DNA of 64,000 nucleotides, from assembly GCA_964387845.1 (NCBI GenBank), contig CAYLXA010000013.1, positions 25,521-89,520 of the forward strand, in the 5' to 3' direction. The DNA is from an uncultured bacterium. Lineage in GTDB: Bacteria; Omnitrophota; Omnitrophia; Omnitrophales; Abzuiibacteriaceae. The stretch's first letter is position 1; the number at the start of each line of letters is the position of its first letter. Under the pieces are notes generated by a model. It ran no database searches. It was not told where the DNA came from and saw nothing but the letters and a program-made list of their open reading frames with translations. Position numbers and translations under genes: made by a program. Shown one piece after another: positions 1-64,000 of this stretch.

Positions 1-296
1 TCGTGATAACACTCTAAGATTTGATTTAAAATTTCAAACCGGCCCTTTTCCAAAAGGAGCGAGATGAATTCAATCGTGAGCGCGCTTAGTTTGCCGTGAT
101 TTGTTTTAGCAAGAAGCGATTTTTTTTCTTCAAACGAAATAATTGGATTTTTGAAGAATTGCGCAAATTGCTTATTGTTCTCGATGGCTCCCAGGAAGGC
201 TTTCAGCTCTCCCTCAATCTTCAGCTCGGATTTGGATTGAGCTGCCAATTCAAACAACGCTTTGGCGTATCGGGAGGCAAGTGCGCGGTCTTTCAT
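1..296 (-). CDS. atpH: ATP synthase F1 delta subunit (OSCP), 5' part only. The gene continues past the window start.
   Basis: The reverse-strand translation from the ATG at 296..294 reads MKDRALASRYAKALFELAAQSKSELKIEGELKAFLGAIENNKQF..., which is typical of delta/OSCP. The start overlaps the atpF stop (ATGA). The position after atpF fits the operon order. Confidence 0.7.
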   Translation of the reverse strand, partial: MKDRALASRYAKALFELAAQSKSELKIEGELKAFLGAIENNKQFAQFFKNPIISFEEKKSLLAKTNHGKLSALTIEFISLLLEKGRFEILNQILECYH

Positions 297-811
297 GACT
301 CTACCAGCGGCCCTTTGGTTTCATCGAGTTCCTTGATGAAATCGATAATAAGCTGCTCATCCTTTTTGTCGGTGAGCTTGTCTTTAACGATCCGTTCAGT
401 CGCGGAAAATGCAAGTCCCGCGATTTCCCGGCGCAAAGAAACATGCGCCTTGGCGGTTTCAAGCCGGATATCTTCCTTGGATTTTTCAAGGATTTCCTTG
501 GCTTGATTGCGCGCTTCATCCTGAAGCTGGCGCGATAGTTTTTTGCCTTCCTGGATTACTTGCTCCATTTTGGCGCGCGCTTCTTCTTCGATGTGGCGCA
601 ATTTGTCGTCGTAATCCGACTTCAATTTGGCCAGCTCTGCCTTGGTGGCATCAATTTCGCGAAATCCACCCTCAATTTTCTGTCTTCTGCCTTCGAGCAT
701 TGCCAAAACCGGTTTCCAGACTTTGGCTTTGAGAAACAGAAAAATGATGATGAATGCAAGAAGCTGAACAAAAACTTCTCTTAATTGAATATTCGCTGCG
801 AAAAATTCCAT
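293..811 (-). CDS. atpF: ATP synthase F0 subunit b
   Basis: The 172-aa ORF has one N-terminal TM helix followed by a long charged coiled-coil region rich in E, K, A and R, as in b subunits. It lies in the atpB-atpE-atpF-atpH order. Confidence 0.9.
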   Translation of the reverse strand: MEFFAANIQLREVFVQLLAFIIIFLFLKAKVWKPVLAMLEGRRQKIEGGFREIDATKAELAKLKSDYDDKLRHIEEEARAKMEQVIQEGKKLSRQLQDEARNQAKEILEKSKEDIRLETAKAHVSLRREIAGLAFSATERIVKDKLTDKKDEQLIIDFIKELDETKGPLVES

Positions 812-829
812 GTCAAAGTTTCCGGCAGC

Positions 830-1060
830 TTAGATTTTTCCCATCAATGAAAAGCCAAACACGAGCGCATAAAGCGTCAAAGCTTCGATGAGTGCGCAGC
901 CGGCCATCATGTTAACGAGAATCTTCGTAGAAGCTTCAGGCTGGCGTGCGGTCGCATCCATGGCGGCGGCAACGGCTTTTCCGAGCGCGAAAGCGGAAGC
1001 GAGCGCGGTAACGGCAAGCCCGAGGGGAAGTGCAAATGATAATGCAACTTGAGGTGTCAT
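830..1060 (-). CDS. atpE: ATP synthase F0 subunit c
   Basis: The 76-aa ORF is a two-helix proteolipid. It has a glycine/alanine-rich helix 1, an ARQPE loop and a conserved carboxylate (E) in helix 2. Confidence 0.9.
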   Translation of the reverse strand: MTPQVALSFALPLGLAVTALASAFALGKAVAAAMDATARQPEASTKILVNMMAGCALIEALTLYALVFGFSLMGKI

Positions 1061-1084
1061 GATTTTTATTCTCCTTTATTTTGG

Positions 1085-1945
1085 TTAATGAGCGTGCGCC
1101 GCTTCGGCAGCATGCCCGTGGTGATGATCTTCATGAGGTAAAACAAGTGAAATATACACCGTTGAAAGCAGCATAAACACAAACGCCTGCACCATGCTGA
1201 ACGCAATCGCAAGCACGTTGGCGAATATTTGCAGCAGGAACGGTATTCCCTTAAATAAAACGTTTAACTCCGCAAATTTAAAAAGCAGTTTGTCTTCGCT
1301 GGAAACGTTTGCAAATAAACGAAGCGACAAACTCAGGGGCACGGCAACAAACTCGACTGAAAGATTAATAACGAGCATGAGCGGAATTAAAATGTAGCCA
1401 AACAAATTAGAAGGATTTCCGGCCACATGCTTCAAATAATGCACCGGGCCTTGTGCGCGGATTCCGGTCCATTGAACGTAAGCGGTTGTGAATATTGCAA
1501 GCGCCGCGGTAGTTCCCCAAACCGCCGTTGAAGATTTCATCAGAGGCACTAAACCGCTCCAGTTCATGAGAAGAATGTAAATAAAAACGGTCCCTAAAAA
1601 AGGCACATGCTCGCGGCCCCGGTCTCCGAGAATTCCGGTGACGAAGGTTTCGATGCCTTCAACGAATAATTCCACAAAATTTTGGATGCCTTTCGGGATG
1701 AAGCTTGCTTTTCGGACTGCCGCAACGCCGACGAAAATAATCAATGCCGCCGCTGTCATCGAGAAAATAACGTTTTCCCAGCGGTGCAGGAAATGAACGA
1801 TTTCAGAATCCGGGAAAGTGTTGTTGAGTACGGTAATTAGATTGGCAAGCTCATGATGCGCTTCACCGTGATGGGCGCCGGCCGCTGCGTGATGAACGGC
1901 TTCGGCTGCATGTTCGGCGTGACTTGCGACTTCGTGTTCCGTCAT
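1085..1945 (-). CDS. atpB: ATP synthase F0 subunit a, with unusual histidine-rich N- and C-termini
   Basis: The 286-aa polytopic membrane protein has the conserved a-subunit arginine region (LSLRLFAN). Its N-terminal ~35 aa and C-terminal 16 aa are rich in His and Ala. The true start may be an internal Met. Confidence 0.85.
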   Translation of the reverse strand: MTEHEVASHAEHAAEAVHHAAAGAHHGEAHHELANLITVLNNTFPDSEIVHFLHRWENVIFSMTAAALIIFVGVAAVRKASFIPKGIQNFVELFVEGIETFVTGILGDRGREHVPFLGTVFIYILLMNWSGLVPLMKSSTAVWGTTAALAIFTTAYVQWTGIRAQGPVHYLKHVAGNPSNLFGYILIPLMLVINLSVEFVAVPLSLSLRLFANVSSEDKLLFKFAELNVLFKGIPFLLQIFANVLAIAFSMVQAFVFMLLSTVYISLVLPHEDHHHGHAAEAAHAH

Positions 1946-2145
1946 TTCGAATTCAGATTTTGCTTCAGTTGATGAATTAATTTATATGATTGAAAACCGG
2001 ATCCAACGAGGCCTAAAACCATCAAAATCGGTGTTGTTGGCTTAGGCAGTCCCATATATTTGACAAGCCAAAATTCGCCAAGCAAATATCCGGCCAAAGG
2101 ACCGCTTAAAAGAATCATGGGGAGCGTTATCGCTAACCCCAACAT
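1942..2145 (-). CDS. Small membrane protein upstream of atpB, AtpZ/AtpI-like
   Basis: The ORF-track 147-aa ORF overlaps the upstream permease gene. The plausible start is the internal Met (MLGLAITLPM...), giving ~67 aa with two TM helices. Its stop overlaps the atpB start (ATGA coupling). Confidence 0.45.
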   Translation of the reverse strand: MLGLAITLPMILLSGPLAGYLLGEFWLVKYMGLPKPTTPILMVLGLVGSGFQSYKLIHQLKQNLNSK

Positions 2146-2279
2146 CCACAATAACTTATAAGTATCTTTACTGTTAGTCAAAGGAGCCTTCAAGAAGGTT
2201 TTCAGACCGTCATGAAAGAAGGGTATTATAGTGAAAAAATCAGATAAAAGGAAGTAAAAAAGGAAAAAAGCGCTGATTT

Positions 2280-3686
2280 TTAAAACGTTTCCGGAGCGCC
2301 CGGCATTAAATGAAATTGGGCGTACAAAATAGTCATCGCAACGATGATTGTGATAGTTGATACGACAACACCCGGTTTTATCCAATCCATAAATTTAATA
2401 CTTTGCCCGGTTTCTTTTTCAAGCATACCCATGGCCACAATGTTTGCCGTACTGCCGACCACCGTGAGGTTTCCGTACATGGTGCCGCCGAACAGCATGG
2501 CCCACCAAAACGGAAAGATGTAAACGCCGATTTTTTCGATATCCGCCAGGATCGGGATAAATGTGGCAACCGCCAATACGTTATCCATAAATCCGGTCAA
2601 TAAACAAATTGCAGCCGTAAAAATGTTAAGCAAAAACGTATGGCCGCCGCCGGCGACGCTGATCATGCCTTGCGCGATTTGTTCGGTAACGCCTACGTAT
2701 TTTAAAGTTCCGACGGATGAGAAAAGCGCCAAAAAGAAGGTGAGTGTCCACCAATCTACGCGGCGCATAAAGAATTCACGCGCTTCTCCTGCTTTTAAGA
2801 AAATAGAAACGGCGCCAAAAAAGAGAGCGGTCCCAAGCAGCATCGAATTTTTTTCAAGATGGAGCAATTCCTCAATCGTGTGATGCAGCACAAGGCAGAT
2901 GACGGTGCTCAAAAACAGGATCCAGCACTTCTGAATCCCTGCATTTGTGTAATGCACATGCTTTAATTCGTTCATTTCGCCGCGCTGTTTCTTCATGGCA
3001 TCCTGGAGCTTTTGGATGTCCTTCTTAAAAATGAAGAGGGATAGTCCGATGGTGATCGTTAAAGTCACGACGGAAATAGGCGCTGCCCAGCGGAGAAAAT
3101 CGGCAAACGTAAGGCCGGATCTCATCGCAATCATGACGCCGATCGGGTTGCCGACCGGAGTTGCGCTGGAGCCGATATTGGTTGCAAACACAATCATCAA
3201 AAGAAAGGGAATTGGGTTCACTTTATAGCGCTTGGTGATGTGAAACATGGTGGACATCATGAAAAGGATGGAAGTGACCTCATCCACCAGCGCGGCTGAC
3301 GAAGCGCCTAAGACCATTAAAACCGCCATCATTAGGAATGCTTTTTCGCCGATCCGGTCCACGACTTTCGCAACAACGTACTCAAAAAAGTGGTTTTCTT
3401 CCAAATAACCGATGATTGTCATCATGCCAACTAAAAACAGAATGATGTCTAATCCGGCAAATTCGATGATGTGCGGAGTATCGAGGAGATTGGTGGCCAA
3501 AAGGATTGCAATTCCGGAAAATGCGAACGCAAGCCTGAACTTCCAGTAGAAAAGTGTACCGAGCAGGATTAATAAGAAAATCAGCGTGGCGATGATTTGC
3601 TTTTGGGAAAAAGCAAAATGAGAGAGCGCCAAAGCGGTTCCGATTAAAATTCCGAGTATGATTAAAGGTGTTTTAAGCTTTTCCAT
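2280..3686 (-). CDS. Anion permease of the ArsB/NhaD (DASS/SLC13-like) superfamily
   Basis: The 468-aa polytopic membrane protein has two halves, each with a GSSATPVGNP-type hairpin motif typical of this transporter superfamily. Confidence 0.55.
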   Translation of the reverse strand: MEKLKTPLIILGILIGTALALSHFAFSQKQIIATLIFLLILLGTLFYWKFRLAFAFSGIAILLATNLLDTPHIIEFAGLDIILFLVGMMTIIGYLEENHFFEYVVAKVVDRIGEKAFLMMAVLMVLGASSAALVDEVTSILFMMSTMFHITKRYKVNPIPFLLMIVFATNIGSSATPVGNPIGVMIAMRSGLTFADFLRWAAPISVVTLTITIGLSLFIFKKDIQKLQDAMKKQRGEMNELKHVHYTNAGIQKCWILFLSTVICLVLHHTIEELLHLEKNSMLLGTALFFGAVSIFLKAGEAREFFMRRVDWWTLTFFLALFSSVGTLKYVGVTEQIAQGMISVAGGGHTFLLNIFTAAICLLTGFMDNVLAVATFIPILADIEKIGVYIFPFWWAMLFGGTMYGNLTVVGSTANIVAMGMLEKETGQSIKFMDWIKPGVVVSTITIIVAMTILYAQFHLMPGAPETF

Positions 3687-3780
3687 TTTTTATGCCCAAA
3701 TTCAGAAAGTTAGATTATTACGCGAAAGCAATAAAACGTATCATACGAAAAACTTCTGGGAATGTGAAGAGCTAATTCTC

Positions 3781-5583
3781 TCAGGCCTGCGCGGATTTCG
3801 GGCGCAAGCAAATCAATTCGCTGCCGGCCGGCAGATTGTTATGCGGAATGAGCAACTGAATTCCGTCCGCAGACCATGCAAAAACAGGACAGTCCGGATT
3901 CAGCTTCGTCATTAAATCCTGTGTGATTTTCTGAGAGGATTCTACTTTTTTAACGTAAAGTTCATACTCCCCGCTTTGAAGCAGCCGATCCAAACTGAAT
4001 TGAGTCGGCGCCCCTACCAAAAAGGGTTTTCCCCAAGATGAATCATAATTTTCAGAGGTAACGGCCTGCCAGGAGTCGGTTTTATCCCAAAGCCTGAAGA
4101 CGGAATTTCGGTCTAAATATTTTGTAAACGTTTGGCAGCAGAGAACATTGACTTCATGGTTGGTCGTAACCGCAATCATTTTACCGATGCCTTTTAAGTC
4201 AAGAGACTCAAGAAAATCAATATCAAAGCCGCTGCCCTGATAGATTTCAAGATTTTCGGATCGGGCGCGCTCACAATTAATGAAGCTGACGTCGATCATC
4301 TTGACGTTTACTTTTCGATTTTTGATTTCCCGCGCTAAAAGCAAGCCGGCAGCGGTAGCGCCGACAATCACAATTCCGTTTCGTTTGCCTTCTTTCAGGC
4401 CGAGAATATGCGCAATTAAAATAGAAATAATCGCATAAAAAATAATAGTTCCGGAAATCACAACAAAAGTCAGCGGAAGGAAATAACCTGTGCCGCTCAG
4501 CTCCCTGTGCTCAAATTCGATGGCAAAAAGGGAAGCCAGCGACGCGGAAACAATTCCGCGGGGCGCCATAAAGGACAGGAACGTTTTTTCGCGCCAGTTT
4601 AAAGATTTGTCGGTGGCTGTGCTGATTAAAACAGAGGCCGGGCGAATTAAAAAGATTACAATCGCCGTCAACCAAAGCCCTTCCTGAAAAATATGCTTGG
4701 CTTCCCGGACGGGAACGTTGCTGGCAAGCAGCACGAAGAGAATGGATAAAGCAAACAAAACAACCTGATCTTTGAAATGGTCAATCTGGTCTTTTAGCGG
4801 AACTTTGGCTTGTCCAAAATAAATACCCGCAACCGTTACCGTCACGAGCCCGGATTCTGTCAGCATGAATTCCGAAAATCCATACGAGAGCAAAACCATC
4901 GAAAGCACAAACAAGCCGCCCAACTCTTCACCCTCGGCCCTCAGAAGCCACCGGTTTGTGAGGCCGTTGACCATGACAAACCCTGTGATCCAGCCAAGAA
5001 TCATGCCGAGCGTCAGACGGCCTCCGAGCGCAGCCAGAGAATGCCATATGGTCCCATGCTGCAGGACAAAGAACTCAAAGAGCACGACCGCGACGATGAC
5101 ACCAAGCGGGTCTATTAATATCGCTTCCCATTTTAGAATGTTGTGGATTTTCTCCTGTAATCTCAACCTCCGCAGGATGGGAATCACAACCGTGGGTCCT
5201 GTGACGACCATAATCGCGCCGAAAAGGACGGATTTATCCCACGACAAATGAGCGATGTAATGAGCGCCGGCGGCTGCGCCGACGAGTGTCACGAGCGCGC
5301 CAACAGTCAGCAGGTTCCGCAGAGTTTTCGAAATTTCTCGGAATTGCGAAATCTTCAGGGAAGAACCGCCTTCAAAAAGAATCAAACCGACCAAGAGCGC
5401 AACATAGTCCGGAAAATTAGACTTAAAAACTTGTGGCTGGACCAAATTGGCAAATTCGGGCCCGAGGAGGATACCGAACATGAGAAAGAAAAGAATGCTC
5501 GGGATCCGCATTTTGGAAGCCAAAATGAGCGACAAAATACCGCCGGCAACCGTGAAAATCAGGGTGGTTAAAGGCTGGATCAT
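3781..5583 (-). CDS. Monovalent cation:proton antiporter (CPA1/NhaP-type) fused to a C-terminal RCK/TrkA nucleotide-binding domain
   Basis: The 600-aa protein has an N-terminal ~400-aa multi-TM exchanger domain and a Rossmann-type RCK domain (VIVGATAAGLLLAREI...) at the C-terminus. Confidence 0.75.
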   Translation of the reverse strand: MIQPLTTLIFTVAGGILSLILASKMRIPSILFFLMFGILLGPEFANLVQPQVFKSNFPDYVALLVGLILFEGGSSLKISQFREISKTLRNLLTVGALVTLVGAAAGAHYIAHLSWDKSVLFGAIMVVTGPTVVIPILRRLRLQEKIHNILKWEAILIDPLGVIVAVVLFEFFVLQHGTIWHSLAALGGRLTLGMILGWITGFVMVNGLTNRWLLRAEGEELGGLFVLSMVLLSYGFSEFMLTESGLVTVTVAGIYFGQAKVPLKDQIDHFKDQVVLFALSILFVLLASNVPVREAKHIFQEGLWLTAIVIFLIRPASVLISTATDKSLNWREKTFLSFMAPRGIVSASLASLFAIEFEHRELSGTGYFLPLTFVVISGTIIFYAIISILIAHILGLKEGKRNGIVIVGATAAGLLLAREIKNRKVNVKMIDVSFINCERARSENLEIYQGSGFDIDFLESLDLKGIGKMIAVTTNHEVNVLCCQTFTKYLDRNSVFRLWDKTDSWQAVTSENYDSSWGKPFLVGAPTQFSLDRLLQSGEYELYVKKVESSQKITQDLMTKLNPDCPVFAWSADGIQLLIPHNNLPAGSELICLRPKSAQA

Positions 5584-5589
5584 ATGGCC

Positions 5590-6810
5590 TTAAAGATGAA
5601 TCAGGTCGCCTTCGTGAAAGAGGGAAAGGAATAGGAGTAAGTAATCACGGACGTGGCGAGTCAGAAGAAAATTCTGGCGGACATGTTCACGGCCGTTTTC
5701 GCCTAATTTCTTGGCGTAATCCGGGTTCTGCAAAAGCTGCTTGATTGCATAAGCCGCACCTTCGATACTGTGGCACAGAAGTCCGGAATATTTGTGTGTG
5801 ATTTGAAGCGTAATGCCGCCTACTGCCGATGCAACCATCGGGCAGCCCTTCCATAAAGCTTCCGAAATAGTCAGCCCGAAACCTTCTTTCAAAGACTTTT
5901 GAAGCACCACGGCAGATGCGCGTTGAAGCGCATTAATTTCAAAATCGCTGCCCGAAGGAATTGCAAGAACGTGAATGTCAGGATTGTCCGCCGCCTTCTC
6001 ACGGACTTTGGCGAGGACTTCCATGCCTTCCGGGTCGTCGGTGGCTTCGCCGCCCGCGAGAATCAATTGGCAATCCACATTCCGTCGGACCATTTCGAAT
6101 GCTTCGATGACGCCAACCGGGTCTTTGAGATAATCAAACCTGGAAATTTGTGTCACCATCGGTTTTTCAGGATCCAAATTGAACCGGCTCAAAACACCGT
6201 CAATCTCGTGCTGAGTAAGATCTCTATTTTTCTCACTCAGCGGATCAATGGATGGCGCGATTAAGAATTGATGAATCGGTAATTCCTGGCTGAAAGACGG
6301 CGCCGAAAATACGGAAGCATCGTATTGATTCACAAAAGGCCTTAAAAAATTCCAAACTTGCGGATCCGGATTTGAAACATCAATATGACAGCGCCAAACC
6401 CACTTTCCTTTACGGTCCTTTTTTTGATTAATGAGCGTGATCGGCTGCGGGTCATGAATAAACAAAACATCGCTGTCCATCGGCATGTTTTTGTTATTCA
6501 TTTCGCCGGTTTCAAGAAATACGTCAAAGTCTTCTTTTGTAAAATCTTGCTCTTTTCCGTGAAGCGCGTTGTGGAATTTTTTGGTGACCTTGTAAAATTT
6601 CTCTCCGCCTTTAATCACGTCCCACTTTGCATTAATGCCCAATTCATGAAGCAGGGGAATCATACGGTTTAAAATTTCGGCAACGCCGCCGCCCACAGCC
6701 GTCGAGTTGACATTCTGCACCGTCATGCCCTTTGCTTTTTCGGCAATGACGCGAAGCTCTTCTAATGTTTCAGATCCTACAATTGGTTCGTAGTCTTTCA
6801 AATTCGGCAT
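5590..6810 (-). CDS. treT: Trehalose glycosyltransferring synthase, TreT-like (GT4)
   Basis: The 406-aa protein has motifs I remember from archaeal TreT: NSTAVGGGVAEIL, FHNAL, HDPQP, WRCHID, PSIDPLSEKN, RFDxxKDP, DDPEG and EGFGLTISEALWKG. It is the last gene in the trehalose cluster. Confidence 0.7.
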   Translation of the reverse strand: MPNLKDYEPIVGSETLEELRVIAEKAKGMTVQNVNSTAVGGGVAEILNRMIPLLHELGINAKWDVIKGGEKFYKVTKKFHNALHGKEQDFTKEDFDVFLETGEMNNKNMPMDSDVLFIHDPQPITLINQKKDRKGKWVWRCHIDVSNPDPQVWNFLRPFVNQYDASVFSAPSFSQELPIHQFLIAPSIDPLSEKNRDLTQHEIDGVLSRFNLDPEKPMVTQISRFDYLKDPVGVIEAFEMVRRNVDCQLILAGGEATDDPEGMEVLAKVREKAADNPDIHVLAIPSGSDFEINALQRASAVVLQKSLKEGFGLTISEALWKGCPMVASAVGGITLQITHKYSGLLCHSIEGAAYAIKQLLQNPDYAKKLGENGREHVRQNFLLTRHVRDYLLLFLSLFHEGDLIHL

Positions 6811-6812
6811 CG

Positions 6813-7511
6813 TTATTTGTCCTTTGAATGAGCGGCTGATTTTTGCATGCTTTTCTCTATCAAATGAATAATTTTATCTCTTAAACGCTCAACCGTGTAA
6901 GTGTAAGGATCAAGTTTCGCGATTTTTTTGGCGAGCTCTTTTTCTCCGAGCGAAGTATCAAGCCAATACGAGAAATCGTTGACTCCTTTTTCCAAGCGAA
7001 GACGCGCTTCAAACATATGGAAATAAATAGAATGCACGGTCACTTTTCTTAGAAGCACCGTGAATTCTTCAAGTGAATTGGCGGTATAAGGCGTTTGAAG
7101 AATAAAGCTGACGGATTTAATAAAGTGAAAATCGCGGCCTTCCGGAACATCGTTTAATCGCCTCTTTGATTTTGACAGATAAGTTTCGATGGTGGCGATG
7201 ATTTTTTCCCGCAGCTCTCGAATGGTGTGGTATTCGATGGTGTTAATGCTGGCCAATTTTTCACCCAGCTCTTTGTCGTTTAAAACCTCGCTGACCCAAT
7301 AAGCAAAATCATTCGGCGGTTCCGGGTTTAAAAACTGATGCTGTTTCAGAAAATGATGTGTGTGATGGTAAATCACCGATCCAGGGACGGCCTTGATGTG
7401 TTCGAGGAGTTGAACGAGATTTTTTGCTTTCAAACCCGTCAATTCCGGCAGGTGAACACGCGTATAAAAAGAAAACGGCGCAAGTGCTTTATGCATTTCT
7501 GATTCTGACAT
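6813..7511 (-). CDS. Hypothetical protein with an internal tandem duplication of a ~90-aa domain
   Basis: The 232-aa ORF is wedged between otsB and treT. Its two halves align: FAYWVSEVLNDKELGEKLASINTIEYHTIRELREKII with FSYWLDTSLGEKELAKKIAKLDPYTYTVERLRDKII. An alternative start lies at 7496. Confidence 0.5.
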   Translation of the reverse strand: MSESEMHKALAPFSFYTRVHLPELTGLKAKNLVQLLEHIKAVPGSVIYHHTHHFLKQHQFLNPEPPNDFAYWVSEVLNDKELGEKLASINTIEYHTIRELREKIIATIETYLSKSKRRLNDVPEGRDFHFIKSVSFILQTPYTANSLEEFTVLLRKVTVHSIYFHMFEARLRLEKGVNDFSYWLDTSLGEKELAKKIAKLDPYTYTVERLRDKIIHLIEKSMQKSAAHSKDK

Positions 7512-8334
7512 AGCTTTTTGTCCGGTTGTTTTTAAATTTTCTTAGGTCACGGATTAGTTTTAAAAAATCAGATACTTCAACTGGTGTCGTCAAAAAATAT
7601 TCAGCATGCGTTGATTCGTCTAACCGGTTTGTAACACGAATTCCCAACCCCATTTTGTTTTTTCCCAACACACTGAGCGCGTCTTCGTCGGTCCTGTCAT
7701 CGCCAATATAAATCGGAAACGTTTTCATGCTTGTATGGGCCATCAATCTGGCGATAATCCATAATACCGCAGCACCTTTATTCCATGCAAGCTCTGGCCG
7801 GATTTCCCAGACTTTTTTGCCTTCGGTCAGGACAACATGTTTTTCATTGACATAAGGCCGTACAACTTCCATGAAAATCTGTTTTGCTTTATCAATCTTG
7901 TCATGTGCGAGCAGCCGGTAATGAACGGCGATGCTGAACTTTTTATTTTCTACGATAACGCCCCGCATCTTTATTTTGTTTTTTAATTTCGCCGCAATTT
8001 CTAAAAAGAGCTTCTCTTTGATCACGGCATCCGGGTGGGTGTAAGTGATCCGCGGACCTTGGATTTCAAGGCCGTGATTCCCGACATAAATAATGTCTGG
8101 AACATTTACCAGTTTTTTAACATCATCAACGTGCCGGCCGCTGACGATCGAAACCCGGACGTTCTCGAGTTCGGTCAAATCTTCGAGTACTTGTCGATTC
8201 GGCTTCAATAACTTTGCTTGCCAGGGCTTGTCTTTGATGGCGGTTAAAGTTCCGTCGTAGTCCAAGAAAAGCATCAAGTAACAATTTTGGATTTGACCCG
8301 AAATTTCATTCCAATGTTTGAACAAATGCTTCAT
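7489..8334 (-). CDS. otsB: Trehalose-6-phosphate phosphatase (HAD superfamily)
   Basis: The 281-aa protein has the HAD motif I, LFLDYDGTL, and follows otsA directly. Confidence 0.8.
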   Translation of the reverse strand: MKHLFKHWNEISGQIQNCYLMLFLDYDGTLTAIKDKPWQAKLLKPNRQVLEDLTELENVRVSIVSGRHVDDVKKLVNVPDIIYVGNHGLEIQGPRITYTHPDAVIKEKLFLEIAAKLKNKIKMRGVIVENKKFSIAVHYRLLAHDKIDKAKQIFMEVVRPYVNEKHVVLTEGKKVWEIRPELAWNKGAAVLWIIARLMAHTSMKTFPIYIGDDRTDEDALSVLGKNKMGLGIRVTNRLDESTHAEYFLTTPVEVSDFLKLIRDLRKFKNNRTKSYVRIRNA

Positions 8335-9816
8335 TTATACCTCCTGGAATTCAAATTTCAGGAGCTGTGATAAAATTTTCCCGGTCCAACGGTAAATATT
8401 GTTCTGGGCGACGATTTCGCGCATTTTACGCATGCGTTTCTCTTTTTCCTCCTGCGGCATCGCGAACGCTTGCTCAATCGCATCTGCAAATTGCTCCGAA
8501 TCGTAAGGATTGATCAAAATCGCATCCGACAACTCTCTGGATGCGCCTGTGAATTTTGACAGGATCAGAGCACCGCCCAAATCCTCGCGCGCCGCAACAA
8601 ATTCCTTTGAAACCAAATTCATTCCGTCGTGAAGCGAGCTCACAACACAAACATCCGCCATCCGGTAAAGGGCTAGAATGTCGTCATAACTCACATAAGT
8701 ACGCTTTAATACGATAGGTGCCCACGAATCAGTAGAATGTTTCCAGTTAATTTCCTCTACAAGCCCGTTAATTTCATCATTCAGATGTTTATAGCGAGGA
8801 ATGTGAATTCTTGAGATTTGGCCTATTTGAAGGAAAATAAATTTTTCTTTGTATTGAGGATATTTTTCAAGAAACCGGTCTATCGCGCGCAGTCTTTCGG
8901 GAATGCCCTTAGTGTAATCAATCCGGTCTACGCCGACGATTAATTTCAAATCACCGATTGAATACTCATCACGCAAGTTCTGAATCCGTGACCGGGTTTT
9001 GTCCGACGATGCTTGTTCCGAAATGGCTTCGAAATCAACCGAAATCGGAAATGCGCGTATCAGTGCTTCATGATTTTGAAACGAAACCGAGTCACGTTCA
9101 CGGTCAATCCGGCTTTCAACCTCGCGGTCAACCGTTGCGAAAAAATTATCCATGTGGTAACGAATCTGAAATCCGACAAGGTCGCACGATAAGAATCCTT
9201 CCAAAATTTCCTGTTTTTGCGGGCAAATCCTAAATACTTCCGGATTCGGCCACGGAATATGCCAGAAAATCGATGTGATGATATTCAAACGCCCGGAATC
9301 ACGTAGATATTTGGCAACGAGTGCGAGCTGAAAATCCTGGATCCAGACAAAAGCTTTTTCATTTCCGACTTCTGCTAAAACCGCATCCGCGAACATTTTG
9401 TTTACCTTCTGATAGGATTTCCAGTCGGCGTCGTTAAATAACGGCCTCGTATAAGCCACATGGCACAATGGCCAAAGCCCCTCATTGGAAAAACCGTAAT
9501 AGTATTTGTCACGGTCTTCTTTGCTGAGAAACATGCGTTTTAACTGGTAAGAAGGATTGTGCGGCGGGAGCATGACTTTTGAATTTGCATCGACCGCTTT
9601 TTTGTCGTGCTCACTTGAGGAGGCAGCAATCCAAGTTCCTTGGACGGCTTCCATGACGGGGCTAAGGGCGGTTACGAGGCCGCCCGGTTCGCGCTGACAG
9701 ATTAATTTACCGCTTTGCAGAACATGCTTGAACGGCTGCCGATTGGAGACTACGATGAGTTTATAGTCGGACAAACGTTCTTGTATGGTTTTTTGAAGCG
9801 TTTCTTTGGTCCACAT
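8335..9816 (-). CDS. otsA: Alpha,alpha-trehalose-phosphate synthase (GT20)
   Basis: The 493-aa protein has IVVSNRQP and GGLVTAL and a GT20-like layout. It abuts otsB. Confidence 0.9.
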   Translation of the reverse strand: MWTKETLQKTIQERLSDYKLIVVSNRQPFKHVLQSGKLICQREPGGLVTALSPVMEAVQGTWIAASSSEHDKKAVDANSKVMLPPHNPSYQLKRMFLSKEDRDKYYYGFSNEGLWPLCHVAYTRPLFNDADWKSYQKVNKMFADAVLAEVGNEKAFVWIQDFQLALVAKYLRDSGRLNIITSIFWHIPWPNPEVFRICPQKQEILEGFLSCDLVGFQIRYHMDNFFATVDREVESRIDRERDSVSFQNHEALIRAFPISVDFEAISEQASSDKTRSRIQNLRDEYSIGDLKLIVGVDRIDYTKGIPERLRAIDRFLEKYPQYKEKFIFLQIGQISRIHIPRYKHLNDEINGLVEEINWKHSTDSWAPIVLKRTYVSYDDILALYRMADVCVVSSLHDGMNLVSKEFVAAREDLGGALILSKFTGASRELSDAILINPYDSEQFADAIEQAFAMPQEEKEKRMRKMREIVAQNNIYRWTGKILSQLLKFEFQEV

Positions 9817-9825
9817 GATTTTGCC

Positions 9826-9872
9826 TTAAAATAGAAACCGCCACCTGAATTTTTCATTCAGATGGCGGCCCG
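9826..9872 (-). terminator. Hairpin plus U-tract between nuoN and otsA. It may be an intrinsic terminator or attenuator, read on the minus strand.
   Basis: Arms of 13-15 bp (aaccgccacctgaat / attcagatggcgg, one mismatch) with a 5-nt loop. The minus-strand RNA continues UUUCUAUUUU. The hairpin ends only ~20 nt before the otsA start. Confidence 0.4.
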
Positions 9873-10020
9873 GCCATCACTTCAAATTTAACCTCCGGAA
9901 TATTTCCGGACCCTTTGGCGTAGAAAAGATTTTAAACCGTTTTTAAAATAAGGGCAAGGTTTTTATCCGAGTTTAGGAGAAATTTTCTACGAATTTTATT
10001 TTCGACGGGTGAAAAATATT

Positions 10021-11457
10021 TTAGATTGCGAAGAAATTGACGAGTGCGACCTGGACGAAGGAAATCACGCTGGAAGGAAAAAGGCCGATTGCGACGGTTC
10101 CAAAAAGCGCCACAACAACGCAGGCAATCGCCAAATTGGAAGCCGTAACCGGTGAATGTTTGTCGCTGTGCGTGAGGTACATCGCGCGGACAATTTTGAA
10201 ATAATAAACCGCTGCGATGGCGCTGTTGATGGCGGCTGCAACTGCGAGCATGATGAAACTATGCTGAATCGCACTCGCAAACACAAACCATTTTCCGATA
10301 AATCCCGCAAGCGGTGGAATTCCGGCCAAAGACAACATAAAAATCAGCATGCAGGCCGCTAAAAATGGATTTCGTTTAGAAAGGCCGTTTAACGCCTCAA
10401 TGCGGCTTGAGCCCTCGCTCTCCTCAATGGCGGCAAGCGTCAAAAAAGCGCCCATATTGGTAAAGATGTAGGTGATGATATAAATGAAAACTGCTTCAAC
10501 GCCGGTTCCTGAGGCCGTGGCAAGTCCCATTAATATGTAGCCGGCTTGCGCAACGCTGGAATAGGCCAAAAGGCGTTTGGCACTGGCCTGAGAGACAGCC
10601 GTGATGTTGCCGATCGTCATAGTCAAAATGGAAAGCACAACCAAAATCGAGCTCCATTCGGCGTGGAAATTTTGAAAAGCGCTGAATAAAACACGGCAGA
10701 TCACCAAAAAGCCAATGCCTTTCGGTGCGACGGTCAAAAACGCCGCAATCGGTGTCGGCGCACCTTCATAAACATCCGGCGCCCAGGCATGAAACGGCAC
10801 GGATGAAATCTTGAATCCGAATCCGACCAACAGGAACACAAGCGCTACCTTTGCCGTGGCGATGATGGAAGGGCTTGCGGCTTTAAAAACGGCGTTCATT
10901 TGCGTGAGCTCTAACGTTCCCGTGAGGCCAAACAAAATCGACATGCCGAAAAGCATGCAGGCTGATGAAACGCCGCCGAAGAGAAGGTACTTGAGTGATG
11001 CTTCGCTCGAGCGTTTATCGAATTTACGGAAACCGGTCAATATATAGGAAGACAGCGAAACCGATTCGATCGCGAGGAAAATCATCAGCAAATTGGTGGT
11101 AGAACCCATCAAAACGAGCAGGAATAGCAGAAAAGTGACCAAGAAATAGAATTCTCCCTTTTGCTTTTCCGGAATCAGTTTGGATTGAATCACGGAAGCG
11201 ATGGCAAGGCTTGTCGCAATCGCAAGGCCGATCTGGAGAAAATAGCTGAACACATCGTAATAAAAGAGCCCCGAAAAAAGCGACATGGCTTTTTGCGGAT
11301 AAGGCAAAAGCCAGAGGGAAACCGTAATGCCGATGAGCGCAATGAGGCCGTTCACTTTTTGTTCGAGGCCAAAAAGATCGAGCACCAAAACAAGCAGTGC
11401 AGCGCCAATTAAGACGGCGTGCGGAATAAAATACGGTAAGCTCGCGAGTGCGTCCAT
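10021..11457 (-). CDS. nuoN: NADH-quinone oxidoreductase subunit N
   Basis: The 478-aa polytopic antiporter-like subunit is last in the nuo operon. Confidence 0.9.
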   Translation of the reverse strand: MDALASLPYFIPHAVLIGAALLVLVLDLFGLEQKVNGLIALIGITVSLWLLPYPQKAMSLFSGLFYYDVFSYFLQIGLAIATSLAIASVIQSKLIPEKQKGEFYFLVTFLLFLLVLMGSTTNLLMIFLAIESVSLSSYILTGFRKFDKRSSEASLKYLLFGGVSSACMLFGMSILFGLTGTLELTQMNAVFKAASPSIIATAKVALVFLLVGFGFKISSVPFHAWAPDVYEGAPTPIAAFLTVAPKGIGFLVICRVLFSAFQNFHAEWSSILVVLSILTMTIGNITAVSQASAKRLLAYSSVAQAGYILMGLATASGTGVEAVFIYIITYIFTNMGAFLTLAAIEESEGSSRIEALNGLSKRNPFLAACMLIFMLSLAGIPPLAGFIGKWFVFASAIQHSFIMLAVAAAINSAIAAVYYFKIVRAMYLTHSDKHSPVTASNLAIACVVVALFGTVAIGLFPSSVISFVQVALVNFFAI

Positions 11458-11458
11458 A

Positions 11459-12928
11459 TTACATTAAACTTCCGATTTGGGCCAAAAGCGCGTTCATGCT
11501 CGGCGTCATCACATCAAGAATCAGTTTTGGATAAACGCCCAGGACTAAAATAATCACCATGAGCGGAATAATCGTAAAAAGCTCGCGCGCGTTGATATCC
11601 GTCAGTTTTTCCCACTTCTGGTTAAACGGCCCGAGCAATACTTTTTGAATCATGTAAAGCAGGTAGCAGGCAGCCAAGAGGATTCCGATGCAGGAAATTC
11701 CGGTGATCCAGGGATAAATTTTGAATGCGCCGAGCAATACCATAAATTCACTGACGAAACCGCTCAGGCCCGGCAAACCCATCGAAGCGAACGTTACAAA
11801 AATCAAAACGCCCGAATAAACACTCATTTTCACACCCAAGCCGCCGAAGGCGTTCATGTCGCGTGTATGAGCGCGGTCATATAAAACACCAACCAGCAAG
11901 AAGAGCGCGCCGGTGATGGTTCCGTGGTTGAACATTTGAAGCATGGCGCCGTTTAAGCCGTTTTGCGTAAAAACCGCGAGGCCCAACAGCACAAAACCCA
12001 TGTGGCTGACGCTGGAATAAGCGACCATTTTTTTGAAATCGGTTTGCGCAAACGCTACGAATCCGCCGTAAACGATTCCGATTGCAGCCAAAATGCCCAT
12101 CGCAAGCGAAAACCAATGTGCCCCAAGCGGCAAAATCGGATAGCTGATCCTGAAAAATCCGTAGGTCCCCATTTTAAGAAGCACGGCCGCCAGAATCACG
12201 CTGATCGGTGTCGGCGCTTCAACGTGCGCATCCGGAAGCCACGTGTGGAACGGGAAAACCGGGACTTTGATCGCAAACCCGAGGAAAAACGCGAGAAAAA
12301 TGATTTTTTGGAATTCCAAGCTAAAGGAATTGTTGCGGAGCGCGATCATGTCAAACGTATGCGGCGTGCTCGAGAAAAAGAGCGCCAAAATACCCAGCAG
12401 CATGAACAAACTTCCGGCCAATGTGTAAATAAAAAACTTAATTGCCGCATATTCTTTGCGCGGTCCGCCCCAGATGCCGATCAGGAAATACATCGGAACC
12501 AGCACCACTTCCCAAAAAACGTAAAAAAGGAAAAGATCGAGAGACAAAAATGTGCCGAACATACCGGTTTCAAGCAACAAATAAAGCGCGAAGTATTCTT
12601 TTACGCGGTCTTTGATGCCGTAACTTGCGACACAAGCCAGAAGGGAAATCAAGCCGGTGAGGAAAATCATCGTTACGCTGATGCCGTCGATTCCGAGTGA
12701 ATAAAAAACGTTCAACGGCTCGATCCAGCTGATTTTTTCCGCAAATTGAATGCCGGTGTTGGCGGAGTCAAAGTTAAGCGTGACGTAAGTCGTGAGCAGA
12801 AACACGACTGCGCTAACCGACGTTGCGATGGTCCGGATTAATTTTGTGTTTTCCTTCGGCGCGAGCATCGTCAAAATCATGCCGACGACCGGCAAAAATA
12901 TAATGGAAGACAGAATTGGAAAATTCAT
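11459..12928 (-). CDS. nuoM: NADH-quinone oxidoreductase subunit M
   Basis: The 489-aa antiporter-like subunit has the motifs HTWLPDA and VSHMG. Confidence 0.9.
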   Translation of the reverse strand: MNFPILSSIIFLPVVGMILTMLAPKENTKLIRTIATSVSAVVFLLTTYVTLNFDSANTGIQFAEKISWIEPLNVFYSLGIDGISVTMIFLTGLISLLACVASYGIKDRVKEYFALYLLLETGMFGTFLSLDLFLFYVFWEVVLVPMYFLIGIWGGPRKEYAAIKFFIYTLAGSLFMLLGILALFFSSTPHTFDMIALRNNSFSLEFQKIIFLAFFLGFAIKVPVFPFHTWLPDAHVEAPTPISVILAAVLLKMGTYGFFRISYPILPLGAHWFSLAMGILAAIGIVYGGFVAFAQTDFKKMVAYSSVSHMGFVLLGLAVFTQNGLNGAMLQMFNHGTITGALFLLVGVLYDRAHTRDMNAFGGLGVKMSVYSGVLIFVTFASMGLPGLSGFVSEFMVLLGAFKIYPWITGISCIGILLAACYLLYMIQKVLLGPFNQKWEKLTDINARELFTIIPLMVIILVLGVYPKLILDVMTPSMNALLAQIGSLM

Positions 12929-12942
12929 CGAGTAAATCTCCT

Positions 12943-14853
12943 TTATTTAAAAACTCCGTAAAGAATCCACAAAATTCCGACAAAAACGAAAAATAGATAA
13001 TGATGGATAAATCCGGTTTGGAAAAGCCGCAGCACGGAACTCAAAGTTTGCGTGATCCATCCCGTAAAGTTCACCAAGCCGTCAACGATATGCTGATCGA
13101 TCCAAAATTTTACCCGAGCACTCCATTTGCCGAAGCGGCCCGTATCATTCACGATGCGGTCGACAACTTTTTGATCGAATTGAAATAAGAAATCCGCCTT
13201 CCATTGAAATAAGCGGCCGAATGTGGCGCTATAAATTTCATCGAAATAAAGTTTGTTGAGAGAAACCGTGTAAAGCGGTTTCAGGCTTTGTGCGATTTTA
13301 GCCGGAATGTCGGTTCTCACCAGATAAAACACGTAAGCCATTACAGCACCTAGAGTTGCAACAACTATCGATAGAATCATCAGCGTGTAATTTGGATGAA
13401 TTTCCTCCGGATGGCCGCCGTGCAAAAAGGTTTGAAACCAATGATGCATGAAAGGCGAACCGGGAATACCGGCACCGACCGCAAACACAGCCAAAATCAT
13501 CAAAGGAACCGTCATCGACGCAGGGGATTCGTGCGCGTGAATGTGGCCGCGTGTTTTTCCGAAGAAAGTCAAAAATGTGAGCCGGAACATGTAAAAGGAA
13601 GTTAAAAATGCAGTGATAACAAGCAGCGCCAAGATAACGTAATGCCCGGACTCGTAAGCGCTGAGCAGAATTTCATCTTTGCTCCAAAATCCGGCAAACG
13701 GCGGAATGCCTGCGATTGCGATTGTCGCGATTAAAAATGTCCACGCCGTTTTCGGCATATGCTTGAACAGCCCGCCCATTTCACGAATGTCCTGCGTACC
13801 TGTGCCGTGAATCACGGAACCGGCGCCCAAAAAGAGCAGTGCTTTGAAAAACGCGTGCGTCATTAAATGAAAAGAGCCGGCGCTGAATCCTCCGCAGCCC
13901 AAAGCTGCGATCATATAACCAAGCTGAGAAATCGTTGAATAGGCGAGCACTTTTTTAATATCCGTTTGCGTCAGTGCAATAAAAGCACCGATGCAAGCGG
14001 TTGTGGTTCCGATAACAGCCACAACGTCAGCGGAATTTGGAAACGCTTCATAAAGCGGCGTGAGGCGCGCAACCATGTAAACGCCTGCGGCCACCATTGT
14101 CGCGGCGTGAATCAAAGCACTGACGGGTGTCGGGCCTTCCATCGCATCCGGAAGCCATACGTGAAGCGGAAACTGCGCCGATTTTCCGATGGCACCGCAA
14201 AAGAGGAAAATTCCGGCAATTCCGACAATCCAGGCATTGTGATGATGGAAGAAGTCGTGATTGAAATCCGCGAAAAGTACGGTCCCGGTGGAATAAAAAA
14301 GAAGTGCAATGCCGATGAAAAATCCGACGTCGCCGATCCGGTTTGTGATAAACGCTTTCTTGCTGGCGTCAGAAGCGGATTTCTTTTCAAACCAGAATCC
14401 GATCAAAAAGTAAGAGCAAAGGCCGACAAGCTCCCAGAAAATATACATTTGGACAAGATTGGTTGCGAGCACAAGGCCGAGCATCGAAAATAAAAAGAGC
14501 GCCAAGTAAGCGAAAAAGCGCGAATACCGCGCATCTTCATGCATGTAGCCTGTCGAGTAAATCACGATGAGTGAGCCGATGAATGTGACGACAAAAAGCA
14601 TCATCGCGGTCAAAGGATCCACCATAAATCCGAATTGAAGCGCTTTAGCGCCGAAGGGAAGCCAGTCAAAATTGATGAGAATCGTCTCGCCTTTCAGAAC
14701 CGGCTGAATGACGATCATCGACAAAATAAAAGAACCGACGCTGGCTGCGATGGTGACGAGCGAGGCTTTGTGCTTCAGCGTTTTTCCGAAGAAAATATTA
14801 ATCGTAAACGCCGCGAGCGGAAGTAATGGAATTAAAGCGAGTTGAGTTACCAT
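12943..14853 (-). CDS. nuoL: NADH-quinone oxidoreductase subunit L
   Basis: The 636-aa protein has HVWLPDAMEGPTPVSALIHAATMV and a C-terminal long-helix region. Confidence 0.9.
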   Translation of the reverse strand: MVTQLALIPLLPLAAFTINIFFGKTLKHKASLVTIAASVGSFILSMIVIQPVLKGETILINFDWLPFGAKALQFGFMVDPLTAMMLFVVTFIGSLIVIYSTGYMHEDARYSRFFAYLALFLFSMLGLVLATNLVQMYIFWELVGLCSYFLIGFWFEKKSASDASKKAFITNRIGDVGFFIGIALLFYSTGTVLFADFNHDFFHHHNAWIVGIAGIFLFCGAIGKSAQFPLHVWLPDAMEGPTPVSALIHAATMVAAGVYMVARLTPLYEAFPNSADVVAVIGTTTACIGAFIALTQTDIKKVLAYSTISQLGYMIAALGCGGFSAGSFHLMTHAFFKALLFLGAGSVIHGTGTQDIREMGGLFKHMPKTAWTFLIATIAIAGIPPFAGFWSKDEILLSAYESGHYVILALLVITAFLTSFYMFRLTFLTFFGKTRGHIHAHESPASMTVPLMILAVFAVGAGIPGSPFMHHWFQTFLHGGHPEEIHPNYTLMILSIVVATLGAVMAYVFYLVRTDIPAKIAQSLKPLYTVSLNKLYFDEIYSATFGRLFQWKADFLFQFDQKVVDRIVNDTGRFGKWSARVKFWIDQHIVDGLVNFTGWITQTLSSVLRLFQTGFIHHYLFFVFVGILWILYGVFK

Positions 14854-15155
14854 TTTAAAAGGTCGATTTCGTCTGTGTAAATGGTGTCCTGGTTTCTATA
14901 GATAGAAAGTACGATCGCAAGGCCGACGCCGGCTGCTGCGGCCGCCATCACAATGATAAAGACCGCAAAAATCTGCCCCACTTCCGGGCTTGTATTGGTG
15001 TAGCGCGAGAAGGCGACCAAATTAACATTGACGGAATTAATCATGATTTCGATCGCGATTAAAATTCCGACAATATGGCGGCGCGTCAAAACGCCGTAAA
15101 GCCCGATGCAAAAAAGAATCGAGGTAAACACCAAAATATGCTGAAGCGGTACCAT
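14847..15155 (-). CDS. nuoK: NADH-quinone oxidoreductase subunit K
   Basis: The 102-aa protein has three TM helices. It overlaps nuoL and nuoJ by a few nucleotides. Confidence 0.9.
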   Translation of the reverse strand: MVPLQHILVFTSILFCIGLYGVLTRRHIVGILIAIEIMINSVNVNLVAFSRYTNTSPEVGQIFAVFIIVMAAAAAGVGLAIVLSIYRNQDTIYTDEIDLLKW

Positions 15156-15658
15156 TATTGGTCTCCCCGTGCAATCACAATTGCGCCGATCAAAGCCACG
15201 ACCAAAACAATCGAAATAATTTCAAACGGAAGCACATAATTTCCCATAAACGCTTTTCCGATTGCGACGGCGTCCACGGTGGTCAAGTTGTCTTTCACCG
15301 GCCACGCCGTGTGAGTCATTACTCGGACTAGAAACCCGATTAAAATCGCAATACCGATCGCGACCGGAATTTTTTGCCGGTTCGATGTCGGAATGGAGGT
15401 GTCGCCCATTTTTGAAGTCATCATAACGGCGAAAATAACGAGCGTGACGATGGCGCCCACATACAGCAAAATTTGAATGGCGCCCAGAAATTCGGCGTGC
15501 ATGACAAAATAGGTTCCAGCAACACCCAAAAGTGCAAATACGAGCCCGAGCGCGGCGTGGAAAATATTCCGTACGGTCACCGCAAGAAGCGCTGACAGTA
15601 ACGTGATGCCAAAAATGGCATAGATTCCGTATTTGGTAATCGCTGCTAGTACGTCCAT
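15155..15658 (-). CDS. nuoJ: NADH-quinone oxidoreductase subunit J
   Basis: The 167-aa membrane subunit sits at the right position in the operon. Confidence 0.85.
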   Translation of the reverse strand: MDVLAAITKYGIYAIFGITLLSALLAVTVRNIFHAALGLVFALLGVAGTYFVMHAEFLGAIQILLYVGAIVTLVIFAVMMTSKMGDTSIPTSNRQKIPVAIGIAILIGFLVRVMTHTAWPVKDNLTTVDAVAIGKAFMGNYVLPFEIISIVLVVALIGAIVIARGDQ

Positions 15659-15669
15659 AAATTCCTTAT

Positions 15670-16809
15670 TTATTCTGCGTATCGATAAACCCGCTTCTTG
15701 GGAAGCATCGGTTTATTGATTGCCAGTAAAATAAAAACACTGAAAGCCAAAACAACACCTGTCGTGACAAAGTTCATCGGGAATGCCGAGCTTTTCCAGA
15801 GACAAGCGACAAAAATATTGACTAATGATAACGGAAGCAAAAATTTCCACGCAAAACCCATCAGCTGATCGACGCGCAGGCGCGGAAATGTGCCGCGGAA
15901 CCACATCATCGTGAAAATAAGTGCGTATGTTTTAATCAAAAACCAAACCCAGCTGGGGAGAAGAGGGCCTTGCCAGCCGCCCAGATAAACGGTTGCGACC
16001 AGGGCTGAAACCGTAAACACATTCATAAATTCGGCCATATAAAAGAGCGCGAACTTCATGCCGCTGTATTCCGTGTGAAACCCGGCGATGATTTCGGATT
16101 CGGCTTCCGGAAGGTCAAACGGCGTGCGGTTGACTTCGGCAACGGCACAGAGAAAGAAAATAAAAAATCCGACAATTCCCCAAGGCGAAAATACGAACCA
16201 ATTCATTCCGGTTTGAGCTTCCACGATTTTTACTGTCGAAAAGGAGCCGACCATTAAAAGAACGGGAACCACGGAAAGAATAAACGGAATTTCATACGAA
16301 ATCATTTGTGCGACGGAACGCATTCCGCCTAAAAGTGAAAACTTATTCCGGGAACCCCACGCAGCCGTGAAAATAAAAACGGTTGTGGTGCCTGAAATCG
16401 CGAGGAAAAACAAAACGCCGATATTAAGATCGGCCGCGATCATGTTGCGGCCGAAGGGAAGCACGGCAAACACCAAAAGCGCCGGAATCACAATCGCGAT
16501 CGGCGCCAGCGTGTGCGCAAATTTGTCGGCACCGGTCGGCACGACGTCTTCTTTTGTCATCATTTTAACGCCGTCCGCCAAAGGCTGCAGAAGACCGAAC
16601 GTTCCGACACGGTTTGGGCCGTAACGATTTTGAACACGAGCTAAAATTTTGCGTTCAAACCATGTGAGGTACATCATCGTAAGTGGCCCGAAAATAGCGA
16701 CGCCCACAATCGGAATTAAAATCGCGACAATGACCACAAGCCAATCAGGCAGAATGGGCGTTACGATACTCACAATCCCTGCTTTTAAATTGACGAATAA
16801 TTGATCCAT
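15670..16809 (-). CDS. nuoH: NADH-quinone oxidoreductase subunit H
   Basis: The ORF-track ORF extends to 16947. Its first 46 residues are Lys/Arg-rich and overlap nuoI, so I trimmed the gene to the internal start MDQLFVNLKAG. The rest is typical NuoH/ND1. Confidence 0.85.
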   Translation of the reverse strand: MDQLFVNLKAGIVSIVTPILPDWLVVIVAILIPIVGVAIFGPLTMMYLTWFERKILARVQNRYGPNRVGTFGLLQPLADGVKMMTKEDVVPTGADKFAHTLAPIAIVIPALLVFAVLPFGRNMIAADLNIGVLFFLAISGTTTVFIFTAAWGSRNKFSLLGGMRSVAQMISYEIPFILSVVPVLLMVGSFSTVKIVEAQTGMNWFVFSPWGIVGFFIFFLCAVAEVNRTPFDLPEAESEIIAGFHTEYSGMKFALFYMAEFMNVFTVSALVATVYLGGWQGPLLPSWVWFLIKTYALIFTMMWFRGTFPRLRVDQLMGFAWKFLLPLSLVNIFVACLWKSSAFPMNFVTTGVVLAFSVFILLAINKPMLPKKRVYRYAE

Positions 16810-16810
16810 G

Positions 16811-17407
16811 TTATGAATTTGCCGGCGGAGTTGGTGGTGTTTGTGGAGCAGCTGCAGCCGCTTTCGCTTGGGCCAATTTCGCCGCAGCTTCCTGTGCCTT
16901 TTTGGCCTCTTCTTTTTTACGGCGGTCTTCAGCGATGCGCGTTGCATCGGTCGGCCGTATCTTCATAAAATATTCCGCCGGTTTCAGGAGCCTGTCTTTC
17001 GTGTAATTCAAATCATTGAAACGGCCGTATTCTCCGAGCTCAAACGTGTGGTCCATGTAAATCGCGTCAAACGGGCAAACTTCTTCGCAAATACCGCAGT
17101 TCATGCAGATGGAGTAATCGATATTGAATACTTTCGGGCGCTTCAGCGGTTTGTTTTGCTCATCGGCGTCTTTGACGATGTGAATGCATTTGGGCGGGCA
17201 TTCTTTCGCGCAAATATCGCACGCCACACAGCGAAGATTATCCGGCGTTGCATCATAAATTAAAAAAGGAAAATTGCGAAAACGCTCTTTTTCCGGCAAA
17301 CGCTCTTCCGGAAACTGAACTGTCGTCAAATGATCTTTTGAAAAATAGCTGGCCACAAAGTTTTTAAGCGTGACCGCCATTCCTTTTAATACACCTAACC
17401 CAAACAT
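16811..17407 (-). CDS. nuoI: NADH-quinone oxidoreductase subunit I (2x[4Fe-4S] ferredoxin) with a C-terminal Ala/Lys/Pro-rich extension
   Basis: Two CxxCxxCxxxCP motifs (CVACDICAKECP and CMNCGICEEVCP). The last ~40 aa, KKEEAKKAQEAAAKLAQAKAAAAAPQTPPTPPANS, are low complexity. Confidence 0.9.
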   Translation of the reverse strand: MFGLGVLKGMAVTLKNFVASYFSKDHLTTVQFPEERLPEKERFRNFPFLIYDATPDNLRCVACDICAKECPPKCIHIVKDADEQNKPLKRPKVFNIDYSICMNCGICEEVCPFDAIYMDHTFELGEYGRFNDLNYTKDRLLKPAEYFMKIRPTDATRIAEDRRKKEEAKKAQEAAAKLAQAKAAAAAPQTPPTPPANS

Positions 17408-17411
17408 CTAA

Positions 17412-17488
17412 ACTCCTAGTTGTAAGTTGTAAGTGGTAAGAGATAAGTAAAAAGCTTTTAACTTAACACTTATCACTTACCACTTATG
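17412..17488. repeat. Palindromic intergenic element of the TAAGT-heptad family (family T), sitting inside the nuo operon between nuoD and nuoI
   Basis: gttgtaagtggtaagagataagt ... acttatcacttaccacttat forms inverted arms around an AT-rich loop. It is built of repeated NNTAAGT heptads. Related copies lie at 36990, 37549, 37975 and 46729. Confidence 0.7.
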
Positions 17489-17490
17489 CC

Positions 17491-18654
17491 TTATCTATCA
17501 ACTTCCCCTAAAACGATATCAACACTTCCAAGAATAATGACAGCATCCGCCACTTTGTGGCCGAGGCACATATCTTCTAAAATCGTCAAATTAACAAAGC
17601 TGGGCGCACGGACGTGATAACGATATGGTTTGTTCGTGCCGTCGGAAACCAGATAAAATCCAAGCTCGCCCTTAGGCGCTTCGATGCGGCTGTAAACATC
17701 GCCTTTCGGCGGCTTGAAGTTACGCGGCGTTTTTCCGATTGTGGCACCTTGCTTTGAAATATGCTCACCGGCCGGAATTTCTTTTACGGCCTGCTCCAGA
17801 ATCTTGATACTTTCACGCATTTCCAAAATACGGACATAATAACGGTCATACACATCGCCATGGTCGCCTAGCGGCACGCGGAACTTGAAACGATTATAAA
17901 TTCCGTAACCATCAACTTTGCGAATGTCGTAATCAACACCGGCCGCGCGAAGCATGGGGCCTGTGACACCTGCATTAATTGCCAAATCTTTGGGTAAAAC
18001 ACCGACGCCTTGCGTGCGGGACATTAAAATTTCGTTTTCGGAAAGCAATTTTTCGAATTCATCGAGAAACTTCGGATATTTTTGGATAACTTCTTTCACG
18101 CGAGGCAAAAAATCCTCCGTCACATCCAGTTTTTGTCCGCCGAAGCGGAAATAATTACACATCATGCGTGAGCCGGCAACGCTTTCGAATAAATCGAGAA
18201 TTTTTTCGCGCTCGCGGAATGCATAAAGCACGGGCGTAAAGAATGCGCCCAAGTCATTCAGCAAAAATCCGACGAGGAGCGTGTGATTCACAAGCCGCGT
18301 GAGTTCCGCCATGATGATTCGAATATACTGTGCGCGCTCTGAAACCTCGATTTTGGCGAGTTTTTCAACCGCCATTGCGTAAGAAAAATTGTTGGTCATC
18401 GAGCAGAGATAATCCAAGCGGTCCGTAAAGGGCATCGAGGCCAAGTAAGTCATATTTTCGGCGAGTTTTTCGTGATTGCGGTGCAGATAGCCCATGAAAG
18501 GCTTCAGCTGAACAATGTTTTCGCCGTCGAGTTTAATATCCATCCGGAACACGCCGTGCGTGGAAGGGTGCTGCGGCCCGAGGCTGACTTCGAGCGTTTG
18601 CGTGTCGAGCGTTTTATCGAGTAAATTATGTTCCATATTTATTTTCGTCGTCAT
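17491..18654 (-). CDS. nuoD: NADH-quinone oxidoreductase subunit D (49 kDa)
   Basis: The 387-aa protein has a typical NuoD N-terminus and the C-terminal LGEVDR. Confidence 0.9.
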
Positions 18655-18659
18655 TCTGA

Positions 18660-18710
18660 GGCGCAGCCGAAGAATCTAGATCCTTCGCTTCGCTCAGGAT
18701 GACGATTAAT
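18660..18710. repeat. Palindromic element between nuoC and nuoD, related to the elements at 32738 and 33528 (family G)
   Basis: tcgtcattctgaggcgcagccgaagaatctagatccttcgcttcgctcaggatgacga has a 13-bp outer stem with one mismatch. It shares the gtcatt..gaggcg / cgaag.aatct motifs with the repeats flanking 32893..33522. Confidence 0.55.
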
Positions 18711-18712
18711 TC

Positions 18713-19225
18713 TTATCCTGTCGCCTTCTGGATGACTTCGCTTTGATCATCCGACACATAGTCTTTGCGCATCGGATAAAACTGAAAACCTTCCCACATC
18801 AAAATTCTGCGTAAGTCCGGATGTCCTTCGAATTGAATCCCGAACAAATCGTACGCTTCGCGCTCTTGAAACTCGGCACTCCGCCAAACAGGTGTCACGG
18901 ACGGAATTTTCCCCGTTTCGCGGTCGGTACGGACTTTGATGGCGAGCGGGCCATGTTTTTTTGTCATGGAATACAAATGATAAACCGCTTCAAGATGCGT
19001 GGTGTAGTCAACGCCCGAAACGCTTGAAAGGAAATTAAGCTCATAATCGGGATTTCCCTTAAGAAACATGGCCACTTCAAGCCATTTTTCTTTGGGAACT
19101 ATCAAACTATCCGCTTCAATCGTAATTTGCGAAGACGTACGTGATTCGATGTCTTTTTTAATTTCTTCTAGGGATTTCACGAATACACCGTAATGTCTTT
19201 GCGGGAATTGGCCTGCGGATTCCAA
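18713..19225 (-). CDS. nuoC: NADH-quinone oxidoreductase subunit C (30 kDa)
   Basis: The 170-aa protein has the NuoC-like motifs EAVYHL and [18 protein letters not shown]. Confidence 0.85.
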
Positions 19226-19854
19226 ATTTCAGGATTGTACTTCGGGATTAAACCGTTCGGCCCGTATTCCGGAACCGGAAATTCACGTTTCAGGCCTTTT
19301 TGATACCACTCGGTTTTTTCAATTTCTTGCGAATCGATTTTCTCTTGAAGCTTCATTAAACCATGCAAGAGCGCTTCCGGGCGCGGCGGGCAACCGGGCA
19401 GGTGAACATCGACCGGAATGTAACGATCAATTCCTTTTAACACATTGTATCCGTCGATAAACGGGCCGCCCGAAATGGAACAAGCGCCCATCGTGATGCA
19501 ATATTTCGGCTCCGGCATTTGATTGTAGAGACGAACCACATTCGGCGCCATTTTTTTGGTGACTGTGCCGGCGATGATGATGAGGTCAGCTTGACGCGGC
19601 GAAGCGCGGAAAAGTCCCGCGCCGAATCGATCGATGTCGTAGCGTGCGCAGGCCGTGGCGATCATTTCAATCGCGCAGCAAGCAAGTCCGAACTGGAGCG
19701 GCCAAATAGAAGAGCGGCGGCCCCAATTGTAAAGCGCTTCAAGGGGCGTAATGTAAACGCCCTTTTTTGATAGTTCGTTTTTTAAACCGTCTTCAACTTG
19801 ATTAACATTCGGTGTGAAAGCCATTATTTCCATTCCAGCGCGTGTTTGCGCCAT
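19177..19854 (-). CDS. nuoB: NADH-quinone oxidoreductase subunit B (20 kDa, N2 cluster)
   Basis: The protein has GLACCAIEM and [10 protein letters not shown]. The start is more likely the internal Met near 19824-19833, because the longest ORF overlaps nuoA. Confidence 0.85.
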
Positions 19855-20219
19855 GCGTAGGCAAGCCCGAGAGCAAGAATTGCGATGAAAATTAACATTT
19901 CAATAAAAGCAAAAAGCCCGAGCTGGTTGTAAGCAACCGCCCAAGGGTAGATAAAGACGGTTTCGACATCGAAAATCACGAAAATCAGCGCGAAGATGTA
20001 ATACTGGACCTTAAATTGAATCCATGCGTCACCCTTGGCTTCAAGGCCGCATTCGTAAGAGGCATTTTTTATCTGATTGGGTTTCTTGGGTGCGACGATT
20101 TTGGCTAGTATTATAGGAAGCGCTGGGAAAACAATGGCGACCAGAAGAAACACACCCAGAAACCAATAATTGTATAAATACGAATCGATATTGTTCATCT
20201 GAAATAGGGAATTGGACAA
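19824..20219 (-). CDS. nuoA: NADH-quinone oxidoreductase subunit A
   Basis: The 131-aa protein has three TM helices and is the first gene of the operon. Confidence 0.85.
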
Positions 20220-20241
20220 CGATATCCGTTGATTATAGTTA

Positions 20242-20269
20242 ATCTGTAAGAAGTGTCAACACTGTGCTA
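20242..20269 (-). promoter_or_regulatory. Near-consensus sigma70 promoter for the nuo operon
   Basis: The minus strand reads TTGACA (20269..20264), a 16-nt spacer, then TATAAT (20247..20242). This puts it ~20 nt upstream of the nuoA start. Confidence 0.5.
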
Positions 20270-20370
20270 CTTATATAACGTTGGGAACATTTTCAAAGAA
20301 AGCGCAGGGTAGTCATGACTTCAACTAATTTAACGATTGAAAAATAAAAGGGAAGTCATGGCAACAACAC

Positions 20371-23300
20371 TTAAACCGAGAGAGAAATTGTGGTTGGTGC
20401 TTTCTCGACTAAAATTTCAAAAAGGATTTCGAAAAATGTTTTCACCGGATTTCCGGAAGGTTTTGGGCCGCCGCGCAAACGGATCATTTCGCCGTTGAAT
20501 TTGTCCAATTGCTGTAATGACGCAACGCCGATTTGCAGAGGGGCGACACGGGTTGAGCTTTGGATTAAAGACTTGGCAGTTGAAATCGGTTCATTCTGAA
20601 CTACCGCAGATTCATCAAGCGTTTCCAAACCTCCGGTTATTGTAGCAATTGCACCGGAAACATTTGCTTTTGTATTGGAGGCAGCCTGTCGCGGAACATT
20701 GCCGCTGCCGGATGCTGCCGCAGGCTGTGTTCCAGGGCTTGGGTTATTATAGGGCACAATCACGCCGACAATTCCCGGCGTATAATATCCGCCTGTGTTT
20801 TGAGGATTTGCCGTCTCTTGCGGTGAACCGTTTTCCGGCCCGCCTTCGTCCGGATTGGAATCCGGAGGATTCTGGGTTTCACCGTTGGTAGCGGGGCTTT
20901 CCGGGATAACTGCAAATGTTGCTTCTATCGTATGATCAGAAGTGACGTTATTAAATGTATAACTCGAAACCGCGCCGACGGAGGTTGAATTCACAAGTAC
21001 ATCTTGGATTTCGTAGCGCGAATCGGGCGTAATTGTAAAAGTCGCATTGTCACCTTCGTTGACCACAACATCTCCAACCGGTGAAATTTGGCCGCCTTCC
21101 GAAGCGCTTGCGGTAATTGTGAAGGCTAGTGGATTACATGGAGCGCCTTCCGGGCAAATACACATATCGTTTGCTTCATCGCATTCTTCACCGGTGTCAC
21201 AGGCAGAAGTTCCGGATTGGCATCCTGCTGTTGCATTACAAGTCTCGCTTCCGTTGCAGAATAATCCATCCGAACAAATCGAATCATCCGGCGTATTGGC
21301 GCAGCCGTTTACGGAATCGCAGGAATCATTTGTGCAGGAGACGCCATCATCACACACAAGCGGTGCGCTCGCCTGACAACCTAAGCCGGGGTCACAGGTC
21401 TCCGTACCGTTACACACATTGGCGTCATCGCACACAAGCGGTGTTCCGGCCTGACAGGTATTATTTACACAAGCTTCAGCGCCGTTACATAAATTTCCGT
21501 CGCCACACTCCGAATCACTGATACAAGCAAAACACTGATCATTCGGTTCATCACAATGGTCCGGATCCGAGCAAGGCTCGGTTCCGTTTTGGCAAATTCC
21601 GGCAATACAAATTTCGGCTCCTGTGCAGAATAACCCGTCAGAACAGCTCATACCATCCACAACCGGGGTTGATTCGCAGCCCGTTGCAGGATCACAAGCT
21701 TCCGCGGTGCATGGATTGCCGTCATCACAGACAAGCGGCGCGCCTGTTTGACAACCCAGCGTTGAGTCGCAACTTTCAGGGCCGTTACAGACATTTCCGT
21801 CATCACATGTTAGCGGTATCCCGGATTGGCAACCCAAGGCAGAATCGCAGGTTTCTGTTCCGTTGCAGATGTTGCCATCATCGCAAACGAGAGAAGTTCC
21901 GGCTGTACAGATGCCTGCCTGGCAAGTTTCCGTTCCATTACAAGCGTTGCTGTCATCACAGTCGGAGTCATTAAGGCATCCTGTGCATTGATCGTTTGTT
22001 TCGTCGCAGATCAGGTTTGGTCCTGAGCAAGGTGCCGGATTTGATTGGCAACCCAGAGCGGCGTTGCAGATTTCAGCTCCCGTGCAAAATAATCCGTCCG
22101 AGCAAACCGAATTGTCTGTTGTATGCACACATCCGCTCAAAGAATCGCAGGAATCATTCGTACAAGCAATTCCATCATCACAATTAAGAGGAACACCCGA
22201 TAAACAACCCAAAGTTGGATCGCAAGATTCAATACCGTTACACGCATCGGCGTCTCCGCAGTTTAATGGCGCACCCAACTGACAGCCAAGGACAGAATCA
22301 CAGGTTTCTGTTCCGTTGCAGAGGTTGCCGTCATCGCAAGCAAGCGGAGTTCCTGGCTGGCATGAACCCGAGACGCAGGTTTCTGTGCCATTACAGGTAT
22401 TGTTGTCTGAGCAATTTGCATCGGTTAAACATGCTTGCACTACGATAGTGATTGCCGGTGAAAATCCGCTGCCGAAACCGCCATCCTGAGGCGGCTGGGA
22501 CCAAGCCTGTACACGGGCGTAGTAAGTTCCGGTTTGTGAAATTACAAACGGTTCAAAAATTCCCGATGGCCAGCGTTCATCGATATTCTGTACAAAATTT
22601 GGATCCGGCGACAATTGTACTTGATAGATCGCAGCGCCCGGAACCGCGTCCCATTCCAAATTGAATGCTCCTAAATTCGGCGAAGGCGGATTTGCGCTCA
22701 CGCCGGGCGGCGCCGAGAAATTCACGGAAATCATAATATCGTCGGAACCTGTGAGCATCGAGTCATCTGCGGTCAACCGTAATTGATAAGAACCCGGATG
22801 CGAAAATGTAACGGACGTGCTGGTATTGTTCGGCGGATTGAATGTGGCGATACCGCCGGAGCTGGTTACTTGCGACCAGCTGACCGTCACCGCACCGGGC
22901 GGATTCGGCAGACCATCATCCGTCACGCCGCCGTTAATGATTGCCGAAGTGCCGAAAGCGACGGTTTGATCATTTCCAAGGTCAACGGTTGGATTTTCAT
23001 TCTGTAAAGTCGATTGGTACTCATACGGACCGATGTCGGTTTGCGCATCGCGCGGGCGGTCTCTGACGTCGGTATGCAAATTCGGCATCGGAAATCCCGC
23101 GTCAATGGCGGCTGATTCGCTGTGCAAATCGTAATCGTTGACCGAAGGAGCTTCTGAAAAATTAACCATCAACACATCCGTTGCGGTTTGCAGGCTCGAA
23201 TATGTGTCGACGCCGTTGAGAAATGACCGCCAGTTGTTGAAATTGGTTATGGGATCTGGTGACGACCACTCGATCCCGCCGGCTGCGAAATACTGACAGT

Positions 23301-26300
23301 CGATATAGATATTGTTGTTGTGCTGAATCGCCGCAAAATCTGTGTAGTTGAAGTAAGCTGCGCAATAAGCCGGCGCCGCTTCTTTTTTGTAAACGATGTT
23401 GTTTAAGAACTGAATGTTGGGGGCGCTTGACGGACTTGCCTCTGCGCCGATGAGGACCACGTAACTATCGTATCCGTTGCCGATCAGTAAATTGTTATAG
23501 AATCGGCCGTTTTCTTGGACGTTGTCCAAAGACAAAGCTTTTCCGATCGATGCGTCTACCACGTTATTAAAGAATTCAATGTTGGAACCTATGCCGCCGA
23601 CCGTGCCGTTGATGTAATTGTTGTAATAGCGGCTGTTACGGTTGAGTTGAAGTGCGCCCGAAAGGCCGGCGTTGATCGTTATGTTGTTCGAAAATAAATT
23701 GCCAGCAGCATGTCCATAAATCACATGGCCGTATCGGTCATAGGTGTATTGCCAAGGATCTGATATTTCTGAAAGGCATATCTCAACAGGATAGCTGGAG
23801 TCGTCGGCAATGACGAGAGGCCCGATATTTTCAAATCGGTTGTTCTGATAAGTAAAATAGTTATCAATTGTCGGGTGGGGCGTTAGATCCGCGATACCCA
23901 TGCTATTAAGGCTTCTGAGAGTACTGTCATAAACTTCGATATATTGACCGGGATTTCCGCCGGGCAGCGGGTTCATTTTAATACCTTCCTCGCCATGCTG
24001 AATGGTTAAGCCGATGAAACGGATGTAGGATGCTGACGTGTAAAACCGGTTTTGTCCGGGAAAGTAAAACGAATGTTCTGACGGGTTGGTCCCGGACGGG
24101 AGGCGAATGTATAAGCGCCCACTTGTGCAATCGATAAAATAAGCGTTGAATGAAGTATTGGAATTCGGGATTGTTAATACATCAAGCATATCTTGATGAC
24201 GGAGCATGCGGCTGAAGGGCCGTTCAAGATCCATGATTATGCCTCTCGGATAATTTCCTTCACCGCCGTTTGCGTTAGGATCGTATGTTCCAAGCGATGT
24301 ATCAGTCCACCAGATTGAATAATTGCCCGCGTTTTCTGAAAATGTCCAGTTTGAAGGAATGCTTGCTCCCGAATCAATGACCGGTGTTTCGCCGGGATAG
24401 TTTCGAATGGTTACCCACTGATTCGGCGCTCCGCCGCGATCCATAAGGTTGTAGGATCCAAACGGCTGTGTTCCACCGCGGATGTAAACCGTATCTCCAG
24501 GATTGAGCTGATCAAACGTTGCGCTTACATTGCAAATCGGCTGGGCAAGAGATCCGGGGCCGCTGTTGCTGCACGCCGGATTATTTGCATCAACTACGTA
24601 GTAATTTCCCGCGCAATCGTTTGAACAATCAAAATGGCTTTCACGCCGGAGATCACAGTAACCGTCACCGCAAGTCCCGGCGCAATCCTGCGAGCAGGTT
24701 TGAACCGTCTCTGGCGCTTCACAAATACCGTCGCCGCAAAGTGCGGTAGTGGTAACCGAAAAAGACGCTTCAATGGTGTGGGTTGTTTGTACGTTGTTAA
24801 ACGTATAACTGGAAATAGCGCCTTGCGAAACGCTGTCGACGAGCACATCCGTAATTTCGTAACCGATATTGGGCGTGATTGTAAATATTTGATCGCTGCC
24901 TTCGGCAACATTGACCGTGCCGTTCGGTACAATGTAGCCGCCGTTATTTGCTGTTGCATTAATTGAATGTGAAGGGCCTTCTACTTGGCAGATTGAGCTG
25001 CAGCCGTCGCCGCTTGCCGTATTGCCGTCGTCGCAAGTTTCATTGCCGACGACTAAACCGTCACCGCAAATTGGATTACATTCTGGGTTGCTGCCGGGAT
25101 TTACAGTGTCAACGGAACAGGTCCAACCGGCCTCGTAATAAATCGTGTCTTGCATAATGGCCGAAATGTTTCCAACACTATCAATCAATCTGGCAAACAC
25201 TGTCCGTTCACCGCTCGGCCCGCTGGCAAGTTTCCAGCGCATGACGTTTTCATACGGAGTCGGGTCACTCCAAATTGTTCCGTTATTAGAAAATATTACG
25301 GATGTGATCGAGGATCCGCCTGAGTCAGAAACCGTTAAGTAGATATGCGAGTCTAACGAATAAGTAACCGCCGCGTCATTCTCAATCAGTATTGTTCCGC
25401 TCGGCGGTTCAAGATCAACGACAAACTGAACCACATTGGAATATTCGGTTGGGTTCCGCCCAAGTTGAAACGGCGGCACGGGCGGTGATTCCCATCCGCG
25501 CACGCGGGCGTGATAAGTATTTGAGGTGCTCAACGAAACAGGAACAAACGTATCGTTTGACCAAAGAGTCGTAACATTGGAAGCAAAATTAGGGTCGGTT
25601 GAAATTTTGATTTCGTAAGCATTTGAGCCCAGCGACGGAGTCCAAGCGAGATTAAAATCGCCGTCATTGGGCGTTGCGGGTTGCGCCAGAACAGGCTGGA
25701 CGGCGGCTTGTGACGCAAAAGCCCCAATGTGGCAGCCTGTGCTTCCGGTTGGCGTGACGGAAACATTAAAACCGTTTTCGATGACATTAAGGCACATGCC
25801 CGAGTGGCTTGCAGGACTGCCCGGTTGAAGATTGAAATCAGCGTTTGCGAGATCCACAAATTGCGGATCTGCTTGAATATTTGAATCTGCCAGATTGAAG
25901 TTATTAAAATCAGCTACTGAGTAAAGCCCGCTCACCACGATTTGCCCGTTTCCGCCGCCATCTTTTAAAGCTCTAATAACCGAAGTTTCGTGGGCCGGAT
26001 TAGACGAGTAAATCAAATTATTTCGAATGTCATCGCCGTATCCGCCAAAATTCGTATCAACATATTCCAGCGGATCGTAATGAAGCATTAGTAGCTCAGC
26101 ATTGAAAGTATTGCCGAAAGAGACTGGTGAAACATAATCATGGTTGGCATCCATCAAAATATTGTTCCAGATGCGGACATTATATATAGCATTCAGGGCG
26201 TCCGGAGGATTCCAGTTGAAATTGGCAGTATAAATTCCACGCGGCCCCGGACTGTGAATGGTATTGTTAAAGATGTATACGTCCTGAATTAAATTTTGGT

Positions 26301-29300
26301 CAGCAACATTTGCAACGAGCGTGATTCCGGTAGAATCGTTAAATCCGTCATAAATAACGTTATTGTAAATGTAAAGTCGTTCTGTTTTTCCGGGCCCGAT
26401 TTGAATTGCGCCGCCGCGGTGATTTGATTCTGAAGGGAATTGGTTGGTTCCAAAAAACGTGTTATTTCGAATAATCGTATTTTGTGAAATGCCGGGATTT
26501 CCGTCAATTGAACCGATGCCGAATGAAGTGTGAAACCGATTTCGGAATGTATTATTCTCTATTAAAACATTTTCAGAATTCCGGAAACCGACAGTTCCAT
26601 GTCCGCAATCACCGAACCAGCTGTTTTTAATAGTCGTATTTCTTGCATCATCGCCAACAATTCCGTCAACGCCGCCGCCGTTCATCAGAAGCAAGCTCGG
26701 GCTTGCCGTGCAATTTAAATTTAAATTGTCAATCTCTACTCCATCGGTATCGAGAACTTTAATTCCGTTTGCCCAAGGTTCCGCGTAACTTTGCTCCGGC
26801 GGCCAGCGGTGGCCAATGCCGATATCATCATTTCCGGTGAATGAAGTGACTGATATATTTTTGAGCTTGACGCCATTTGACCGTTGAATGCCAAGCACGT
26901 AGGGTGCATACAATCTTCCGCCTGCGGTATCGATATGCCCAATGAAATTTAATGAATCAAAAGTAATGTCGTTTGCCAAATAAGTTGTCAGCATATATAT
27001 GCCGATATTGCTGCCTTGAGCCGTCATACTGCTGCCGTGTAAATTCACGGTTTCATTCGGATAGCCGCGAATCGTAATCGGGTTTGCCTCAGTTCCCGAA
27101 CTTCGGATGACAATAAAATTGTTTGCATCAATGTAGGGGAGGAAGTAATCGCCGCCCCGAATGTAAACCGTATCGCCGATATTTAATTTTTCATAAGGAG
27201 ACGTTTCACGAAGCGCTCTCGGCGTGCACCACGGCGTATTGGGATCGAGTGCTTGAGTTCTTGAGTAACTGTCCGAACAGTCACAATTATTTTGATCAAT
27301 GAAAAGCATATTAGTTCCGTTCGCAAGCTCTTGCGGGTCGGAACTGCCGACCGTGCATCCGCCTTCGGATTGGCTTGTATATTCAAATGCGCCGGGCGCG
27401 CAACTTCCGCTTTCAGGACGCGGATTTCCGTCAAAATCCACCGCAACTTCCGGAAGACAAGGGACCGAGCCGATCGCAGGGCTGTCCTGCTGTAAATGAA
27501 AATCGCCGATACCAGCGTTTACGAAAAGCGGGTTGCCGTCTACGTTGTCTTCGGCGAATGACAGTGCATTAAATTCGTCGATGGTGTAGTGATAACGCTG
27601 CGTGTTCCGATTGTTGGTGCTTTGGACCGGGTCTTCGGCAGGATTGAGTTCTTTGACCCAGTTATTTTCAAACACATTTCCATAGCCATTTTGGCCTTCA
27701 AAATCCCAGCCGCCCAGCCGGATTTCGCCGTGAATTTGTTCTCCTTCGCCCGTATAAGTTTGAATTCCGTAGAAAATATTATTTTTGATTTGATTATTAT
27801 TGGCCCAATTATTTTGGCCGAAAACGCCGTTATTGCCGACGCTCATGTTGGCGTAGCCTGTGTTGTAAACCGTGTTGTGAAAGATTTTATTGTTGTTGGC
27901 TTCAAAGAATCCGGTGCCGGGCCCGTTTTGATCCTGAGAATTGGCAATCGAAATTCCGTTTCCATTTAATGCGCCGTTGTAAATCACATTGTTATAAATC
28001 AGGTTGTCACTGGCCCCCAAAATCTGAATGCTGTTTGCGCGAAGCGTGGTCTCCGAAGGAATTGAATTGTAAGTATGAAACGTGTTATTCCGGATGATGT
28101 TATCGTGAGAACCGACACCAACGGCGATATTGGTATGGAGCGTATTTGAAAAATCATTATTTTGCACCAAAACGTCATGCGTATTAAAACGAAGCACAAG
28201 TAGAATGTGGCCGCAGTCACGGAATGTATTGTTTTCGATTAAGCCGCCCGAGACATAATCCATCATGATGCCATCGCCGGAATAGCGGTTGTCCGGGTTA
28301 ATTTGATCGTTAACTTGCATGCATCGGAAAAAACTATTCTTCACTGTGATGTTGCTTGCATTATCAAATTCGATGCCGTTGCCATAAGGTGCATTAGGAG
28401 CGCGATCGTCGTAGCCGATGTCATCGGTGCCTTTGAAGTCAACAACCGAAATGCTGTCAAATACAATATCGCTGCTTCCGCTGACAACCTCAATGACTCG
28501 CGGGCCATACAATTTTCCGTTTGGGTTACCAACATCCACGTTGCCGACAAAATGAAGATTTTCAAATGTGATGAAATGAACGTCATTCAGAACAAATGTG
28601 CGTTCGAACGCTGTGTGCGCACCGCGGATGACTGCCGTTTCGCCGGGATATGAAGTGAATGTAATTCGGTTGCTATCGCTTGTGCCCGATGAATTGATTC
28701 TGACTGTGGTATCGACGATCGGATATTCACCGCCGCGAATATAAACGGTGTCGCCTGCGTTTAATTTGTGATTGGGCCGGTTTTCATGAAAGCCAAGAGG
28801 CGAACACCAGGGTGTATAAGGATCGCGTGCCGCATACCGGTCTCCAGCGTCGCTGCAGTTGCAATTATTTTTATCCACAAAGAGAACATTGGCGCCGTTG
28901 GCAAGCCCTTGCGGGTCAGAGCTTCCGGCTATGCAGCCTCCGAGCTCTGATGGGTGATTGTTGGGATCGTTGGGATTAAATCCGCCTGCAAATTCTTCAC
29001 CGTCTGAGTAGCCGTCACCGTCTGTGTCCGGATTATTAGGATCCGTGCCGTTTTGAAATTCCTGCAGATTGATAAATTGATCATTGTCCGGGTCATCCGT
29101 GCCGTTTTGATTGAGATTGCCGAAGTGCAGCATTTCCCAAACGTCCGGCAAACCGTCTTGATCTGTATCTGAAGTGTCGTTGTAAACATACTCGAATGGA
29201 CCGATGTCGCAGGCAGCGCCTTGCGGCCGGATATGGTTGTCAAAATCAAAATCTACTTCAGGAACACAGATTCCGGCATCCACTGCCGAGCTTTGCTCGG

Positions 29301-31257
29301 TTGGGTGAAAATCGTGATTCTGCGGATCGACAAATAAAGGCACGGTTCCGAGATTATCTACGATTGTTCCAGTCCCAAAAAGGTTATCCAGATTTTGAAG
29401 TGTGTAATCAAAGTGTATATACGGAGGATTGGAAGTTCCAAAATTTCGCGTAGACATCACAAATCCGCCCGGGTTGTCAGTCACCAGCAAATTATTTTTG
29501 ATTTCATTTCCGTAACCCTGATTGGGTTCGAAGCCATAAATATCAAAGAAAATAGGACGGTTGAGATAATACGCATATGTCTGAGAGTAAGGTCCGTCGG
29601 CAGCTCCGCCGGTTTTAAGCTGGATGATATTGTTTTGCACTTTGTTGTCATGCACATAATTGGTATTTGGCAACAGGACGTCATTTATATCCGGACGATT
29701 ATTAAACTCAATCGCTTTTACCATAGAGTTGTGCGTGGTTGCTGTCGGGTCGTCCATATAAATTAAATTATGATAAACCTGGTTCCGGTCGGAATTCGAA
29801 TCGCCGTTTCCGATAAAAGTAATGCCGTGCAAGGAACGCCGCCTCGGCTCGTCAGCGTCGTAGTAAATGATGTTGTTGTGGATTTGGCTGTCGGAAGCCG
29901 AGAGCATTTCAATGGCATGGCCGCCTTGGTTTCCCGTGGTCGGGTACACATTCCAGTTGTAAATCAAATTATTTTTAATAGTCATTTGACTGCCGCCGAA
30001 TGCAAAGCAGGTATGAAGTTCGTTATTACAGGAATTATTTTCAACCGTTATGTTGTCAGACCATCTAACCGTTAAGCTGATATGTCCGCAATTTCCAAAA
30101 GTACTATTTTTTACGCTGCCACCGGATACGCGATTAAATTGAATCCCGTCGCCCGAGAAGCGAAAATCTTCGGTCGGGCGCTCAGAGTATTCAGAGCAGC
30201 TGACAGATGCATTCTCGATTTTAATATTAGAAACGTCATCAAATTGTATTGCACTCCCCCAAGTTTCATAGTCTTCCCCGGTTTTCCGCCACCTAAAGCC
30301 GTAACCGATGTCATTGAGGCTTTGAAAATTAAGAACGCTTGTATCTAAAATTTGAATATCTTGGGCTGGATTTCCAACAGTCCCGCTAATTCTCAACGGA
30401 TTCGGCATGTAAAGTCTGCCTTCCGGCGTATCTTCATAGGCAATAAAATTAAGCCCCTTTAACGTAATGTAGCTGGCGTTATTCAAGATCAGAATCCACG
30501 AATAATTATAAGAGCCGCCGCGTATGGTAACCGGCTCATAACCACTCGGTTCAGTTTGAGAGGGATATGCTTGGATCGTGATCCGCTGCGCAGGCCCGGC
30601 GCCGGACGTATTAACGCTCGCATTATGTTCCGTATAGTCGCCGCGGCGAATGAAGACTGTATCGCCCGGATTCAATTTATGGTTTGGCCTGTATTCGGTT
30701 AACCCGCGCAAACTACACCACGGTGTTGCGGGATTTAAGGCTTCCGGGCGTTCACGGTTATCGCGGCAATTACAATTGCTCTGATCGACAAACAGAACAT
30801 TCAGCCCATTTGCCAAATTCAAAGGATCTGTATTGTTGTCACACTGACGAAGTGGAATACTGCTTGCGTTGGTCGGGCTACTGCCTAATCTGATCTCGTC
30901 GTCATCATTGACGCCATCTCCGTCTGTGTCATATCCGATGTTTCCGTTGCCCACAGTTGGATTGGTATTAAAAGCAACTTCCCGAAAGTTGGGCACTCCG
31001 TCTCTATCCGGATCGTCGTATTGATCATAACTTGTGATATCGCCAAAGTATTGAATTTCCCAATCATCTGAAAGGCCATCAAAATCAGTGTCAATTTCAC
31101 CGGCGGCAATTTGGGGAAGGGGAATGCCCATGAAGACGAGCGTGAAAATAATGATCAAAGAAACAAAATCAGAAAGAAATTTGGAAACAACTTTCTTGAA
31201 CTGCCGGGATTTTATTTTTTTTTTGTGTGATTTATCTGATTCGGAGCTTCGTCCCAT
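20371..31257 (-). CDS. Giant secreted multidomain surface protein (3628 aa). It has TSP3-like Ca-binding repeats, four pectate-lyase-type beta-helix modules, FN3/PKD-like domains, InlB-B-type repeats, a Myxococcus-type Cys-rich repeat and a Dictyostelium/EGF-like Cys-repeat region.
   Basis: A single uninterrupted ORF with an N-terminal signal/anchor ([18 protein letters not shown]). It has DxDxDGxxDxxE motifs and repeated NxxxN/right-handed beta-helix signatures. The module-start motif LANGxNVLF(V/I)DxxNC(N/D)C...TPWC...GDTVYIRGG occurs three times. A CGDGxxxxxExCDDGNxxSGDGCSxxC unit is present. About 20 CxxGxxxxxCDDGNxCTxDxC-like units lie between ~22435 and ~21130. Confidence 0.85.
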   Translation of the reverse strand: [3628 protein letters not shown]

Positions 31258-31485
31258 TTTAGCTGTTCTGCTTTCTTCTTAACTGATAAAAGTTTATCAT
31301 CTTATTAAAGCATTTACAAAAGATTACAAAACTATTTTAAAAATAATTAGTATATCCGGATATTAAGGAAATATAAGCGGTTTTGAATTTTGAATTAGCC
31401 GTCGTGGGCGCTAAAAATTAGACGACAGGGTACTATTCCATAGGCTTGAAAATGCCAAATTCTATGCTAAATTTTGCCTTCTAAA

Positions 31486-31512
31486 TTGACACAAAACGCG
31501 TGCTGTGATAAT
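31486..31512 (+). promoter_or_regulatory. Candidate promoter for the peroxiredoxin gene
   Basis: TTGACA at 31486..31491, then an extended -10-like tgtGATAAT at 31504..31512. The spacer is short at 15-16 nt. An RBS GGAGG precedes the ATG at 31577. Confidence 0.3.
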
Positions 31513-31576
31513 TTCAATGGCTCCAAAGCAATTTTAACTGGATATTAATAGCAGTTTGAGTCATCAGGAGGTTGTT

Positions 31577-32101
31577 ATGTCAGTACAAGTAGGTTCACCC
31601 GCGCCCGATTTTAAAATGCAGGCCGTTGTGGATGGCGGAAAGTTCCAAGATGTAAAGTTGAGCGATTACAAAGGAAAATGGGTGGTGCTGTATTTTTATC
31701 CGCTCGATTTTACCTTTGTTTGCCCGACGGAAATCACGGCTTTTCGTGAAAAATTGGAAGAGTTTAAAAAGTTAAATACTGTCATTGTTGGAGCCAGTAT
31801 TGACAGCGTTTATTCGCACAAAGCTTGGATCGAGCAGCAGCTCAAGGATTTACACTATCCTTTGGCAAGCGATCTTTCAAAGGATGTTTCACGTCGCTAT
31901 GGAATTCTCTTGGAAGAAAAGGGAATTACACTTCGCGGAACTTTCATCATCGATCCGAACGGTATTTTGAAATGGCAGCTTGTCAACGATCTCGGAATCG
32001 GACGCAATGTGGATGAGGTTTTGAGAGTGCTCCAAGCGCTTCAGACCGGCGAGCTTTGCCAGGCCAACTGGAAGCCGGGCCAAAAGACCTTAGGCAAATA
32101 A
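31577..32101 (+). CDS. Peroxiredoxin (typical 2-Cys Prx/AhpC family)
   Basis: It has FTFVCPTEI around the peroxidatic Cys and a resolving Cys near the C-terminus. The start is set at the Met after the RBS, which gives MSVQVGSPAPDFK. Confidence 0.85.
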   Translation: MSVQVGSPAPDFKMQAVVDGGKFQDVKLSDYKGKWVVLYFYPLDFTFVCPTEITAFREKLEEFKKLNTVIVGASIDSVYSHKAWIEQQLKDLHYPLASDLSKDVSRRYGILLEEKGITLRGTFIIDPNGILKWQLVNDLGIGRNVDEVLRVLQALQTGELCQANWKPGQKTLGK

Positions 32102-32285
32102 ACTAGTTCAGATTTTAAAAAAATAGCCCACGCAAAGAAAAAGCGTGGGTTATTTTTTTGTGTCCTTTTGCTACATTTTTAGGTGTAGTTTAAGGAAAAA
32201 CCAGATCAAAATTCGCCGTAAAAATCTTTTATTCACTTGCCAATTTAGGCGCGGTCGGTATAATAACCGCCCTTTTGAGGAAACC

Positions 32286-32729
32286 ATGATTAAAGTAGCC
32301 AGAACAAGAAAACCAAAGAAACAGCACGTCGAAGCGGTTGCGGCGTTAATCCGCAACGAAAAGGACGGTTCTTTCTTTATTACCCAGCGGCACTTGGATG
32401 ATTTTTTAGGGGGGCTTTGGGAATTTCCGGGCGGAAAGCGCCGCCGCGGTGAAAGCTTTGAGCAAGCACTTCGCCGGGAAGTCAAAGAAGAAACTGACTT
32501 GATCATTGAAGTGGGCGCCCGTCACCGCGCGTCGTCATTCGAATATCCTGACCGTGTTGTAAATCTTTATTTCTATTGGGCTCGTGTTTTAAAGGGAAAG
32601 CCCAGAGCGATTGGCTGCCGCGATTTTAAGTGGGTCCAGCCTGCCGAACTTCTCAATTATACGTTCCCGCCGGCAGATGCCGAGTTGATTTTGGAACTTT
32701 CCAAGCCGACTGAGCTATTCTGCAACTAA
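32286..32729 (+). CDS. Nudix hydrolase (MutT-like)
   Basis: It has the Nudix box GGLWEFPGGKRRRGESFEQALRREVKEETDL. The start is placed at the internal Met MIKVART. The upstream part of the longest ORF looks noncoding. Confidence 0.7.
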   Translation: MIKVARTRKPKKQHVEAVAALIRNEKDGSFFITQRHLDDFLGGLWEFPGGKRRRGESFEQALRREVKEETDLIIEVGARHRASSFEYPDRVVNLYFYWARVLKGKPRAIGCRDFKWVQPAELLNYTFPPADAELILELSKPTELFCN

Positions 32730-32737
32730 GCTAGTAC

Positions 32738-32830
32738 TGTCATTGCGAGATACGTTATTTGGTATCGAAGCAATCTCGGTACTTAGATTGCTTCGGCACT
32801 GCACAACGCGCCTCGCAATGACGACTTGAC
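32738..32830. repeat. ~90-bp palindromic intergenic repeat (family G), copy 1
   Basis: gtcattgcgag ... agattgcttcggc ... aacgcgcctcgcaatgac. The outer arms are inverted repeats of each other. About 40 nt are near-identical to the copy at 33586..33625. Confidence 0.7.
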
Positions 32831-32892
32831 CTTCCTTAGCAATTTGACGATAATCAATTCATCGATTTTTTGATAACCAGGAGGAGGAAAAT

Positions 32893-33522
32893 ATGGCGTT
32901 GTCCGATCTTTATAGCAATTTTCATTTGTTTTTCAGATGGCTTCACGTATTTGTCGGTATTATTTGGATCGGCCATCTGTATTTTTTCAATTTTGTGAAC
33001 GTCCCGCTTCAAGCCTCACTAGATGATGCCGGCAAGAAAGTCGTCAACCCAAAACTGATGCCGCGCGCACTTTGGTGGTTCCGCTGGGGCGCCATGCTCA
33101 CGTTTATTTCCGGGTTGATTCTTTATACGATGATTTACATGTATACGCCGGGAGCCGGATTTGGCCCTTCATCCGCGTTTCGTGATCTTTTCGGTAATAT
33201 TACGGGTAGATCAATTTGGATTTTAATCGGAATGTTATTTGGCACGATTATGTGGTTCAACGTGTGGTTTATTATTTGGCCTGCTCAGAAAGCTCTTTTA
33301 TCCGGAAAAGTTCCGGCCGATCAAGCCGCCGGCGTTCGCCGCAGAGCCTATTTGGCGTCACGTACAAATACCTATCTGTCGGGCCCCATGCTTTATGGTA
33401 TGTTGGCTCCGGGGCATTACGGCGCGTTTAGCTGGGTGACGTTTTTGGTGTTTGGTTTGGTGGCGGTGGCCTTGATTTTCCACGCCATTCAGAAATCCCC
33501 CAAAGTCGGTACGTCAGTTTGA
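32893..33522 (+). CDS. Polytopic membrane protein, possibly of the HemJ/UPF0093-like family
   Basis: The 209-aa protein has 4-5 TM helices. Its first helix has the F-W-L-H-x-F-V-G-I-I-W-I-G-H-L-Y-F pattern, reminiscent of HemJ-type proteins. An RBS GGAGGAGG sits 6 nt upstream. Family G repeats flank the gene on both sides. Confidence 0.55.
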   Translation: MALSDLYSNFHLFFRWLHVFVGIIWIGHLYFFNFVNVPLQASLDDAGKKVVNPKLMPRALWWFRWGAMLTFISGLILYTMIYMYTPGAGFGPSSAFRDLFGNITGRSIWILIGMLFGTIMWFNVWFIIWPAQKALLSGKVPADQAAGVRRRAYLASRTNTYLSGPMLYGMLAPGHYGAFSWVTFLVFGLVAVALIFHAIQKSPKVGTSV

Positions 33523-33527
33523 TCTAA

Positions 33528-33625
33528 TCGTTATTGCGAGGCGCCTTAATCAGCGTCGCGGCAATCCCTGTTCTGAGATTGCTTCGGCGTTAATCAACGC
33601 GCCTCGCAATGACAGTTCAATTTAT
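33528..33625. repeat. ~95-bp palindromic intergenic repeat (family G), copy 2
   Basis: ttattgcgaggcgcc ... agattgcttcggcgttaatcaacgcgcctcgcaatgac. It has the same architecture as copy 1 and sits between convergent genes. Confidence 0.7.
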
Positions 33626-33634
33626 ACTTTAAAA

Positions 33635-33892
33635 TTATTCTAATTCCTGCAAAAACGAATTCCGGCTTTTCAAATCGACAAACACAACCTGGTCTGGATA
33701 ATTTAACCCCGCTTCACTGACAAATACTGTGGTGCCGTTGATCTGAAACGCCATTACCTCGCAACCCTCGATGGGAAGTTTGTTCCCGCCCCCTATGATT
33801 TTATCGACAATTTCCTGGCTTACGGCTTTGGCTTTTTGGCCGCGCGCGTCGAGGTAATTCACCAGGATTGTCTTTAGGTCTTGGATTGTCAT
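33635..33892 (-). CDS. Small hypothetical protein (85 aa)
   Basis: An ORF with a LacI-type palindromic operator 29 nt upstream. I recognise no family. It does not end in GG, so it is not a ThiS/CysO-type carrier. Confidence 0.45.
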   Translation of the reverse strand: MTIQDLKTILVNYLDARGQKAKAVSQEIVDKIIGGGNKLPIEGCEVMAFQINGTTVFVSEAGLNYPDQVVFVDLKSRNSFLQELE

Positions 33893-33920
33893 TGTTATTT
33901 CCTCTTTTCTCCGGTTTTAT

Positions 33921-33934
33921 TGTAACCGGTTACA
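33921..33934. promoter_or_regulatory. Perfect 14-bp palindrome TGTAACCGGTTACA. It looks like a LacI-family operator, upstream of the 85-aa gene.
   Basis: It matches the LacI/GalR operator pattern TGnAAnCGnTTnCA and is identical to the site at 34983..34996. Confidence 0.55.
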
Positions 33935-33952
33935 TAAAAATTAAAAAAAATA

Positions 33953-34966
33953 TCAATCCGATTTTCTTATAACCAATTCCGGATCAAATTTGGTTTGAAC
34001 AGGAGCTTTTACCTTATTTGTCACTAAGTTAATTAGAGTTTCGCATGCAGTGCGTCCCATGGTTTCGAGTGGTTGGCGCACGGAAGTAAGCGGCGGCGTG
34101 AACGTTTCGTTTTTAGGCGAGTCATCAAAGCCGGCGATGGCTACATCATCCGGGATGCGAAGCCTCGCTTCTTTGATAGCACGGACAGCTCCCCGTGCCA
34201 AATCATCATTGGCGCAGAAAATCGCGCGCGGCAGTTTCTTATTTTTAATCCAATTTGCAGTTACGACAAAACCATCTTGTTCGTCAAACCGGGCCGCTTG
34301 CGGTAAAAATTCATCACGAAGCTTAAATTTTAGATTTCTTGAAGCGGATTTAAATGCTTTGAATCGGGCTCTTGCGTCCAGGGAAATATACTCCGGCCCT
34401 CTGAGCATCCCGATGGTTCGGTAACCCCGCCTGATGAATCGTGAACAGATGGCTTCGACTCCGCTTTGATTACTGCAGTAAACGATACTGGATTTAACGC
34501 TAGGCTCATAGTCATTAATGAGCACGACGGGAAGTTTTGAATGAGTTTCGATTTCCCGGATTAATTTTGGGAAGAGGCGCCAGGTCAAAAAAATGATGCC
34601 ATCAACAGCGTGTTTCTGCAGAAGGTCTTTGAGGTTGCATTGTTCAATTTCAGCATCGCGGATCATGATCCATTTCAAATCATATGTGCAAGCGTACATT
34701 CCTGTGATGATTCCCGAAATAAGGCCTTCATAGTAATTGCTTTTCACAAGATCGGTTGAAAATGGCGTCACCATGCCGACCGTGTTGGTGGTTTGCTTGC
34801 TCAGCGCGCGCGCAGATTGACTGGGAATGTAATTGAGTTTACGAATTACTTTTTCAATTTGTTTTTGCGTTTCGGAGTGCACAAGGTGCTTTTTGTCGGG
34901 ATCCATGTAGCGGGATATGCTTGCTACCGAAACTCCCGCTTGCTTTGCCACATCTCTGATTGTTGC
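33953..34966 (-). CDS. LacI-family transcriptional regulator
   Basis: The N-terminal HTH reads MATIRDVAKQAGVSVASISRYM, followed by a periplasmic-binding-protein-like sugar-binding core. The start is set at this Met (track residue 22). Confidence 0.8.
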   Translation of the reverse strand, partial: ATIRDVAKQAGVSVASISRYMDPDKKHLVHSETQKQIEKVIRKLNYIPSQSARALSKQTTNTVGMVTPFSTDLVKSNYYEGLISGIITGMYACTYDLKWIMIRDAEIEQCNLKDLLQKHAVDGIIFLTWRLFPKLIREIETHSKLPVVLINDYEPSVKSSIVYCSNQSGVEAICSRFIRRGYRTIGMLRGPEYISLDARARFKAFKSASRNLKFKLRDEFLPQAARFDEQDGFVVTANWIKNKKLPRAIFCANDDLARGAVRAIKEARLRIPDDVAIAGFDDSPKNETFTPPLTSVRQPLETMGRTACETLINLVTNKVKAPVQTKFDPELVIRKSD

Positions 34967-34982
34967 CATAAAGCTCCTTTTT

Positions 34983-34996
34983 TGTAACCGGTTACA
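34983..34996. promoter_or_regulatory. Second identical palindrome TGTAACCGGTTACA, 17 nt upstream of the LacI-family gene start. Likely an autoregulatory operator.
   Basis: An exact copy of the 33921 site, in the divergent region between the regulator and the sulfite reductase gene. Confidence 0.55.
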
Positions 34997-35255
34997 TTGG
35001 AAAGGTAGCACAGCTTTGCCCTTTGTCAAGGTGCCGATTTATGAGTGCGCCGCGTTTTTGAAAAACAGGTTGGCCGGTCGATATATTCGGCCGGATTGTC
35101 GGATATGCGGGAGATGTATTTTTTAAGTTTATCGAGATAAGCCTATAACTGACTATATTAGTCGGAATTTGGTTTGACAGTTCCGCCGAAGTGGACTATG
35201 ATAGGCGTCACTTTCAGCAAGATTCCAAGCCGAGAGTCCCCAAATAAGGTGAAAA

Positions 35256-36983
35256 ATGCTCGATAAATTGGTATTGCCTTCAGAAATTAAGAAGTTTGAG
35301 GAGATGGTGATTAAGCTCGAAAAGGGCGAAATCTCATCCGATGAATTCAAAAAATTCCGCCTCAATAATGGTGTCTACGGAATCCGCAATTCTGACGACA
35401 CCCACATGATCCGCATTAAAATCCCGTTCGGCGCTTTGAGTTCCGAACAGCTGGAAGCCATTGCAGATGCGACCGAGAAATACGCGCCGCTGAAGATGGG
35501 GCACGTCACGACCCGTCAATGTATTCAGGTTCACAAGATCAAGCGCGAAGATGTTGCTAAATATTTGGATATCATCGGAAAAGCCGGTGTCACGAGCCGT
35601 GAAGCGTGCGGCAACACAGTTCGAAATGTGACCGCATGTCCCTACGCAGGTGTTTCAAAATCCGAAGCTTTTGACGTGAGGCCCTACGCTGAAGTCATAG
35701 TCGAATATTTTCTGCGCAATCCGCTCAATCAAAATTTACCGCGGAAATTCAAAATCGCACTCGAAGGATGCCCGGAAGATCACGCACGCACGCCGATTCA
35801 TGATTTGGGGCTTGTGGCTGCGATTCGCAAGGTGAACGGAAAAGAAGAGCGCGGCTTTAAAATTTATGCGGGCGGCGGCTTGGGAAGCCACCCGGTCAGC
35901 GCCGTGCTGCTCGAACCTTTCACGCCGATGGAACTCGTTTTGCCGACGTGCGATGCGACGGTCCGCATTTTTGAGCGCCACGGAGACCGCAAGAACCGTT
36001 CACGTGCTCGGATTAAGTTTTTGCTTGAAGATTGGGGCGAAGAAAAATTCCGCAAAGCGATTTTAGATGAGCGGGCTGCTGTTCTTTTCACACGATCGGG
36101 CCTAGCGTATCCTAAATTTGATATTCAGGACGAAAAACCGCCGGTTGTAAAAGAAAAGGCTGAAAAAGTGACATCGCCTGCGTTCGAAAAGTGGCGAAAG
36201 ACCAACGCGGTTGAACAAAAACAAAAAGGTTTTTACTCGGTCGCAATCCGCTGCCCGCTGGGTGATGTGACGGTTTCCCAGATGCGCGATATCGCAAAAA
36301 TCGCGCGCAAATTCTGCGGAGGCAGAATTGTAACTACTATCACACAAAATTTCATATTCGCGTGGGTGCACGAAAATTATCTGGGGTCTGTTTATAAAGA
36401 GCTCGAAAAAATTAATCTCGCATTTGATGGCGCCGAGCGCTTCATTGATGTGACGCGCTGCCCGGGAGCTGACACTTGTAATCTCGCGATTACAAAATCG
36501 CGCGGGCTTGCGCAGGCAGTCGATCAGCTTTTCAATAACGGATTGAGCCCGCTTTCAGATCTCGAGGGAATCGACATTAAAATTTCAGGCTGCCCGAATT
36601 CTTGCGGCCAGCACCATATTGCTTCGATGGGTTTTTACGGAACTGCCCGGAATGTAAACGGAAAACTCGTGCCGCACTATGAATTAATGATCGGCGGCGG
36701 AACGGTAGAGGGAAAAGCCACGTTTGGCGTTGCCACGATCCGGATCCCTGCGCGCAAGACGCCGGATGCCGTCAAACACTTGGCCGGCATTTATCAAAAG
36801 GAAAAAAAGTCGGACGAGACATTTAATCAATTCGCTGCCCGCATCGGAAACGAGCGGATCAAGAAAGAGCTCGAACCGTTTACGCATTTGGAAGCGTATG
36901 ATACCGATCCCGAAAACTATCAGGATTGGACCGACGAAGCACCGTTTAAACTTCAGGTCGGCAAGGGCGAATGTGCAGCTTAA
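35256..36983 (+). CDS. sir: Ferredoxin-dependent sulfite (or nitrite) reductase hemoprotein (siroheme-[4Fe-4S])
   Basis: The 575-aa protein has two NiR/SiR repeats. Cluster-ligand motifs are CPGADTCNLAITKSRG and GCPNSCGQHH. Confidence 0.8.
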   Translation: MLDKLVLPSEIKKFEEMVIKLEKGEISSDEFKKFRLNNGVYGIRNSDDTHMIRIKIPFGALSSEQLEAIADATEKYAPLKMGHVTTRQCIQVHKIKREDVAKYLDIIGKAGVTSREACGNTVRNVTACPYAGVSKSEAFDVRPYAEVIVEYFLRNPLNQNLPRKFKIALEGCPEDHARTPIHDLGLVAAIRKVNGKEERGFKIYAGGGLGSHPVSAVLLEPFTPMELVLPTCDATVRIFERHGDRKNRSRARIKFLLEDWGEEKFRKAILDERAAVLFTRSGLAYPKFDIQDEKPPVVKEKAEKVTSPAFEKWRKTNAVEQKQKGFYSVAIRCPLGDVTVSQMRDIAKIARKFCGGRIVTTITQNFIFAWVHENYLGSVYKELEKINLAFDGAERFIDVTRCPGADTCNLAITKSRGLAQAVDQLFNNGLSPLSDLEGIDIKISGCPNSCGQHHIASMGFYGTARNVNGKLVPHYELMIGGGTVEGKATFGVATIRIPARKTPDAVKHLAGIYQKEKKSDETFNQFAARIGNERIKKELEPFTHLEAYDTDPENYQDWTDEAPFKLQVGKGECAA

Positions 36984-36989
36984 TTTAGT

Positions 36990-37028
36990 GATAAGTTGTA
37001 AGTGGTAAGTGCTAAGTTAACTGCCAAG
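36990..37028. repeat. Family T (TAAGT-heptad) repeat between sir and mec
   Basis: tagtgataagttgtaagtggtaagtgctaagttaa. Confidence 0.6.
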
Positions 37029-37548
37029 CAAGTTCCAAAAAATCTTTCTTCGTAGAATCCCAGCCGAATAATTTCGCACCGCGGGCTTTACCCCTGACTC
37101 GAACGGAGTCAGGGACTGCGTCGGCCGCGAAGCGATCGGCTTCGCTGTCCGCGCTGTCTTTTGTAACGTCGACTACTAAATAATTCACATCAGGCATCAG
37201 AGGGCTGCCATCAAACGTCGCTTGTTTTTTATCTTCGTCCGAAAAATAAGAACCGACATCAACGTGAGAATGATAAATAATCCGGATGACCTCGTCTTTT
37301 GTACGGGCGACTTTTTCGATATTCAAAAGGTCTTTGGGATCTAAAAAGTAGGCAGTTTTGCTTGTTCGCGGAAACTTTTGAGGGTCGCTTGCGTGCATTT
37401 CATCCTGCAAATTCCGGCAGGGAAACGAGTTTTCAAGACTTGCGGGAATCCCTTTTTTGCCGGTAATGATACCGCAACATTCGGAAGGATAGGCTGAAAT
37501 AGCATGGCGATAAACCGCGTCTATGATTCGTTTTTTGATTGTAACCAT
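37012..37548 (-). CDS. mec: JAMM/MPN+ metalloprotease (Mec-like CysO-cysteine peptidase)
   Basis: The JAMM motif IIYHSHVDVGSYFSDED (HxHx7Sx2D) is present, along with a conserved Glu and a Cys-Cys near the N-terminus. Genomic context is next to moeZ and cysM. Confidence 0.75.
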   Translation of the reverse strand: MVTIKKRIIDAVYRHAISAYPSECCGIITGKKGIPASLENSFPCRNLQDEMHASDPQKFPRTSKTAYFLDPKDLLNIEKVARTKDEVIRIIYHSHVDVGSYFSDEDKKQATFDGSPLMPDVNYLVVDVTKDSADSEADRFAADAVPDSVRVRGKARGAKLFGWDSTKKDFLELAWQLT

Positions 37549-37585
37549 AGTTGTAAGTGGTAAGCGCTAAGTGTTAAGTAAAAGG
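37549..37585. repeat. Family T repeat upstream-flanking the four-helix-bundle gene
   Basis: accatagttgtaagtggtaagcgctaagtgttaagt. It is in inverted orientation relative to the copy at 37975..38012. Confidence 0.6.
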
Positions 37586-37935
37586 GATTTTTGAAAACCG
37601 CAAAGCATTCTTCCGACCTCATCACAATTTTCTGAAATTAGTTCAAACTTTTCATGACTAATATAAGCCAAATCAAAGCCTAATAACAGATGATATTTAG
37701 TTTCTTCTAGAGAGCTATCAGCTAAGTTTAGAAAATGCAGAAATTCTTTCCTGCTTTTTCTCTTTTGTCCTTCTACGATGTTTGTAGAAATGGAAGCGGC
37801 AGCTCTGCGTAATTGACTAGATAATCCGAATTTTTCGTCTGACGGGAAGCTTTTAGTAATTTTATAAACTTCCAAAACCAATCGATGAGCTTTTTGCCAG
37901 ACTTTTAAATCACGAAATGTACTAATTTTATTCAT
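37567..37935 (-). CDS. Four-helix-bundle protein (the family often found in 23S rRNA intervening sequences)
   Basis: The 122-aa protein reads MNKISTFRDLKVWQKAHRLVLEVYKITKSFPSDEKFGLSSQLRRAAASISTNIVEG, the characteristic signature of that family. A strong RBS AGGAGGG is present. Inverted family T repeats flank the gene. Confidence 0.8.
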   Translation of the reverse strand: MNKISTFRDLKVWQKAHRLVLEVYKITKSFPSDEKFGLSSQLRRAAASISTNIVEGQKRKSRKEFLHFLNLADSSLEETKYHLLLGFDLAYISHEKFELISENCDEVGRMLCGFQKSLLLNT

Positions 37936-37974
37936 AAACCCTCCTTGAATTAATATGATTATTTAATTCGTGGA

Positions 37975-38012
37975 GGGAAAAACTTATCACTTACAACTTA
38001 CCACTTAAAACT
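37975..38012. repeat. Family T repeat in inverted orientation, downstream flank of the four-helix-bundle gene
   Basis: acttatcacttacaacttaccacttaaaacttag, which is the reverse complement of the TAAGT-heptad unit. Confidence 0.6.
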
Positions 38013-39184
38013 TAGTACCTTGCCATGCTCGGATCAACGCGCTCAGCCCACACATCGATTCCGCCGGTCAGGTTTTTCAACTTCTTAAACCCGCGCGATT
38101 GAAGGATTTGCAGCGCTTTCATGCTGCGCCCTCCGTGATGGCATTGCAGCACAATCTCTTTTGAGGGATCAAGCTCTCCGGTTCGATTTTGAATTTCACC
38201 CAGCGGAATGAGTTTTGAACCTTCAATGTGGCAAATGTCGTATTCAAACGGCTCGCGAACATCAATCAAAACCACTTCTTTCCTGTCGAGTCTCTTTTTG
38301 AGTTCTTCAACCGTGATTTCAATCGAATCGCCTTTTCCTTTTGCTGCATCTTCACCGACAGATTCCTGGCCGATCCGCAGGCCGCAAAATTGTTCGTAAT
38401 CGATTAATTTTTTAATCGTCGGATTTTTTCCGCAGATGGGGCACTCCGGATCTTTTCTTAGTTTCAATTCGTGAAAGCGCATCTTGAGCGCGTTAAATGT
38501 GAGAAGCCTTCCGATGAGCGGAGTGCCTTGGCCCGTGATGAGTTTTACGGTTTCGGTGGCTTGAATCACACCGACAACGCCGGGAAGAATTCCCAAAACT
38601 CCGCCTTCTGCGCAGCTCGGGACCATTCCGGGCGGCGGCGGTTCGGGATAAAGGCAGCGATAACAGGGCCCGCGTGTTGAATCAAAAACGGAAGCCTGGC
38701 CTTCAAATCGGAAAATACTGCCGTAAGCGTTTGGTTTGCCGAGCAAAACGCAGGCATCGTTTACGAGATAACGCGTCGGAAAATTATCGGTTCCGTCTGC
38801 GACGATGTCGTATTGTTTGATGATTTCCATCGCGTTCGAGGAATCCAGTTTGGTTTCGTGCTCGATCACATTGACGTTCGGATTAATCTCGCGAAGCCGA
38901 GCTGCAGCCGTACCGACTTTGGATTTTCCGATATCTTTGGTGCCGAACAAAACCTGGCGCTGCAAATTGGTGTGATCGACGACGTCAAAATCAATCAGCC
39001 CGAGCGTTCCGATGCCGGCGGCTGCGAGATATAAGGAAAGCGGGGAGCCAAGGCCGCCCGTGCCGACACACAGGACTTTTGCGGCTTTTAGCTTTTTTTG
39101 CCCTTCGACGCCGATTTCAGGCAATATCAGATGGCGTGAGTAGCGCTTCAGCTCTTCAGTTGATAGATTTACTTCTTTTCCCAT
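38012..39184 (-). CDS. moeZ: Sulfur-carrier-protein adenylyltransferase/sulfurtransferase (MoeZ/MoeB-type E1 with a C-terminal rhodanese domain)
   Basis: It has a ThiF/MoeB Rossmann fold (VLCVGTGGLGSP), a CxxC pair and a rhodanese domain with the active-site motif CHHGGRS. Confidence 0.85.
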   Translation of the reverse strand: MGKEVNLSTEELKRYSRHLILPEIGVEGQKKLKAAKVLCVGTGGLGSPLSLYLAAAGIGTLGLIDFDVVDHTNLQRQVLFGTKDIGKSKVGTAAARLREINPNVNVIEHETKLDSSNAMEIIKQYDIVADGTDNFPTRYLVNDACVLLGKPNAYGSIFRFEGQASVFDSTRGPCYRCLYPEPPPPGMVPSCAEGGVLGILPGVVGVIQATETVKLITGQGTPLIGRLLTFNALKMRFHELKLRKDPECPICGKNPTIKKLIDYEQFCGLRIGQESVGEDAAKGKGDSIEITVEELKKRLDRKEVVLIDVREPFEYDICHIEGSKLIPLGEIQNRTGELDPSKEIVLQCHHGGRSMKALQILQSRGFKKLKNLTGGIDVWAERVDPSMARY

Positions 39185-40094
39185 TGTTTTTGTCCTTTAA
39201 TTCCCAGAAGGAGTCGTTCATATAGCGATCGCCGCCGTCAGGGAAAACAGTCACGATTTTACCAGATTTAATTTTTTGAGCAAGTTTGAGCGCAGCGCAC
39301 ATGGCCGCACCGGCTGAAACACCTGCAAAAAGCCCTTCTTCACTAGCCAGCCGAATTGTCATTTCGTATGCGTCTTCGGTTGCGACATCAATGATTTCAT
39401 CAGGCTGTTTCGGGTCATAAATCCCGGGATTTAAGTTGGTCTGCATGTGTTTCCAGCCCTCAAGGCCGTGGAAAGTCGAGTCCGGCTGAGCGGCGATCGC
39501 TCGAATCTTGGAATTTATTTTCTTTAAGTACCGGCTCGTTCCCATAAAAGTTCCGCTGGTGCCCATGCCGGCCACAAAATGCGTCACTTCGCCGTTCGTT
39601 TGTTTCCAAATTTCAGGCCCCGTCGTTTCGAAATGTGCCTTCCAATTTTCATCATTATTGTATTGATCCGGAAAGAAGTATTTATCCGGATTGGATCTAT
39701 AAGTCTCCTGGCATTTTTCAATTGCACCATCAGAACCTTTCAAAGGGTCGCTGAAGATCAACTCAGCGCCGTAGGCCGTGATCATTACTTTTCGCTCATG
39801 GCAGATATTTTTCGGTACGACGAGATTGACTTTGTAACCTTTACGCGCACCGATCATTGCGTAGGCGATTCCGGTATTTCCGGAGGTTGCGTCGAGAATT
39901 ACTTTGCCTGGTTTTAATTTTCCGGATTTTTCACCCATCGCAATCATGCGTGACGCAGCGCGGTCTTTCACGGATCCGCCGGGATTAAACCACTCAAGCT
40001 TCGCAAAAATCCGGGCCGGAGAGACGGATTTTGTGATTTTTTTGATTTCTACGAGCGGCGTATTGCCTATTTTTGATAAAAGATCATCCAACAT
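39156..40094 (-). CDS. cysM: Cysteine synthase (PLP-dependent; CysM/CysK family)
   Basis: It has the PLP-lysine region NPGGSVKDRAA, a GTSGTF glycine loop and the motif SAGAA. Confidence 0.85.
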   Translation of the reverse strand: MLDDLLSKIGNTPLVEIKKITKSVSPARIFAKLEWFNPGGSVKDRAASRMIAMGEKSGKLKPGKVILDATSGNTGIAYAMIGARKGYKVNLVVPKNICHERKVMITAYGAELIFSDPLKGSDGAIEKCQETYRSNPDKYFFPDQYNNDENWKAHFETTGPEIWKQTNGEVTHFVAGMGTSGTFMGTSRYLKKINSKIRAIAAQPDSTFHGLEGWKHMQTNLNPGIYDPKQPDEIIDVATEDAYEMTIRLASEEGLFAGVSAGAAMCAALKLAQKIKSGKIVTVFPDGGDRYMNDSFWELKDKNNGKRSKSIN

Positions 40095-40153
40095 AGCTCG
40101 CCATTGTATAAAACCAAACGCGGAAAGTAAAGGAATGCGCCAAATCGAGATGG

Positions 40154-40182
40154 TTGAATCTGCGGAACCGTCAGGATATAAT
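40154..40182 (+). promoter_or_regulatory. Near-consensus sigma70 promoter reading into the lipoprotein-like gene
   Basis: TTGAAT (40154..40159), a 17-nt spacer, then TATAAT (40177..40182). The predicted TSS is only ~5 nt before the ATG at 40194, so the mRNA would be nearly leaderless. Confidence 0.5.
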
Positions 40183-40193
40183 GCGCCACTTCC

Positions 40194-40883
40194 ATGAAGA
40201 AATCAGCGGGATTTTTTTATCTGTTATTTGTGTATATTTTTGCGGCTCTTGTGATTTTGCCGGCTGCCTTCGCGGAAGAATCCGTGAAAGACGATGCGAA
40301 AAAAAAGGAAGAGCCGCCGAAAAAAGTAATCGGTTTCATTCCGATTCAAAAAACATTTCCATATCCGGTTTATTTGTCAACCGAGCCGAATGCTTTTGAT
40401 GTTATCAAGCGTTTATTTCAGGACAAACGGCTTAATTTACAAAAGCAGGTTGACTACGATCCGCGTTATGTGCCGGCGCTGCTCGAGGAATTGATTTCCG
40501 AGAAGCTTTTCGACAGCGGTTATTTGGTGTATACGCCGGAGCAAATCGAGCCGCATTTTGAACAGCTGACGCTTTTTAAAGAAGAGTTTCCGATTGAACA
40601 ATTGAAAGAATATTTTGATGCCGGCGCATTTTTGAACGTGACACTCACGGAATGGAACGCCGATGATTTTGATAAGAAAGGCACTCTTAGAGTTGGTTTC
40701 CAAGCGGTTTTGGTGGACGTACAAACGAAGAACGTGGTATGGTCTAGCCAGGCTGCCGGCATGAAAATCAAAACGCCGTCGGATGATTTTCTTTATTCTA
40801 AATATCAGCGCGATGTATTAAATGATTTAGCCAAACGGATTCTCAAAGGTTTTCCGAAAAACGACTGGATTGTCAATTCATGA
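40194..40883 (+). CDS. Hypothetical secreted protein with a signal peptide
   Basis: The 229-aa protein has an N-terminal hydrophobic signal (FFYLLFVYIFAALVILPAAFA) and then a charged region. I recognise no family. Confidence 0.5.
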   Translation: MKKSAGFFYLLFVYIFAALVILPAAFAEESVKDDAKKKEEPPKKVIGFIPIQKTFPYPVYLSTEPNAFDVIKRLFQDKRLNLQKQVDYDPRYVPALLEELISEKLFDSGYLVYTPEQIEPHFEQLTLFKEEFPIEQLKEYFDAGAFLNVTLTEWNADDFDKKGTLRVGFQAVLVDVQTKNVVWSSQAAGMKIKTPSDDFLYSKYQRDVLNDLAKRILKGFPKNDWIVNS

Positions 40884-41758
40884 AAACACTTTCGCCCGCC
40901 AAAGAAAAAGCCATGCTGAAATCCTTGCTCAAAAATCGAAGCAGAGAATTTGTAAAAAACATCGGCCTTGTTCAGAAGGGCAAAATAGAAAAAGCTTTCG
41001 AACCGGCGCTTTGGGCATGCCGCGGCCTTCAGGGTTTCAACGGAGTGTTTACTTCTTACTTTGCGAATCCGGTTTCCGCAGAAGTGTCCGGCGCGGTCGA
41101 TCAGGCCGAAGCTTTGCTCGAAAAAATAAAAATTCACCGCGCATTTCGTTATTTGACCAACAAACTCTCGAAAGCAAGCGCCAAAGAAAAAATCTCGGGA
41201 TTTTCCCAGCTTGTGGCGGATATTCAAAATGACGCGGACAAAAACATCAAAAAATTGTCGGCCGAAGTGAAGTACGTTAAAACTAAGAAGGCCGCCAAGC
41301 TTTCGGATCAGCTTCAGTCGAATTGTGCGGGCGTTGTACCGCATTTAATGAAAGCGCTCAACCGTGACCGCAAGGAATTGTTTGATCAAGTAGTGCGGAT
41401 GATTCAAACCTCTCGGCGCGAAGAGTTGGATGAGCTCTGGCTTGAAGTCGGGCGGTTTTGCGCGATTTTAGAACTCGCTGTGGAATCGGGATTTCAAAAA
41501 GGAAAGCGCCTTTTGCAAACACTCGAAGTGCTCCATAAACGCCTCGAAGAGGTTCGTATTGAGGAGTTATTCCGCAGGTATATAGAAGAGCTGGAAAAAG
41601 AGCGTGAAAGACATCACGAAACCGTCCGCGATGTCCAGCTGATTCGCATTCTTAAGATTCAGCTCGGTATTTCTCAAGCGGCCGCGATCCAAAATTTACA
41701 TTCTCAACTTCCTCCGTCACTTCAACTCCTAAAACGCCCTCTCAACTGGACGTTTTAA
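40880..41758 (+). CDS. Hypothetical alpha-helical protein
   Basis: The 292-aa ORF overlaps the upstream gene by 4 nt and has coiled-coil-like composition. I recognise no family. Confidence 0.45.
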   Translation: MKTLSPAKEKAMLKSLLKNRSREFVKNIGLVQKGKIEKAFEPALWACRGLQGFNGVFTSYFANPVSAEVSGAVDQAEALLEKIKIHRAFRYLTNKLSKASAKEKISGFSQLVADIQNDADKNIKKLSAEVKYVKTKKAAKLSDQLQSNCAGVVPHLMKALNRDRKELFDQVVRMIQTSRREELDELWLEVGRFCAILELAVESGFQKGKRLLQTLEVLHKRLEEVRIEELFRRYIEELEKERERHHETVRDVQLIRILKIQLGISQAAAIQNLHSQLPPSLQLLKRPLNWTF

Positions 41759-42024
41759 CCCCTAAAAAGCCTCGTAGACAAAACCGCGAAGTTTTAGTAC
41801 ACTCACTCAGAGTAACCATGACTTTCATTTAAGCAGTAAAGGCGTTTATCTATGGAAAGTCATGATAATCCCAACGCTTTTTGTTAATGGAATATTTATA
41901 ATTCTAATGATGCGTTGGGACAACCCAAATTCCTGCCAAACCGGTATAAATCCCTCAAAATTGGCTAGGGAGGGTGTTTAGCATTCATATATGATAAAAG
42001 CAGTCAGAATTTTTCAAGCTATAA

Positions 42025-43428
<1,404 letters not shown>

Positions 43429-44361
43429 ATGAGCAGCAGAATTTATAACTCCATCGAAGAAGAAATTGCGGCGCTGAAAAAAGAGCGAAACGCGATTATT
43501 CTGGCGCACAATTATCAAGTCGGCGAAATCCAGGACATCGCGGATTTCACGGGTGATTCGCTTAAACTTTCTCAGCAAGCGGCCAAAACGGATGCGGATG
43601 TTATTGTTTTTTGCGGCGTTCATTTTATGGCTGAGACTGCGAGTATTTTATCGCCCAACAAAAAAGTTCTGATCCCTGATATGGACGCCGGATGTTCACT
43701 TTCCGGAATGATTAAGCCCGAAGACGTTCGCAAATGGAAAGAAGCACATCCCAATGGTGTGGTTGTGACTTATGTCAATACCTCCGCGCAAGTCAAAGCC
43801 GAGTCTGACTATTGCTGCACGTCCTCCAATGCTGTGAAAGTGGTTGAAAGCATTCCGCGCGATAAAGAAATTCTGTTCGTTCCTGATTTTTATTTGGGAT
43901 CTTACGTTAAAAAGCAAACCGGCCGCACCAACATGACGGTTTGGAACGGTTATTGCCACGTTCACGTGATGATCAGCTCCCAAAAAATCGATGAAATGCG
44001 CCACGAACATCCGAAGGCGGAAGTTTTGATGCATCCGGAATGCAGCTGCATGACGAAAGTGATGGATAAAGCGGATCAAGTTTTATCAACGGAAGGCATG
44101 GTGAAGCATGTCCGTGATTCCAAGAAAAACGAATTTGTGATTGCGACTGAAACGGGCGTTATTCACAAAATGGAAAAAGAAAATCCCGGCAAAAAGTTTT
44201 ATCCGGCGGTTCAGCAGGCCGTTTGCGGTTACATGAAGCTCAACACGCTTGAGAAAATTGTACGCACACTTGAGAAATTGCAGTACGAAGTAAAAGTCCC
44301 GGAAGATATTGCGCGCCGAGCGCGTATTCCGATCGAAAGGATGCTTCAAATAGTTCCATAA
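43429..44361 (+). CDS. nadA: Quinolinate synthase
   Basis: The 310-aa NadA fold has three repeats. It starts directly at the thiC stop. Confidence 0.9.
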   Translation: MSSRIYNSIEEEIAALKKERNAIILAHNYQVGEIQDIADFTGDSLKLSQQAAKTDADVIVFCGVHFMAETASILSPNKKVLIPDMDAGCSLSGMIKPEDVRKWKEAHPNGVVVTYVNTSAQVKAESDYCCTSSNAVKVVESIPRDKEILFVPDFYLGSYVKKQTGRTNMTVWNGYCHVHVMISSQKIDEMRHEHPKAEVLMHPECSCMTKVMDKADQVLSTEGMVKHVRDSKKNEFVIATETGVIHKMEKENPGKKFYPAVQQAVCGYMKLNTLEKIVRTLEKLQYEVKVPEDIARRARIPIERMLQIVP

Positions 44362-44468
44362 ACTTAAATTCAAATATCAAATTTCAAATATCAAAATTTC
44401 GCTTGTTTCGAATTTTAAATTTTTGTGATTTGAATTTGTTTTTAATTTTGAAATTTGGATTTTGATAT
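44362..44468. repeat. AT-rich ~100-bp imperfect-palindrome repeat (family F), copy 1, upstream of ispG
   Basis: caaatatcaaatttcaaatatcaaaatttcgcttgtttcgaattttaaatttttgtgatttgaatttgtttttaattttgaaatttggattttgatatt. It is ~90% identical to the copy at 45535..45640. Confidence 0.7.
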
Positions 44469-45534
44469 TATGAATAAACGACGCAAATCCAGACAAGTTA
44501 CGATCGGCGGTTTAACGCTTGGCGGCAATGCCCCGATCCGAATTCAATCCATGACCACCACGCACACGCGCGATGTGGCCGCAACGGTGAAACAAATCAA
44601 TGAACTTGCTGAAGCCGGCTGCGAAATGGTCCGCGTCGCATGTCCCACGGAAGAAGATGCCAAATCACTTGGCGCTATCAAGAAGCAAATCAAAGTTCCG
44701 CTCATTGCAGATATTCATTTTAATTATAAACTCGCGTTAATTGCGCTTGAAGAAGGTGTTGATAAATTGCGCCTGAACCCGGGCAACATCGGCGGCCGAG
44801 ACCGCGTTGAAGCAGTTGTCGCAAAAGCCAAAGAGCGCAAAGTGCCGATCCGGATCGGCGTCAATGGCGGTTCGCTCGAGAAAGATTTGATGGAAAAATA
44901 TGGGCCGGTTCCGCAAGCGATTGTGGAAAGCGCGCTTCGCCACATCAAAATTTTAGAAGACGTTGATTTTCACGACATCATCGTATCGCTCAAAGCGAGC
45001 GATGTTCCGACGATGATTGAGAGTTACCGTCTGGCGGCCAAAGCATTTGATTATCCGCTTCATTTAGGTGTTACGGAAGCCGGAACATTACTTCGCGGCT
45101 CGGTCTATAACGCGATCGGCGTCGGAAGTTTGCTCTATGACGGTATCGGCGACACCATTCGAATTTCTCTCACGGCGGAATCTGTGGAAGAAGTGAAAGT
45201 TGCGCGTTTTATATTGGAAGCCATCGGCCACCGGAAATTCGGACCGCGCGTGATTGCGTGCCCGAGCTGCGGCCGTGCGGAAGTCGATGTCTTTAAACTC
45301 GCGAATGAAGTCGAAAACCGTGCGATGAAATTGAAAGACCCGATGGTGATTTCCGTTTTAGGCTGTGTCGTCAACGGCCCCGGCGAAGCGCACGAATCTG
45401 ATTTCGGCATCACGGGCGGGAAAGACAAAGGCATGGTTTATATTGATGGTCAGCAGCACAAAACAGTTCCCGAAGAAAAGTTGGTCGATGAACTTTTTAA
45501 CGAAATCGAAAAGAGAAAGAAAAAGCAACCGTAA
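44455..45534 (+). CDS. ispG: 4-hydroxy-3-methylbut-2-en-1-yl diphosphate synthase (MEP pathway)
   Basis: The 359-aa GcpE protein starts QVTIGGLTLGGNAPIRIQSMT and has the C-terminal Cys triad CPSCGR...GCVVNGPGE. Confidence 0.9.
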   Translation: MDFDIMNKRRKSRQVTIGGLTLGGNAPIRIQSMTTTHTRDVAATVKQINELAEAGCEMVRVACPTEEDAKSLGAIKKQIKVPLIADIHFNYKLALIALEEGVDKLRLNPGNIGGRDRVEAVVAKAKERKVPIRIGVNGGSLEKDLMEKYGPVPQAIVESALRHIKILEDVDFHDIIVSLKASDVPTMIESYRLAAKAFDYPLHLGVTEAGTLLRGSVYNAIGVGSLLYDGIGDTIRISLTAESVEEVKVARFILEAIGHRKFGPRVIACPSCGRAEVDVFKLANEVENRAMKLKDPMVISVLGCVVNGPGEAHESDFGITGGKDKGMVYIDGQQHKTVPEEKLVDELFNEIEKRKKKQP

Positions 45535-45640
45535 TATCAAAATTCAAATTTCAAATATCAAAATTTCGTTCGTTTCGAATTTTAAATTTTATAATTTGAA
45601 TTTGTTTTGAATTTTGATACTTGAGTTTTGAATTTATAAA
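45535..45640. repeat. AT-rich ~100-bp imperfect-palindrome repeat (family F), copy 2, downstream of ispG
   Basis: tatcaaaattcaaatttcaaatatcaaaatttcgttcgtttcgaattttaaattttataatttgaatttgttttgaattttgatacttgagttttgaattt. Confidence 0.7.
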
Positions 45641-46728
45641 TGAATTCAATCTTCCATAACCCTGAACTCTCCGATATCGCAGAAAAAGTCCGCAGCCAGA
45701 CGCGTCTTTCGTTCGAGGACGGTGTCCGGCTCTTCAAATCCAATGATCTTCCCTTGATTGGAAGATTGGCCCACGAAGTCAGAACGCGTCTTCACGGCAA
45801 AAAAGTTTTCTATTCCATAAACCTGCACATGAATCACACAAATGTTTGTACGGCCCGCTGTTTGTTTTGCGCGTTTGCGCGCAGGCCCCATGAAGAAGGC
45901 GGCTACACTTTTTCAGTCGAACAAATCAAAGATGCGGTCCGAAAAGCTGTTGAGCGCTACCACATTAATGAAGTTCATATTGTGGGCGGCTTAAATCCCG
46001 ATTTGGATTTCAATTATTACCTCGATCTTTTCCGGATGATTCACACGAATTGGCCGAATTTATTTATCAAAGCACTCACAGCGGTTGAGATCGATGACCT
46101 CGCCGTTAGGTTCAATATGAGCTGGGAAGATGTTTTGCAGCAACTCAAAGATGCCGGGTTAAGCGGGCTTCCGGGCGGGGGAGCCGAGATTTTCCAGGAA
46201 GAGCGGCGCAAACGGATTTGCGCGGATAAAACCACTTCCAAAAATTGGCTCGAAATTCACCGGATTGCGCACCGCCTCGGGCTTGATTCCAACTGTACGA
46301 TTCTCTACGGACATATTGAATCCATCGAAGACCGCGTGGATCACATTCTACGTTTACGCGCGCTTCAGGACGAAACAAGCGGCTTTAATTCATTCATTCC
46401 GCTCGCGTTTAACGCGGAAAATACGCCGATTGAGAAATTGGGCGAACCGGACGGCTTTACAGATTTAAAAATGTGTGCCATCGCGCGGCTTCTATTTGAT
46501 AATGTTCCGCACATCAAGCTGCACTGGACATCACTCGATTTAAAAATGGCATCCGTCGGCCTTTATTTTGGTGCCGATGATTTGGGCGGAACCAATATTA
46601 ATGAAAAAATCATGCACGATGCCGGTAACGAAACGCCGGTCGATATGACGGAAGAAAAATTTCGCGCGTTCATCGAAAAATCCGGTTTTGAGCCGGTTCT
46701 TGTGGATAGTTCTTATCAAACCGTTTAG
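45640..46728 (+). CDS. Radical SAM enzyme of the MqnE/MqnC/CofG/CofH family. It is probably a futalosine-pathway menaquinone synthase.
   Basis: The 362-aa protein has the CxxxCxFC cluster motif (CTARCLFCAF) and the family's TIM-barrel layout. The assignment within the family is uncertain. Confidence 0.65.
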   Translation: MNSIFHNPELSDIAEKVRSQTRLSFEDGVRLFKSNDLPLIGRLAHEVRTRLHGKKVFYSINLHMNHTNVCTARCLFCAFARRPHEEGGYTFSVEQIKDAVRKAVERYHINEVHIVGGLNPDLDFNYYLDLFRMIHTNWPNLFIKALTAVEIDDLAVRFNMSWEDVLQQLKDAGLSGLPGGGAEIFQEERRKRICADKTTSKNWLEIHRIAHRLGLDSNCTILYGHIESIEDRVDHILRLRALQDETSGFNSFIPLAFNAENTPIEKLGEPDGFTDLKMCAIARLLFDNVPHIKLHWTSLDLKMASVGLYFGADDLGGTNINEKIMHDAGNETPVDMTEEKFRAFIEKSGFEPVLVDSSYQTV

Positions 46729-46800
46729 GGCAAGTTGTAAGTGGTAAGTGATAAGTGTTAAGTTAATCAAATTACTTAGCACTTACAACTTAGCACTTAG
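46729..46800. repeat. Family T (TAAGT-heptad) palindromic element between the two radical SAM genes
   Basis: gttgtaagtggtaagtgataagtgttaagttaatcaaattacttagcacttacaacttagcacttagcac. Confidence 0.65.
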
Positions 46801-46812
46801 CACTGGAAAAAA

Positions 46813-47913
46813 ATGTGGTCTCAAATCGAATCAAAAATTAATTCTGGCGAAAGTCTGACGGAATTCGAAGCCCAGTGGCTTTTGGAGCGCGAGGAAGCTT
46901 CCGATTTAGAGCGTTTGTACTCTCTCGCCGGAAAGGTGAATGATCGGCTCAACGGAAATGTTGTGTCGTTCATCCACAACATGAACGTTAATTACACCAA
47001 TATTTGTGAATATCGCTGCACATTCTGTGAGTTTAAGAAGTCGCCAATCTCGAAAGACGCTTATATCCTCAGCTTTGACGATGTGAAGCACCGTTTGGAG
47101 CATGCCGACGGAAAAATCTCGGAAATTACCTATCAAGGCGGCCTTTCACCGGAAGTGACTTTCCATCAGGCGCTTGATTTGATGCACAAAATTAAAAGCG
47201 CTTATCCGCATATTCATTTTCACGCTTTTTCACCGGAAGAAATTGATTTTTATGCGGATGCAAACGGCCTGTCTTATCGCGAAACGATTCAGGAATGCCA
47301 AAAAGCCGGCATGGATTCGATGTGCGGAACGGCTGCCGAAGTTCTGGATGATGAAATCCGCCGGAAAATTTGCTGGGAGAAAATTTCGAGTGATGAATGG
47401 GTCGAAATTATCAAGACCGGCCACGAGCTCGGCATGAATTCCACAGCGACGATTCTTTTTGGCCATCTCGAAAAACCTGAAAATGTCGCACGTCATTTCA
47501 GACGGCTTCGTGATTTGCAGCGCGAAACGCGCGGGCTCACGGAATTTATCCCGCTTTTATTCATGCCGGACCGCACCAAACTCGGACGCGTTGTGGATCC
47601 GGAATTAGACAGAATTGAATATGCTTTCAAAATGATGGCTACGGCACGGCTTTATTTTATGAACGATATCCGCAATGTTCAAGTCAGCTGGGTCAAAATG
47701 GGATGGGAAAATGCGTTACTCGCTTTAAATCGCGGCGCCAACGACATGGGCGGAACACTTTACTACGAAAATATTACGCGTGAAGCCGGCGGCACGAACG
47801 GCGAATACACACCGGTTTCCAAATTTGTCTCCGAACTTTCCCGCATCGGCAAAATTCCCCAAGAGCGCGATACAACTTACTCCTTTCAAGAATCTTCTGC
47901 AATTACAAAGTAA
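46813..47913 (+). CDS. Second radical SAM enzyme of the MqnE/MqnC/CofG/CofH family, a paralog of the upstream gene
   Basis: The 366-aa protein has the cluster motif CEYRCTFCEF and the same domain layout as its neighbour. Confidence 0.65.
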   Translation: MWSQIESKINSGESLTEFEAQWLLEREEASDLERLYSLAGKVNDRLNGNVVSFIHNMNVNYTNICEYRCTFCEFKKSPISKDAYILSFDDVKHRLEHADGKISEITYQGGLSPEVTFHQALDLMHKIKSAYPHIHFHAFSPEEIDFYADANGLSYRETIQECQKAGMDSMCGTAAEVLDDEIRRKICWEKISSDEWVEIIKTGHELGMNSTATILFGHLEKPENVARHFRRLRDLQRETRGLTEFIPLLFMPDRTKLGRVVDPELDRIEYAFKMMATARLYFMNDIRNVQVSWVKMGWENALLALNRGANDMGGTLYYENITREAGGTNGEYTPVSKFVSELSRIGKIPQERDTTYSFQESSAITK

Positions 47914-47916
47914 AAT

Positions 47917-47950
47917 GGAGCTAGATTTAACCCAGCTCCATTTTTTAAAC
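47917..47950 (+). terminator. Putative intrinsic terminator after the radical SAM pair
   Basis: aatggagctagatttaacccagctccatttttt has an 8-9-bp stem followed by a T-run. Confidence 0.5.
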
Positions 47951-47984
47951 CTGGCACCTGTAGAACAGGCACCGATTTACCAAT

Positions 47985-48233
47985 TTAAATGCAGGGCGGA
48001 GGGCAAGCGCCACCACTATTACATTGTGCGCACAAATCTTTTGGATCTGCTCTTGTAATTGCGGGACATCCTTCTCTTGTGTAATCAAGTTCGAAAAAAT
48101 TTATTAGACCACATTTCAGCGGCCCTACAAACTCGGCTGCCATTAAAGTATTGGGTGCAATAATCAAACTGCCCATCAAAACTGGTAAAGCAACCAGCGC
48201 AATTACAACAATTCTTAAAGCAGTTTTTCTCAT
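47985..48233 (-). CDS. Small Cys-rich secreted or membrane protein (hypothetical)
   Basis: Counting from the internal Met it is 82 aa: MRKTALRIVVIALVALPVLMG, a signal-like helix, then a C-terminal CAQCNSGGACPPPC. Confidence 0.3.
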   Translation of the reverse strand: MRKTALRIVVIALVALPVLMGSLIIAPNTLMAAEFVGPLKCGLINFFELDYTREGCPAITRADPKDLCAQCNSGGACPPPCI

Positions 48234-48435
48234 TGTTATTTCCTCATTTCTTAAAGCTCGCGTAGTCAATGTCTTTCTAAAATCATTAACTTACTTAGCC
48301 AAAATTTAGCATTCAATTTTTTTTTGCAACCTATCGAGCTAAAATAGTTTGGGTCATCTAATTTTCCGGTTTCATTTAATGGATTGAGCGGTCGAACGGG
48401 AGCTTTTAAAAAGTGACGGTCGGGACTTTTTAAAA

Positions 48436-48476
48436 GTAGAGGCGGATCAGCGTATAGCGTATAGCGTATAGAAAGC
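48436..48476. repeat. GCGTATAG-type repeat (family R), a tandem 7-mer array
   Basis: gcggatcagcgtatagcgtatagcgtatagaaagcg. It is related to the elements at 52704 and 54094. Confidence 0.55.
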
Positions 48477-48521
48477 GTTTTGAGGTTAAATTTCATGACT
48501 TGACACTCGTTGAGTAGGGTG

Positions 48522-48546
48522 ATACATTGTATATACATTGTATACA
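48522..48546 (+). promoter_or_regulatory. Tandem TATAC-ATT-GTATA palindromes overlapping the -10/TSS of the TA operon. Candidate antitoxin operator.
   Basis: atacattgtatatacattgtataca lies just upstream of the RBS GGAGGG. A -35 TTGACA sits at 48500..48505. Confidence 0.5.
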
Positions 48547-48558
48547 AGGAGGGATCTT

Positions 48559-48786
48559 ATGGTTAAGCATTTAACCCAGCATGGCAACAGTGCGGCATTA
48601 ATCATTGAGAAGCCGGTACTCGAGCTTCTAAATATCACCTTTGAAACTCCTCTGGAAATTGCTACGGATGGCAAAAATTTGATTATTTCGCCTATTTCGA
48701 AAGCGATACGTGAAAAGCAATTTCAAAAGGCGCTTGCGAGTGTTAATAAACGCCACGCAAAAACTTTAAAGCGTCTCGCTCGTTAA
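48559..48786 (+). CDS. AbrB/SpoVT-type (Phd-like) antitoxin
   Basis: The 75-aa protein reads MVKHLTQHGNSAALIIEKPVLELL, a swapped-hairpin AbrB-like N-terminus. It sits immediately upstream of doc. Confidence 0.65.
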   Translation: MVKHLTQHGNSAALIIEKPVLELLNITFETPLEIATDGKNLIISPISKAIREKQFQKALASVNKRHAKTLKRLAR

Positions 48787-48792
48787 TTTCCG

Positions 48793-49188
48793 GTGAAGGC
48801 GCCCAATTTTCTAACACTTGCCGAAATTCTCGAAATCCATAAAAATCAAATTGAACTTTATGGCGGGGAGACCGGTATGCGTGATTTAGGTCTTCTCGAG
48901 TCAGCTATTAATCAGCCGGAAGCAAGTTTTGGCGGTGAATGGCTGCATAAAACTATTTTTGAAATGGCAGCTGCTTACGCTTTTCATATTGCCAAGAATC
49001 ATCCGTTTGTCGATGGAAATAAACGCGCGGCGCTTGCGAGCGCTCTTGTGTTTCTTGAACTAAACGGAATTTCTGTTCGAGATTCAAAGGGAAAGTTGTA
49101 TGATGTCATGATTAAGCTTACGACTTCTCAAATCTCAAAACAAGAATTTGGAAAAATTTTGAAAAAAATGGAAAAGAAAAGTAAATGA
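48793..49188 (+). CDS. doc: Doc (death-on-curing) toxin of the Fic family
   Basis: It has the Fic/Doc motif [11 protein letters not shown]. The protein is 131 aa, starts at a GTG and begins 6 nt after the antitoxin stop. Confidence 0.8.
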
Positions 49189-50744
49189 ACAAAACTCCAC
49201 TCGCGGGCCAAACGATCGCGGAAGCCAAACATTCCGCGGAGGAAATCCAGAATTGTATCGATATCCTGAATCATCTGGTTGAAAATGCTTCGGAGTTTGC
49301 GCATTTATCAAAAGAACAAAGAATCGCACTTTTGAAAGCCTCGGGGCTGCTGTCGCATCCCAACAAGCATGAACTGAAAAACCGCTCTAAAAACTCGCTG
49401 AAACTTAAAAAACAAAGAATTGTCCGTTACGAACGAAGCGCACGCAAAGCCACCGGAATCCGAAGCGCCCGCGAAGCGTCGGTTTTTACGGCGCCGAAAC
49501 AAATTGCTGATCCGTCTCATTTGAAAAGTGTGGAGCTCGTGAATCCGAAGGATTGTTATGTGTGCAAAACCAAATATACAAAGCTTCACTTTTTTTACGA
49601 TGCGATGTGCCCAAGCTGCGCGGAATTTAATTACAATAAGCGTTTTCAAACCGCATCTTTGAAGGGACAAATCGCTTTAATTACGGGTTCGCGCCTTAAA
49701 ATCGGCTATCAATCATCACTCATGATGCTTCGGGCCGGTGCGCGCGTCATCGCGACCACGCGCTTTCCGGTCGATTCGGCGCTCCGGTATTCAAAAGAAG
49801 AGGATTTTGCGGATTGGAAAGACCGGCTTCATATCTATGGACTCGATCTTCGACACACGCCGAGTGTGGAGATTTTCTGCAATTACATTGAGCAAAAATA
49901 TCCGCGGCTTGATATTTTGATCAACAATGCGGCTCAAACGGTCCGCCGCCCGCCCGGATTTTATGCGCACATGCTTCCTAATGAATTACTTCAATTTCAG
50001 GATTTGCCTGAAAATGCGCGGTTACTTTTACAGTCGTTTGAGGAATGTAAACAGCAGATTTTACCTCGCCGGAATCCGGAACTTGCAAACGAAACGGTTC
50101 CCGCGGTCGGCTGGCACGGGAAAATGATCGGCATGGGGCTTGCAAAATCAGCCGAGCTTTCCCAAATTCCGTATGTGCACGACGATACTTTGGCGGTCGA
50201 GAAAATATTCCCCGTCGGAAAATTGGACGCCGACTTGCAGCAAATTGACCTGCGCGCAACCAATAGCTGGCGTCTTAAGTTGGGCGATATTGAAACTTCG
50301 GAAATGATCGAACTTCAACTTGTGAACGCTATCGCGCCTTTTGTGCTTTGTAACCGGCTTTCCAGAATAATGAAACGCGACAATACAGGAAGAAAACATA
50401 TTGTGAATGTTTCTGCGATGGAAGGGAAGTTTCACCGCTTCACAAAAACCGACCGGCATCCGCATACCAACATGGCGAAAGCAGCGCTCAACATGCTCAC
50501 GCACACTTCCGCGAGCGACCTTGCGACATACGGTATTTTTATGAACGCGGTCGACACGGGCTGGGTGACGGATGAGGACCCTTTTATGCTTTCCTTGCGC
50601 AAACAGGAAGAGCATGATTTTCAGCCGCCGCTCGATATTGTTGACGGCGCGGCGCGTGTTTGCGATCCATTTTTCGACGGTATTTTGACAGGCAAGCATT
50701 GGTGTGGTAAATTCCTCAAAGATTATTTTCCAGTCGACTGGTAA
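49185..50744 (+). CDS. SDR-family oxidoreductase with a ~170-aa N-terminal extension containing a CxxC...CxxC zinc-ribbon-like motif
   Basis: The 519-aa protein has a Rossmann motif [11 protein letters not shown] and an NNAAQ SDR motif. The N-terminal region has [22 protein letters not shown]. It overlaps the doc stop by 4 nt. Confidence 0.65.
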
Positions 50745-50897
50745 CCTGAGTCGGCTCGGCTAATTATTCATTTATAATCGTAAACAATTTATGGAAACCC
50801 TTGCGCTACTTAGCATAAGAATCAGGACAATTTTTAATGAAAGCGCAAGGGTGGTCATGATTTGATGGACATACAATCGGGCCAATTATAAGAAATC

Positions 50898-52706
50898 ATG
50901 ACCAAAGCACTATTACAAATTAAAGATATTCATAAAAGTTACGGGCCCACCGTGATTTTAGACGGCGCAAGCGCCACGCTTTCAACCGACCAGAAGATCG
51001 GCATGATCGGCCGGAATGGGGCGGGCAAGTCCACGCTCTGCAAAATTATCACGGGCCACGAGCAGGCCGACAGCGGTGAAATATCAAAAAGTGCCGACCT
51101 GAAACTCAGTTATCTGGAACAGCAGGACCCTTACAAGGAAGCAGAGACGGTTCTCGAGTTTTTAATGCGCTACACCGGCAAAGAAGAATGGCAATGCGGT
51201 GAAATGGCGCACCGGTTTCAAATCTCAAACGAGATGCTTGCTCATCCGATCAGCGCGCTTGCGGGCGGATACAGAACGCGCGTCAAGCTTGCGGCCATGC
51301 TTCTTAACGATCCAAACTTTTTAATTTTGGATGAACCGACGAACTATCTCGATCTCAGCACGCTGATTCTGCTCGAAAATTTCCTTCAGGATTTCCGAGG
51401 CGGATTTTTAATTGTGTCGCACGACCGCGAGTTTTTAAAGCGCACGTGTGAACATACACTCGAGGTTGAAGCCGGCGACCTGACGCTCTATCCGGGTTCC
51501 ATCGAGGAATATTTCACATTTAAAGAAGAACAGCGTGTCCAAAAAACAGCGCACAACAAATCTATTGAGAAAAAAAGAGAGCAGCTTCAGGCTTTCGTCG
51601 ATCGTTTCCGCGCGAAAGCCTCTACGGCGTCGCGGGCAAAATCCAAGCAAAAACAGATGGAAAAACTGAAAACCATCGAAATTGAACATCCGATGTCGAA
51701 TGTCAAAATCCGTGTGCCGCGCGTGGAGCGTAAATCAGGAATTGCGCTATTTTGCGATGACCTTGCGATCGGATATCCCGAGAAACTGGTGGCCAACAAA
51801 ATTCACATGGATGTTGACCGGGGCGCGCATGTGGCGGTTTTGGGCGATAACGGGCAGGGAAAAACTACTTTTTTGAGGACAATTGCGAATGATTTGGCAC
51901 TGAAAGGCGGAAAATTCCGATGGGGAACCGGGCTCGATATCGGCTATTACGCTCAGCACGTATTTGGCACGCTGAACGGCGAGGAAGAGATTTTTAATTA
52001 CCTGCAGCGCCACGCAACTGACGGCGTTTTGACTCAGGATATTCTCGACATGGCAGGGAGTTTCTTATTTAAAGGAAACGACGTCCGCAAACAAATCAAG
52101 GTCCTGAGCGGCGGCGAACGCGCGCGGCTTGTGTTGGCCGGACTTTTACTCACGAAGTGCCATGTATTGCTTTTGGACGAACCGACCAACCATCTGGATT
52201 TTGAAACTGTCGAAGCTTTAGGGAGAGCGCTTCGGGAATTTGCGGGCACGCTATTCTTTATCAGTCACGACCGGACATTTGTGAATTTGGTCGCGACCGA
52301 GATTATTGAAGTCAAAAATGGCTGCGTAAAAAAATATCCCGGCACATATGAAGATTATGTTTATCATTTGGAACAGGAAGCCCAAGGCATCCAGCAGAAA
52401 GAAAATAAATTACACGAACTTCATGTGAAAGAGCATAGCAAAAAATCGGAAGAGAAAAAAGAAACTGCTCCCAAAAATAATCCGGAAATTGCAAAACAAA
52501 AAGACAAGATCAAGAAATCAGAAAACCGGCTGAAGCAATTTACGGTTGAGAAGGAAAAGATTCTCGAAGAAATGCGTGCCAATCCGTTTCATTTTTCTAA
52601 AGATAGAAATAAGCGCTTAAAAGATTTAGAGGTTTTGATCGAAAATGAAGAAACAGATTGGCTGAAGTTTCAATCTGAACTCGAAGCTTTTAAATCTAGC
52701 GGATAG
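50898..52706 (+). CDS. ABC-F family ATPase (Uup-like; tandem ABC domains plus a C-terminal coiled coil)
   Basis: The 602-aa protein has two Walker A motifs (GRNGAGKST and GDNGQGKTT), two LSGGxR signatures, no TM domain and a Lys/Glu-rich C-terminal coiled coil. Confidence 0.85.
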   Translation: MTKALLQIKDIHKSYGPTVILDGASATLSTDQKIGMIGRNGAGKSTLCKIITGHEQADSGEISKSADLKLSYLEQQDPYKEAETVLEFLMRYTGKEEWQCGEMAHRFQISNEMLAHPISALAGGYRTRVKLAAMLLNDPNFLILDEPTNYLDLSTLILLENFLQDFRGGFLIVSHDREFLKRTCEHTLEVEAGDLTLYPGSIEEYFTFKEEQRVQKTAHNKSIEKKREQLQAFVDRFRAKASTASRAKSKQKQMEKLKTIEIEHPMSNVKIRVPRVERKSGIALFCDDLAIGYPEKLVANKIHMDVDRGAHVAVLGDNGQGKTTFLRTIANDLALKGGKFRWGTGLDIGYYAQHVFGTLNGEEEIFNYLQRHATDGVLTQDILDMAGSFLFKGNDVRKQIKVLSGGERARLVLAGLLLTKCHVLLLDEPTNHLDFETVEALGRALREFAGTLFFISHDRTFVNLVATEIIEVKNGCVKKYPGTYEDYVYHLEQEAQGIQQKENKLHELHVKEHSKKSEEKKETAPKNNPEIAKQKDKIKKSENRLKQFTVEKEKILEEMRANPFHFSKDRNKRLKDLEVLIENEETDWLKFQSELEAFKSSG

Positions 52707-52786
52707 CGTTTAGGGGATAGAGCCGAATAACGTTTTGGGATTTCTATACGCTACCCGCTCTACGCTAAACGCTATTTTTTATGTTC
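52704..52786. repeat. Family R palindromic element between convergent ABC-F and queF. Possible terminator for ABC-F.
   Basis: tagcggatagcgtttagggg...ctatacgctacccgctctacgctaaacgctatttttt. The inverted arms atagcgtttag / ctaaacgctat are followed by a T6 run. The element overlaps the last codons of queF. Confidence 0.45.
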
Positions 52787-53125
52787 TGCGGTAACTACAG
52801 TGTGGATCCCGCCTCGCACAAAAAAATCACCGACGACTTTCATGCTGCGTGGCTTTGTGGCTTTCACAAGATCATCTAAAATTTTGTTGGTGACCGCTTC
52901 GTGAAAAGCGCCTTCGTTGCGATAGGACCAAAGGTATAACTTGAGCGATTTTAATTCCACGCAAAACTTGTCCGGCACATATTCAATCCGAATTGTTGCA
53001 AAGTCCGGCTGGCCGGTTTTAGGGCAAACACAGGTGAATTCCGGGCATTCGAAATTAATCACATAATCCCTTTCAGGATTTGGATTTGCGAATGTCTCCA
53101 GGTTTTTTGAAGGTTTCGAAGGCAT
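52772..53125 (-). CDS. queF: NADPH-dependent 7-cyano-7-deazaguanine reductase
   Basis: The 117-aa type I QueF has the Cys motif [16 protein letters not shown] and the E(S/L)K(S/L)(K/Y)(L/Y)(Y/W) motif. Confidence 0.85.
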
Positions 53126-53190
53126 GCGGTACTATATCAAATCGCCTTCATTTTTTCCATGCTTTGTGTTAATTTGATCGCAGGCAAAGC

Positions 53191-53225
53191 AGGGGTCAGT
53201 TCTCAACATTCAAGAACTGACCCCT
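53191..53225. other. Perfect 13-bp stem-loop in the queF/greA divergent region
   Basis: aggggtcagttct caacattca agaactgacccct. No T-run follows on either strand. Confidence 0.6.
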
Positions 53226-53259
53226 CTGTGACGTAAACCAAATTATTCAACAAAGGTCA

Positions 53260-53739
53260 ATGAAAATGGGCGAAGTAGTTTTATTTACACCGGAAGGTTA
53301 TGAAAAGTTAAAGGCAGAACTCAAATACTTAAAGGAAGTAAAGCGTGTCGAAGTTGCCAATCAGCTTGAGGTAGCGCGGGCGCACGGTGATTTGCGGGAA
53401 AACGCAGATTATGACGCAGCGAAAAATGCCAAATCCCATTTGGAAGGCCAGATAGCCAGGCTTGAAGAGAAGCTGATCAACGCAAAAGTGGTTGATGCCA
53501 AAGACGCACCGACAGACAAAATCTACTTTGGAACTTCCGCGGAACTAATGAATCACAAAACCAAGCAAAAGGTTGTGTTTTCATTTGTTGCGCAAGATGA
53601 AGCGGATATTGCAAAAAATAAAATCTCAATTAGTTCACCTATCGGAAAAGCGCTTTTAGGCCATGCGCCCGGCGAAAAAGTGAATGTCACGGTACCGGCC
53701 GGCGTTATTACATTCGAAATCCTTAAAATTTGGCGGTGA
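53260..53739 (+). CDS. greA: Transcription elongation factor GreA
   Basis: The 159-aa protein has the N-terminal coiled-coil motif AHGDLRENADYDAAK and a C-terminal FKBP-like domain. Confidence 0.85.
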   Translation: MKMGEVVLFTPEGYEKLKAELKYLKEVKRVEVANQLEVARAHGDLRENADYDAAKNAKSHLEGQIARLEEKLINAKVVDAKDAPTDKIYFGTSAELMNHKTKQKVVFSFVAQDEADIAKNKISISSPIGKALLGHAPGEKVNVTVPAGVITFEILKIWR

Positions 53740-53740
53740 A

Positions 53741-54091
53741 ATGAATCACAAATTACCAACCCTTCTCTTTCTTTCCGTCTTTTTATTGTCATTTGCTTCG
53801 CCTTCTTCCGCTATTCCTCCCCAAGTTGAAAAATTAAAACGCGGTGCTTGCAACATGATTTTAGGCGGTGTTGAAGTTCCGAAATATATGATCATCGAAG
53901 CGGCCAACGCCGAAAAGCCCCGATGGGCATCTTTGCGCGGTGTTTTCTATGGTTCGTTTAAAGGTGCAATTAAAGGCACTAAGCGGATTTTATCAGGCGC
54001 TTATGATGTACTTACATTTCCCATCAACTACCCAGATCATTATTCTTCGTTGGTTTCTCCCGATTATTTCACGTTTTCGGATATTGATTAA
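53741..54091 (+). CDS. Small secreted protein with a signal peptide (hypothetical)
   Basis: The 116-aa protein starts at the internal Met MNHKLPTLLFLSVFLLSFASPSSA. It carries two RG-containing Gly-rich motifs (KRGACNMILGG and LRGVFYGSFKG) and starts 2 nt after the greA stop. Confidence 0.5.
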   Translation: MNHKLPTLLFLSVFLLSFASPSSAIPPQVEKLKRGACNMILGGVEVPKYMIIEAANAEKPRWASLRGVFYGSFKGAIKGTKRILSGAYDVLTFPINYPDHYSSLVSPDYFTFSDID

Positions 54092-54093
54092 CA

Positions 54094-54172
54094 GCGTATA
54101 GTGTTTAGCGGATAGCATATAGGAATGATCAGAAAAATGGTTTTTTCTATCCACTCTACGCTATCCGCTAGC
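54094..54172. repeat. Family R palindromic element upstream of the pilin operon
   Basis: agcgtatagtgtttagcggatagcatatagg...ctatccactctacgctatccgcta has 11-bp perfect outer arms, tagcggatagc / gctatccgcta. Confidence 0.55.
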
Positions 54173-54240
54173 CAAAATTTGAACATTTCTCCCGCCCATG
54201 TTAACTTTTGATTAATAGAAGTCGTACTTAATGAATGATT

Positions 54241-54750
54241 ATGAAAACTCAATGTTCCAAAAAGGGCTTTACGTTGGCCGAAGTTTTGATCACGATCGCG
54301 CTGCTCGGCATTCTTGCTGCAATGGTGTTGCCACGTTTGACGGGGCAAACTGATAAGGCTAGAGCTGCTGAGGCGATTAATATGCTTGGTGCTATCCGAC
54401 AGGCCGAGATTTCTTACCGAAATGGTCCTGCAGGTGAATATCTTGGAATTCTTAACACAACTGACGGCGGCTGGTCTTGTGCGGATCCGGCTCTTTGGGC
54501 ACGTTTGGGCATTGGTGATCCAAATGGAAATCCCAATTCTTTATTTGGGTATTGTATAGACTGGACAGATGATCCTACTAGCGGTCCGGTTATATTTCGA
54601 GCAGTTGCGAGACGACTTAGTGCTGCAAATGCTGACGATGAAGTGATTACTTTAAATCAAGATGGAATTTGGGATGGTAATAGTCCCCATGTTCCTCAAA
54701 ATGAAGGTGGAGCAGATTGCGAGTCTAACTGGTTTCCTTGTTGGCCGTAG
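54241..54750 (+). CDS. Type IV pilin or pseudopilin (prepilin-type N-terminus)
   Basis: It has a class III signal, KKGF-TLAEVLITIALLGILAA, with F+1 and E+5 and a variable C-terminal domain. The start is set at MKTQ. Confidence 0.75.
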   Translation: MKTQCSKKGFTLAEVLITIALLGILAAMVLPRLTGQTDKARAAEAINMLGAIRQAEISYRNGPAGEYLGILNTTDGGWSCADPALWARLGIGDPNGNPNSLFGYCIDWTDDPTSGPVIFRAVARRLSAANADDEVITLNQDGIWDGNSPHVPQNEGGADCESNWFPCWP

Positions 54751-54759
54751 GATTTAAAT

Positions 54760-55230
54760 ATGCAAAATTCAAATAAAGGTTTTACGCTAACCGAACTTTT
54801 GATTACGATTGCTATCATTGGTATTTTGGCGGCAATTACGCTCCCGCGCTACTTTCAAACCGAAGCCGCGCGGGTTTCAGAAGCAACCTCTATGCTATCA
54901 ATGATACGTTTAGCAGAGGAAAGTTTTCAGGATCAAAATGGCTGCTATGCTTTAGTGGGTTCGTCAGGGACTTCATGCCCGACGCTCGGGGCCACTTGGA
55001 ATGCACTTGGAATAGAAATTCCTGCCAATAACTATTTTGATTACGAAATTGAAGCCGCCTCAGACACCACCTTTTGTGCATCTGCTACAAGAAATGGCAC
55101 AGGAAGTCCACCTGAAGAATATGAAGGTACTACAATTTGTATTGATGAAACCGGAGCTTTTTACGGTGACCATCCCAATGGGCCAAGCATTGGTTCGGCA
55201 TCGACAGGTGGTTGTAATACATTTTGCTAA
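54760..55230 (+). CDS. Type IV pilin or pseudopilin (prepilin-type N-terminus)
   Basis: [21 protein letters not shown] with E+5. The mature domain is 156 aa with Cys pairs. Confidence 0.75.
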   Translation: [156 protein letters not shown]

Positions 55231-55422
55231 TCAGGCATTTATTTTCTAGTATTTCCGGTCATTTTTTCTGTATAACTTCCATATAGCGCTTAAATAAGAT
55301 AATTCACACCGATTTCTCCGCATTGTTTTCATCTTCTGCCATGTTAAACTTTGTACAGGTTTGGCGGAAAGTAGAAATATAAGCTGTTTAAGGATTTCAG
55401 TTTTTATCAACTTTTACAAACT

Positions 55423-55944
55423 ATGACGCCAATAAGAAAAAATAAAAATTCAGAAAAAGGATTTACGCTGCTTGAAGTGATGGTTTCAGCGCTGGTTGTG
55501 TTAACTGCCGCCGCGATCAGCATGCAGCTTTTGCTTGCACCCAAAGAAAAAGTTGTAGAGCTTGAAATGCGCGCCGAAGTATCGCGCTATTTAAATACGC
55601 GCATTCAGGAAGTAAAAGACATGTCTTCGTTTCCGACAACAGGAATTGATGAACAGCACTATTGCAATCCAGGAACCGGGACTGGTTCTTGTAATGCCAA
55701 TATCTGTGGGAATATTTGTAATGCATACAGCAGCAAATGTGGCAGCGCATTAACGGATGATGCGCGGTTACGTGATATGATCAGCCGGATTCCGTCAATG
55801 TGTTTTGTCCACGTTGAAATGAACTTTGATTGCGGAGAACCAGTAGACAGTAGCGAAGCGACCCAGGTTTGTATCAAAGCAGAGTGGCCGAAGAAAGGAA
55901 GCGAGTATTATGAAGAAGCGCTCACTGCTTTTTTGGTTAAATAA
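55423..55944 (+). CDS. Minor pilin (PilV/FimT-like; prepilin N-terminal methylation domain)
   Basis: EKGF-TLLEVMVSALVVL with E+5. The 173-aa protein has a Cys-rich C-terminus. Confidence 0.65.
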   Translation: MTPIRKNKNSEKGFTLLEVMVSALVVLTAAAISMQLLLAPKEKVVELEMRAEVSRYLNTRIQEVKDMSSFPTTGIDEQHYCNPGTGTGSCNANICGNICNAYSSKCGSALTDDARLRDMISRIPSMCFVHVEMNFDCGEPVDSSEATQVCIKAEWPKKGSEYYEEALTAFLVK

Positions 55945-56572
55945 GTTGTTTTCGAGATCTGAAAGAGGCTTGAGTTTAATCGAGCTCATGGTCGCGATCA
56001 GCATTGTGCCGACCGTGATTTTCGCGTCATCTAATTTTCAGCTCTACTCCAGCAAAATCATGAACAATACCTACGACCGTGGTATGCGCTTGTCCGAACA
56101 AATTGTTATATTTCAATACCTAGAACGGACGATGATCAATGGCTCTTCTGCTATTACTCCAGTCGATTATCAAGGGTATCAAGCTTATACCGCGTGCCCA
56201 AATTCTAGTGATTTTAGTTGGAATAATAGATTGGTTATCAATTTGCCTACTAGTAGCGGTGCTGGCCAACCACCGGTTATTTATGATTTTCTGAAAAATT
56301 GTGGGGACACCGCTGCTCTTCTGCAAGTTACCTATGACATGAACGGAGATAGCCTGATTACGGCAAGCGAATTTACCAAAATTTCGTATTTTGGATCTGT
56401 TGATTATCCGGATGAAACTCCAGGTTTTACGGGAAGCAACAACGTGCCGTTTGTTTATGATACAGACAATAAAAAAGTTACAGTGAGACTTGGATTTAAG
56501 TCAACCGATCCAAATAGCCCGAAAATTACGGTTCCTTTGGAAATTAAATTGAGCGGAGGAAGCGGAACATGA
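55910..56572 (+). CDS. Minor pilin (PilW-like; prepilin N-terminal methylation domain)
   Basis: ERGL-SLIELMVAISIV with E+5. The 220-aa protein overlaps its neighbours in the way minor-pilin operons do. Confidence 0.6.
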   Translation: MKKRSLLFWLNKLFSRSERGLSLIELMVAISIVPTVIFASSNFQLYSSKIMNNTYDRGMRLSEQIVIFQYLERTMINGSSAITPVDYQGYQAYTACPNSSDFSWNNRLVINLPTSSGAGQPPVIYDFLKNCGDTAALLQVTYDMNGDSLITASEFTKISYFGSVDYPDETPGFTGSNNVPFVYDTDNKKVTVRLGFKSTDPNSPKITVPLEIKLSGGSGT

Positions 56573-59500
56573 AATTAATTCATCGCCGAGAATCCGGTTA
56601 TGCGCTTGCGGTGGTGATGTTTGTCCTCGCATTGTGGATTCCGGCTAGCTTAATTCAGGGTTATTTGAAGAATGCCCACATGATCAAGAACCTGTCAAAA
56701 CAGATTTCGGATACCAATCTTAAGTGGGCCACAGAATCAATTGCTAATCGCGCAATGTTTAATTTAAAAAATGCCATTCAGAACAACGGCCTTGATGATT
56801 GCATGTTTTGTCCGCCGACGGACGCAAATCCTCTTTGCGGTAGTTCAACACCTTCCGGCGGAGGAGGATGCCATGTGGCCGGTGTCGAGACTAATTCATT
56901 GGAATGGTTTAACGATATTGATGATACGGTGCCCGGCGTTGGTTTTCAGCAGTCGTTTTTAAATTTTCTTACACCAAACTCAGCATATCTTGCTTCCACA
57001 GTGCAAAGTACCGAAGTTTTGGAATTAAGTGTGAGAGCACTTGAAAATCCTTCACCGGCATCCGGTGTTGCAGTTTTTGATATTGGTGCGAAAGTAAAAC
57101 TTTCGGACCAGGTTGGAAATTTAACGTCCGGTATCAATCAACAATTTAGAATCCGATCGTCTAATATAGCAAGCTTTTCAATTTTCCTTGCTTGCGGCCA
57201 AGATTTTGTGGTGTCTCCGGGCACCAATACGCGTTTGGAAGGACCTATTTACGTTTGTGAAAATGCATTTTTAACACCCAACAAGAACACGGCACTGACC
57301 ATTGCATGTCCGGATTGCGATCGAAATAATCCCGATCCAAACATGTATGCATTGAAAACCAGCGGATCTATTATGTGGGGCGGGCCGGTAAAGATTGGCC
57401 AAACGCCGCCTACCCAAAATAATGCTACAAAACCTTATGAAACAGACGTGTACGGAAAACCCGTTCGTTATCAATTTTTGAGTAATATTGATTCGGGGTG
57501 GACGGGATTTGATACGACTCCGGGAATTGATGGGGCAGAAGCATTGAAGACAAGTATCATTGAAGTGCAAGATGTCCACGGAACCCAAGCAAGTCCTCAA
57601 TTTACGAGATTGATCGGCATGAATACAGCCACAGATCCCATTAGAGCTCCTCCGATTAAATTTGAATTTCTACGCGGCCCTGATCAGCACGTGCCGCCAA
57701 CCACCGCCCATACACCATTGGCTAATTTAAATACGGCGCCTTCCAATACAAACGTTCCAGCTAATAATGTTGTTGTTAATACTTCGCTTGCTTATGACTC
57801 GTTGAATCCAGAGCTTGTAGCGCCATTTATGAGCTCTGAAAATCAAATCTGGCGAAACTTTTTGGATAGTCATTTCCGGACCAGTGTAACGGATATTTAT
57901 TTTTTAGAAGACAAAGCCGCTCTCAGGACTTTGCAAATCGGTTCCGCAAATCCGCGAGATTTAATTGAGTTTGCATCTGATTCTGACAACAGTATTCTTA
58001 AAAATGTAAAGTTTCAATGGGTTGCATTCAACGCGCATAGATATGATCCGAATTTACCGGATCCGCATATTGCCAATTCATCCAGTGATTTTGCGGGTAT
58101 CTCGCTTGATTTTAGAAAGTACGGCTGTACCGGGTCTGTATGCACCGATACAACTACTATTAAAGGAGAAAACCCAACCAATTGGGGGGGCGCGAACGGA
58201 TTTTTGAATTTCCCATCAGTTACTTATCAAGACTGGCGGCGCGGACAATTTCCCATTAAAATTGTCGAATTGGATGTTGGAGCGCTAAAAGATTTGATCG
58301 TTCTGCCGGATGCGGATCCTCCTTCACCAAACGCTACGTATCCATTTCCCCGAAAACCTTTTGTTTTGTATATTGGTTTTGATACCAATTTATCCGCCCC
58401 ATATCATATTTTAAATTCGGTGTTGCGGATCAAGAATGCAGCTGAGTTGCCAGTGAACGGTTTAACCATCGCAACAAATGGATTTGTCCAAATTCAGGGT
58501 GATTACAATATAACAGGCACACCGCCCAGCCATGGCCCCGGCTCAGGGGATGTGTGCGGCATGATTCCGGCTGCGGTTGTGGCAGATCAAATCATGGTTC
58601 TTTCGAATAGCTGGCAGGATTGGACCAATTCAGGGCCGAATGCTCCGGCTTCGTTCGAAGATCCCTTTGTTGGCCCTGGTACAACTTTTCCGGCAGTTGA
58701 CAGTAATCCTAACCTGACGGGTATTCAGCCTTATCCAAAGCATAATTTCAGGTCGCATGTGATTTATCCAAACAAAAATGTGACAGTCAATGCTGTCTTG
58801 GTAGCCGGCGGTCTTAATGAGAAGTTGGAGCCTATGGATGTAGCAAGTTCTTTAGCGCGTTCTTTTGATGTAAATCCATTAACAGGATATTCATATGGAC
58901 AGCTTATGTTAAATAATCTCGTATTTCCATGGACTCGGTTTCCATATTTGAGAAATCGGCGCTTATCACAGGATAATACAGGCGTTTGTCCATTTTCTCC
59001 GGGCATTTTTCCGGAAGTTGGAACGCCGCCAACGGCTGCTACTAACCCCGAGTGTTTTGATGTTTCCGGTATCACGAGAATTAAAAGCAATAATTGGAGA
59101 AACACAAGAGTCCAAATCATTGATTATGAACCGCCTGCCGGAAGTTGTAATGGAAATTCACCTTGTATTATTGATTTGGGCCCTATCGGCGATGTTGCTA
59201 CTGCCATTACTATCGGAAGCCAAACTTACAAAGGCTTTTTATATGGCTGTACTTCTTGTAATGGTATGCCAGGCTATACTAGCGCAGCTGATCTTAACGA
59301 TAATATACCGCTTTATATTAAAGTAGATGAAAATGGACGCCATGTGGCGCCTTGTAATCCGGATGGTTTTACGCCTGCCGGAACAGTTGCCTGCGATGAT
59401 CCTTCTGTTGCTGGGTTTTTAAACACGTCTGTGGTTAGTTTGGAAACTGCACATCTTATAACAAAAGTAGAAAATGTTAGCGGAAGCTGGGTCGTGACTT

Positions 59501-60375
59501 CTCCCGATATAGTTCCGGTACCAAATTCACCAGTGAGTCCCAGTGAATACGACTATACGCAGGTGAAGCCAGGCGCCCGGTTTGCAGCTTTTGCACGGCA
59601 CACTTATGATCCTGCGTATCCAAATAATGCGCGCCGCTTGATCATGCCCGATAGTATCACTTTAGGTTGTTGCACAACAAGCGGAGGGTCAACCAGCTGC
59701 CCTTACGTATGTGACGGAAACCCTCCCGGATGCAGCGTAGGTAATATTGGTTCAAACTGTAGTTATTCAACTTATTGTCCGAGTTGTGCCGCAAATATCT
59801 GTGGTGGTGAGGGATGTACGCAATCACCACAAGTGAATCCAAGCTCACTGACCTGCACTGGCATGGGATGGCAATGTCCAACAGCTACAAACGGTTTAGG
59901 CACCTGTTCTACTAGCTGTGCAGTTTCCGGACAAAGTGTTCCAAACCCATACCCCGTGATTCGATATTCAAAAGGAGGTAATACCAGACAAATGGCAGCT
60001 GATCCCTTCAGTGTAACGGCAATGAAATTTGTCTATCTCCCTTATTATGTGCAAAGATACAGCGGCGGGTTTGAAAATATGATCCGTTTTGGGGAAGATT
60101 GGGTTTCTTGGAATTGTTCCGGAAATCCTGCGTCTTGTACGCCATTAACAACCTCAAGGTCGGTAGAATTAAACGGTTCAGTTCATAAGCTTTGGGAATC
60201 TGTAACGCTCAAGAAAGCGGATAACACTTCATTTGCATATTGGGCTCCTGATACATACACGGCACCGAACAGAATTTTCCAATATTCGAGTGAGCTGAAA
60301 CATGAAGAATGCGTGCCACCGGCTATGCCGCGCGCAACGCCTGAAAGCGAAGATTTGAATGTGAGGAGATTTTAA
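56569..60375 (+). CDS. Large pilus-associated protein with a PilX-like N-terminal anchor (1268 aa). Possibly a tip adhesin.
   Basis: The N-terminus is RRESGYALAVVMFVLALWI, a PilX-N-like hydrophobic segment without E+5. It is followed by a long extracellular region that is Cys-rich toward the C-terminus. It sits at the pilX/pilY1 position of a fimU-pilVWXY1E-like operon. Confidence 0.55.
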   Translation: MKLIHRRESGYALAVVMFVLALWIPASLIQGYLKNAHMIKNLSKQISDTNLKWATESIANRAMFNLKNAIQNNGLDDCMFCPPTDANPLCGSSTPSGGGGCHVAGVETNSLEWFNDIDDTVPGVGFQQSFLNFLTPNSAYLASTVQSTEVLELSVRALENPSPASGVAVFDIGAKVKLSDQVGNLTSGINQQFRIRSSNIASFSIFLACGQDFVVSPGTNTRLEGPIYVCENAFLTPNKNTALTIACPDCDRNNPDPNMYALKTSGSIMWGGPVKIGQTPPTQNNATKPYETDVYGKPVRYQFLSNIDSGWTGFDTTPGIDGAEALKTSIIEVQDVHGTQASPQFTRLIGMNTATDPIRAPPIKFEFLRGPDQHVPPTTAHTPLANLNTAPSNTNVPANNVVVNTSLAYDSLNPELVAPFMSSENQIWRNFLDSHFRTSVTDIYFLEDKAALRTLQIGSANPRDLIEFASDSDNSILKNVKFQWVAFNAHRYDPNLPDPHIANSSSDFAGISLDFRKYGCTGSVCTDTTTIKGENPTNWGGANGFLNFPSVTYQDWRRGQFPIKIVELDVGALKDLIVLPDADPPSPNATYPFPRKPFVLYIGFDTNLSAPYHILNSVLRIKNAAELPVNGLTIATNGFVQIQGDYNITGTPPSHGPGSGDVCGMIPAAVVADQIMVLSNSWQDWTNSGPNAPASFEDPFVGPGTTFPAVDSNPNLTGIQPYPKHNFRSHVIYPNKNVTVNAVLVAGGLNEKLEPMDVASSLARSFDVNPLTGYSYGQLMLNNLVFPWTRFPYLRNRRLSQDNTGVCPFSPGIFPEVGTPPTAATNPECFDVSGITRIKSNNWRNTRVQIIDYEPPAGSCNGNSPCIIDLGPIGDVATAITIGSQTYKGFLYGCTSCNGMPGYTSAADLNDNIPLYIKVDENGRHVAPCNPDGFTPAGTVACDDPSVAGFLNTSVVSLETAHLITKVENVSGSWVVTSPDIVPVPNSPVSPSEYDYTQVKPGARFAAFARHTYDPAYPNNARRLIMPDSITLGCCTTSGGSTSCPYVCDGNPPGCSVGNIGSNCSYSTYCPSCAANICGGEGCTQSPQVNPSSLTCTGMGWQCPTATNGLGTCSTSCAVSGQSVPNPYPVIRYSKGGNTRQMAADPFSVTAMKFVYLPYYVQRYSGGFENMIRFGEDWVSWNCSGNPASCTPLTTSRSVELNGSVHKLWESVTLKKADNTSFAYWAPDTYTAPNRIFQYSSELKHEECVPPAMPRATPESEDLNVRRF

Positions 60376-63056
60376 TGAAGTGGCTCCAGCGGTTTAAACT
60401 GATAAAAGGAATCACGTTATTCGAATTGATCGTTGTTATTGCGATCATTGGAATATTGGCAGCCGTCGGTGTTCCAAGTTTTGAAAGCATGATCAAAAAG
60501 CGTGAGCTCAAGAATGCAAGCGAAAATCTTTTCTCCATTCTAAACGGAATTCGTTCATGGGAACTCCAGCATCCTCAATCTTTATTCCCCGGAGAAGTGT
60601 ACGATGCTGATTTTTGGGTAAATAATTGGAAGTCTAATTTAACGTCCCAATATCTCAGCAAAATGAACGACAAAACACCCGATAACCCTCTTTTACTTAC
60701 ATTGGAAAGTGGGGTTCGGAAAATAGAGTACTATTTAGCGCCTCATGCGGCTGATTTTCTCCACATTTATGGTACATATTCGGTAAATAATAATCCGCAG
60801 GGTTTTGTTTATCTAACTTATGACGGAATTTTGAGTACCGAATCAGTCGTGCCAGGCACATGTCCTAACGGAGTGTTGGGCCCTGGAGAGCAATGCGAAA
60901 ATGATTTTCATTGCGCTGGTGTAGCGACCTGTAACACAGCGACATGCACTTGTTCGGGCGGGGGCGGTTCATGCGGAGATGGGACTGTCAATAACGGTGA
61001 ACAATGCGATGATAACAACACTATATCCGGCGATGGCTGCAGCTCAACGTGTCGAGATGAAGTCTGCGGTGACGGCATTAAACAGGATGACGAGGGTTGC
61101 GATGGCAACCCAAATCAGTGTCCTCCGATTGCGGGTAATAATGTAGTTTGTACAACTGCCTGCGAATGTTCTTATAGTCCGATTGGAAATGCTTTGTGCG
61201 GTGACGGAACTGTTACTGCTCCGGAATTGTGTGACCGTGGAAATTTGCCGATTATTCCAGCTATTGGATGTCCTGTTGGATCGGTTTGTGCTGGCGATTG
61301 CAAGTCTTGTTGTGGTGACGGTATTTTAACGCCATCTAGTTCAGAAGTTTGCGATATCGGTGTCGGGTGCGGAGCAATCACGGGTTCTGTTTGTAATTCA
61401 ACTTGTTCTGCCTGCGAATGTCCGTCGGGAGAAAGTGAGAATCCGCCGGGTTCAGGCCATTGTTGTCCGACGGGAACCTCATGGAACGGATCAAGCTGCA
61501 GCGCTTGCGGGAATAACGCGCTGGATGTTGGCGAGATTTGCGACGAGTCGGCTTTTCCCAACGGCTGTCCGTTTGATCAGGAGTGTAACGCTGCTTGTAA
61601 TGCATGTTCCTGTCCGGCCGGAACTGCTTTGAGCAATTATCATTGCTGCCCGGTCGGTTCAGTGTGGAACGGCCATGACTGTACGACTTGCGGTGACGGC
61701 GTAAAATCCGGCTGGGAACAGTGCGATCCAACCGATCCTGATGCAGCAGATCAAACGTGTACGCCTTACACGCCGTCCGGCCTACCGGGTTGCGGCATGA
61801 TGGGAAAATCCGAACGTTACTCTTTGCAAAGCGGTTCAGTTGAAGAAATTTTATCCGAACAAATGTCTTATTATAACCTTTCTAAATCAGGCCCGGCACC
61901 GATGGCAGACCCTTGTCCGCCTGGTTCGCCTCAACCGAGATATTGTCAGGAGTGCTTATGTGTTCCCGGATCAGGCGGAATTTGCGGCAATAATCTTCTG
62001 GAAACAGGCGAGCAATGCGACGACGGCAATACAACTTCAGGTGATGGCTGCAGTGCAAGCTGTCAGCAGGAATATTGTGGTGACTCAGTCATTCAACCTG
62101 GTTTAAATGAGCAGTGCGACAATAGCGCTTGTGCCCCCAATCCGAACCCTCCTCCGCTTGGGACACCTCTATTTTGTATGAACTGTCAATGCCAGTGTGT
62201 GCCATTTTTGTGTAGTCAGGGCAGTGTTCCTAATATGGAAACTTGTTCGTGCGATCCGATGCCTTGTGATAGTACATCCGATTGCGATGATCAAAATGAA
62301 TGTACGGATGATAGCTGTGATTTAACCGCGGGGCATTGCGTATTTGATGGCACCGGCATGAACGGTCTGGCTTGCGATGATGGAGATATCTGCACAACAG
62401 GTGAACAATGCGACGCCGGAATTTGTATCGGCGGAACAGCCACATCGTGCGATGACGGAAATCCGTGCACAACCGACGTATGTGATTATGATACCGGCTG
62501 TATAAATCAAAATTTACCGAATGGAACTTCCTGCGCTGACGCAGATTTGTGTGATGGCGATGAAGTTTGTGATAACTTTGGCGTTTGTCAACCCGGAGTG
62601 TCGGTGGTCTGCACAGCGCTGGATCAATGTCATGACGTTGGCGTTTGCGATCCGGGAACCGGTGTCTGCTCGAATCCTATCAAAGCCGACGGCACAAGTT
62701 GTGTTCATCCGAATTCAAGCCAAACGTGGGATCATGACGGTAATCCCGGCACTCCTGAAATCCCGGTGTATGATAACGAATGTTATCTCCAGGAATGTAT
62801 CGCTGGCGCATGTCAATTTACAACCGGTTTATATGATTCAAATGAATGTGATTATGATGGACTACCGCAAAGCGGCTGTAACTATGAAACATGCAGCGCT
62901 GGATGGTGTATTCCGGATACTCCCGGCTGTCCCGGCGGCAGTTGCGTAGATTGTCCCAACCAAATCGGATCGCCAATTGCAGCATGCGGCGGCTCTCTTT
63001 GCGCTCAGTCTTCTGCCGATCCGCTTGACCCCAGTTTGGGGTATTGCTGCGCATAA
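60375..63056 (+). CDS. Giant type IV pilin (893 aa). A prepilin N-terminus is fused to a ~740-aa Cys-rich repeat domain made of Myxococcus-type and Dictyostelium/EGF-like repeats.
   Basis: [20 protein letters not shown] with E+5. Myxococcus-type units: [27 protein letters not shown] at ~60969..61075 and [27 protein letters not shown] at ~61982..62088. A Dictyostelium/EGF-like unit [13 protein letters not shown] is also present. This gene is last in the operon. Confidence 0.7.
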   Translation: [893 protein letters not shown]

Positions 63057-63102
63057 TACGGCTAATCGCCGATTTACACCTAAAAATAATCTAAAAATAA
63101 TG

Positions 63103-63131
63103 TTGACATAGATTTTATCTAATCATATAAT
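63103..63131 (+). promoter_or_regulatory. Perfect consensus sigma70 promoter, TTGACA-17-TATAAT
   Basis: ttgaca at 63103..63108, a 17-nt spacer, then tataat at 63126..63131. It lies 335 nt upstream of the 16S 5' end. Confidence 0.6.
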
Positions 63132-63277
63132 CTCTCACTTTTGGGAGAGGCTCTGAGTAGTAATTCCTACCATAGTTGTAAGTCCCATACGGTCATTAAT
63201 AAATTAAATTTTGTGATTGCAGAAGACGATAAATTGGTTCGTCGTCTTTATTGAAAACTTTTGTCTTAAAAATAAAG

Positions 63278-63330
63278 GACGCCCTTACTTAGAAAAGGGC
63301 GTCCTTTATTTTCTGTTTTTTTGCTCTTTC
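63278..63330 (+). promoter_or_regulatory. boxB-like hairpin followed by a boxA-like TGCTCTTTC in the rRNA leader. Alternatively it is an intrinsic terminator.
   Basis: aaaggacgccctt acttagaa aagggcgtccttt is a perfect 13-bp stem. It is followed by attttctgtttttt, then tgctctttctta, which resembles the boxA consensus GCTCTTTAACAA. Confidence 0.45.
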
Positions 63331-63437
63331 TTATAGTTTGAATTTGTGCGAGGGTCAATGTCTCAACATATGAGTCCAAGTCAGTTGAGCTTCATATATA
63401 TGTATGAAGTTTGATTGACGAAAGATTCAAATACTAA

Positions 63438-64000
<563 letters not shown>

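Follow-up and report, generated by a model that had tools for sequence, protein, structure and literature searches.

Palindromic elements bracketing a membrane-protein gene of an Omnitrophota bacterium belong to a repeat family dispersed over about ten phyla

Introduction

Several kinds of small palindromic repeat are known from bacterial genomes. GTAG REPs carry an unpaired 5' GTAG tag, form inverted dimers (REPINs) and are mobilised by RAYT (TnpA-REP) tyrosine HUH transposases. MITEs make target-site duplications and share their ends with an autonomous IS. A superfamily of CGTC-tagged REPs, which includes Neisseria dRS3 and Rickettsia RPE-4/RPE-6, was described by Di Nocera, De Gregorio & Rocco (2013, BMC Genomics 14:522; PMC3733652). 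The available text of that paper reports four families in five phyla, with a CGTC tag (TGTC and CCTC are tolerated), a stem whose first pairs are A-T and T-A, stem lengths of 8-9 bp, loops of 4-5 nt and a CCA tail; one of the families, CGTC-2, is reported from Novosphingobium aromaticivorans. According to the same text, these repeats are mostly head-to-head dimers, heterodimers being common, and lie 3' of ORFs, between unidirectional or convergent gene pairs, with no dedicated transposase (PMC3733652).

Here we analysed a 64-kb stretch of DNA from an uncultured Omnitrophota bacterium (the window, meaning the whole 64,000 nt), in which two palindromic elements bracket a gene for a 209-aa membrane protein and a relative of them lies in the nuo operon.

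Results

Two direct 84-nt copies, at 32739-32822 and 33530-33613, share 75% identity, with 791 nt from one start to the next; including their one-base tags, they span 32738-32823 (element A) and 33529-33614 (element B). Each is an imperfect palindrome, its 38-nt and 37-nt arms being 76-78% complementary. A sequence-only reading of the window had described two palindromic copies around a membrane-protein gene, and the direct copies, the arm complementarity and the folding all bear this out, although the right-hand limits given there (32830 and 33625) lay 7-11 nt too far out. The RNA-folding check that it had proposed yielded strongly stable hairpins of -41 to -49 kcal/mol for A and B (z = -7 to -8.8; 0 of 200 shuffles equal). 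Its near-identical core of ~40 nt was also found, exact but for six central bases (AGATTGCTTCGGC-N6-CAACGCGCCTCGCAATGAC; 2 matches vs 0 expected). Allowing at most one mismatch, GTCATTGCGAG matched four times in the window, always within the arms of A and B (1.17 expected), and the window holds 2+1 copies in total, namely A, B and the nuo relative. Rfam gave no match at the elements, either with gathering thresholds over the whole window or with permissive E-values over 32600-33750. A CRISPR reading of the elements was rejected on inspection.

The features around the bracketed gene are as follows.

32286..32729, + strand: NUDIX hydrolase gene, whose stop (32727-32729) precedes element A
32738..32823, no strand assigned: element A, head-to-head dimer, its tag 8 nt past the NUDIX stop
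32738-32777: left unit of A, TGTC-ATTGC-GAG-[ATAC..GTAT]-CGAA-GCAAT-CTC
32778-32783: spacer of A
32784-32823, - strand: right unit of A, CGTC-ATTGC-GAG-..-CGAA-GCAAT-CTA
32826..32854, + strand: sigma70-like promoter match TTGACC-17-GATAAT, directly 3' of element A
32893..33522, + strand: 209-aa membrane protein, PF06181 (Urate_ox_N / PuuD-like membrane domain), the bracketed gene, outside the repeat
33529..33614, no strand assigned: element B, head-to-head heterodimer, 6 nt past the stop of the 209-aa gene (33520-33522)
33529-33568: left unit of B, CGTT-ATTGC-GAG-..-CGCG-GCAAT-CCC
33569-33574: spacer of B
33575-33614, - strand: right unit of B, TGTC-ATTGC-..-CGAA-GCAAT-CTC
33635..33892, - strand: 85-aa ORF that converges on the 209-aa gene, with element B between both 3' ends

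From the end of element B to the 3' end of the convergent ORF (33635) there are 20 nt (33615-33634). The A-to-B interval holds only the 209-aa ORF, its ribosome-binding site AGGAGGAGG and the sigma70-like promoter match, so the earlier description of a membrane gene with its ribosome-binding site and no other gene was accurate, but Pfam does not bear out the label HemJ-like. PF03653 (UPF0093/HemJ) was unmatched, and the sole Pfam match of the protein is PF06181 Urate_ox_N (E = 1.8e-22). NCBIfam gave no match to this protein; a 70%-identical protein carries the NCBI name 'urate hydroxylase PuuD'.

Two units of ~30-40 nt, joined head to head (inverted), make up each element. A unit opens with an unpaired (C/T)GTC tag and closes with a 3-nt tail; in between, a stem of 5 bp (ATTGC/GCAAT) leads through a small internal loop, GAG/CGAA, to a variable mini-hairpin at the distal end, which often has a GNA triloop. 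All six window units, with the tags TGTC, CGTC, CGTT, TGTC, CGTC and CGTC, fold into this one architecture; the stems of the nuo copy read ATTCT/AGAAT and ATCCT/AGGAT instead of ATTGC/GCAAT. In the minimal units of the family, which we call family G, a 2-bp stem bears a GNA triloop; in the window units, 8-nt loops sit on distal stems of 4-5 bp. Family-wide, GTCATT is preceded by C in 61% of copies and by T in 35%, giving the CGTC/TGTC tag, and the tail of most members reads GCAATCCAG (CCA), with CTC, CTA or CCC in the window units. Heterodimers make up 198 of the 254 parsed copies, and a few singletons were also seen. The position of the long variable arm in heterodimers showed no bias (46 vs 56). 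Separately, their inner-box type was biased, 23 vs 6.

All four 5-bp boxes are canonical in 221 of the 254 parsed copies. The boxes are near-invariant across phyla; the variable parts track the base composition of the host, and 46% of the long variable segments are self-palindromic, vs 3.5% in shuffles. Compensated double changes (ATCGC/GCGAT) always fell within one unit, as in L155 and L168 and also in L127, L223, L230 and L181, and none of the 254 parsed copies had a double change compensated across the dimer. The ATCCT/AGGAT stem of the nuo copy is a further compensated change within a unit. With nearest-neighbour DNA parameters, the unit hairpins are marginal, at -2.7 to -8.1 kcal/mol with z-scores that are not significant. 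The conserved structure is the unit hairpin, not only the long dimer hairpin.

The arms of A and B are those of a family that recurs in hundreds of unrelated contigs and spans about ten phyla, a spread that supports the REP-family alternative raised by the sequence-only reading. At least 120 IMG/VR stretches matched GTCATTGCGAG-N40-70-CTCGCAATGAC, and at least 119 GTDB stretches matched a stricter one-unit pattern; the GTDB matches listed fall in about ten phyla (Chloroflexota, Alpha-/Gammaproteobacteria, Desulfobacterota, Gemmatimonadota, Planctomycetota, KSB1, Calditrichia, Omnitrophota, Bacteroidota and ANGP1). Cultured isolates carry the family too, for example at no fewer than 40 places on one replicon of Novosphingobium resinovorum. 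Copy numbers vary greatly among genomes, and the copies are dispersed singly, not in arrays. Of all the loci retrieved, two Logan contigs alone overlap the window.

Copies are intergenic and depleted between divergent genes: the flanking gene pairs were tandem in 103 cases, convergent in 25 and divergent in 12, compared with 530, 154 and 165 for all intergenic gaps. The 121 copies initially flagged as 'genic' were mostly ORF over-extensions at gene ends. The distance from the stop codon to the element peaks at 5-10 nt, and is 8, 6 and 8 nt for the window copies. RNA folding energies of the sense and antisense strands did not differ in 153 copies with a defined upstream gene (p = 0.57). No target-site duplication was found across 251 copies, in which direct repeats of 2-5 nt at the borders were no commoner than in shuffled pairings, and no autonomous IS with matching terminal inverted repeats was found near 280 copies. 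The 795 ORFs neighbouring the copies (within 1.5 kb) included no recurrent transposase; their all-against-all clustering gave only phage structural families (portal, capsid, terminase and GTA genes), which reflects the IMG/VR sampling.

The relative that had been placed at 18660-18710, in the nuoC-nuoD junction, does have the frame of family G, and a sister genome carries a true family-G copy there, but its coordinates had to be corrected.

18634..18636, - strand: probable true start codon of nuoD (MEHNLL...)
18649..18704, no strand assigned: dimer in the nuoC-nuoD spacer, from a related sister family, its tag 8 nt past the nuoC stop (18713-18715, - strand)
nuo copy, + strand unit: CGTC-ATTCT-GAG-GCGCAGC-CGA-AGAAT-CTA
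nuo copy, - strand unit: CGTC-ATCCT-GAG-CGAAG-CGA-AGGAT-CTA

The tails of both units overlap in CTAG, and the copy folds at -29 to -31 kcal/mol (z = -4.7 to -5.4). The nuoD ATG called by the ORF finder, at 18654, falls in a repeat arm (ATGAC) upstream of 18634..18636, which is probably where nuoD truly starts. Among the relatives, the nuoC-nuoD spacer is empty in L253, holds a family-G dimer in L251, and in L252 contains, at the identical position, a classical CGTC-1-type dimer, ATTCCCGC-N4-GCGGGAAT. The presence of differing CGTC-type dimers at this site of sister genomes points to turnover.

We also carried out the synteny check that had been proposed for the bracketed gene. The order AhpC-NUDIX-209aa is conserved in seven related Omnitrophota contigs, with 78-93% protein identity, and most of these contigs are without A and/or B. 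Element A is missing in L242, L243, L246 and L249 and half-deleted in L245. Element B was found only in the window and L245 among the relatives, and it occupies the orthologous site in the sister genome, where the flanking protein is just 79% identical. Between these two copies of B, 2 of 42 box positions have changed, vs 11 of 42 variable positions (manual count on the alignment); boxes so nearly untouched at an orthologous site could mean a local function and not pure selfishness. Copies have been gained or lost between close relatives with the gene order unchanged, and this presence and absence suggests that family G is mobile. The TTGACC-17-GATAAT promoter match is kept in relatives both with and without element A, so that A lies between the NUDIX stop and the promoter. 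Genes bracketed by two copies are common elsewhere and miscellaneous, for example rimP in an Omnitrophota MAG and phage portal genes. That the 209-aa gene is bracketed at all is a coincidence: each of two adjacent intergenic gaps happens to contain a copy.

Discussion

We consider it probable (about 0.8) that the three elements of the window (A, B and the nuo copy) are REP-type repeats, dispersed and non-coding, and not gene-specific regulatory sites. The arrangement of A and B, two similar inverted-repeat elements around one gene with its own promoter and ribosome-binding site, is what a composite transposon, a MITE pair that brought in the membrane gene, might leave as its ends or footprints, as the sequence-only reading had suggested. 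We regard this as refuted and highly improbable, since the gene order persists in relatives that have no elements, target-site duplications were not seen across 251 copies, no transposase recurs among the 795 ORFs near copies, and elsewhere it is common for two copies to enclose a single housekeeping or phage gene. The elements are also imperfect palindromes about as long as attC sites, and they bound a single ORF, as would integron-like attC sites with the gene as a cassette of an integrase-less attC cluster. The probability of such a cassette is practically nil: the elements end in (C/T)GTCATT...AATGAC(G/A) and not in RYYYAAC...GTTRRRY, the gene is in conserved synteny, the copies do not form arrays, and family G keeps its sequence from phylum to phylum, whereas what attC sites preserve is their structure and not their sequence.

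In favour of a local regulatory role, A and B are very stable hairpins directly past stop codons, and B, which lies between convergent genes and is kept at the same site in the sister genome, takes the spot of the relatives' terminator. That A and B are locally evolved bidirectional terminators or insulators of the 209-aa gene, with the nuo copy as an attenuator, is nevertheless unlikely. Their stems lack a T-run on both strands (the tails are GACTTGACC and AGTTCAATTT) and a terminator scan called neither of them; the same genome uses canonical hairpin-plus-T-run terminators, such as that at 32117-32159 in the window, after AhpC, and relatives without B have terminators of this kind at its place. 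Termination at the nuo copy would split the operon between nuoC and nuoD, and A precedes the promoter of the 209-aa gene; in relatives where the gene order is unchanged, A is missing or half-deleted. The earlier proposal of plain terminators is therefore unsupported, and the sharing of the boxes by about ten phyla indicates that the elements have not evolved locally. Near-invariant boxes amid variable parts that follow the host base composition, the roughly five times lower divergence of the boxes of B between sister genomes and the lack of RNA strand bias could instead mark sites for a conserved host DNA-binding protein of the nucleoid or gyrase type, serving chromosome organisation (cf. the E. 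coli BIMEs). Close relatives, however, differ in the presence of copies, families replace one another at the same site, copy numbers vary greatly among genomes, and the compensated changes keep intrastrand hairpins rather than a fixed duplex sequence, which makes such a role quite unlikely.

As REP-type repeats, members of family G would spread and be replaced by a process that leaves no target-site duplication and acts on hairpins of single-stranded DNA. A putative trans-acting enzyme would recognise the unit hairpin plus the tag, much as RAYT cleaves classical REPs at GTAG. A transcribed dimer would fold as a hairpin of -30 to -49 kcal/mol just past the stop codon, and might then be a 3'-exonuclease barrier or a pause site, not a factor-independent terminator; the lack of a sense/antisense bias in folding energy does not favour such an RNA-level role.

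We know of no mobilising enzyme reported for the CGTC superfamily since 2013. It is conceivable, if doubtful, that family G is an uncatalogued pan-bacterial CGTC branch whose 21 box nucleotides are held near-invariant in about ten phyla by a putative widespread enzyme of single-stranded-DNA hairpins, which would swap whole dimers precisely between the outer tags. Such precise exchange, if it occurs, would account for three different CGTC-type dimers in three sister genomes at the same nuoC-nuoD position, 8 nt past the stop.

For the locus itself the outcome is deflationary, with a gene that has not been mobilised and hairpins of a generic kind. The elements are a biologically ordinary repeat, apparently an uncatalogued and unusually conserved branch of a known superfamily; a full-text literature search with the arm sequences and peptide footprints returned primer coincidences or nothing. 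Their consequences for annotation are nonetheless practical, in that the units create spurious ORFs and false starts (such as the nuoD ATG at 18654), and identical strings of 20-40 nt in many phyla can mislead k-mer classification and metagenome binning. A conserved and widespread branch also provides a strong phylogenetic-profiling handle on the orphan transposase of the CGTC repeats. The swap of one family for another at a given site, together with the fixed stop spacing of ~8 nt, points to a precise and testable mechanism of insertion or exchange, and may shed light on how essential operons tolerate intercistronic insertions.

Comparison with known systems

Like Rho-independent terminators, the elements are stable, GC-containing hairpins shortly past a stop codon, but they have no U-tract, their stems are far longer (arms of ~38 nt), one related copy is intercistronic in the nuo operon, and their sequences are common to many phyla. 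With MITEs such as the Neisseria Correia elements and the cyanobacterial Nezha they share small size, lack of coding capacity, terminal inverted repeats, intergenic location and hairpins in transcripts; unlike MITEs, they show no target-site duplications (251 copies) and no IS with the same ends near 280 copies. GTAG REPs and REPINs resemble family G in being short intergenic palindromes that carry an unpaired tetranucleotide tag at the 5' end and pair up as inverted dimers to form long hairpins; placement behind genes, the lack of a target-site duplication and lineage-specific gain and loss are further points in common. The family-G tag, however, is (C/T)GTC and not GTAG, no RAYT gene flanked by family-G units was seen at the loci examined, and GTAG families are usually genus-specific, whereas the family-G boxes are common to many phyla.

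The frame of the elements matches that published for the CGTC REPs. Family G has the terminal CGTC/TGTC tag, stems that open with A-T and T-A (ATTGC/GCAAT, ATTCT/AGAAT and ATCCT/AGGAT), and head-to-head dimers that form one long hairpin (all three window copies are dimers, and 198 of 254 copies are heterodimers). The copies are intergenic and 3' of coding regions, mostly between tandem or convergent pairs; both groups occur in several phyla, and a classical CGTC-1 dimer stands at the orthologous nuoC-nuoD position in a relative. As to the tail and the transposase, the last 3 nt are CCA-like in most family-G members and CTC, CTA or CCC in the window units, and no recurrent transposase turned up among 795 ORFs near copies. 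Family G differs in its Watson-Crick stem of 5 bp, instead of 8-9 bp, which is followed by the GAG/CGAA internal loop and a separate distal stem, and in its loops, which are triloops or 8-nt loops rather than 4-5 nt long. Its peptide footprints VIASEAKQS, ..ARND and ..LAMT are not in the list of intragenic copies in the available text of PMC3733652, and its breadth of about ten phyla exceeds the five reported in that text. Measured against the description in that text, family G has the frame of the CGTC superfamily, and its monomer architecture is probably other than that of the four described families.

Two copies of a palindromic element flank the 209-aa gene

The 209-aa membrane-protein gene lies between two direct copies of one palindromic element, A and B, and a shorter relative, the nuo copy, occupies the nuoC-nuoD intercistronic spacer.

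Features of the locus and of the nuo copy
31556-32101, + strand: AhpC
32286-32729, + strand: NUDIX
32739-32822: element A, 84 nt, direct copy of B
32893-33522: 209-aa membrane protein ORF, between A and B; Pfam PF06181 (Urate_ox_N)
33530-33613: element B, 84 nt, direct copy of A
33635-33892, − strand: 85-aa ORF
33953-35029, − strand: LacI
35256-36983, + strand: sulfite/nitrite reductase
18649-18704: nuo copy, shorter relative of A and B, GTCATTCTGAGG...CTCAGGATGAC

A and B are 75% identical, and each is an imperfect palindrome with arms of 37-38 nt. A 38-nt core common to their right halves differs only at six central bases, and its pattern matched the window twice against 0 expected, confirming the paired palindromes with a near-identical core of ~40 nt described in the sequence-only reading. 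The relative at the nuoC-nuoD junction is also real, but spans 18649-18704 rather than 18660-18710; it is a heterodimer whose units are ATTCT/AGAAT and ATCCT/AGGAT. The RNA folding called for in that reading gave −41 to −49 kcal/mol for A and B on both strands (z −7 to −8.8), and no shuffle was as stable. The six units in the window, a unit being one half of a head-to-head dimer, adopt one architecture on folding, with modest nearest-neighbour DNA energies (−2.7 to −8.1 kcal/mol) that are not significant versus shuffles.

The bracketed protein matches Pfam PF06181 (Urate_ox_N) and not HemJ, the identity proposed earlier. One homologue, at 70% identity, is annotated as 'urate hydroxylase PuuD [Candidatus Omnitrophica bacterium]'. 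NuoC homologues bear this organism label too, so the window probably derives from an Omnitrophota genome. Close homologues of the 209-aa protein number in the thousands. A sigma70-like match, TTGACC-17-GATAAT (32826-32854), lies immediately 3′ of A and is kept in relatives, which places A between the NUDIX stop and the gene's own promoter. In the nuo operon, the ATG chosen for nuoD by the ORF finder (18654, − strand) falls within a repeat arm and would prepend 'MTTKIN'; the true start is likely the next ATG (18636, − strand; MEHNLL...), an example of a start-codon misannotation caused by a repeat.

The conserved structure is the unit hairpin

The anatomy of the repeat family, termed family G, was derived from 254 distinct parsed copies. 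Each unit consists of a tag (C/T)GTC, the stem ATTGC, GAG, a variable segment, CGAA, the stem GCAAT and a tail CC(A). In the dimer, the outer box is GTCATTGCGAG / CTCGCAATGAC, the inner box is CGAAGCAATC / GATTGCTTCG or alternatively CG(C/T)GGCAATC / GATTGCC(G/A)CG, and the centre is a variable spacer. The element is preceded by C (61%) or T (35%) and followed by G or A. Variable segments prefer lengths of 5, 11 and 15 nt; they differ in length by at least 4 nt within 198 of the 254 copies, which are thus heterodimers. The long ones are palindromic (stem of at least 4 bp) in 46% of cases versus 3.5% of shuffles, many with GNA triloops, for example CCCC-GAA-GGGG and CCAC-GCA-GTGG. Every double change in the 5-bp stem was compensated within the unit (ATCGC/GCGAT; loci L155, L168, L127, L223, L230 and L181), and none was compensated across the dimer in the set that gave L155 and L168. 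These data show that the conserved structure is the unit hairpin, not the long hairpin alone.

The family is dispersed across phyla

The pattern GTCATTGCGAG-N40-70-CTCGCAATGAC matched at least 120 IMG/VR stretches, and the stricter right-unit pattern GATTGCTTCGGC-N4-16-GCGCCTCGCAATGAC no fewer than 119 in the GTDB species genomes. Among the matches listed, full dimers were parsed at 19 loci in Chloroflexota and 51 in Alphaproteobacteria and other Pseudomonadota, with further ones in Gammaproteobacteria, Desulfobacterota, Planctomycetota, KSB1, Calditrichota, Omnitrophota and ANGP1; inspection added Gemmatimonadota and Bacteroidota. One 1.76-Mb replicon of Novosphingobium resinovorum carries family G at no fewer than 40 places, and other cultured carriers are N. 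aromaticivorans (pNL2), Methylosinus trichosporium OB3b and Methylobacterium oryzae; since isolates carry it, the family is not a binning artefact. The REP-family reading raised earlier therefore holds, as a dispersed intergenic family across phyla. Some IMG/VR contigs (L094, 3052-3440; L104, 3197-3995) have nested dimers or tandem clusters, with three copies spaced 156 nt apart, an arrangement resembling BIMEs.

By a crude, ORF-based gene-context call, 103 copies lie between tandem, 25 between convergent and 12 between divergent genes, compared with 530, 154 and 165 of all intergenic gaps at the same loci; most of the copies at first flagged as genic reflect ORFs extended too far at the ends of genes. 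Measured from the nearest stop codon upstream that closes a long open frame, copies begin most often at 5-10 nt. In the window, tags start 8 nt after the stop of NUDIX, 6 nt after that of the 209-aa gene and 8 nt after that of nuoC; three copies in the related contigs L251 and L252 likewise begin 8 nt after a stop. The N. aromaticivorans copy separates two cistrons within a dioxygenase operon. In heterodimers, the CGAAGCAATC inner-box unit adjoins the stop of the upstream gene 23 times and the CG(C/T)GGCAATC unit only 6 times, a bias in orientation. Family copies showed no target-site duplication and no difference in RNA folding energy between sense and antisense, and no recurrent transposase was found among 795 neighbouring ORFs; the families that do recur there encode phage structural proteins, a consequence of the IMG/VR sampling.

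The elements are insertions into a stable locus

The sequence-only reading had offered two further explanations, namely that A and B are the footprints of a MITE pair that mobilised the gene, or that they are terminators. Synteny was checked in seven related contigs (209-aa protein identity 78-93%). The order NUDIX-209aa is kept in all seven and AhpC-NUDIX-209aa in all six that reach far enough upstream, while A and B vary: the NUDIX-209aa spacer shows no trace of A in L242, L243, L246 and L249, and the 525-kb contig L245, with the gene order of the window, has only the right half of A and is the only relative with B at the orthologous site. Since gene order is constant and the elements differ from one relative to another, A and B were inserted into a locus that is itself stable. 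Bracketing itself is frequent, as 34 adjacent pairs elsewhere flank single ordinary genes, including phage portal genes and, in an Omnitrophota MAG, rimP, so the arrangement around the 209-aa gene is a coincidence. Mobilisation of the gene by the pair is ruled out on both counts.

As for terminators, five relatives (L242, L243, L244, L246 and L249) have hairpin-plus-T-run terminators or other palindromes at the position of B. Neither A nor B was called in a terminator scan and neither stem is followed by a T-run; moreover, a terminator at the nuo copy would split the nuo operon. The plain terminator reading is accordingly not supported. Directly 3′ of AhpC (32117-32159), an A-run, a GC hairpin and a T-run make up a canonical intrinsic terminator of the bidirectional type, which shows that the genome uses ordinary terminators where needed. 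Rfam gave no match at the elements at gathering or permissive thresholds.

The NUDIX-209aa spacer looks like a hot-spot for insertions. In L244 (5436-6000) it is enlarged by a GC-rich block of ~565 nt, and in L248 (4786-5000) it holds a ~170-nt composite palindrome ending GTCATCCCCG...GCGGGAATGAC, with CGTC-1-like ends.

Dimers replace each other at one site

The nuoC-nuoD spacer was compared in four related genomes. It is absent from L253 (NuoC 70% identity), where stop and start overlap as taATG. The window has the ATTCT/ATCCT dimer, L252 (85% identity) has a classical CGTC-1-type dimer, CGTCATCCCCGC...GCGGGGATCTAGATTCCCGCTTTCGCGGGAATGACA, at the identical position (flanks taagaattaat | ... 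| aataaat...ATGgaacataa), and the sister genome L251 (86% identity) has a true family-G dimer, whose own spacer of ~75 nt holds two extra hairpins. These different dimers at one position indicate that superfamily members replace each other at a single intergenic site whose flanks are still alignable. At the nuoD-nuoI spacer, L251 (4290-4460) has a second family-G dimer and the window an unrelated palindrome (17423-17493). Between the B elements of the window and L245, 2 of 42 box positions and 11 of 42 variable positions are changed (hand count on the alignment), so the boxes are constrained or homogenised. The elements are ordinary in kind and undergo gain, loss and replacement between relatives.

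Other features of the window

Three other palindromic families occur. One, with AAGTTGTAAGTGGTAAG... arms, is at 17423-17493, filling the spacer between nuoD and the next gene, and at 46732-46791. Another, AT-rich with AAATTCAAATATCAAAATT arms (44359-44470 and 45535-45635), sits in the spacers between three tandem ORFs of ~360 aa (44455-45534, 45640-46728 and 46813-47913), which are likewise bracketed by hairpins. The last is of the ATAGCGTTTAGGGGATAG ... CTATCCGCTA type (52703-52775 and 54106-54170), and a similar element lies 3′ of the 209-aa gene in L248 (5630-5730). An nhaA-I RNA match (9860-9913, − strand; 44.1 bits against an Rfam gathering cut-off of 37) lies 3′ of the nuo genes and just 5′ of a 493-aa ORF (8335-9816). 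Between the nuo operon and AhpC, a 3628-aa ORF (20371-31257, − strand) with beta-helix/Pel9A-like repeats and DUF4215 is kept in the sister contig L245/L251 (3181 aa) and absent from the other relatives, which have nuo or TPR/DsbD genes upstream of AhpC. A perfect 18-bp inverted repeat, AAAATAAAGGACGCCCTT / AAGGGCGTCCTTTATTTT (63269-63312), lies ~125 nt 5′ of the start of the 16S rRNA gene (63438-64000), which runs past the window end.

Comparison with known REPs

By analogy with RAYT, the transposase of GTAG REPs, the copies may be spread by an enzyme acting in trans, which would recognise the unit hairpin in single-stranded form together with its tag. Once transcribed, the dimer would form a strong hairpin that, as with E. 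coli REPs, could protect the upstream mRNA or pause ribosomes and polymerase. We speculate that a hairpin drawing both flanks together might make insertion between the coupled nuoC and nuoD cistrons tolerable.

The CGTC-tagged REP superfamily was defined by Di Nocera, De Gregorio and Rocco in 2013 (PMC3733652). Its members have a terminal CGTC motif (TGTC or CCTC in many copies), an 8-9-bp stem opening with A-T pairs, a 4-5-nt loop and a CCA tail; they are mainly head-to-head dimers, frequently heterodimers, and lie 3′ of ORFs, where the neighbouring genes run in one direction or converge. They occur in five phyla without a dedicated transposase, and include Neisseria dRS3 and Rickettsia RPE-4 and RPE-6. 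The consensus sequences were partly reconstructed from peptide footprints in Additional file 3 (CGTC-1, VIPAKAGI / DSRFRGND, giving GTCATTCCCGCGAAAGCGGGAATCC; CGTC-3, VIAGLDPAIH, giving GTCATTGCCGGGCTTGACCCGGCAATCCA), and family-G footprints are absent from that file. Family G differs in its 5-bp stem, internal loop and variable distal hairpin; because it lacks the 8-9-bp stem and 4-5-nt loop, it is not assigned to any of the four described families, and it appears to be uncatalogued. Overlap with a described family is conceivable, since the family-G carrier N. aromaticivorans is listed with 'CGTC-2' homodimers. Family G is unusually conserved across phyla, with same-site replacement. It shares the tag, the ATT...AAT stem and the head-to-head dimer with the CGTC REPs; the tail is CCA-like in most family members and reads CTC, CTA or CCC in the window units. 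A, B and the nuo copy are classed as acting like CGTC REPs and as having the frame of the superfamily.

Follow-up and report, generated by a model that had tools for sequence, protein, structure and literature searches.

A LacI-family regulator gene bracketed by two identical palindromes, its probable operators, beside an orphan gene in Omnitrophota

The locus and its two palindromes

The window, by which we mean the whole 64-kb stretch of Omnitrophota DNA analysed, carries a lacI gene and, directly downstream, a gene for an 85-aa orphan protein, both on the minus strand (Table 1). As originally predicted, lacI is bracketed by two identical perfect 14-bp palindromes: TGTAACCGGTTACA occurs exactly twice in the window, and both copies join TGTAAC to GTTACA through a central CG, giving an even palindrome. 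We refer to them as putative operators 1 and 2. The second was rightly placed between the lacI stop and the 85-aa gene, but both of the distances first given need correcting, the gap to the lacI start codon being 13 nt and not 17, and that to the start of the 85-aa gene 28 nt and not 29.

Table 1. Features of the lacI locus, with window coordinates; operator, promoter and ribosome-binding-site assignments are predictions
Feature	Position	Strand	Details
Long imperfect hairpin	33530..33613	.	37-nt arms, 78% complementary
85-aa orphan gene	33635..33892	-	directly downstream of lacI
Gap, operator 2 to 85-aa ATG	33893-33920		28 nt
Small-gene ribosome-binding site GAGGA	33900..33904	-	7 nt before ATG; read from sequence
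Putative operator 2	33921..33934	.	exact TGTAACCGGTTACA; 18 nt past lacI stop, 28 nt before 85-aa ATG
AT-rich stretch with T-run	33935..33952	-	between lacI stop and operator 2
lacI	33953..34969	-	338 aa; Pfam and NCBIfam matches
Gap, operator 1 to lacI ATG	34970-34982		contains AAGGAG
lacI ribosome-binding site AAGGAG	34974..34979	-	read from sequence
Putative operator 1	34983..34996	.	exact TGTAACCGGTTACA; 5 nt 3' of lacI -10, 13 nt 5' of lacI ATG
Predicted lacI promoter	35002..35029	-	-35 TTGACA 35029-35024, -10 TACCTT 35007-35002
Predicted reductase promoter	35174-35202		TTGACA-17-TATGAT; ~180 bp from operator 1
NirA/Sir-type sulfite/nitrite reductase gene	35256-36983		divergent from lacI

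A palindrome is by itself unremarkable here, because six perfect 14-bp palindromes were seen in the window against 4.2 expected. TGTAACCGGTTACA is the only one that recurs, and a repeated palindrome of any kind appeared in just one of 300 shuffles. An exact copy has an expectation of 2.7e-4 per 64 kb, and none of 100 dinucleotide shuffles contained any. No further site with two or fewer mismatches was found in the 64 kb. The lone three-mismatch site, at 40325, falls within an ORF (40194-40883) and is no more than chance would give, as shuffled sequences averaged 1.6 sites with up to three mismatches. An Rfam search of 33400-35400 gave no match, and the exact 14-mer was not found in the searchable literature.

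DNA was fetched around orthologues of the small protein and of LacI, as loci with up to 10 kb of flank each, giving about 14 independent Omnitrophota lineages (Table 2). All 33 exact copies of TGTAACCGGTTACA in the 0.49 Mb made up of the window and the relatives' loci occupy the positions of operator 1 or 2, and loci added after that count held no site with two or fewer mismatches outside these positions. Within this sequence the palindrome is not the scattered repeat against which the original prediction had cautioned. Identical copies flanking one gene do superficially resemble cassette boundaries, but it is hardly credible that they bound a mobile cassette, represent a REP-like repeat or serve another factor as its site. 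The two copies share no more than about 20 nt of sequence, there are no other copies in the 64 kb or in the relatives' flanks, and the same two positions are occupied in lineages whose LacI is only 42-60% identical. The site moreover bears the signature of the LacI family and is confined to loci whose orthologue carries the helix-turn-helix (HTH); no operator site lies near any of the loci of HTH-less paralogues, whose gene contexts show no consistent picture. We rejected the mobile-element reading on the shortness of the repeat and its fixed positions across lineages.

The regulator and the predicted control of its unit

The regulator matches HTH_LacI (PF00356) over residues 3-50 (E 9.2e-14, 51.4 bits against a Pfam cutoff of 27), followed by an effector domain resembling type-I periplasmic binding proteins (PF13377 Peripla_BP_3, E 1.7e-34; PF00532, E 6.9e-13). 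Its best NCBIfam matches, both sub-threshold, are PurR and RbsR, and its closest solved structures are RbsR (9ny7) and PurR (2pua), aligned end to end at E ~1e-36. The hinge reads ...PSQSARALS..., with L56 aligning with the ARSL hinge of PurR and RbsR. We take L56 to be equivalent to L54 of PurR, the hinge leucine that pries open the central CpG. HTH, hinge leucine, effector domain and an even palindrome with central CG, all the marks of LacI/GalR membership that can be tested in sequence, are present, and on these the regulator is a bona fide member of the family. Across 34 orthologues the recognition-helix residues V13, S14, A16, S19 and R20 are invariant, as are P49, A53 and L56, so that the invariance of the DNA-reading residues parallels that of the site.

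The ORF list had started lacI at TTG 35029. We prefer ATG 34969; the longer TTG-initiated ORF is unsupported because the orthologues are 335-340 aa long and AAGGAG precedes the ATG. At its other end the protein stops at residue 338, where PurR and RbsR end, and has no C-terminal leucine-heptad tetramerisation helix. LacI chains can be aligned only as far as query residue 318 (LacI residue 310), leaving the tail unmatched.

The predicted lacI promoter has a 16-nt spacer ending in TGc, an extended -10 (TGc-TACCTT, 35010-35002). A pattern of TTGACA-N16/17-(TGn)TAnnnT-N0-5-operator matches 10 of the 11 lineages tested, and L053 and L054 have the layout seen in the window. Operator 1 spans from 0-5 nt past the predicted -10 to just before the ribosome-binding site. 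Lying 5 nt after the -10 in the window, it would cover the transcription start, the classical position for occlusion. The autoregulation suggested for this site is well supported: it is promoter-proximal and keeps 12-14 of its 14 bases while its flanks diverge.

The control region of the small gene is less sharply defined, and its sequence allows no unique assignment of -35 and -10 boxes. The T-run of the AT-rich stretch, aTTTTTT(g), lies 10-19 nt 5' of operator 2 and is kept in all ten lineages aligned. In L002 it is kept although 180 bp have been inserted between it and the lacI stop, suggesting that it belongs to the control region of the small gene, and the AT-rich stretch is probably part of that gene's own promoter. 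A search for intrinsic minus-strand terminators between lacI and the 85-aa gene found none, so transcription could equally well read through from the lacI promoter and meet operator 2 as a roadblock. In L051, where the gap is 14 nt, the two genes can form a simple bicistron. A purine-rich GGAG/GAGG element precedes the small gene in all lineages. The hairpin beyond it (RNA fold -49.3 kcal/mol, z = -7.4) separates the convergent 85-aa gene and a Urate_ox_N-like membrane gene, and probably ends the transcription unit.

Taken together, the sequence data make it very probable that the repressor encoded between the two palindromes uses them as its cognate operators. One dimer would bind each 14-bp site, with the HTH recognition helices reading the TGTAAC half-sites and the hinge-helix Leu56 inserting at the central CpG, as in PurR and LacI. 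At operator 1, placed after a sigma70-type extended -10, the bound repressor would cover the transcription start and so exert negative autoregulation. At operator 2 it would block the small gene's AT-rich promoter, read-through from the lacI promoter, or both, holding the small gene off more tightly than lacI. A small-molecule inducer would then free both operators.

Two operators around one gene might instead be bridged by the repressor, with a DNA loop rather than occlusion silencing the unit. Two identical sites are kept 1059-1070 bp apart in most lineages (1238 bp in L002), and simple co-transcription would need just one site, at the lacI promoter. The lac (O1, O2, O3) and gal (OE, OI) systems likewise have more than one operator copy around one transcription unit. 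They differ in that the regulator here has no tetramerisation domain, its C-terminus aligning with those of the dimeric PurR and RbsR, and in that a separate gene with its own ribosome-binding site lies downstream of each operator. The operator spacing, about 1.06 kb, is determined by the length of the gene, and the spacings observed (1059, 1061, 1062, 1063, 1066, 1067, 1070 and 1238 bp) show no helical phasing. L051 and L054 lack operator 2, and the sites of L014 abut. We consider looping distinctly improbable, and the lack of the leucine-heptad helix led us to reject the tetrameric looping repressors of the E. coli LacI type as the class to which this protein belongs.

Conservation and neighbouring genes in Omnitrophota

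Operator 1 keeps 12-14 of 14 bases in about 13 lineages, whose LacI proteins range from 42 to 100% identity, and all 14 in about 11 (Table 2). Operator 2 occurs together with the small gene in about 11 lineages, perfect in about eight and with a single change in three (L015, L030 and L052). The bases flanking the operators are not conserved among lineages. Between lineages the synonymous sites of the small gene differ by 49-71%, and set against this divergence the 28 unchanged operator bases are a strong footprint. The same comparison gives pN/pS values of 0.12-0.35, indicating that the 85-aa ORF is a real gene under selection.

Table 2. The regulator, the putative operators and the small gene in the window and related lineages; LacI identity is relative to the window protein, and operators are given as bases matching TGTAACCGGTTACA
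Lineage	LacI identity	Operator 1	Operator 2	Small gene	Remarks
Window	100%	14/14	14/14	present	
L002	82%	14/14	14/14	present	180-bp insertion past lacI stop
L008	77%	14/14	14/14	present	
L006	64%	14/14	14/14	present	
L055	59%	13/14	14/14	present	
L028	58%	14/14	14/14	present	
L053	57%	14/14	14/14	present	
L013	56%	14/14	14/14	present	
L046	56%	14/14	14/14	present	
L052		14/14	13/14	present	
L015	47%	14/14	13/14	present	
L030	42%	14/14	13/14	present	
L051	fragment		none	present, 14 nt after lacI	547-bp contig, too short for operator 1
L054	49%	14/14	none	none	
L014	50%	13/14 + 12/14	none	none	operator 1 is two abutting near-sites

In L051 the small gene is present without operator 2, so the second site is not indispensable. 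L014 and L054 have lacI and operator 1 but no small gene, which suggests other targets, or pure autoregulation, in these lineages. Further members of the regulon may lie elsewhere in the genome.

Five lineages (L013, L015, L028, L046 and L053) have, next after the small gene and reading the same way, a gene for a 440-630-aa PF10091 protein, split into three ORFs in L046 and shortened in L028. This protein resembles the cyclisation domain of cyclic beta-1,2-glucan synthase (8rf9, 8wy1; E ~1e-20, 3e-20) and is also related to the GH144 endo-beta-1,2-glucanase (5gzh). The hydrolase is absent from the 64-kb window by tblastn and from the fetched flanks of L002, L006, L008, L030, L052 and L055; the unit in the window thus has no PF10091 hydrolase to mark it as a beta-1,2-glucan utilisation locus. 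It seems likely, from this distribution, that the ancestral unit was lacI, small gene and hydrolase, and that the hydrolase was lost or moved in several lineages. In the window lineage, with the hydrolase not at the locus, a minimal two-gene unit of lacI and the orphan gene would remain.

With a beta-1,2-glucan-type glycoside hydrolase as its ancestral functional neighbour, the sugar-type reading of the regulator stands. The position of the hydrolase after the small gene in several relatives makes a sugar the most plausible inducer, and our guess would be that it is possibly a beta-1,2-gluco-oligosaccharide.

The gene divergent from lacI had suggested a different role, in which operator 1 also controls the sulfite/nitrite reductase and places the regulator in sulfur assimilation. 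In the window, L002 and L055 it is indeed the reductase that lies divergent to lacI, and there is a precedent in YcjW, a LacI-family regulator that controls sulfur metabolism (PMC6599011). The reductase, however, has a near-consensus promoter of its own, some 180 bp from operator 1, and the TTGACAGTTCC -35 region of this promoter is retained in L055, at a distance of about 100-150 bp from the operator. There is no second operator site near it. The reductase adjoins lacI only in this one clade, and L006, L008, L015, L053 and L054 have a different gene upstream with the operator unchanged; among these neighbours are DJ-1/PfpI (L006), a Pel9A-like gene (L008), SmpB (L015) and ornithine decarboxylase (L053). 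Because its promoter is separate and the upstream neighbour varies, control of the reductase is unsupported and we regard it as very improbable. What had been called an unusual sulfur setting is plain synteny within the clade, with no regulatory link.

The orphan protein and characterised LacI-family systems

The 85-aa protein was originally described as uncharacterised, and it remains so after searches of Pfam, NCBIfam, PHROGs and PADLOC, none of which gave a match. Against PDB sequence profiles its best scores (E 0.17 to MIF, 0.9 to HU) are noise, and no relative by fold was found in the PDB searches run. It is acidic and soluble, with a predicted fold of two helices on a four-stranded sheet (alpha-alpha-beta4, pLDDT 83). 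A word-indexed search of 5.8 billion clusters found four relatives, and a profile search of 1.84 billion representatives about 18-20 clusters. Short repeats in giant proteins were also matched by the small-protein profile and were rejected as spurious, a test of the neighbouring 3628-aa beta-helix protein being negative. The small gene adjoins this LacI in about 12 lineages, with small-protein identity falling to 22-27%, and the family was found in no other context, nor beside any of the HTH-less paralogues. This orphan family, accompanying the repressor almost everywhere, is the only unusual element of the locus.

In other respects the locus is an ordinary local regulon of the LacI type, set in an unstudied phylum, and its one intriguing feature is the orphan partner. 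In the part of the LacI-family survey by Ravcheev et al. 2014 on which we draw (PMC4052901), 1173 of the 1303 motifs have the form of an even palindrome centred on CG, 72% of regulators are autoregulated and about 90% are local. The local regulons described there resemble this one in their autoregulation, in their even CG palindromes and in having two to seven genes beside the regulator (PMC4052901). They differ in their motifs, which are 16-22 nt long against a 14-nt conserved core with A/T-rich flanks here, and in their targets, a transporter or enzyme where the constant target here is a protein of unknown function. No Omnitrophota appear among the survey examples in that part of PMC4052901. 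According to the same part of the survey, most family members bind DNA without ligand and PurR needs a co-repressor (PMC4052901); the regulator described here probably binds without ligand.

PurR and RbsR of E. coli share with the window protein their domain order, dimeric architecture and lack of a tetramerisation tail. The identity is only about 30%, and the loop after the recognition helix is two residues longer in the window protein (DPDKKHLV).

The nearest characterised operator is that of PtxS, the 2-ketogluconate-responsive LacI-family repressor of Pseudomonas, whose sites lie at -9 to +23 and which represses by occlusion (PMC5902321, PMC3402500). Its operator, TGAAACCGGTTTCA, was defined experimentally around +1 of the ptxS, kgu and gad promoters (PMC5902321). 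It is identical to TGTAACCGGTTACA at 12 of 14 bases, differing at positions 3 and 12, and both are 14-bp perfect even palindromes with a central CCGG. PtxS, like the regulator in the window, has copies of its site both at its own promoter and at the promoters of its targets. The targets differ, being kgu and gad for PtxS and here, in the phylum Omnitrophota, the orphan 85-aa protein, joined in some lineages by a beta-1,2-glucan hydrolase. We rejected a PtxS orthologue on the two changed bases, on the absence of kgu or gad genes from every locus examined, and on the window protein's best matches, which are PurR and RbsR rather than gluconate regulators.

The regulatory logic is textbook for the LacI family and adds little on mechanism. 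Omnitrophota is, to our knowledge, a candidate phylum without a cultured model organism or experimental genetics, and the regulator and its predicted sites would be among its first cleanly defined transcription-factor/operator pairs. The exact site, the sigma70-like extended -10 promoter and the target gene make the proposal directly testable in E. coli or in vitro.

The 85-aa protein might be more than a target. It could work as the repressor's dedicated partner, in the role of co-repressor or anti-repressor, within a self-contained two-protein feedback switch peculiar to Omnitrophota. The strict adjacency of the two genes across lineages fits with this, as do the confinement of the small family to this context, the persistence of the pair where the locus has no hydrolase and the 14-nt gap in L051. 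The acidity of the protein is a further point in its favour and suggests that it does not itself bind DNA. Small-protein co-effectors of LacI-family regulators do exist: HPr-Ser-P or Crh works with CcpA. An acidic protein of about 85 aa tied to a LacI-family regulator recalls that arrangement, as an analogy for the partnership and nothing further, since the orphan has no PTS-HPr domain, likeness to HPr or Crh, or fold match. An HPr/Crh-type co-effector identity was rejected, a PTS-HPr fold with a phosphorylatable Ser46 being absent. A regulator with the first gene of its target operon directly behind it is, besides, the commonest layout, and the repressors of L014 and L054 have no small protein. 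We consider such a partnership unlikely, and favour the orphan gene as a target held off at operator 2. Were the 85-aa protein a co-regulator, it would add a new accessory component to a repressor family that is already very well studied, and the switch would have outlasted its beta-1,2-glucan hydrolase cargo at the locus.

Operator layout and the genes around it in relatives

At the Clostridia locus L024 a LacI-family gene is bracketed by two related palindromes much as the window lacI is, so the layout with an operator before and after the regulator recurs in the LacI family; the identity of the L024 protein is only 27%. At L014, whose LacI is 50% identical to that of the window, both near-operators lie upstream of lacI. 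No small gene follows lacI in L014, and the next gene there encodes an acetyl-CoA hydrolase-GNAT fusion.

Locus L002 carries an insertion of ~180 bp (9765-9945), with the lacI stop on one side and the T-run and operator 2 on the other, which the source annotation gives as a 63-aa ORF and which was found in no other lineage. In L046 (6342-8400) the PF10091 hydrolase that follows the small gene is broken into three ORFs, and its L028 version (1504-2823) is missing ~190 internal residues. The splitting and the shortening could each reflect hydrolase decay or an assembly error.

Repressor relatives without an HTH

Searches returned ~45 clusters of LacI paralogues of 275-300 aa each (loci L016-L023 and L031-L045; proteins P0040-P0085), almost all from Omnitrophota, that share 40-46% identity with the effector domain of the window LacI (residues ~57-337). 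Neither an HTH domain nor a signal peptide was found in any of these clusters. None of the paralogues is encoded within the 64-kb window, and no copy of the operator palindrome was found near their genes. One paralogue (L036) and the lacI orthologue (L029) lie ~30 kb apart on one 525-kb contig. These proteins could partner the repressor, as decoys or in heterodimers, or they could bind sugars and serve a different function.

The small protein and neighbouring features

In giant proteins of 1700-4200 aa (P0132, P0137, P0140 and others) the profile of the small protein picks up 4-14 short repeats, which align to query positions ~21-62. No such match was seen in the window's own giant protein. 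The matches probably reflect a generic beta-hairpin repeat resemblance. That giant ORF has a syntenic counterpart of 3181 aa in L002, and in L008 and L009 a 904-aa Pel9A-like gene lies directly upstream of lacI.

The inverted repeat downstream of the small gene has a fold energy of -49 kcal/mol (z = -7.4). Despite the missing U-tract after the hairpin, it is probably a bidirectional terminator.

Features of the window and of related loci
Feature	Position	Strand	Content or setting
Giant ORF, 3628 aa	20371-31257	minus	Repeated Pel9A-like/beta-helix, DUF4215 and cysteine-rich repeat regions
Imperfect inverted repeat, 37-nt arms	33530-33613		Between convergent 85-aa gene and Urate_ox_N-like membrane gene
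Sulfur-carrier-type cluster	35256-39184		NirA/Sir reductase, Prok-JAB protease, ThiF-rhodanese (MoeZ-like) activating enzyme
23S-rRNA-IVS/bAvd-like four-helix protein gene	37567-37935		Inserted between JAB and ThiF genes
Two near-operators, head to tail, abutting	L014 5951-5978		Upstream of lacI; order TGTAAGCGGTTACA, TGTAAGCGCTTACA
Two related palindromes	L024 5961-5974, 7033-7046		Bracketing Clostridia LacI-family gene; TGTAAACGATTACA, TGTAAACGTTTACA

In the related locus L055 the sulfur-carrier set is completed by a ThiS-like carrier and a PALP enzyme.

Follow-up and report, generated by a model that had tools for sequence, protein, structure and literature searches.

The locus occupies positions 35256-40094 of a 64-kb stretch of DNA from an uncultured Omnitrophota bacterium, the whole of which we refer to as the window. 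Four genes follow one another on the minus strand in the order cysM, moeZ, a 122-aa gene of the PF05635 family that we call IVP, and mec. The first gene of the operon, cysM (39156-40094), encodes a PLP-dependent cysteine synthase (Pfam PALP, E 2.3e-70) that passes the TIGR01136 cysKM profile (354 bits, cutoff 344) and scores below the cutoff of the TIGR01138 cysM profile (366 bits, cutoff 394). The product of moeZ (38012-39184) is an E1-like adenylyltransferase with a C-terminal rhodanese domain (Pfam ThiF, E 1.5e-83; Rhodanese, E 1e-20; 505 bits against NF005902 MoeZ). The last gene, mec (37012-37548), encodes a JAMM/MPN+ peptidase (Prok-JAB, E 8e-15) in which the JAMM residues E23, H93, H95, S103 and D106 are invariant (alignment A2). 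Facing these genes on the plus strand is sir (35256-36983), which encodes a ferredoxin-type sulfite/nitrite reductase (Pfam NIR_SIR, E 1.4e-56, also NIR_SIR_ferr), is preceded by a strong promoter-like site (35174-35202, consensus match 11/12) and is also found next to the operon in four related loci (L004, L164, L176 and L177). The gene calls and domains match those of an earlier sequence-only reading, and the inverted repeats that it reported are real. Its proposed cluster of sir, mec, moeZ and cysM holds as a gene set, with the correction that sir is convergent with the other four genes and not co-transcribed with them. Only one minus-strand match to a sigma-70-like promoter is positioned to drive cysM-moeZ-IVP-mec; it lies 5' of cysM (40103-40131, TTTACT-17-TACAAT, 9/12) and is a consensus match only. 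Around the IVP gene and mec, the spacers contain no minus-strand promoter-like sites.

The cysteine genes resemble the CysO system of Mycobacterium tuberculosis (mec-cysO-cysM, Rv1334-1336, plus moeZ), with which they share a CysM-type PLP synthase, a MoeZ-rhodanese protein, a JAMM peptidase of the Mec type and a neighbouring ferredoxin-type sulfite reductase; relatives of the window also carry a GG-terminated carrier of the ThiS/MoaD fold in the cluster. The window differs in its gene order, cysM-moeZ-(insert)-mec, and in having no carrier gene either in the cluster or elsewhere in the 64 kb. A CysO homologue lies directly 5' of moeZ in about 70 of the 80 loci recovered with MoeZ, and two loci, L004 (Omnitrophica CG11, the closest named genome) and L167, have it fused in frame to MoeZ, the CysO part ending in ...SIAGG, an arrangement that sets these relatives apart from M. 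tuberculosis. In L004 the N-terminal part of the ORF falls marginally short of the cutoffs of TIGR01687 (49.4 bits, cutoff 49.5) and SAMP1 (58.8, cutoff 60), and in L176 the carrier is a separate gene of 125 aa. A carrier fused to MoeZ would need proteolytic release after the GG, a step that Mec could perform. The prevalence of CysO 5' of moeZ and the two fusions support the signature of a CysO route that had been recognised in the window from its genes.

In the window itself MoeZ lacks the N-terminal CysO domain present in the L004 and L167 fusions, and the cysM stop and moeZ start overlap by 29 nt, an arrangement that cannot accommodate a carrier gene in between. The earlier observation that no cysO/thiS ORF is visible in the window is confirmed and extended to ORFs of fewer than 60 aa: a scan for GG-terminated ORFs of at least 40 aa returned a single, antisense ORF, tblastn with the CysO domain of a relative found nothing better than E 0.58, and an HMM built from 71 sequences, searched with --max against every stop-to-stop segment of at least 30 aa, reached E 1.3 at best. 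The gene set is thus a CysO set from which the carrier is truly missing at the cluster and within the window. The cysM-moeZ junction is likewise devoid of cysO in the sister loci L164, L166 and L177.

This raises the possibility, which we regard as unlikely though deserving of attention, that the cysteine genes no longer operate on the CysO route, CysM taking free sulfide from Sir directly while MoeZ and Mec are either decaying or kept for another sulfur-carrier task such as thiamin or molybdopterin synthesis or tRNA thiolation. The absence of cysO from 64 kb would fit such a scenario, as would its loss in at least three related loci, the interruption of the operon by the IVP cassette and the presence of thiC 2 kb away. 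Mec, moreover, contains a 22-aa in-frame insertion (at about 37084-37157) that is absent from six aligned relatives, is unique to this lineage and is encoded by GC-rich palindromes. However, all four genes are intact and their ORFs full length, with the JAMM, ThiF and rhodanese features retained, and every relative without a local cysO keeps mec linked to moeZ, a pattern most easily explained by a surviving GG-carrier substrate. In M. tuberculosis moeZ is unlinked from mec-cysO-cysM, and a dispersed set is therefore compatible with function.

The gene inserted between moeZ and mec (37567-37935, minus strand) was previously described as a 122-aa four-helix-bundle gene of the family found in 23S rRNA intervening sequences (IVSs), an assignment borne out by its matches to PF05635 (E 1.7e-41) and TIGR02436 (130 bits, cutoff 24). 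Its product matches two structures in the PDB, 2gsc (E 5e-16) and 2rld, and records of an identical protein are confined to two Logan metagenome assemblies and one NCBI contig. Just 5' of the start codon a small hairpin (37939-37977, minus strand) pairs CCCUCC with the IVP Shine-Dalgarno sequence GGAGGG; it corresponds to a 15-nt inverted repeat (I12, 87% complementary) and forms in the predicted RNA fold. An analogous CCCCC/GGGGG hairpin is present in L004, and none is evident in four other close IVP homologues.

The 'family T' repeats around this gene are tandem heptamers of the type (AGTNNTA)n, and the TAAGTNNTAAGTNNTAAGT motif occurs 22 times in the window with up to two mismatches, compared to 0.03 occurrences expected from shuffles. 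On the mRNA strand the 5' arm of the cassette, R3 (37981-38016), reads AGTTTTA AGTGGTA AGTTGTA AGTGATA AGT and overlaps the moeZ stop codon, and the 3' arm, R2 (37549-37579), consists of CT-type heptamers, encodes the final codons of IVP (LLNT and the stop) and ends directly before the mec start codon at 37548. The two form an inverted pair (37549-37579/37982-38012) of 31 nt with 84% complementarity and 402 nt between the arms, and their pairing is present in both the minimum-free-energy and the centroid fold (-134.5 kcal/mol, z -6.5; z -4.5 for L004). G.U-compatible changes among the arm mismatches are not in excess on the sense strand (72 vs 68), giving no sign of RNA-level selection on pairing, and the likeness of the arms may stem simply from both being arrays of one heptamer family. 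The locus holds three copies rather than two. The third, R1 (36984-37018, plus strand), takes up the whole 28-nt spacer between sir and mec and extends over the mec stop codon. It repeats R2 in direct orientation (D1, 96% identical over 24 nt), is inverted relative to R3 (I1/I3, 27-32 nt, 84-89% complementary) and is absent from the sister locus L164. Hence the IVP gene is flanked by an inverted pair, as had been claimed, but it is not uniquely bracketed, since mec is bracketed too. T-family hairpins without an ORF in the loop lie between two NADH-dehydrogenase genes (17408-17490) and between two radical-SAM (MqnC/CofH-like) genes (46729-46812); together with R1 they show that the arrays are not exclusive termini of the cassette. 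Further heptamer families occupy 44362-44454, 45535-45639 and 54092-54190, the first two with an AAATATC unit devoid of the AG. The sequence-only reading had overlooked the third copy, the heptamer nature of the repeats and the empty hairpins, as well as the generality of the flanks and the variability of the moeZ-mec slot.

Arrays of this kind accompany IVP genes in general. Of 70 metagenomic IVP genes, 74% reached an inverted-repeat score of at least 30, as against 0% of 201 other ORFs of the same loci (Mann-Whitney p 3e-27), and periods of 7 (50%) and 8 (19%) were enriched. A phase-invariant AG marks 39 of 49 5' arms and a CT 52 of 62 3' arms, so that the cassette anatomy can be written as 5'-(AGNNNNN)n ... 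(NNNNNCT)n-3', with about five tandem heptamers in each arm enclosing the PF05635 ORF. The same flanks are found at IVP genes on plasmids of Nostoc punctiforme, Trichormus variabilis and Azospirillum lipoferum, plasmid matches being mostly from Nostocales. The upstream neighbour is co-oriented with the IVP gene in 55 of 65 cases, at gaps of about 60 nt, and a search of some 90 IVP loci for 23S and 16S signature motifs found none.

Genome-wide heptamer repeats have been described in several bacteria, including the STRR-type repeats of cyanobacteria, the GGGAATC inverted pairs of Xanthomonas and the TAACTGA arrays of Beggiatoaceae, cyanobacteria and Bacteroidetes (PMC4692102; PMC4679880). Like the arrays considered here they are short (2-14 heptamers), intergenic and often arranged as convergent inverted pairs able to form stem-loops, and the taxa that carry them are also rich in PF05635 genes. 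The hairpins could accordingly be ordinary host repeats (REP, STRR or terminator-like), tied to the genome and not to the IVP gene and lying outside any mobile unit, with IVP genes merely landing or surviving in their loops. The ORF-less hairpins and other families in the window, the copy beyond mec, a solo array without an IVP gene in the L167 moeZ-mec spacer, period-7 arrays at 9% of control ORF flanks, the lack of strand asymmetry among wobble-compatible mismatches and the heptamers without a linked gene reported from Xanthomonas, Nostoc and Beggiatoaceae are all in keeping with this explanation. Even so, we consider it improbable, somewhat more so than an abandoned CysO route. The association with IVP genes (74% vs 0%) is very strong, whereas neither of the two papers mentions a four-helix-bundle gene and the Xanthomonas unit lacks the AG/CT phase mark. 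The unit also follows the IVP protein and not the site: slot and lineage are common to the window and L004, which differ in both IVP and unit, and a single contig (L125) carries two IVP cassettes with different units. All four close IVP homologues, which lie in unrelated contexts (one of them elsewhere in the sister genome), have TAAG-core arrays. Heptamer units correlate with IVP protein identity in a Mantel test that is confounded by host relatedness (p <= 0.0005), and of five variable heptamer positions 2.9 are shared by pairs with at least 65% identity and 1.4 by pairs below 45%. The arrays probably travel or co-evolve with the IVP gene, and ORF-less arrays of their family are scattered in other operon spacers.

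Comparison with related genomes identifies the moeZ-mec junction as a variable slot in this lineage that also takes unrelated genes. The sister genome L164 is collinear with the window across the thiC-ahpC region (72-84% nucleotide identity), the exception being the moeZ-mec segment, which in L164 contains a methyltransferase gene and no heptamers. L177 carries a 177-aa membrane ORF in the slot, the L167 array measures 32 nt, and L176 has no moeZ-mec spacer. L004 does have an IVP gene there, but a different one, 41% identical to that of the window, with CGTACAT-type arrays of opposite polarity, the AG-type arm being 3' of the gene. The window IVP has over 100 closer homologues elsewhere, at 62-73% identity. 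On these comparisons the cassette looks acquired, in line with the mobile cassette proposed from the window; it may move as a unit, although neither a recombinase or nuclease nor a target-site duplication was detected.

The opposite view, that IVP is an old and vertically inherited member of the operon, for instance an accessory factor of MoeZ or Mec, and that its fast divergence explains the distance to L004, is very improbable. It can point to an IVP gene at this very junction in L004, to an identity not far below that of Mec (49%) or the neighbouring lipoprotein (44%) in the same comparison, and to the gene's shared orientation and close spacing with the rest of the operon. Yet nearer relatives (L164 and L166) lack the gene, as do L167, L176 and L177, where unrelated genes or nothing take its place, and the far closer homologues reside in other contexts, among them between leuB and asd, between a helicase gene and yjbQ, and beside an MCP gene. 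Nor does any of about 75 non-Omnitrophota cysM/moeZ loci have an IVP gene in the cluster. Ancient vertical presence, which the sequence-only reading had named as the outcome that would speak against a mobile cassette, is thus largely refuted.

That IVP belongs to a diversity-generating retroelement (DGR), intact or vestigial, as its Avd accessory gene is effectively refuted for this locus, since the matches that hint at it (a secondary Pfam match to bAvd, E 3.7e-13, and 60.6 bits against NF033474 DGR Avd) include one below its cutoff of 80 as against 130 bits for TIGR02436 with its cutoff of 24, no reverse transcriptase is found among the identified neighbours (LacI, sir, mec, moeZ, cysM, lipoprotein, thiC and nadA), and no template/variable repeat pair was found, the heptamer arrays being the sole repeats. 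Avd, which is basic and binds nucleic acid, does have a homologous four-helix-bundle fold. The bAvd and PF05635 structures are pentamers, with five chains each in 2gsc and 2rld, and the Xanthomonas homologue of the Coxiella IVS protein is a homopentamer (PMC4990558).

The cassette is best read as the anatomy of an ORF-bearing 23S IVS placed in an mRNA rather than an rRNA. The IVSs of Coxiella burnetii and Leptospira share the protein family ('S23p'/PF05635) and likewise carry their ORF within the loop of a long stem of terminal inverted repeats, measuring 28 bp in Coxiella and about 31-35 bp in the window. In both settings tandem heptamers are located just 5' of the start codon, and the Coxiella unit GACAGAT becomes AGATGAC when written in AG phase; the RNase III cleavage sites of the Coxiella IVS have been mapped inside the stem, at the first repeat (PMC4990558). 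Further parallels are the lack of an own promoter and a sporadic distribution suggestive of horizontal spread (PMC4990558). The window cassette differs in lying in the intergenic spacer of a protein-coding operon and not in helix 9, 25 or 45 of 23S rRNA, and its ORF is intact with a strong Shine-Dalgarno sequence whereas that of Coxiella is decaying and probably untranslated. Excision by RNase III, demonstrated for the rRNA IVSs, is in the window a prediction by analogy.

Taken together, we favour, with a probability of roughly 0.65, a genuine CysO-type (protein-thiocarboxylate) cysteine gene set that has received an IVS-type cassette in its mRNA. Two lineage-specific changes would have led to this state: the carrier CysO disappeared from its position near moeZ, and the moeZ-mec slot was filled by the cassette. 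If the CysO route still operates, its carrier would have to be encoded elsewhere in the genome. The cassette, without a promoter of its own, would be transcribed within a cysM-moeZ-IVP-mec message, and its arms would pair into a stem of about 31-35 bp ending right at the mec start codon. RNase III would cut this stem by analogy with the Coxiella and Leptospira IVSs, and the cut would separate the moeZ and mec parts of the transcript and set the IVP RNA free.

Pfam and NCBIfam scans confirm that the locus carries sir, mec, moeZ with a rhodanese domain and cysM together with a four-helix-bundle gene, as proposed from the DNA alone; the G+C content of the window is 46%. The sir gene (35256-36983, plus strand; NIR_SIR and NIR_SIR_ferr domains) faces a series of minus-strand genes comprising cysM (39156-40094; PALP, E 2.3e-70), moeZ (38012-39184; ThiF, E 1.5e-83, and Rhodanese, E 1e-20), the 122-aa gene referred to here as IVP (37567-37935; PF05635, E 1.7e-41; TIGR02436, 130 bits against a cutoff of 24) and mec (37012-37548; Prok-JAB, E 8e-15). 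By its domain scores the cysM product is predicted to be a CysM-type, PLP-dependent O-phosphoserine/O-acetylserine sulfhydrylase (TIGR01136 cysKM, 354 bits, above the cutoff of 344; cysM equivalog, 366 bits, just below the cutoff of 394), and MoeZ a putative E1-like adenylyltransferase with a rhodanese domain (PRK08762, 469.6 bits, above the cutoff of 449; MoeZ equivalog, 505 bits, below the cutoff of 647). The JAMM/MPN+ motif of Mec, E...HxH...S..D, is intact, with E23, H93, H95, S103 and D106 invariant in a seven-sequence alignment. The predicted transcription unit runs from cysM through moeZ and IVP to mec on the minus strand, with sir convergent; cysM is preceded by a sigma-70-like site (40131-40103, minus strand) and sir by a strong one, and there is no promoter-like site before the IVP gene or before mec. 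Mec of the window also contains a 22-aa in-frame insertion (SADSEADRFAADAVPDSVRVRG; 37084-37157) that is missing from six relatives, and the underlying DNA is a pair of GC-rich palindromes, CCCTGACTC-GAAC-GGAGTCAGGG and GCGAAGC-GATCG-GCTTCGC, suggestive of a small palindromic element that has landed in coding sequence.

The suggestion that these genes represent the CysO route to cysteine gains substance from relatives with a like gene set, in which CysO, a GG-ending sulfur carrier of the ThiS/MoaD fold, adjoins MoeZ or is fused to it. A CysO homologue is located directly upstream of moeZ in about 70 of 80 loci. The best genome match of the window MoeZ (77%) is a Candidatus Omnitrophica MAG, L004, and the other 79 loci, from Acidobacteriota, Gemmatimonadales, Planctomycetia and others, match at 61-68% identity. 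The moeZ ORF of L004 (7719-9152) encodes 477 aa, of which residues 1-91 form a MoaD/ThiS-fold domain that ends in ...TIVPSIAGG and is fused in frame to MoeZ; this domain scores 49.4 bits with TIGR01687 (cutoff 49.5) and 58.8 with SAMP1 (cutoff 60). A second relative, L167, has a similar fusion (2544-3983), with the Pfam domains ThiS, ThiF and Rhodanese on a single 479-aa product, and a third, L176, encodes a separate 125-aa CysO with a 34-aa tail beyond the GG. The adjacent JAMM protein Mec is the obvious candidate for releasing CysO from the MoeZ fusion.

No GG-ending carrier of the ThiS/MoaD fold is encoded with the cluster or anywhere within the 64-kb window, which extends the initial remark that no cysO/thiS ORF was visible: a GG-terminus scan of all ORFs of at least 40 aa, a tblastn search with the L004 CysO domain and a 71-sequence HMM run with filters off were all negative across the window. 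An 85-aa ORF (33635-33892) was rejected as the carrier, having no Pfam hit and a C-terminus other than GG. Instead of a carrier gene there is a 29-nt overlap between cysM and moeZ, and MoeZ starts where the linker of a fusion would end; the relatives L164, L166 and L177 share this cysM/moeZ arrangement and likewise have no CysO there. A search for stand-alone CysO in the protein database gave no top match on the source-genome contigs or on the 525-kb L164 contig; proteins identical to those of the window are recorded only in two Logan metagenome assemblies and one NCBI contig. By gene content the set is the CysO set and, as far as these searches indicate, the cluster of the subclade to which the window belongs truly lacks the carrier. 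As a cysteine pathway this is a lineage variant of the known system in which the carrier has been lost or is no longer linked, and relatives have it fused to the E1 enzyme.

The repeats bracketing the IVP gene, previously labelled family T, are tandem heptamer arrays, and on the IVP-coding strand the upstream arm reads AGTTTTA AGTGGTA AGTTGTA AGTGATA AGT. The pair of inverted repeats described in the sequence-only reading is indeed inverted, although the locus has three arrays rather than two. R3 (37981-38016) is situated in the moeZ-IVP spacer; R2 (37549-37579) occupies the IVP-mec spacer, supplies the final four codons of IVP and stops at the mec ATG; and R1 (36984-37018) fills the 28-nt spacer between sir and mec. 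R3 is inverted with respect to R2 (31 nt, 84% complementary) and to R1 (27-32 nt, 84-89%), and R1 is a direct repeat of R2 over 24 nt at 96% identity. In the predicted fold of the minus-strand RNA of 37540-38025 (-134.5 kcal/mol, z -6.5) R3 pairs with R2 as the closing stem, in both the minimum-free-energy and the centroid structure. Inside this stem the IVP Shine-Dalgarno sequence GGAGGG is paired with CCCUCC in a small hairpin, which occurs in the window and in L004 and is not evident in four other close homologues, and we therefore make no claim that it is a general feature.

Allowing up to two mismatches, the motif TAAGTNNTAAGTNNTAAGT occurs 22 times in the window against 0.03 expected, and all 22 matches fall within seven arrays at four intergenic places. 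Two of these places are compact hairpins without an ORF, which we call empty hairpins, one between two NADH-dehydrogenase genes (17408-17490) and one between two radical-SAM genes (46729-46812). Heptamer hairpins of other families occupy intergenic positions at 44362-44454, 45535-45639 and 54092-54190, and further intergenic heptamer sites with other units are found at 52744-52775 and 48449-48471; the window contains no IVP gene for these families. The genes nadA, ispG and one for a radical-SAM protein have AAATATC/AAATTTC hairpins between them, a family that lacks the AG phase mark described below. AGCGTAT/AGCGGAT hairpins occur in the vicinity of queF, greA and a pilin-like gene, and AGCGTAT is also the unit in the arms of an IVP homologue of 72% identity (L169). 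Small ORFs beside the other arrays were rejected as IVP genes; they are queF, greA and others. The locus is also present on a short-read Logan metagenome contig from SRR15237813 (7405 nt; L001/L002), which stops 23 nt past the end of mec (7382/7405), at the position of R1 in the window. Assemblies may break at heptamer arrays, which may hence be under-represented in MAGs, and such breaks have also been remarked upon by the authors of the Beggiatoaceae repeat paper.

Other features of the window include a palindromic repeat family of about 80 nt (cattgcgag ... gattgcttcgg ... ctcgcaatg), with copies at 32741-32820 and about 33530-33620 on both sides of a 209-aa membrane-protein gene (32893-33522), and the same family recurs beside mec in L166 (640-725). 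Rfam gives a full-length match to the nhaA-I riboswitch (9860-9913, minus strand; 44.1 bits against a gathering threshold of 37), and the 278-nt thiC leader (41759-42036) has no TPP riboswitch match at the Rfam gathering threshold. A single minus-strand ORF of 3628 aa (20371-31257) probably encodes a giant surface or adhesin-like protein, because its L164 counterpart has beta-helix and Flg_new-type domains.

Relatives nearer than L004 were found via Mec homologues and their contigs read. Between thiC and ahpC the 525-kb JGI contig L164 (Ga0268299_1000036) and the window are collinear, with 72-84% nucleotide identity, and the sole large difference is the moeZ-mec segment, which is a 491-nt cassette (the IVP gene with its R3 and R2 arms) in the window and 803 nt with a methyltransferase gene (L164:5186-5974) in the sister; heptamer arrays are absent across the 12.5 kb of L164. 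The same slot contains a 177-aa membrane-protein ORF in L177 (5466-5999) and, in L167, a 32-nt spacer (3984-4014) made up of a solo heptamer array, TAGTGGT TAGTGAC CAGTGCC TAGTGAC; mec abuts moeZ in L176, and the two genes are convergent in L166. In L004 the slot does hold an IVP gene, flanked by inverted arrays of another heptamer (CGTACAT/GAGGTAC), and its product is 41% identical to the window IVP, whereas identities of 62-73% to the window IVP are reached by over 100 IVPs from the protein database, one of which, at 63%, sits elsewhere in the sister genome between unrelated genes. Because the contents of the slot differ among relatives, and because the L004 protein is so much more distant than the others, comparison of these genomes indicates that the moeZ-mec junction is a variable slot, a hot spot in the lineage, and that the window IVP gene was recently acquired or replaced and not inherited with the operon. 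The original proposal of a cassette inserted into the operon is thereby upheld.

The closest known counterpart of the cassette is the ORF-bearing intervening sequence (IVS) in the 23S rRNA of Coxiella burnetii, whose ends pair as a 28-bp stem and which carries, immediately before the S23p start, tandem GACAGAT heptamers in a copy number that varies among strains; its RNase III cuts were mapped inside the stem, at the first repeat (PMC4990558). The Coxiella unit becomes AGATGAC when read in AG phase. Like an rRNA IVS the window cassette encodes a PF05635/S23p protein, and its terminal inverted repeats form a long predicted stem around the ORF. Unlike one, it is positioned between moeZ and mec and not in a 23S or 16S helix. 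The only rRNA that Rfam finds in the window is a 16S gene (63438-64000), of which the 5' 541 nt on the plus strand run off the window end, with the 23S gene, a possible seat of a classical IVS, beyond; Rfam has no family for the cassette and no match within 36900-38100. RNase III excision is known for Coxiella (PMC4990558) and is suggested for the window cassette by its stem alone. The cassette is an IVS-type element outside rRNA, that is, rRNA IVS anatomy in an mRNA.

Of the features of a transposon or MITE, the cassette has inverted arms, and it shows presence/absence polymorphism among relatives; the 122-aa IVP has no transposase or nuclease domain, and the cassette no flanking direct duplication besides the arrays themselves. 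With no recombinase, nuclease or target duplication found, mobility of the cassette is without a mechanism so far. A diversity-generating retroelement (DGR), with IVP as its accessory protein Avd or as a remnant, was rejected, as NF033474 scores 60.6 bits, below its cutoff of 80, and there are neither a neighbouring reverse transcriptase nor TR/VR repeats.

The IVS-type anatomy extends well beyond the window. The PF05635 family is large (the window IVP as the only query retrieves 1465 homologues at E <= 1e-10), and we examined 80 metagenomic loci encoding IVP relatives of 41-57% identity, scoring for each ORF the best inverted repeat that its two 120-nt flanks form with each other. A score of at least 30 was reached by 74% of 70 scorable IVP genes and by 0% of 201 other ORFs from the same loci (medians 34.5 and 15; Mann-Whitney p 3e-27). 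Self-similarity of the flanks is enriched at period 7 (50% versus 9%) and period 8 (19% versus 0.5%); the remaining periods between 4 and 11 show no enrichment. The heptamer unit varies by locus (AGGAGTC, AGGGACT, AGTACCC, AGTGATT, AGCGGTC and others), with one dinucleotide keeping its phase. Of 49 5' arms, 39 have an invariant AG and five an invariant CT; of 62 3' arms, 52 have an invariant CT and eight an invariant AG, L004 being among the few loci of opposite polarity. Since the hairpin reads alike on both strands, this polarity is a property of the hairpin, with AG on the strand running toward the loop, and is independent of gene orientation. A typical arm of ~32-34 nt comprises about five units. 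IVP genes are closely packed, with some 55-60 nt separating them from their neighbours; of 65 upstream neighbours 55 share their orientation, as do 36 of 53 downstream neighbours. Conserved 23S and 16S rRNA signature motifs gave no matches at these loci. Among cultured organisms, like flanks are present on plasmid pNPUN02 of Nostoc punctiforme PCC 73102 (NPUN_RS35280; CAGGAGT arrays), on plasmid C of Trichormus variabilis ATCC 29413 (CAGAATT/CAGAAGT), a strain in which AVA_RS28115 is an IVP gene, and on AZO_p2 of Azospirillum lipoferum (CAGAGGA/CGGATGA).

The heptamer unit co-varies with the IVP protein (Mantel p <= 0.0005), a correlation confounded by host relatedness: IVP pairs of at least 65% identity share 2.9 of the five variable positions and pairs below 45% share 1.4, and the four closest homologues with DNA read all have TAAG-core units, as in the window. 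The comparison of the window with L004 argues that the unit follows the gene, because here the site and the lineage are the same, the protein is different and so is the unit. Abundant intergenic heptamer repeats, often in inverted pairs, have been described in Xanthomonas, Nostoc, Beggiatoaceae and Bacteroidetes (PMC4692102, PMC4679880); neither paper mentions a four-helix-bundle gene. A full-text search that covered few subscription journals found heptamer repeats beside a PF05635 gene reported only for the Coxiella IVS and, within the same scope, no general statement of AG-phased heptamer hairpins enclosing PF05635 genes, although a prior description is possible.

By analogy with rRNA IVSs, transcripts reading through from the cysM promoter would include the cassette, and their R3 and R2 arms would form a stem that RNase III would cut, splitting the message into moeZ and mec parts and freeing the IVP RNA. 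Translation of mec might be gated by the stem too, because the stem ends at the mec AUG. Several observations temper this mechanism. Among arm mismatches, G.U-compatible ones show no excess on the sense strand (72, against 68 A.C), and most are of the transversion type and at the variable positions of the heptamer; the two arms may be alike as arrays of one unit and not through selection for pairing at the RNA level. Arrays also occur without an IVP gene, as R1 and the empty hairpins do, and one family of the window (AAATATC) lacks AG.

A stronger reading, to which we give perhaps one chance in five, is that PF05635 proteins and AG-phased heptamer hairpins constitute one widespread, unrecognised class of element, in which a pentamer recognises its own array and the empty hairpins are non-autonomous. 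IVP matches PDB entries 2gsc (E 5e-16) and 2rld by sequence, each with five chains, and an IVP-family protein of Xanthomonas is reported to be a homopentamer (PMC4990558). One subunit of the pentamer would contact each AGNNNNN unit in an array of about five, on RNA or DNA; the five variable bases would confer a specificity peculiar to each lineage, which would explain the co-variation of protein and heptamer, and ORF-less hairpins in operon spacers would be serviced in trans.

The PF05635 family has been without a known function since rRNA intervening sequences were described, and it is still functionally uncharacterised save for its kinship to DGR Avd (PMC10053308, PMC11270868). In ordinary operons, stand-alone PF05635 genes retain all of the IVS anatomy, with a long heptamer stem, a fixed AG phase and a unit that co-varies with the protein, and the family-wide association with hairpins supplies a testable nucleic-acid partner for this large family. 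It also brings together three observations hitherto considered apart, namely rRNA IVSs, the 'four helix bundle protein' genes of operons and unexplained intergenic heptamer repeats. For annotation there is a warning, as an IVP gene within an operon is probably a passenger and not a component of the pathway; the same probably holds for the IVP gene between cmr3 and cmr2, one of the IVP genes within cas operons that were interpreted as functionally associated (PMC3936711). For sulfur metabolism in the Omnitrophota the locus reveals CysO-MoeZ fusions, a subclade without a linked carrier gene and a hot-spot junction that takes up foreign genes. Were the single element class real, the IVSs of 23S rRNA would merely be its most visible members, there would be an explanation for the heptamer repeats found between genes in cyanobacteria and other phyla, and the cassettes would be portable RNase III or protein-binding switches that re-wire operon expression, in this case the ratio of moeZ to mec.

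Follow-up and report, generated by a model that had tools for sequence, protein, structure and literature searches.

Why should one gene of isoprenoid synthesis be bracketed by two look-alike AT-rich spacers, and do these spacers have anything to do with the gene between them? The question arises in a 64,000-nt stretch of DNA from an uncultured member of the Omnitrophota (hereafter, the window), in which ispG lies within a row of five genes for Fe-S enzymes (Table 1). The two spacers, here called F-up and F-down after their repeat family F, leave no base between the neighboring coding sequences unused: F-up extends from the nadA stop codon (44359-44361) to the ispG start ATG (44470), and F-down extends from the ispG stop codon (45532-45534) to the mqnE start ATG (45640). 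They are direct repeats, 1167 nt apart.

Table 1. Coordinates of the host gene row, the two F copies, and related elements in the window.
Feature	Position	Strand	Remarks
Row of five Fe-S enzyme genes	42037..47913	+	Order kept in relatives
thiC	42037-43428	+	
nadA	43429-44361	+	
F-up (upstream F copy)	44362..44469	+	108 nt, 17% GC; entire nadA-stop-to-ispG-start spacer
F-up 5′ arm	44366..44393	+	Four exact tandem AAWWTCA units; array runs on to 44400 with 2 mismatches
F-up stem, 5′ side	44373-44398	+	
F-up small central hairpin	44407..44434	+	Tip of long stem
F-up 3′ arm	44444..44469	+	Complementary TGAWWTT-type units; last base adjoins ispG ATG
ispG	44470-45534	+	
F-down (downstream F copy)	45535..45639	+	105 nt, 17% GC; entire ispG-stop-to-mqnE-start spacer
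F-down 5′ arm	45533..45560	+	Four exact AAWWTCA units, the first beginning within the ispG TAA
F-down stem, 5′ side	45540-45565	+	
F-down small central hairpin	45574..45600	+	
F-down 3′ arm	45610..45635	+	Stops 4 nt short of mqnE ATG
mqnE	45640-46728	+	
TAAGTNN-unit heptamer hairpin	46729..46812	+	Fills mqnE/mqnC-like junction; F-like architecture
mqnC/CofH-like radical SAM gene	46813-47913	+	
Canonical terminator-like hairpin	47912..47944		G+C stem between A and T runs; closes gene row
ORF-less TAAGT hairpin	17411..17493	-	nuo operon; exact 29-mer in common with 46729 copy
ORF-bearing TAAGT relative (cassette)	37544..38021	-	Fills thiF-stop-to-JAB-start junction
Cassette arms	37982-38021 and 37544-37583	-	Inverted heptamer arms, ~35 bp pairing
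PF05635 "23S rRNA intervening sequence protein" gene	37567-37935	-	122 aa, enclosed by TAAGT arms

An earlier note on this DNA had described look-alike repeats on both sides of ispG, and the resemblance is real. The mean column identity of F-up and F-down is 88% in a MAFFT alignment, blastn aligns 106 nt of them at 85% identity, and the longest run without a mismatch common to both is 25 nt. Both contain the core tttcaaatatcaaaatttcgNtNgtttcgaattttaaattt; the 20-mer core of F occurs exactly twice in the window, versus 0.02 times expected. Few distinct 7-mers compose both spacers, each with a G+C content of 17%, and the similarity could in principle be a chance outcome of low-complexity, AT-rich intergenic DNA. 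We give this explanation practically no weight, because the shuffle controls, which the earlier note itself had named, never reach the local alignment score of 70 obtained for the F pair: dinucleotide-preserving shuffles (n = 1000) scored 17.1 ± 3.2 with a maximum of 33, and shuffles of 7-nt blocks (n = 1000) scored 22.7 ± 4.3 with a maximum of 41. The identity between the copies also continues across the non-repetitive center of F, and alignments of F with six other AT-rich heptamer hairpins scored just 28 to 39 at best. The two F copies are homologous.

In each copy, a small central hairpin is enclosed by two arrays of degenerate 7-nt units, one of AAWWTCA and the other, inverted, of its complement. 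The arms, 26 nt long and 88% complementary, form an imperfect stem of 26 bp. The lag-7 autocorrelation is 0.56 and 0.57 in the two copies, an excess that none of 2000 shuffles matched. Another lag-7 signal in the window, at 51676-51745, was discarded, as it lies inside a gene and is no repeat array. When folded as plus-strand RNA, each F copy is predicted to form a single long, imperfect hairpin (-25.9 kcal/mol and z = -4.66 for F-up, -26.1 kcal/mol and z = -5.02 for F-down, with no equally good fold among 200 shuffles), which bears out the hairpins that had been proposed for the flanking repeats. The F-up hairpin is retained in 250 nt of sequence context; in 246 nt of context the register of F-down shifts and only its proximal 3′ repeats are still paired, such that one fixed structure is not guaranteed for this copy. 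The differences between F-up and F-down preserve pairing: among 33 consensus pairs there are two compensatory double changes and four one-sided changes that keep the pair, and no pair is broken. As single-stranded DNA, F folds weakly (-13 to -17 kcal/mol, z of about -2 to -3). The sense RNA of both copies folds more stably than the antisense RNA (-25.9 versus -13.5 and -26.1 versus -20.8 kcal/mol), but this bias, although true of F, fails across the hairpin class as a general argument for a role as RNA, since per-spacer values favor the sense strand in about 10 hairpins and the antisense strand in 6 and are equal in 5. Neither F copy contains an ORF. Sigma-70-like promoter sites were likewise absent from the plus strand of both, and site counts were not above those of shuffles.

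Two direct copies around one gene had suggested in the earlier note that recombination between them could delete or amplify ispG, or that they could serve as paired terminators. We consider either role extremely unlikely. Repeats that are 85 to 88% identical, with at most 25 nt of uninterrupted identity, would be expected to make a poor substrate for recombination, and a cell that lost ispG would be without an essential step of the MEP pathway to isoprenoids. Each of the 7 genomes compared has one copy of the gene, always at the same place, and no rearranged ispG locus was seen in their assembled sequences. A public assembly of the same sample does have contig breaks within F-up, but contigs break as well at another heptamer array (36989), and the simpler explanation of the breaks is an assembly graph in which repeats or their lengths are heterogeneous. 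With regard to termination, F, whose stems are 17% GC, lacks both the G+C-rich stem and the tail that are usual in terminators, and the scan called no terminator-like site in either F spacer. Both spacers sit between co-directional, syntenic genes, and the sole canonical terminator called is at the end of the row. The further suggestion of paired regulatory structures may apply, but then solely as it would to any RNA hairpin between cistrons.

The same junctions were then compared in six relatives with IspG identities of 79 to 95%, i.e., seven genomes together with the window. The order thiC-nadA-ispG-mqnE-mqnC is kept in L003 (95% IspG identity), in L005, L006 and L128 (87%), and in L130 (79%), while the sequence of L129 (87%) spans just both flanks of ispG. 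The nadA/ispG junction is reduced to ATGA or TAAATG in L005, L006, and L128 and is occupied by a GTCATTGCGAG palindrome in L003. Between ispG and mqnE, where the window has F, the relatives carry four different, unrelated sequences. The thiC/nadA junction, empty in the window, is occupied in L003 and L128, and the more distant relatives have zero spacer at nadA/ispG, thiC/nadA, and mqnE/mqnC. The palindromes that the relatives carry at the F sites are non-periodic. A literature search on GTCATTGCGAG and on Omnitrophota hairpins found nothing relevant. Across six loci of the lineage, strong hairpins are present in 25 of about 38 co-directional spacers of at least 45 nt, compared with 2 of 12 divergent junctions. 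A special tie of the repeats to ispG finds no support in these comparisons: the next junction in the row, between mqnE and the mqnC-like gene, holds another heptamer hairpin, about two-thirds of the longer co-directional spacers in the lineage are strong hairpins, and the ispG junctions of the relatives are empty or bear unrelated palindromes. Since F is absent from these junctions, we infer that it is a recent insertion particular to this lineage and no device specific to ispG.

The repeat units themselves differ by junction, being of the AAWWTCA, TAAGTNN, or TAGCG type. The TAAGT family has five sites in the window, compared with two copies of F. One of its members bears an ORF, which matches PF05635 with an E value of 1.7e-41, and when the two arms of this cassette are joined, the ORF-less TAAGT hairpins can be aligned to them in register. 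A motif near 31395 that had been linked to F turned out to be no relative, as 31383-31396 consists of two 7-nt units from which the partner arm is absent. In the 64 kb of the window, none of the elements that carry an ORF has arms of the F type. A search of positions 44300-46900 against Rfam 15 gave no match at an E value of ≤1 apart from a mir-155 match to the TAAGT hairpin that is due to chance (20.8 bits versus a gathering score of 56; E = 0.72).

The layout of a PF05635 gene within inverted heptamer arms recurs in six metagenome loci altogether, namely, L135, L139, and L146 (between nuoD and nuoH), L121 and L047, whose units AAATTTC and AAAATTC are F-like, and L024. It is also present on three of the four cyanobacterial plasmids examined (from Nostoc punctiforme, N. 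edaphicum, and Trichormus); on the fourth, from Pseudanabaena, the heptamer arrays beside the PF05635 gene are mostly direct. Viral contigs contained no PF05635 relatives of the window type. For F itself, the 20-mer core had a single chance match in 185,579 species genomes, within ordinary and seemingly coding sequence of an Aquimarina genome; therefore, either the source species lies outside this set or F is different there. A metagenome scan for (AAWWTCA)x4, a pattern that proved too generic, matched more than 120 loci, and no full-length F homologue was present among the 120 listed. Most of the listed matches were plain tandem arrays without a hairpin partner, and 47 lay inside long ORFs. 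As plain arrays are common, heptamer arrays can therefore exist without a hairpin role. A blastn search of F against plasmids gave no match, although the low-complexity filter may hide one.

On this evidence, we think it fairly likely that F is an ORF-less heptamer hairpin of the STRR type, or similar to the intervening sequences (IVS) of rRNA, that is co-transcribed in its operon and either tolerated or used through its stem. Heptamer-armed palindromic elements of this class would occupy precisely the interval from a stop codon to the following start codon, and F would be carried within the thiC-to-mqnC operon mRNA. It could persist there because the long stem brings the stop codon next to the start codon: a ribosome that terminates there would melt the base of the stem and thereby free the start region, such that translational coupling would outlive the insertion. 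Alternatively, or in addition, RNase III may cut the F stem as it does in IVS and split the transcript. Slippage by 7-nt units would create the arrays and alter their length, and F would spread by some copying mechanism, a mobility suggested by its presence or absence among the genomes. Both known copies are adjacent to each other, bracketing ispG, and the second probably arose from the first by local copying.

A bolder version of this explanation, which we hold only tentatively and consider rather doubtful, is that F and the other heptamer hairpins are ORF-less offspring of unrecognized mobile "IVS-like cassettes," with the PF05635 protein aiding their spread or upkeep. Such a cassette may consist of a stem of inverted 7-nt arrays around the gene for a PF05635 four-helix-bundle protein, homologous to Avd, an accessory protein of retroelements. 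The cassettes may insert both at the stop/start junctions within operons and into the helices of rRNA or RNase P RNA, and they may range over distant phyla, including Omnitrophota, cyanobacteria, and other uncultivated lineages. F would be tied to the PF05635 cassettes by shared architecture and by the F-like units in other organisms. If this were true, cyanobacterial STRR repeats and rRNA intervening sequences would have a common origin.

Hairpins that fill most of the longer gaps of an operon could also be there by selection. They would then be adaptive operon punctuation, i.e., RNA processing or stability elements (e.g., RNase III sites or barriers to 3′ exonucleases) that tune the output of the Fe-S genes, with the sequence being replaced and the function maintained, and they would be more than tolerated insertions. 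The high proportion of strong hairpins among co-directional spacers, the pairing kept despite the differences between the F copies, and the unrelated hairpins with which the window and its closest relative, L003, fill the same junctions are all consistent with this. However, the distant relatives that have no spacer at three of these junctions indicate that a hairpin there is dispensable, and an existing spacer may merely be a safe landing site for later insertion; we therefore regard selected punctuation as unlikely. It is still less probable, in our judgment, that F is an element of the REPIN or MITE type, unconnected to the PF05635 cassettes and moved in trans by RAYT, by the TnpA of IS200/IS605, or by another insertion sequence. 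F is indeed extragenic, palindromic, about 100 nt long, and present or absent among relatives, and its sister TAAGT family is scattered over five sites in 64 kb. Nonetheless, inverted termini are present but neither F copy has a target-site duplication (the two inserts read ACTTAAA...GATATT and TATCAAA...TTTATAA, each between a TAA and an ATG), its arms consist of tandem 7-mers, where a REP element would have one unit headed by GT[AG]G, and no transposase gene was noted among the annotated genes of the window or of the relatives' loci, where annotation is partial.

The arrays might instead be sites at which an RNA- or DNA-binding protein, similar to S1, Csp, or CsrA, controls translation of the downstream gene. 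Their 3′ arrays stop 0 to 4 nt from start codons that have no Shine-Dalgarno sequence, and the TAACTGA heptamers of Beggiatoaceae, for which such a protein-binding role has been proposed, occupy the same position (PMC4679880). This reading seems very improbable to us, as a single binding protein is hard to reconcile with unrelated units at each junction and with non-periodic palindromes in the relatives, and the arrays invariably come as complementary pairs that would give a stem and not single-stranded binding sites. An identity of F as an integron attC site was rejected as well, the flanking genes being syntenic housekeeping genes and not cassettes.

For ispG, the favored explanation of F as a tolerated or stem-using heptamer hairpin means very little: the repeats are no gene-specific switch, and there is no sign that they endanger the gene. 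It means more for the elements themselves, as heptamer hairpins of the cyanobacterial STRR kind are now seen in a barely studied phylum, the Omnitrophota, where the majority of the longer gaps between cistrons hold one and where they are swiftly replaced between close relatives. In annotation, assembly breaks and misplaced gene starts are to be expected at such hairpins.

Among known systems, F resembles the STRR hairpins of filamentous cyanobacteria (e.g., at hupS/hupL), which consist of 7-bp tandem units able to form a hairpin, lie in intergenic sites between genes, and vary in unit sequence from site to site; both the tandem 7-nt unit and the capacity of the arrays to pair as a hairpin were found in F. 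The 7-bp-repeat hairpins that separate the co-transcribed hupS and hupL genes have been proposed to act in transcript stability or translational coupling (PMC2670836). The heptamer arrays beside four-helix-bundle genes on cyanobacterial plasmids extend the likeness. Unlike STRR, F resides in Omnitrophota and not in a cyanobacterium, its AAWWTCA units are AT-rich, number about four per arm, and occupy the whole stop-to-start gap, and this particular sequence is known in two copies only.

The IVS of 23S rRNA, which carry the S23p ORF in Coxiella burnetii and are short and ORF-less in Salmonella, form an imperfect extended stem-loop, as does F. Their sizes run in parallel with those of the elements described here (about 100 nt if there is no ORF and about 430 to 480 nt if the loop holds a PF05635 ORF), and both have a G+C content below that of the host sequence and occur sporadically among relatives at fixed positions. 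In Coxiella, the IVS with its S23p ORF is closed by a terminal stem of 28 bp and is cleaved by RNase III (PMC4990558). A terminal stem of about 28 to 35 bp is common to IVS and the elements here and is an RNase III substrate in the known IVS (PMC4990558); it is at least about 20 bp long both in F (26 bp, imperfect) and in the cassette at 37544-38021 (about 35 bp), which shows the IVS layout. In contrast to IVS, F and the cassette lie in stop/start junctions of mRNA and not in helices of 23S or 16S rRNA (of a 16S gene, the window contains the first 563 nt only). F also differs from the long IVS in having no ORF in its loop, PF05635 being present just in the sister element, and PMC4990558 does not mention a heptamer period in the stems of IVS.

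REP/BIME sequences, REPINs, and MITE-like sequences (e.g., the neisserial Correia elements) are, like F, short extragenic palindromes that vary between relatives, and they often lie in operons or at the 3′ ends of genes and are transcribed as hairpins. REP units carry a conserved GT[AG]G head. F has no such head, and degenerate AAWWTCA tandem arms replace the one conserved unit; it also lacks a target-site duplication, it has two copies in the window, and no RAYT partner is known for it. Correia elements can be bound and cleaved by RNase III (PMC2649163).

Finally, the intergenic heptamer direct repeats of Beggiatoaceae, cyanobacteria, and Bacteroidetes (TAACTGA) share with F the tandem 7-nt unit. 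They occur between and within genes and often lie shortly before starts without a Shine-Dalgarno sequence. Heptamers are the commonest unit among repeats of 5 to 11 nt, for which slippage has been proposed as the cause, and the group also takes in the four- and five-copy heptanucleotide elements of Geobacter metallireducens and long simple-sequence repeats in general (PMC4679880; PMC2700814). These direct repeats mostly have no complementary partner, the Beggiatoa genome containing 169 direct repeat sets versus one indirect (PMC4679880), whereas the arrays of F come as a matched inverted pair that forms a stem.

Both copies of F, an AT-rich heptamer hairpin of about 105 nt, lie in a row of co-directional genes (42037-47913) that encode Fe-S enzymes of different pathways, i.e., ThiC, NadA, IspG, MqnE, and an MqnC/CofH-like protein, and that is kept across Omnitrophota relatives. 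The G+C content is 17% in each F spacer compared to a window average of 46%. The ispG ORF starts at the ATG at 44470, and its N terminus (MNKRRKSRQV) aligns with those of its orthologues, which ruled out the TTG at 44455 as a start. The region preceding thiC gave no TPP riboswitch hit.

Coordinates of the five-gene row, of F, and of other heptamer elements in the window (gene names were assigned by NCBIfam matches)
Feature	Position	Strand	Remark
Heptamer-periodic hairpin	17411-17493		
PF05635 cassette	37544-38021	-	Arms 400 nt apart around a 122-aa gene
thiC	42037-43428	+	NCBIfam match
nadA	43429-44361	+	NCBIfam match
F, upstream copy	44362-44469	+	Complete nadA|ispG spacer
F, upstream copy, 5′ arm	44366-44393		Four exact tandem AAWWTCA units
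ispG	44470-45534	+	NCBIfam match
F, downstream copy, 5′ arm	45533-45560		Four exact tandem AAWWTCA units
F, downstream copy	45535-45639	+	Complete ispG|mqnE spacer
mqnE	45640-46728	+	NCBIfam match
Heptamer hairpin, TAAGTNN units	46729-46812		Next junction after mqnE; same architecture as F
Second CofH/MqnC-like radical SAM gene	46813-47913	+	NCBIfam match
Canonical terminator-like hairpin	47912-47944		Closes the five-gene row
Heptamer-periodic hairpin	52707-52771		
Heptamer-periodic hairpin	54092-54180		

The two F copies share 88% mean column identity in a MAFFT alignment and 85% identity over 106 nt by blastn, and the core quoted in the earlier note was found in both. Their local alignment score of 70 was well above those obtained with 1000 dinucleotide-preserving shuffles (17.1 ± 3.2; maximum, 33), with permutation of 7-nt blocks (22.7 ± 4.3; maximum, 41), or when F was compared with six AT-rich heptamer hairpins from other sites (28 to 39). 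Because this score exceeds the shuffle controls, the repeat pair flanking ispG is real and does not reduce to AT-rich low-complexity sequence, the objection that the earlier note had itself raised. In each copy, the 5′ arm is followed by a small hairpin in the middle and by a 3′ arm of complementary units, which directly abuts the next ATG (0 nt) in the upstream copy and stops 4 nt before it in the downstream copy. The lag-7 autocorrelation reached 0.56 and 0.57, an excess matched by none of 2000 shuffles. As previously proposed, a single long imperfect stem-loop is obtained for each copy, with plus-strand RNA energies of -25.9 kcal/mol (upstream; z = -4.66) and -26.1 kcal/mol (downstream; z = -5.02). 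The reverse strands fold more weakly (-13.5 and -20.8 kcal/mol), a sense-strand advantage that is not general among the hairpins of this lineage, and single-stranded DNA gives weak folds (-13 to -17 kcal/mol; z of about -2 to -3). When folded in a 250-nt context, the upstream hairpin was unchanged and the downstream one shifted to another pairing register, as expected since the arms are built of repeats. The consensus fold of 33 pairs contains two two-sided changes, four one-sided changes, and no broken pair; in a comparison of two sequences, where unit reordering could explain part of the pattern, these changes are supportive of the stem but not decisive.

F has no special tie to ispG, given that the next junction holds a similar hairpin and that more heptamer hairpins occur elsewhere in the window, where structural outliers were for the most part intergenic spacers. 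TAAGT arrays occupy five window sites, two of which are full ORF-less hairpins with an exact 29-mer in common. A nonperiodic palindrome family, GTCATTGCGAG...CTCGCAATGAC, is found at 32739-32822 and 33530-33613 and had no match in a literature search. Its fuller form reads GTCATTGCGAG...GAAGCAATCT...AGATTGCTTC...CTCGCAATGAC, and together with its relatives (GTCATCCTGAGG... and GTCATCCCCGC...) it occupies operon junctions in L003 (9898-10000 and 12252-12350), L005 (11066-11183), and L128 (3775-3872). Across six loci of the lineage, strong hairpins accounted for 25 of about 38 co-directional spacers of at least 45 nt and were present at 2 of 12 divergent junctions, the bias that is typical of REP-like elements. 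The motif at ~31395, upstream of the giant gene, had been linked to F, but the site at 31383 consists of just two repeat units. The giant ORF itself (3628 aa; 20371-31257, minus strand) contains internal repeats spaced by 75 to 78 nt and multiples thereof, and a comparable gene of >3692 aa adjoins the Fe-S row in L005. Public-assembly contigs of run SRR15237813 (L002 and L132), identical to the window, end within the arm of upstream F (44367-44393) and within a TAAGT arm (36989); such breaks may stem from further copies elsewhere or from 7-nt unit counts that vary in the population.

Other features were also observed in the window. Two intergenic sites (20262-20322 and 50806-50868) have in common a motif of ~60 nt, ...GCGCTACTTA...ATTTT-AA-GAAAGCGCA(A)GGGTRGTCATGA..., which may represent a small RNA or regulatory site; the second copy includes the inverted repeat CCCTTGCGCT/AGCGCAAGGG. 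An nhaA-I riboswitch-class RNA is present at 9860-9913 on the minus strand (44.1 bits; Rfam gathering score, 37), and a 16S rRNA gene begins at 63438 and continues past the window end (64000).

By its IspG homologues, the organism belongs to Candidatus Omnitrophota. The ispG locus was compared in six relatives, whose IspG proteins are 95% (L003, on a 525-kb contig), 87% (L005, L006, L128, and L129, the last a 1.4-kb contig with ispG and its two flanks only), or 79% (L130) identical to that of the window. The five-gene order was kept wherever a contig covers the row, yet junction sequences differed. At nadA|ispG, the genes meet in ATGA (L005 and L128) or TAAATG (L006), while L003 carries a 103-nt GTCATTGCGAG palindrome. 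At ispG|mqnE, L003, L005, L006, and L129 each have a palindrome of their own, L128 has a short gap without structure, and the gap in L130 measures 55 nt and contains a compact G+C hairpin. The thiC|nadA junction is filled in L003 and L128 but empty in the window. Since the same junctions are empty or variously filled, the ancestral state, judging from these sequences, is a tight stop/start abutment, and the hairpins are insertions turning over within the time of ~5% IspG change. The thiC 3′ end of L006 runs through a GTCATCCTGA-type arm (9000-9067), and the called mqnE start of L003 takes in a CTCGCAATGAC remnant (11142-11170). It appears that palindrome fragments have become part of coding ends here, and gene starts and ends beside these elements are likely miscalled. 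No copy of F was present in the six loci or among 185,579 species genomes searched with its 20-mer core, and the metagenome loci listed contained no full-length homologue. In 47 of these loci (among L008-L127, e.g., L008, L115, L014, and L013), long ORFs contain (AAWWTCA)n arrays that are read in frame, giving peptides such as KFQISNFKFQ, KIKNQKSKIK, and IISNIKYQKSK. All of these arrays are in the sense orientation, as expected because the complementary unit has TGA in every frame. By eye, the sequence around the arrays resembles motifs of leucyl-tRNA synthetase (L008 and L115, same array position), EPSP synthase, and MiaA.

A TAAGT-armed cassette in the window encloses a gene whose product matches PF05635 ("23S rRNA intervening sequence protein"; E = 1.7e-41), with the uncharacterized five-chain entries 2GSC and 2RLD as nearest solved structures. 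Its inverted TAAGTNN arrays pair over ~35 bp around the entire gene on the sense strand (z = -6.2), and when its two arms are joined, the ORF-less TAAGT hairpins can be aligned to them in register. The cassette spans the whole junction from the thiF stop codon, within which its 5′ arm starts, to the JAB-gene ATG, where its 3′ arm finishes; in relatives this slot holds a methyltransferase gene (L003), nothing (L005), or 538 nt of noncoding DNA (L006). Close homologues of the protein lie inside operons in L135 (the 525-kb contig of L003), L139, and L146 (between nuoD and nuoH), flanked by AGTCGTA, AGTACTA, and AAGCTAT units, respectively (duplex z = -4 to -8). An HMM search of loci fetched solely for AAWWTCA arrays retrieved five PF05635-like ORFs: two between inverted F-like AAATTTC and AAAATTC arrays (L121, z = -13, with an additional ORF-less hairpin with related arms; L047, z = -10), one between AAGTTAT-type arrays (L024), one marginal (L116), and one without arms (L019). 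Inverted arms were found in seven of nine distinct metagenome or window cases. A tblastn search against plasmids returned 27 records, mostly from Nostoc, Calothrix, and Trichormus, the cyanobacteria in which STRRs are classically found. In each of four records examined (L153-L156, from cultured Nostoc, Trichormus, and Pseudanabaena), a "four helix bundle protein" gene has a heptamer array on either side, clearly inverted in three, e.g., (GTAGGGA)x8 upstream and (TCCCTAC)x5 downstream in the N. edaphicum plasmid. The unit differs from case to case, and insertion sites within operons include nuoD|nuoH, cas6|cas4, and the junction between two ribonucleotide-reductase subunit genes. No description of this association was found in the literature searched, though it may have been published.

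Taken together, F is best explained as a hairpin element that lacks an ORF, is STRR-type or IVS-like, and entered two neighboring stop/start junctions of this lineage, the second copy probably derived from the first. Target-site duplication is absent, and no enzyme for its spread is known. Its link to the PF05635 cassette rests on architecture and on F-like units in other organisms rather than on an F-armed cassette in this genome. Recombination between the copies, which the earlier note thought might delete or amplify ispG, has no support, given their longest identical run of 25 nt and ispG being single copy and syntenic in all genomes compared; the F hairpins are not terminators. F would be transcribed within the operon, where its stem could draw stop and start codons together such that insertion is tolerated. 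A terminating ribosome would then melt the stem base and expose an A/U-rich start region without a Shine-Dalgarno sequence. Alternatively or additionally, RNase III may cut F as an IVS stem, by analogy. The original observation is thus confirmed and its interpretation largely replaced; F itself is of moderate interest, and the part worth pursuing is the PF05635 gene in a heptamer hairpin.

Among prokaryotic simple repeats of 5 to 11 nt, heptamers form the commonest class, with polymerase slippage as a proposed cause (Mrazek 2007, as summarized in PMC4679880). TAACTGA direct repeats lie directly 5′ of start codons in Beggiatoaceae (PMC4679880), and Geobacter metallireducens carries heptanucleotide families with four or five tandem units, located between as well as within genes (PMC2700814). 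The closest known parallel to F is the cyanobacterial STRR, "usually made up of 7 bp repeats" (PMC2670836) and also contained in the RNase P RNA gene (Vioque 1997, as cited in PMC2858038); STRR-type heptamer hairpins, F among them, are now found in Omnitrophota. The layout of the window cassette is that of the Coxiella 23S rRNA IVS, a 428-nt sequence of lower G+C content than the genome, with a 28-bp terminal stem that RNase III cuts and an S23p ORF in the loop (PMC4990558), but the cassette sits in an mRNA junction instead of 23S rRNA.
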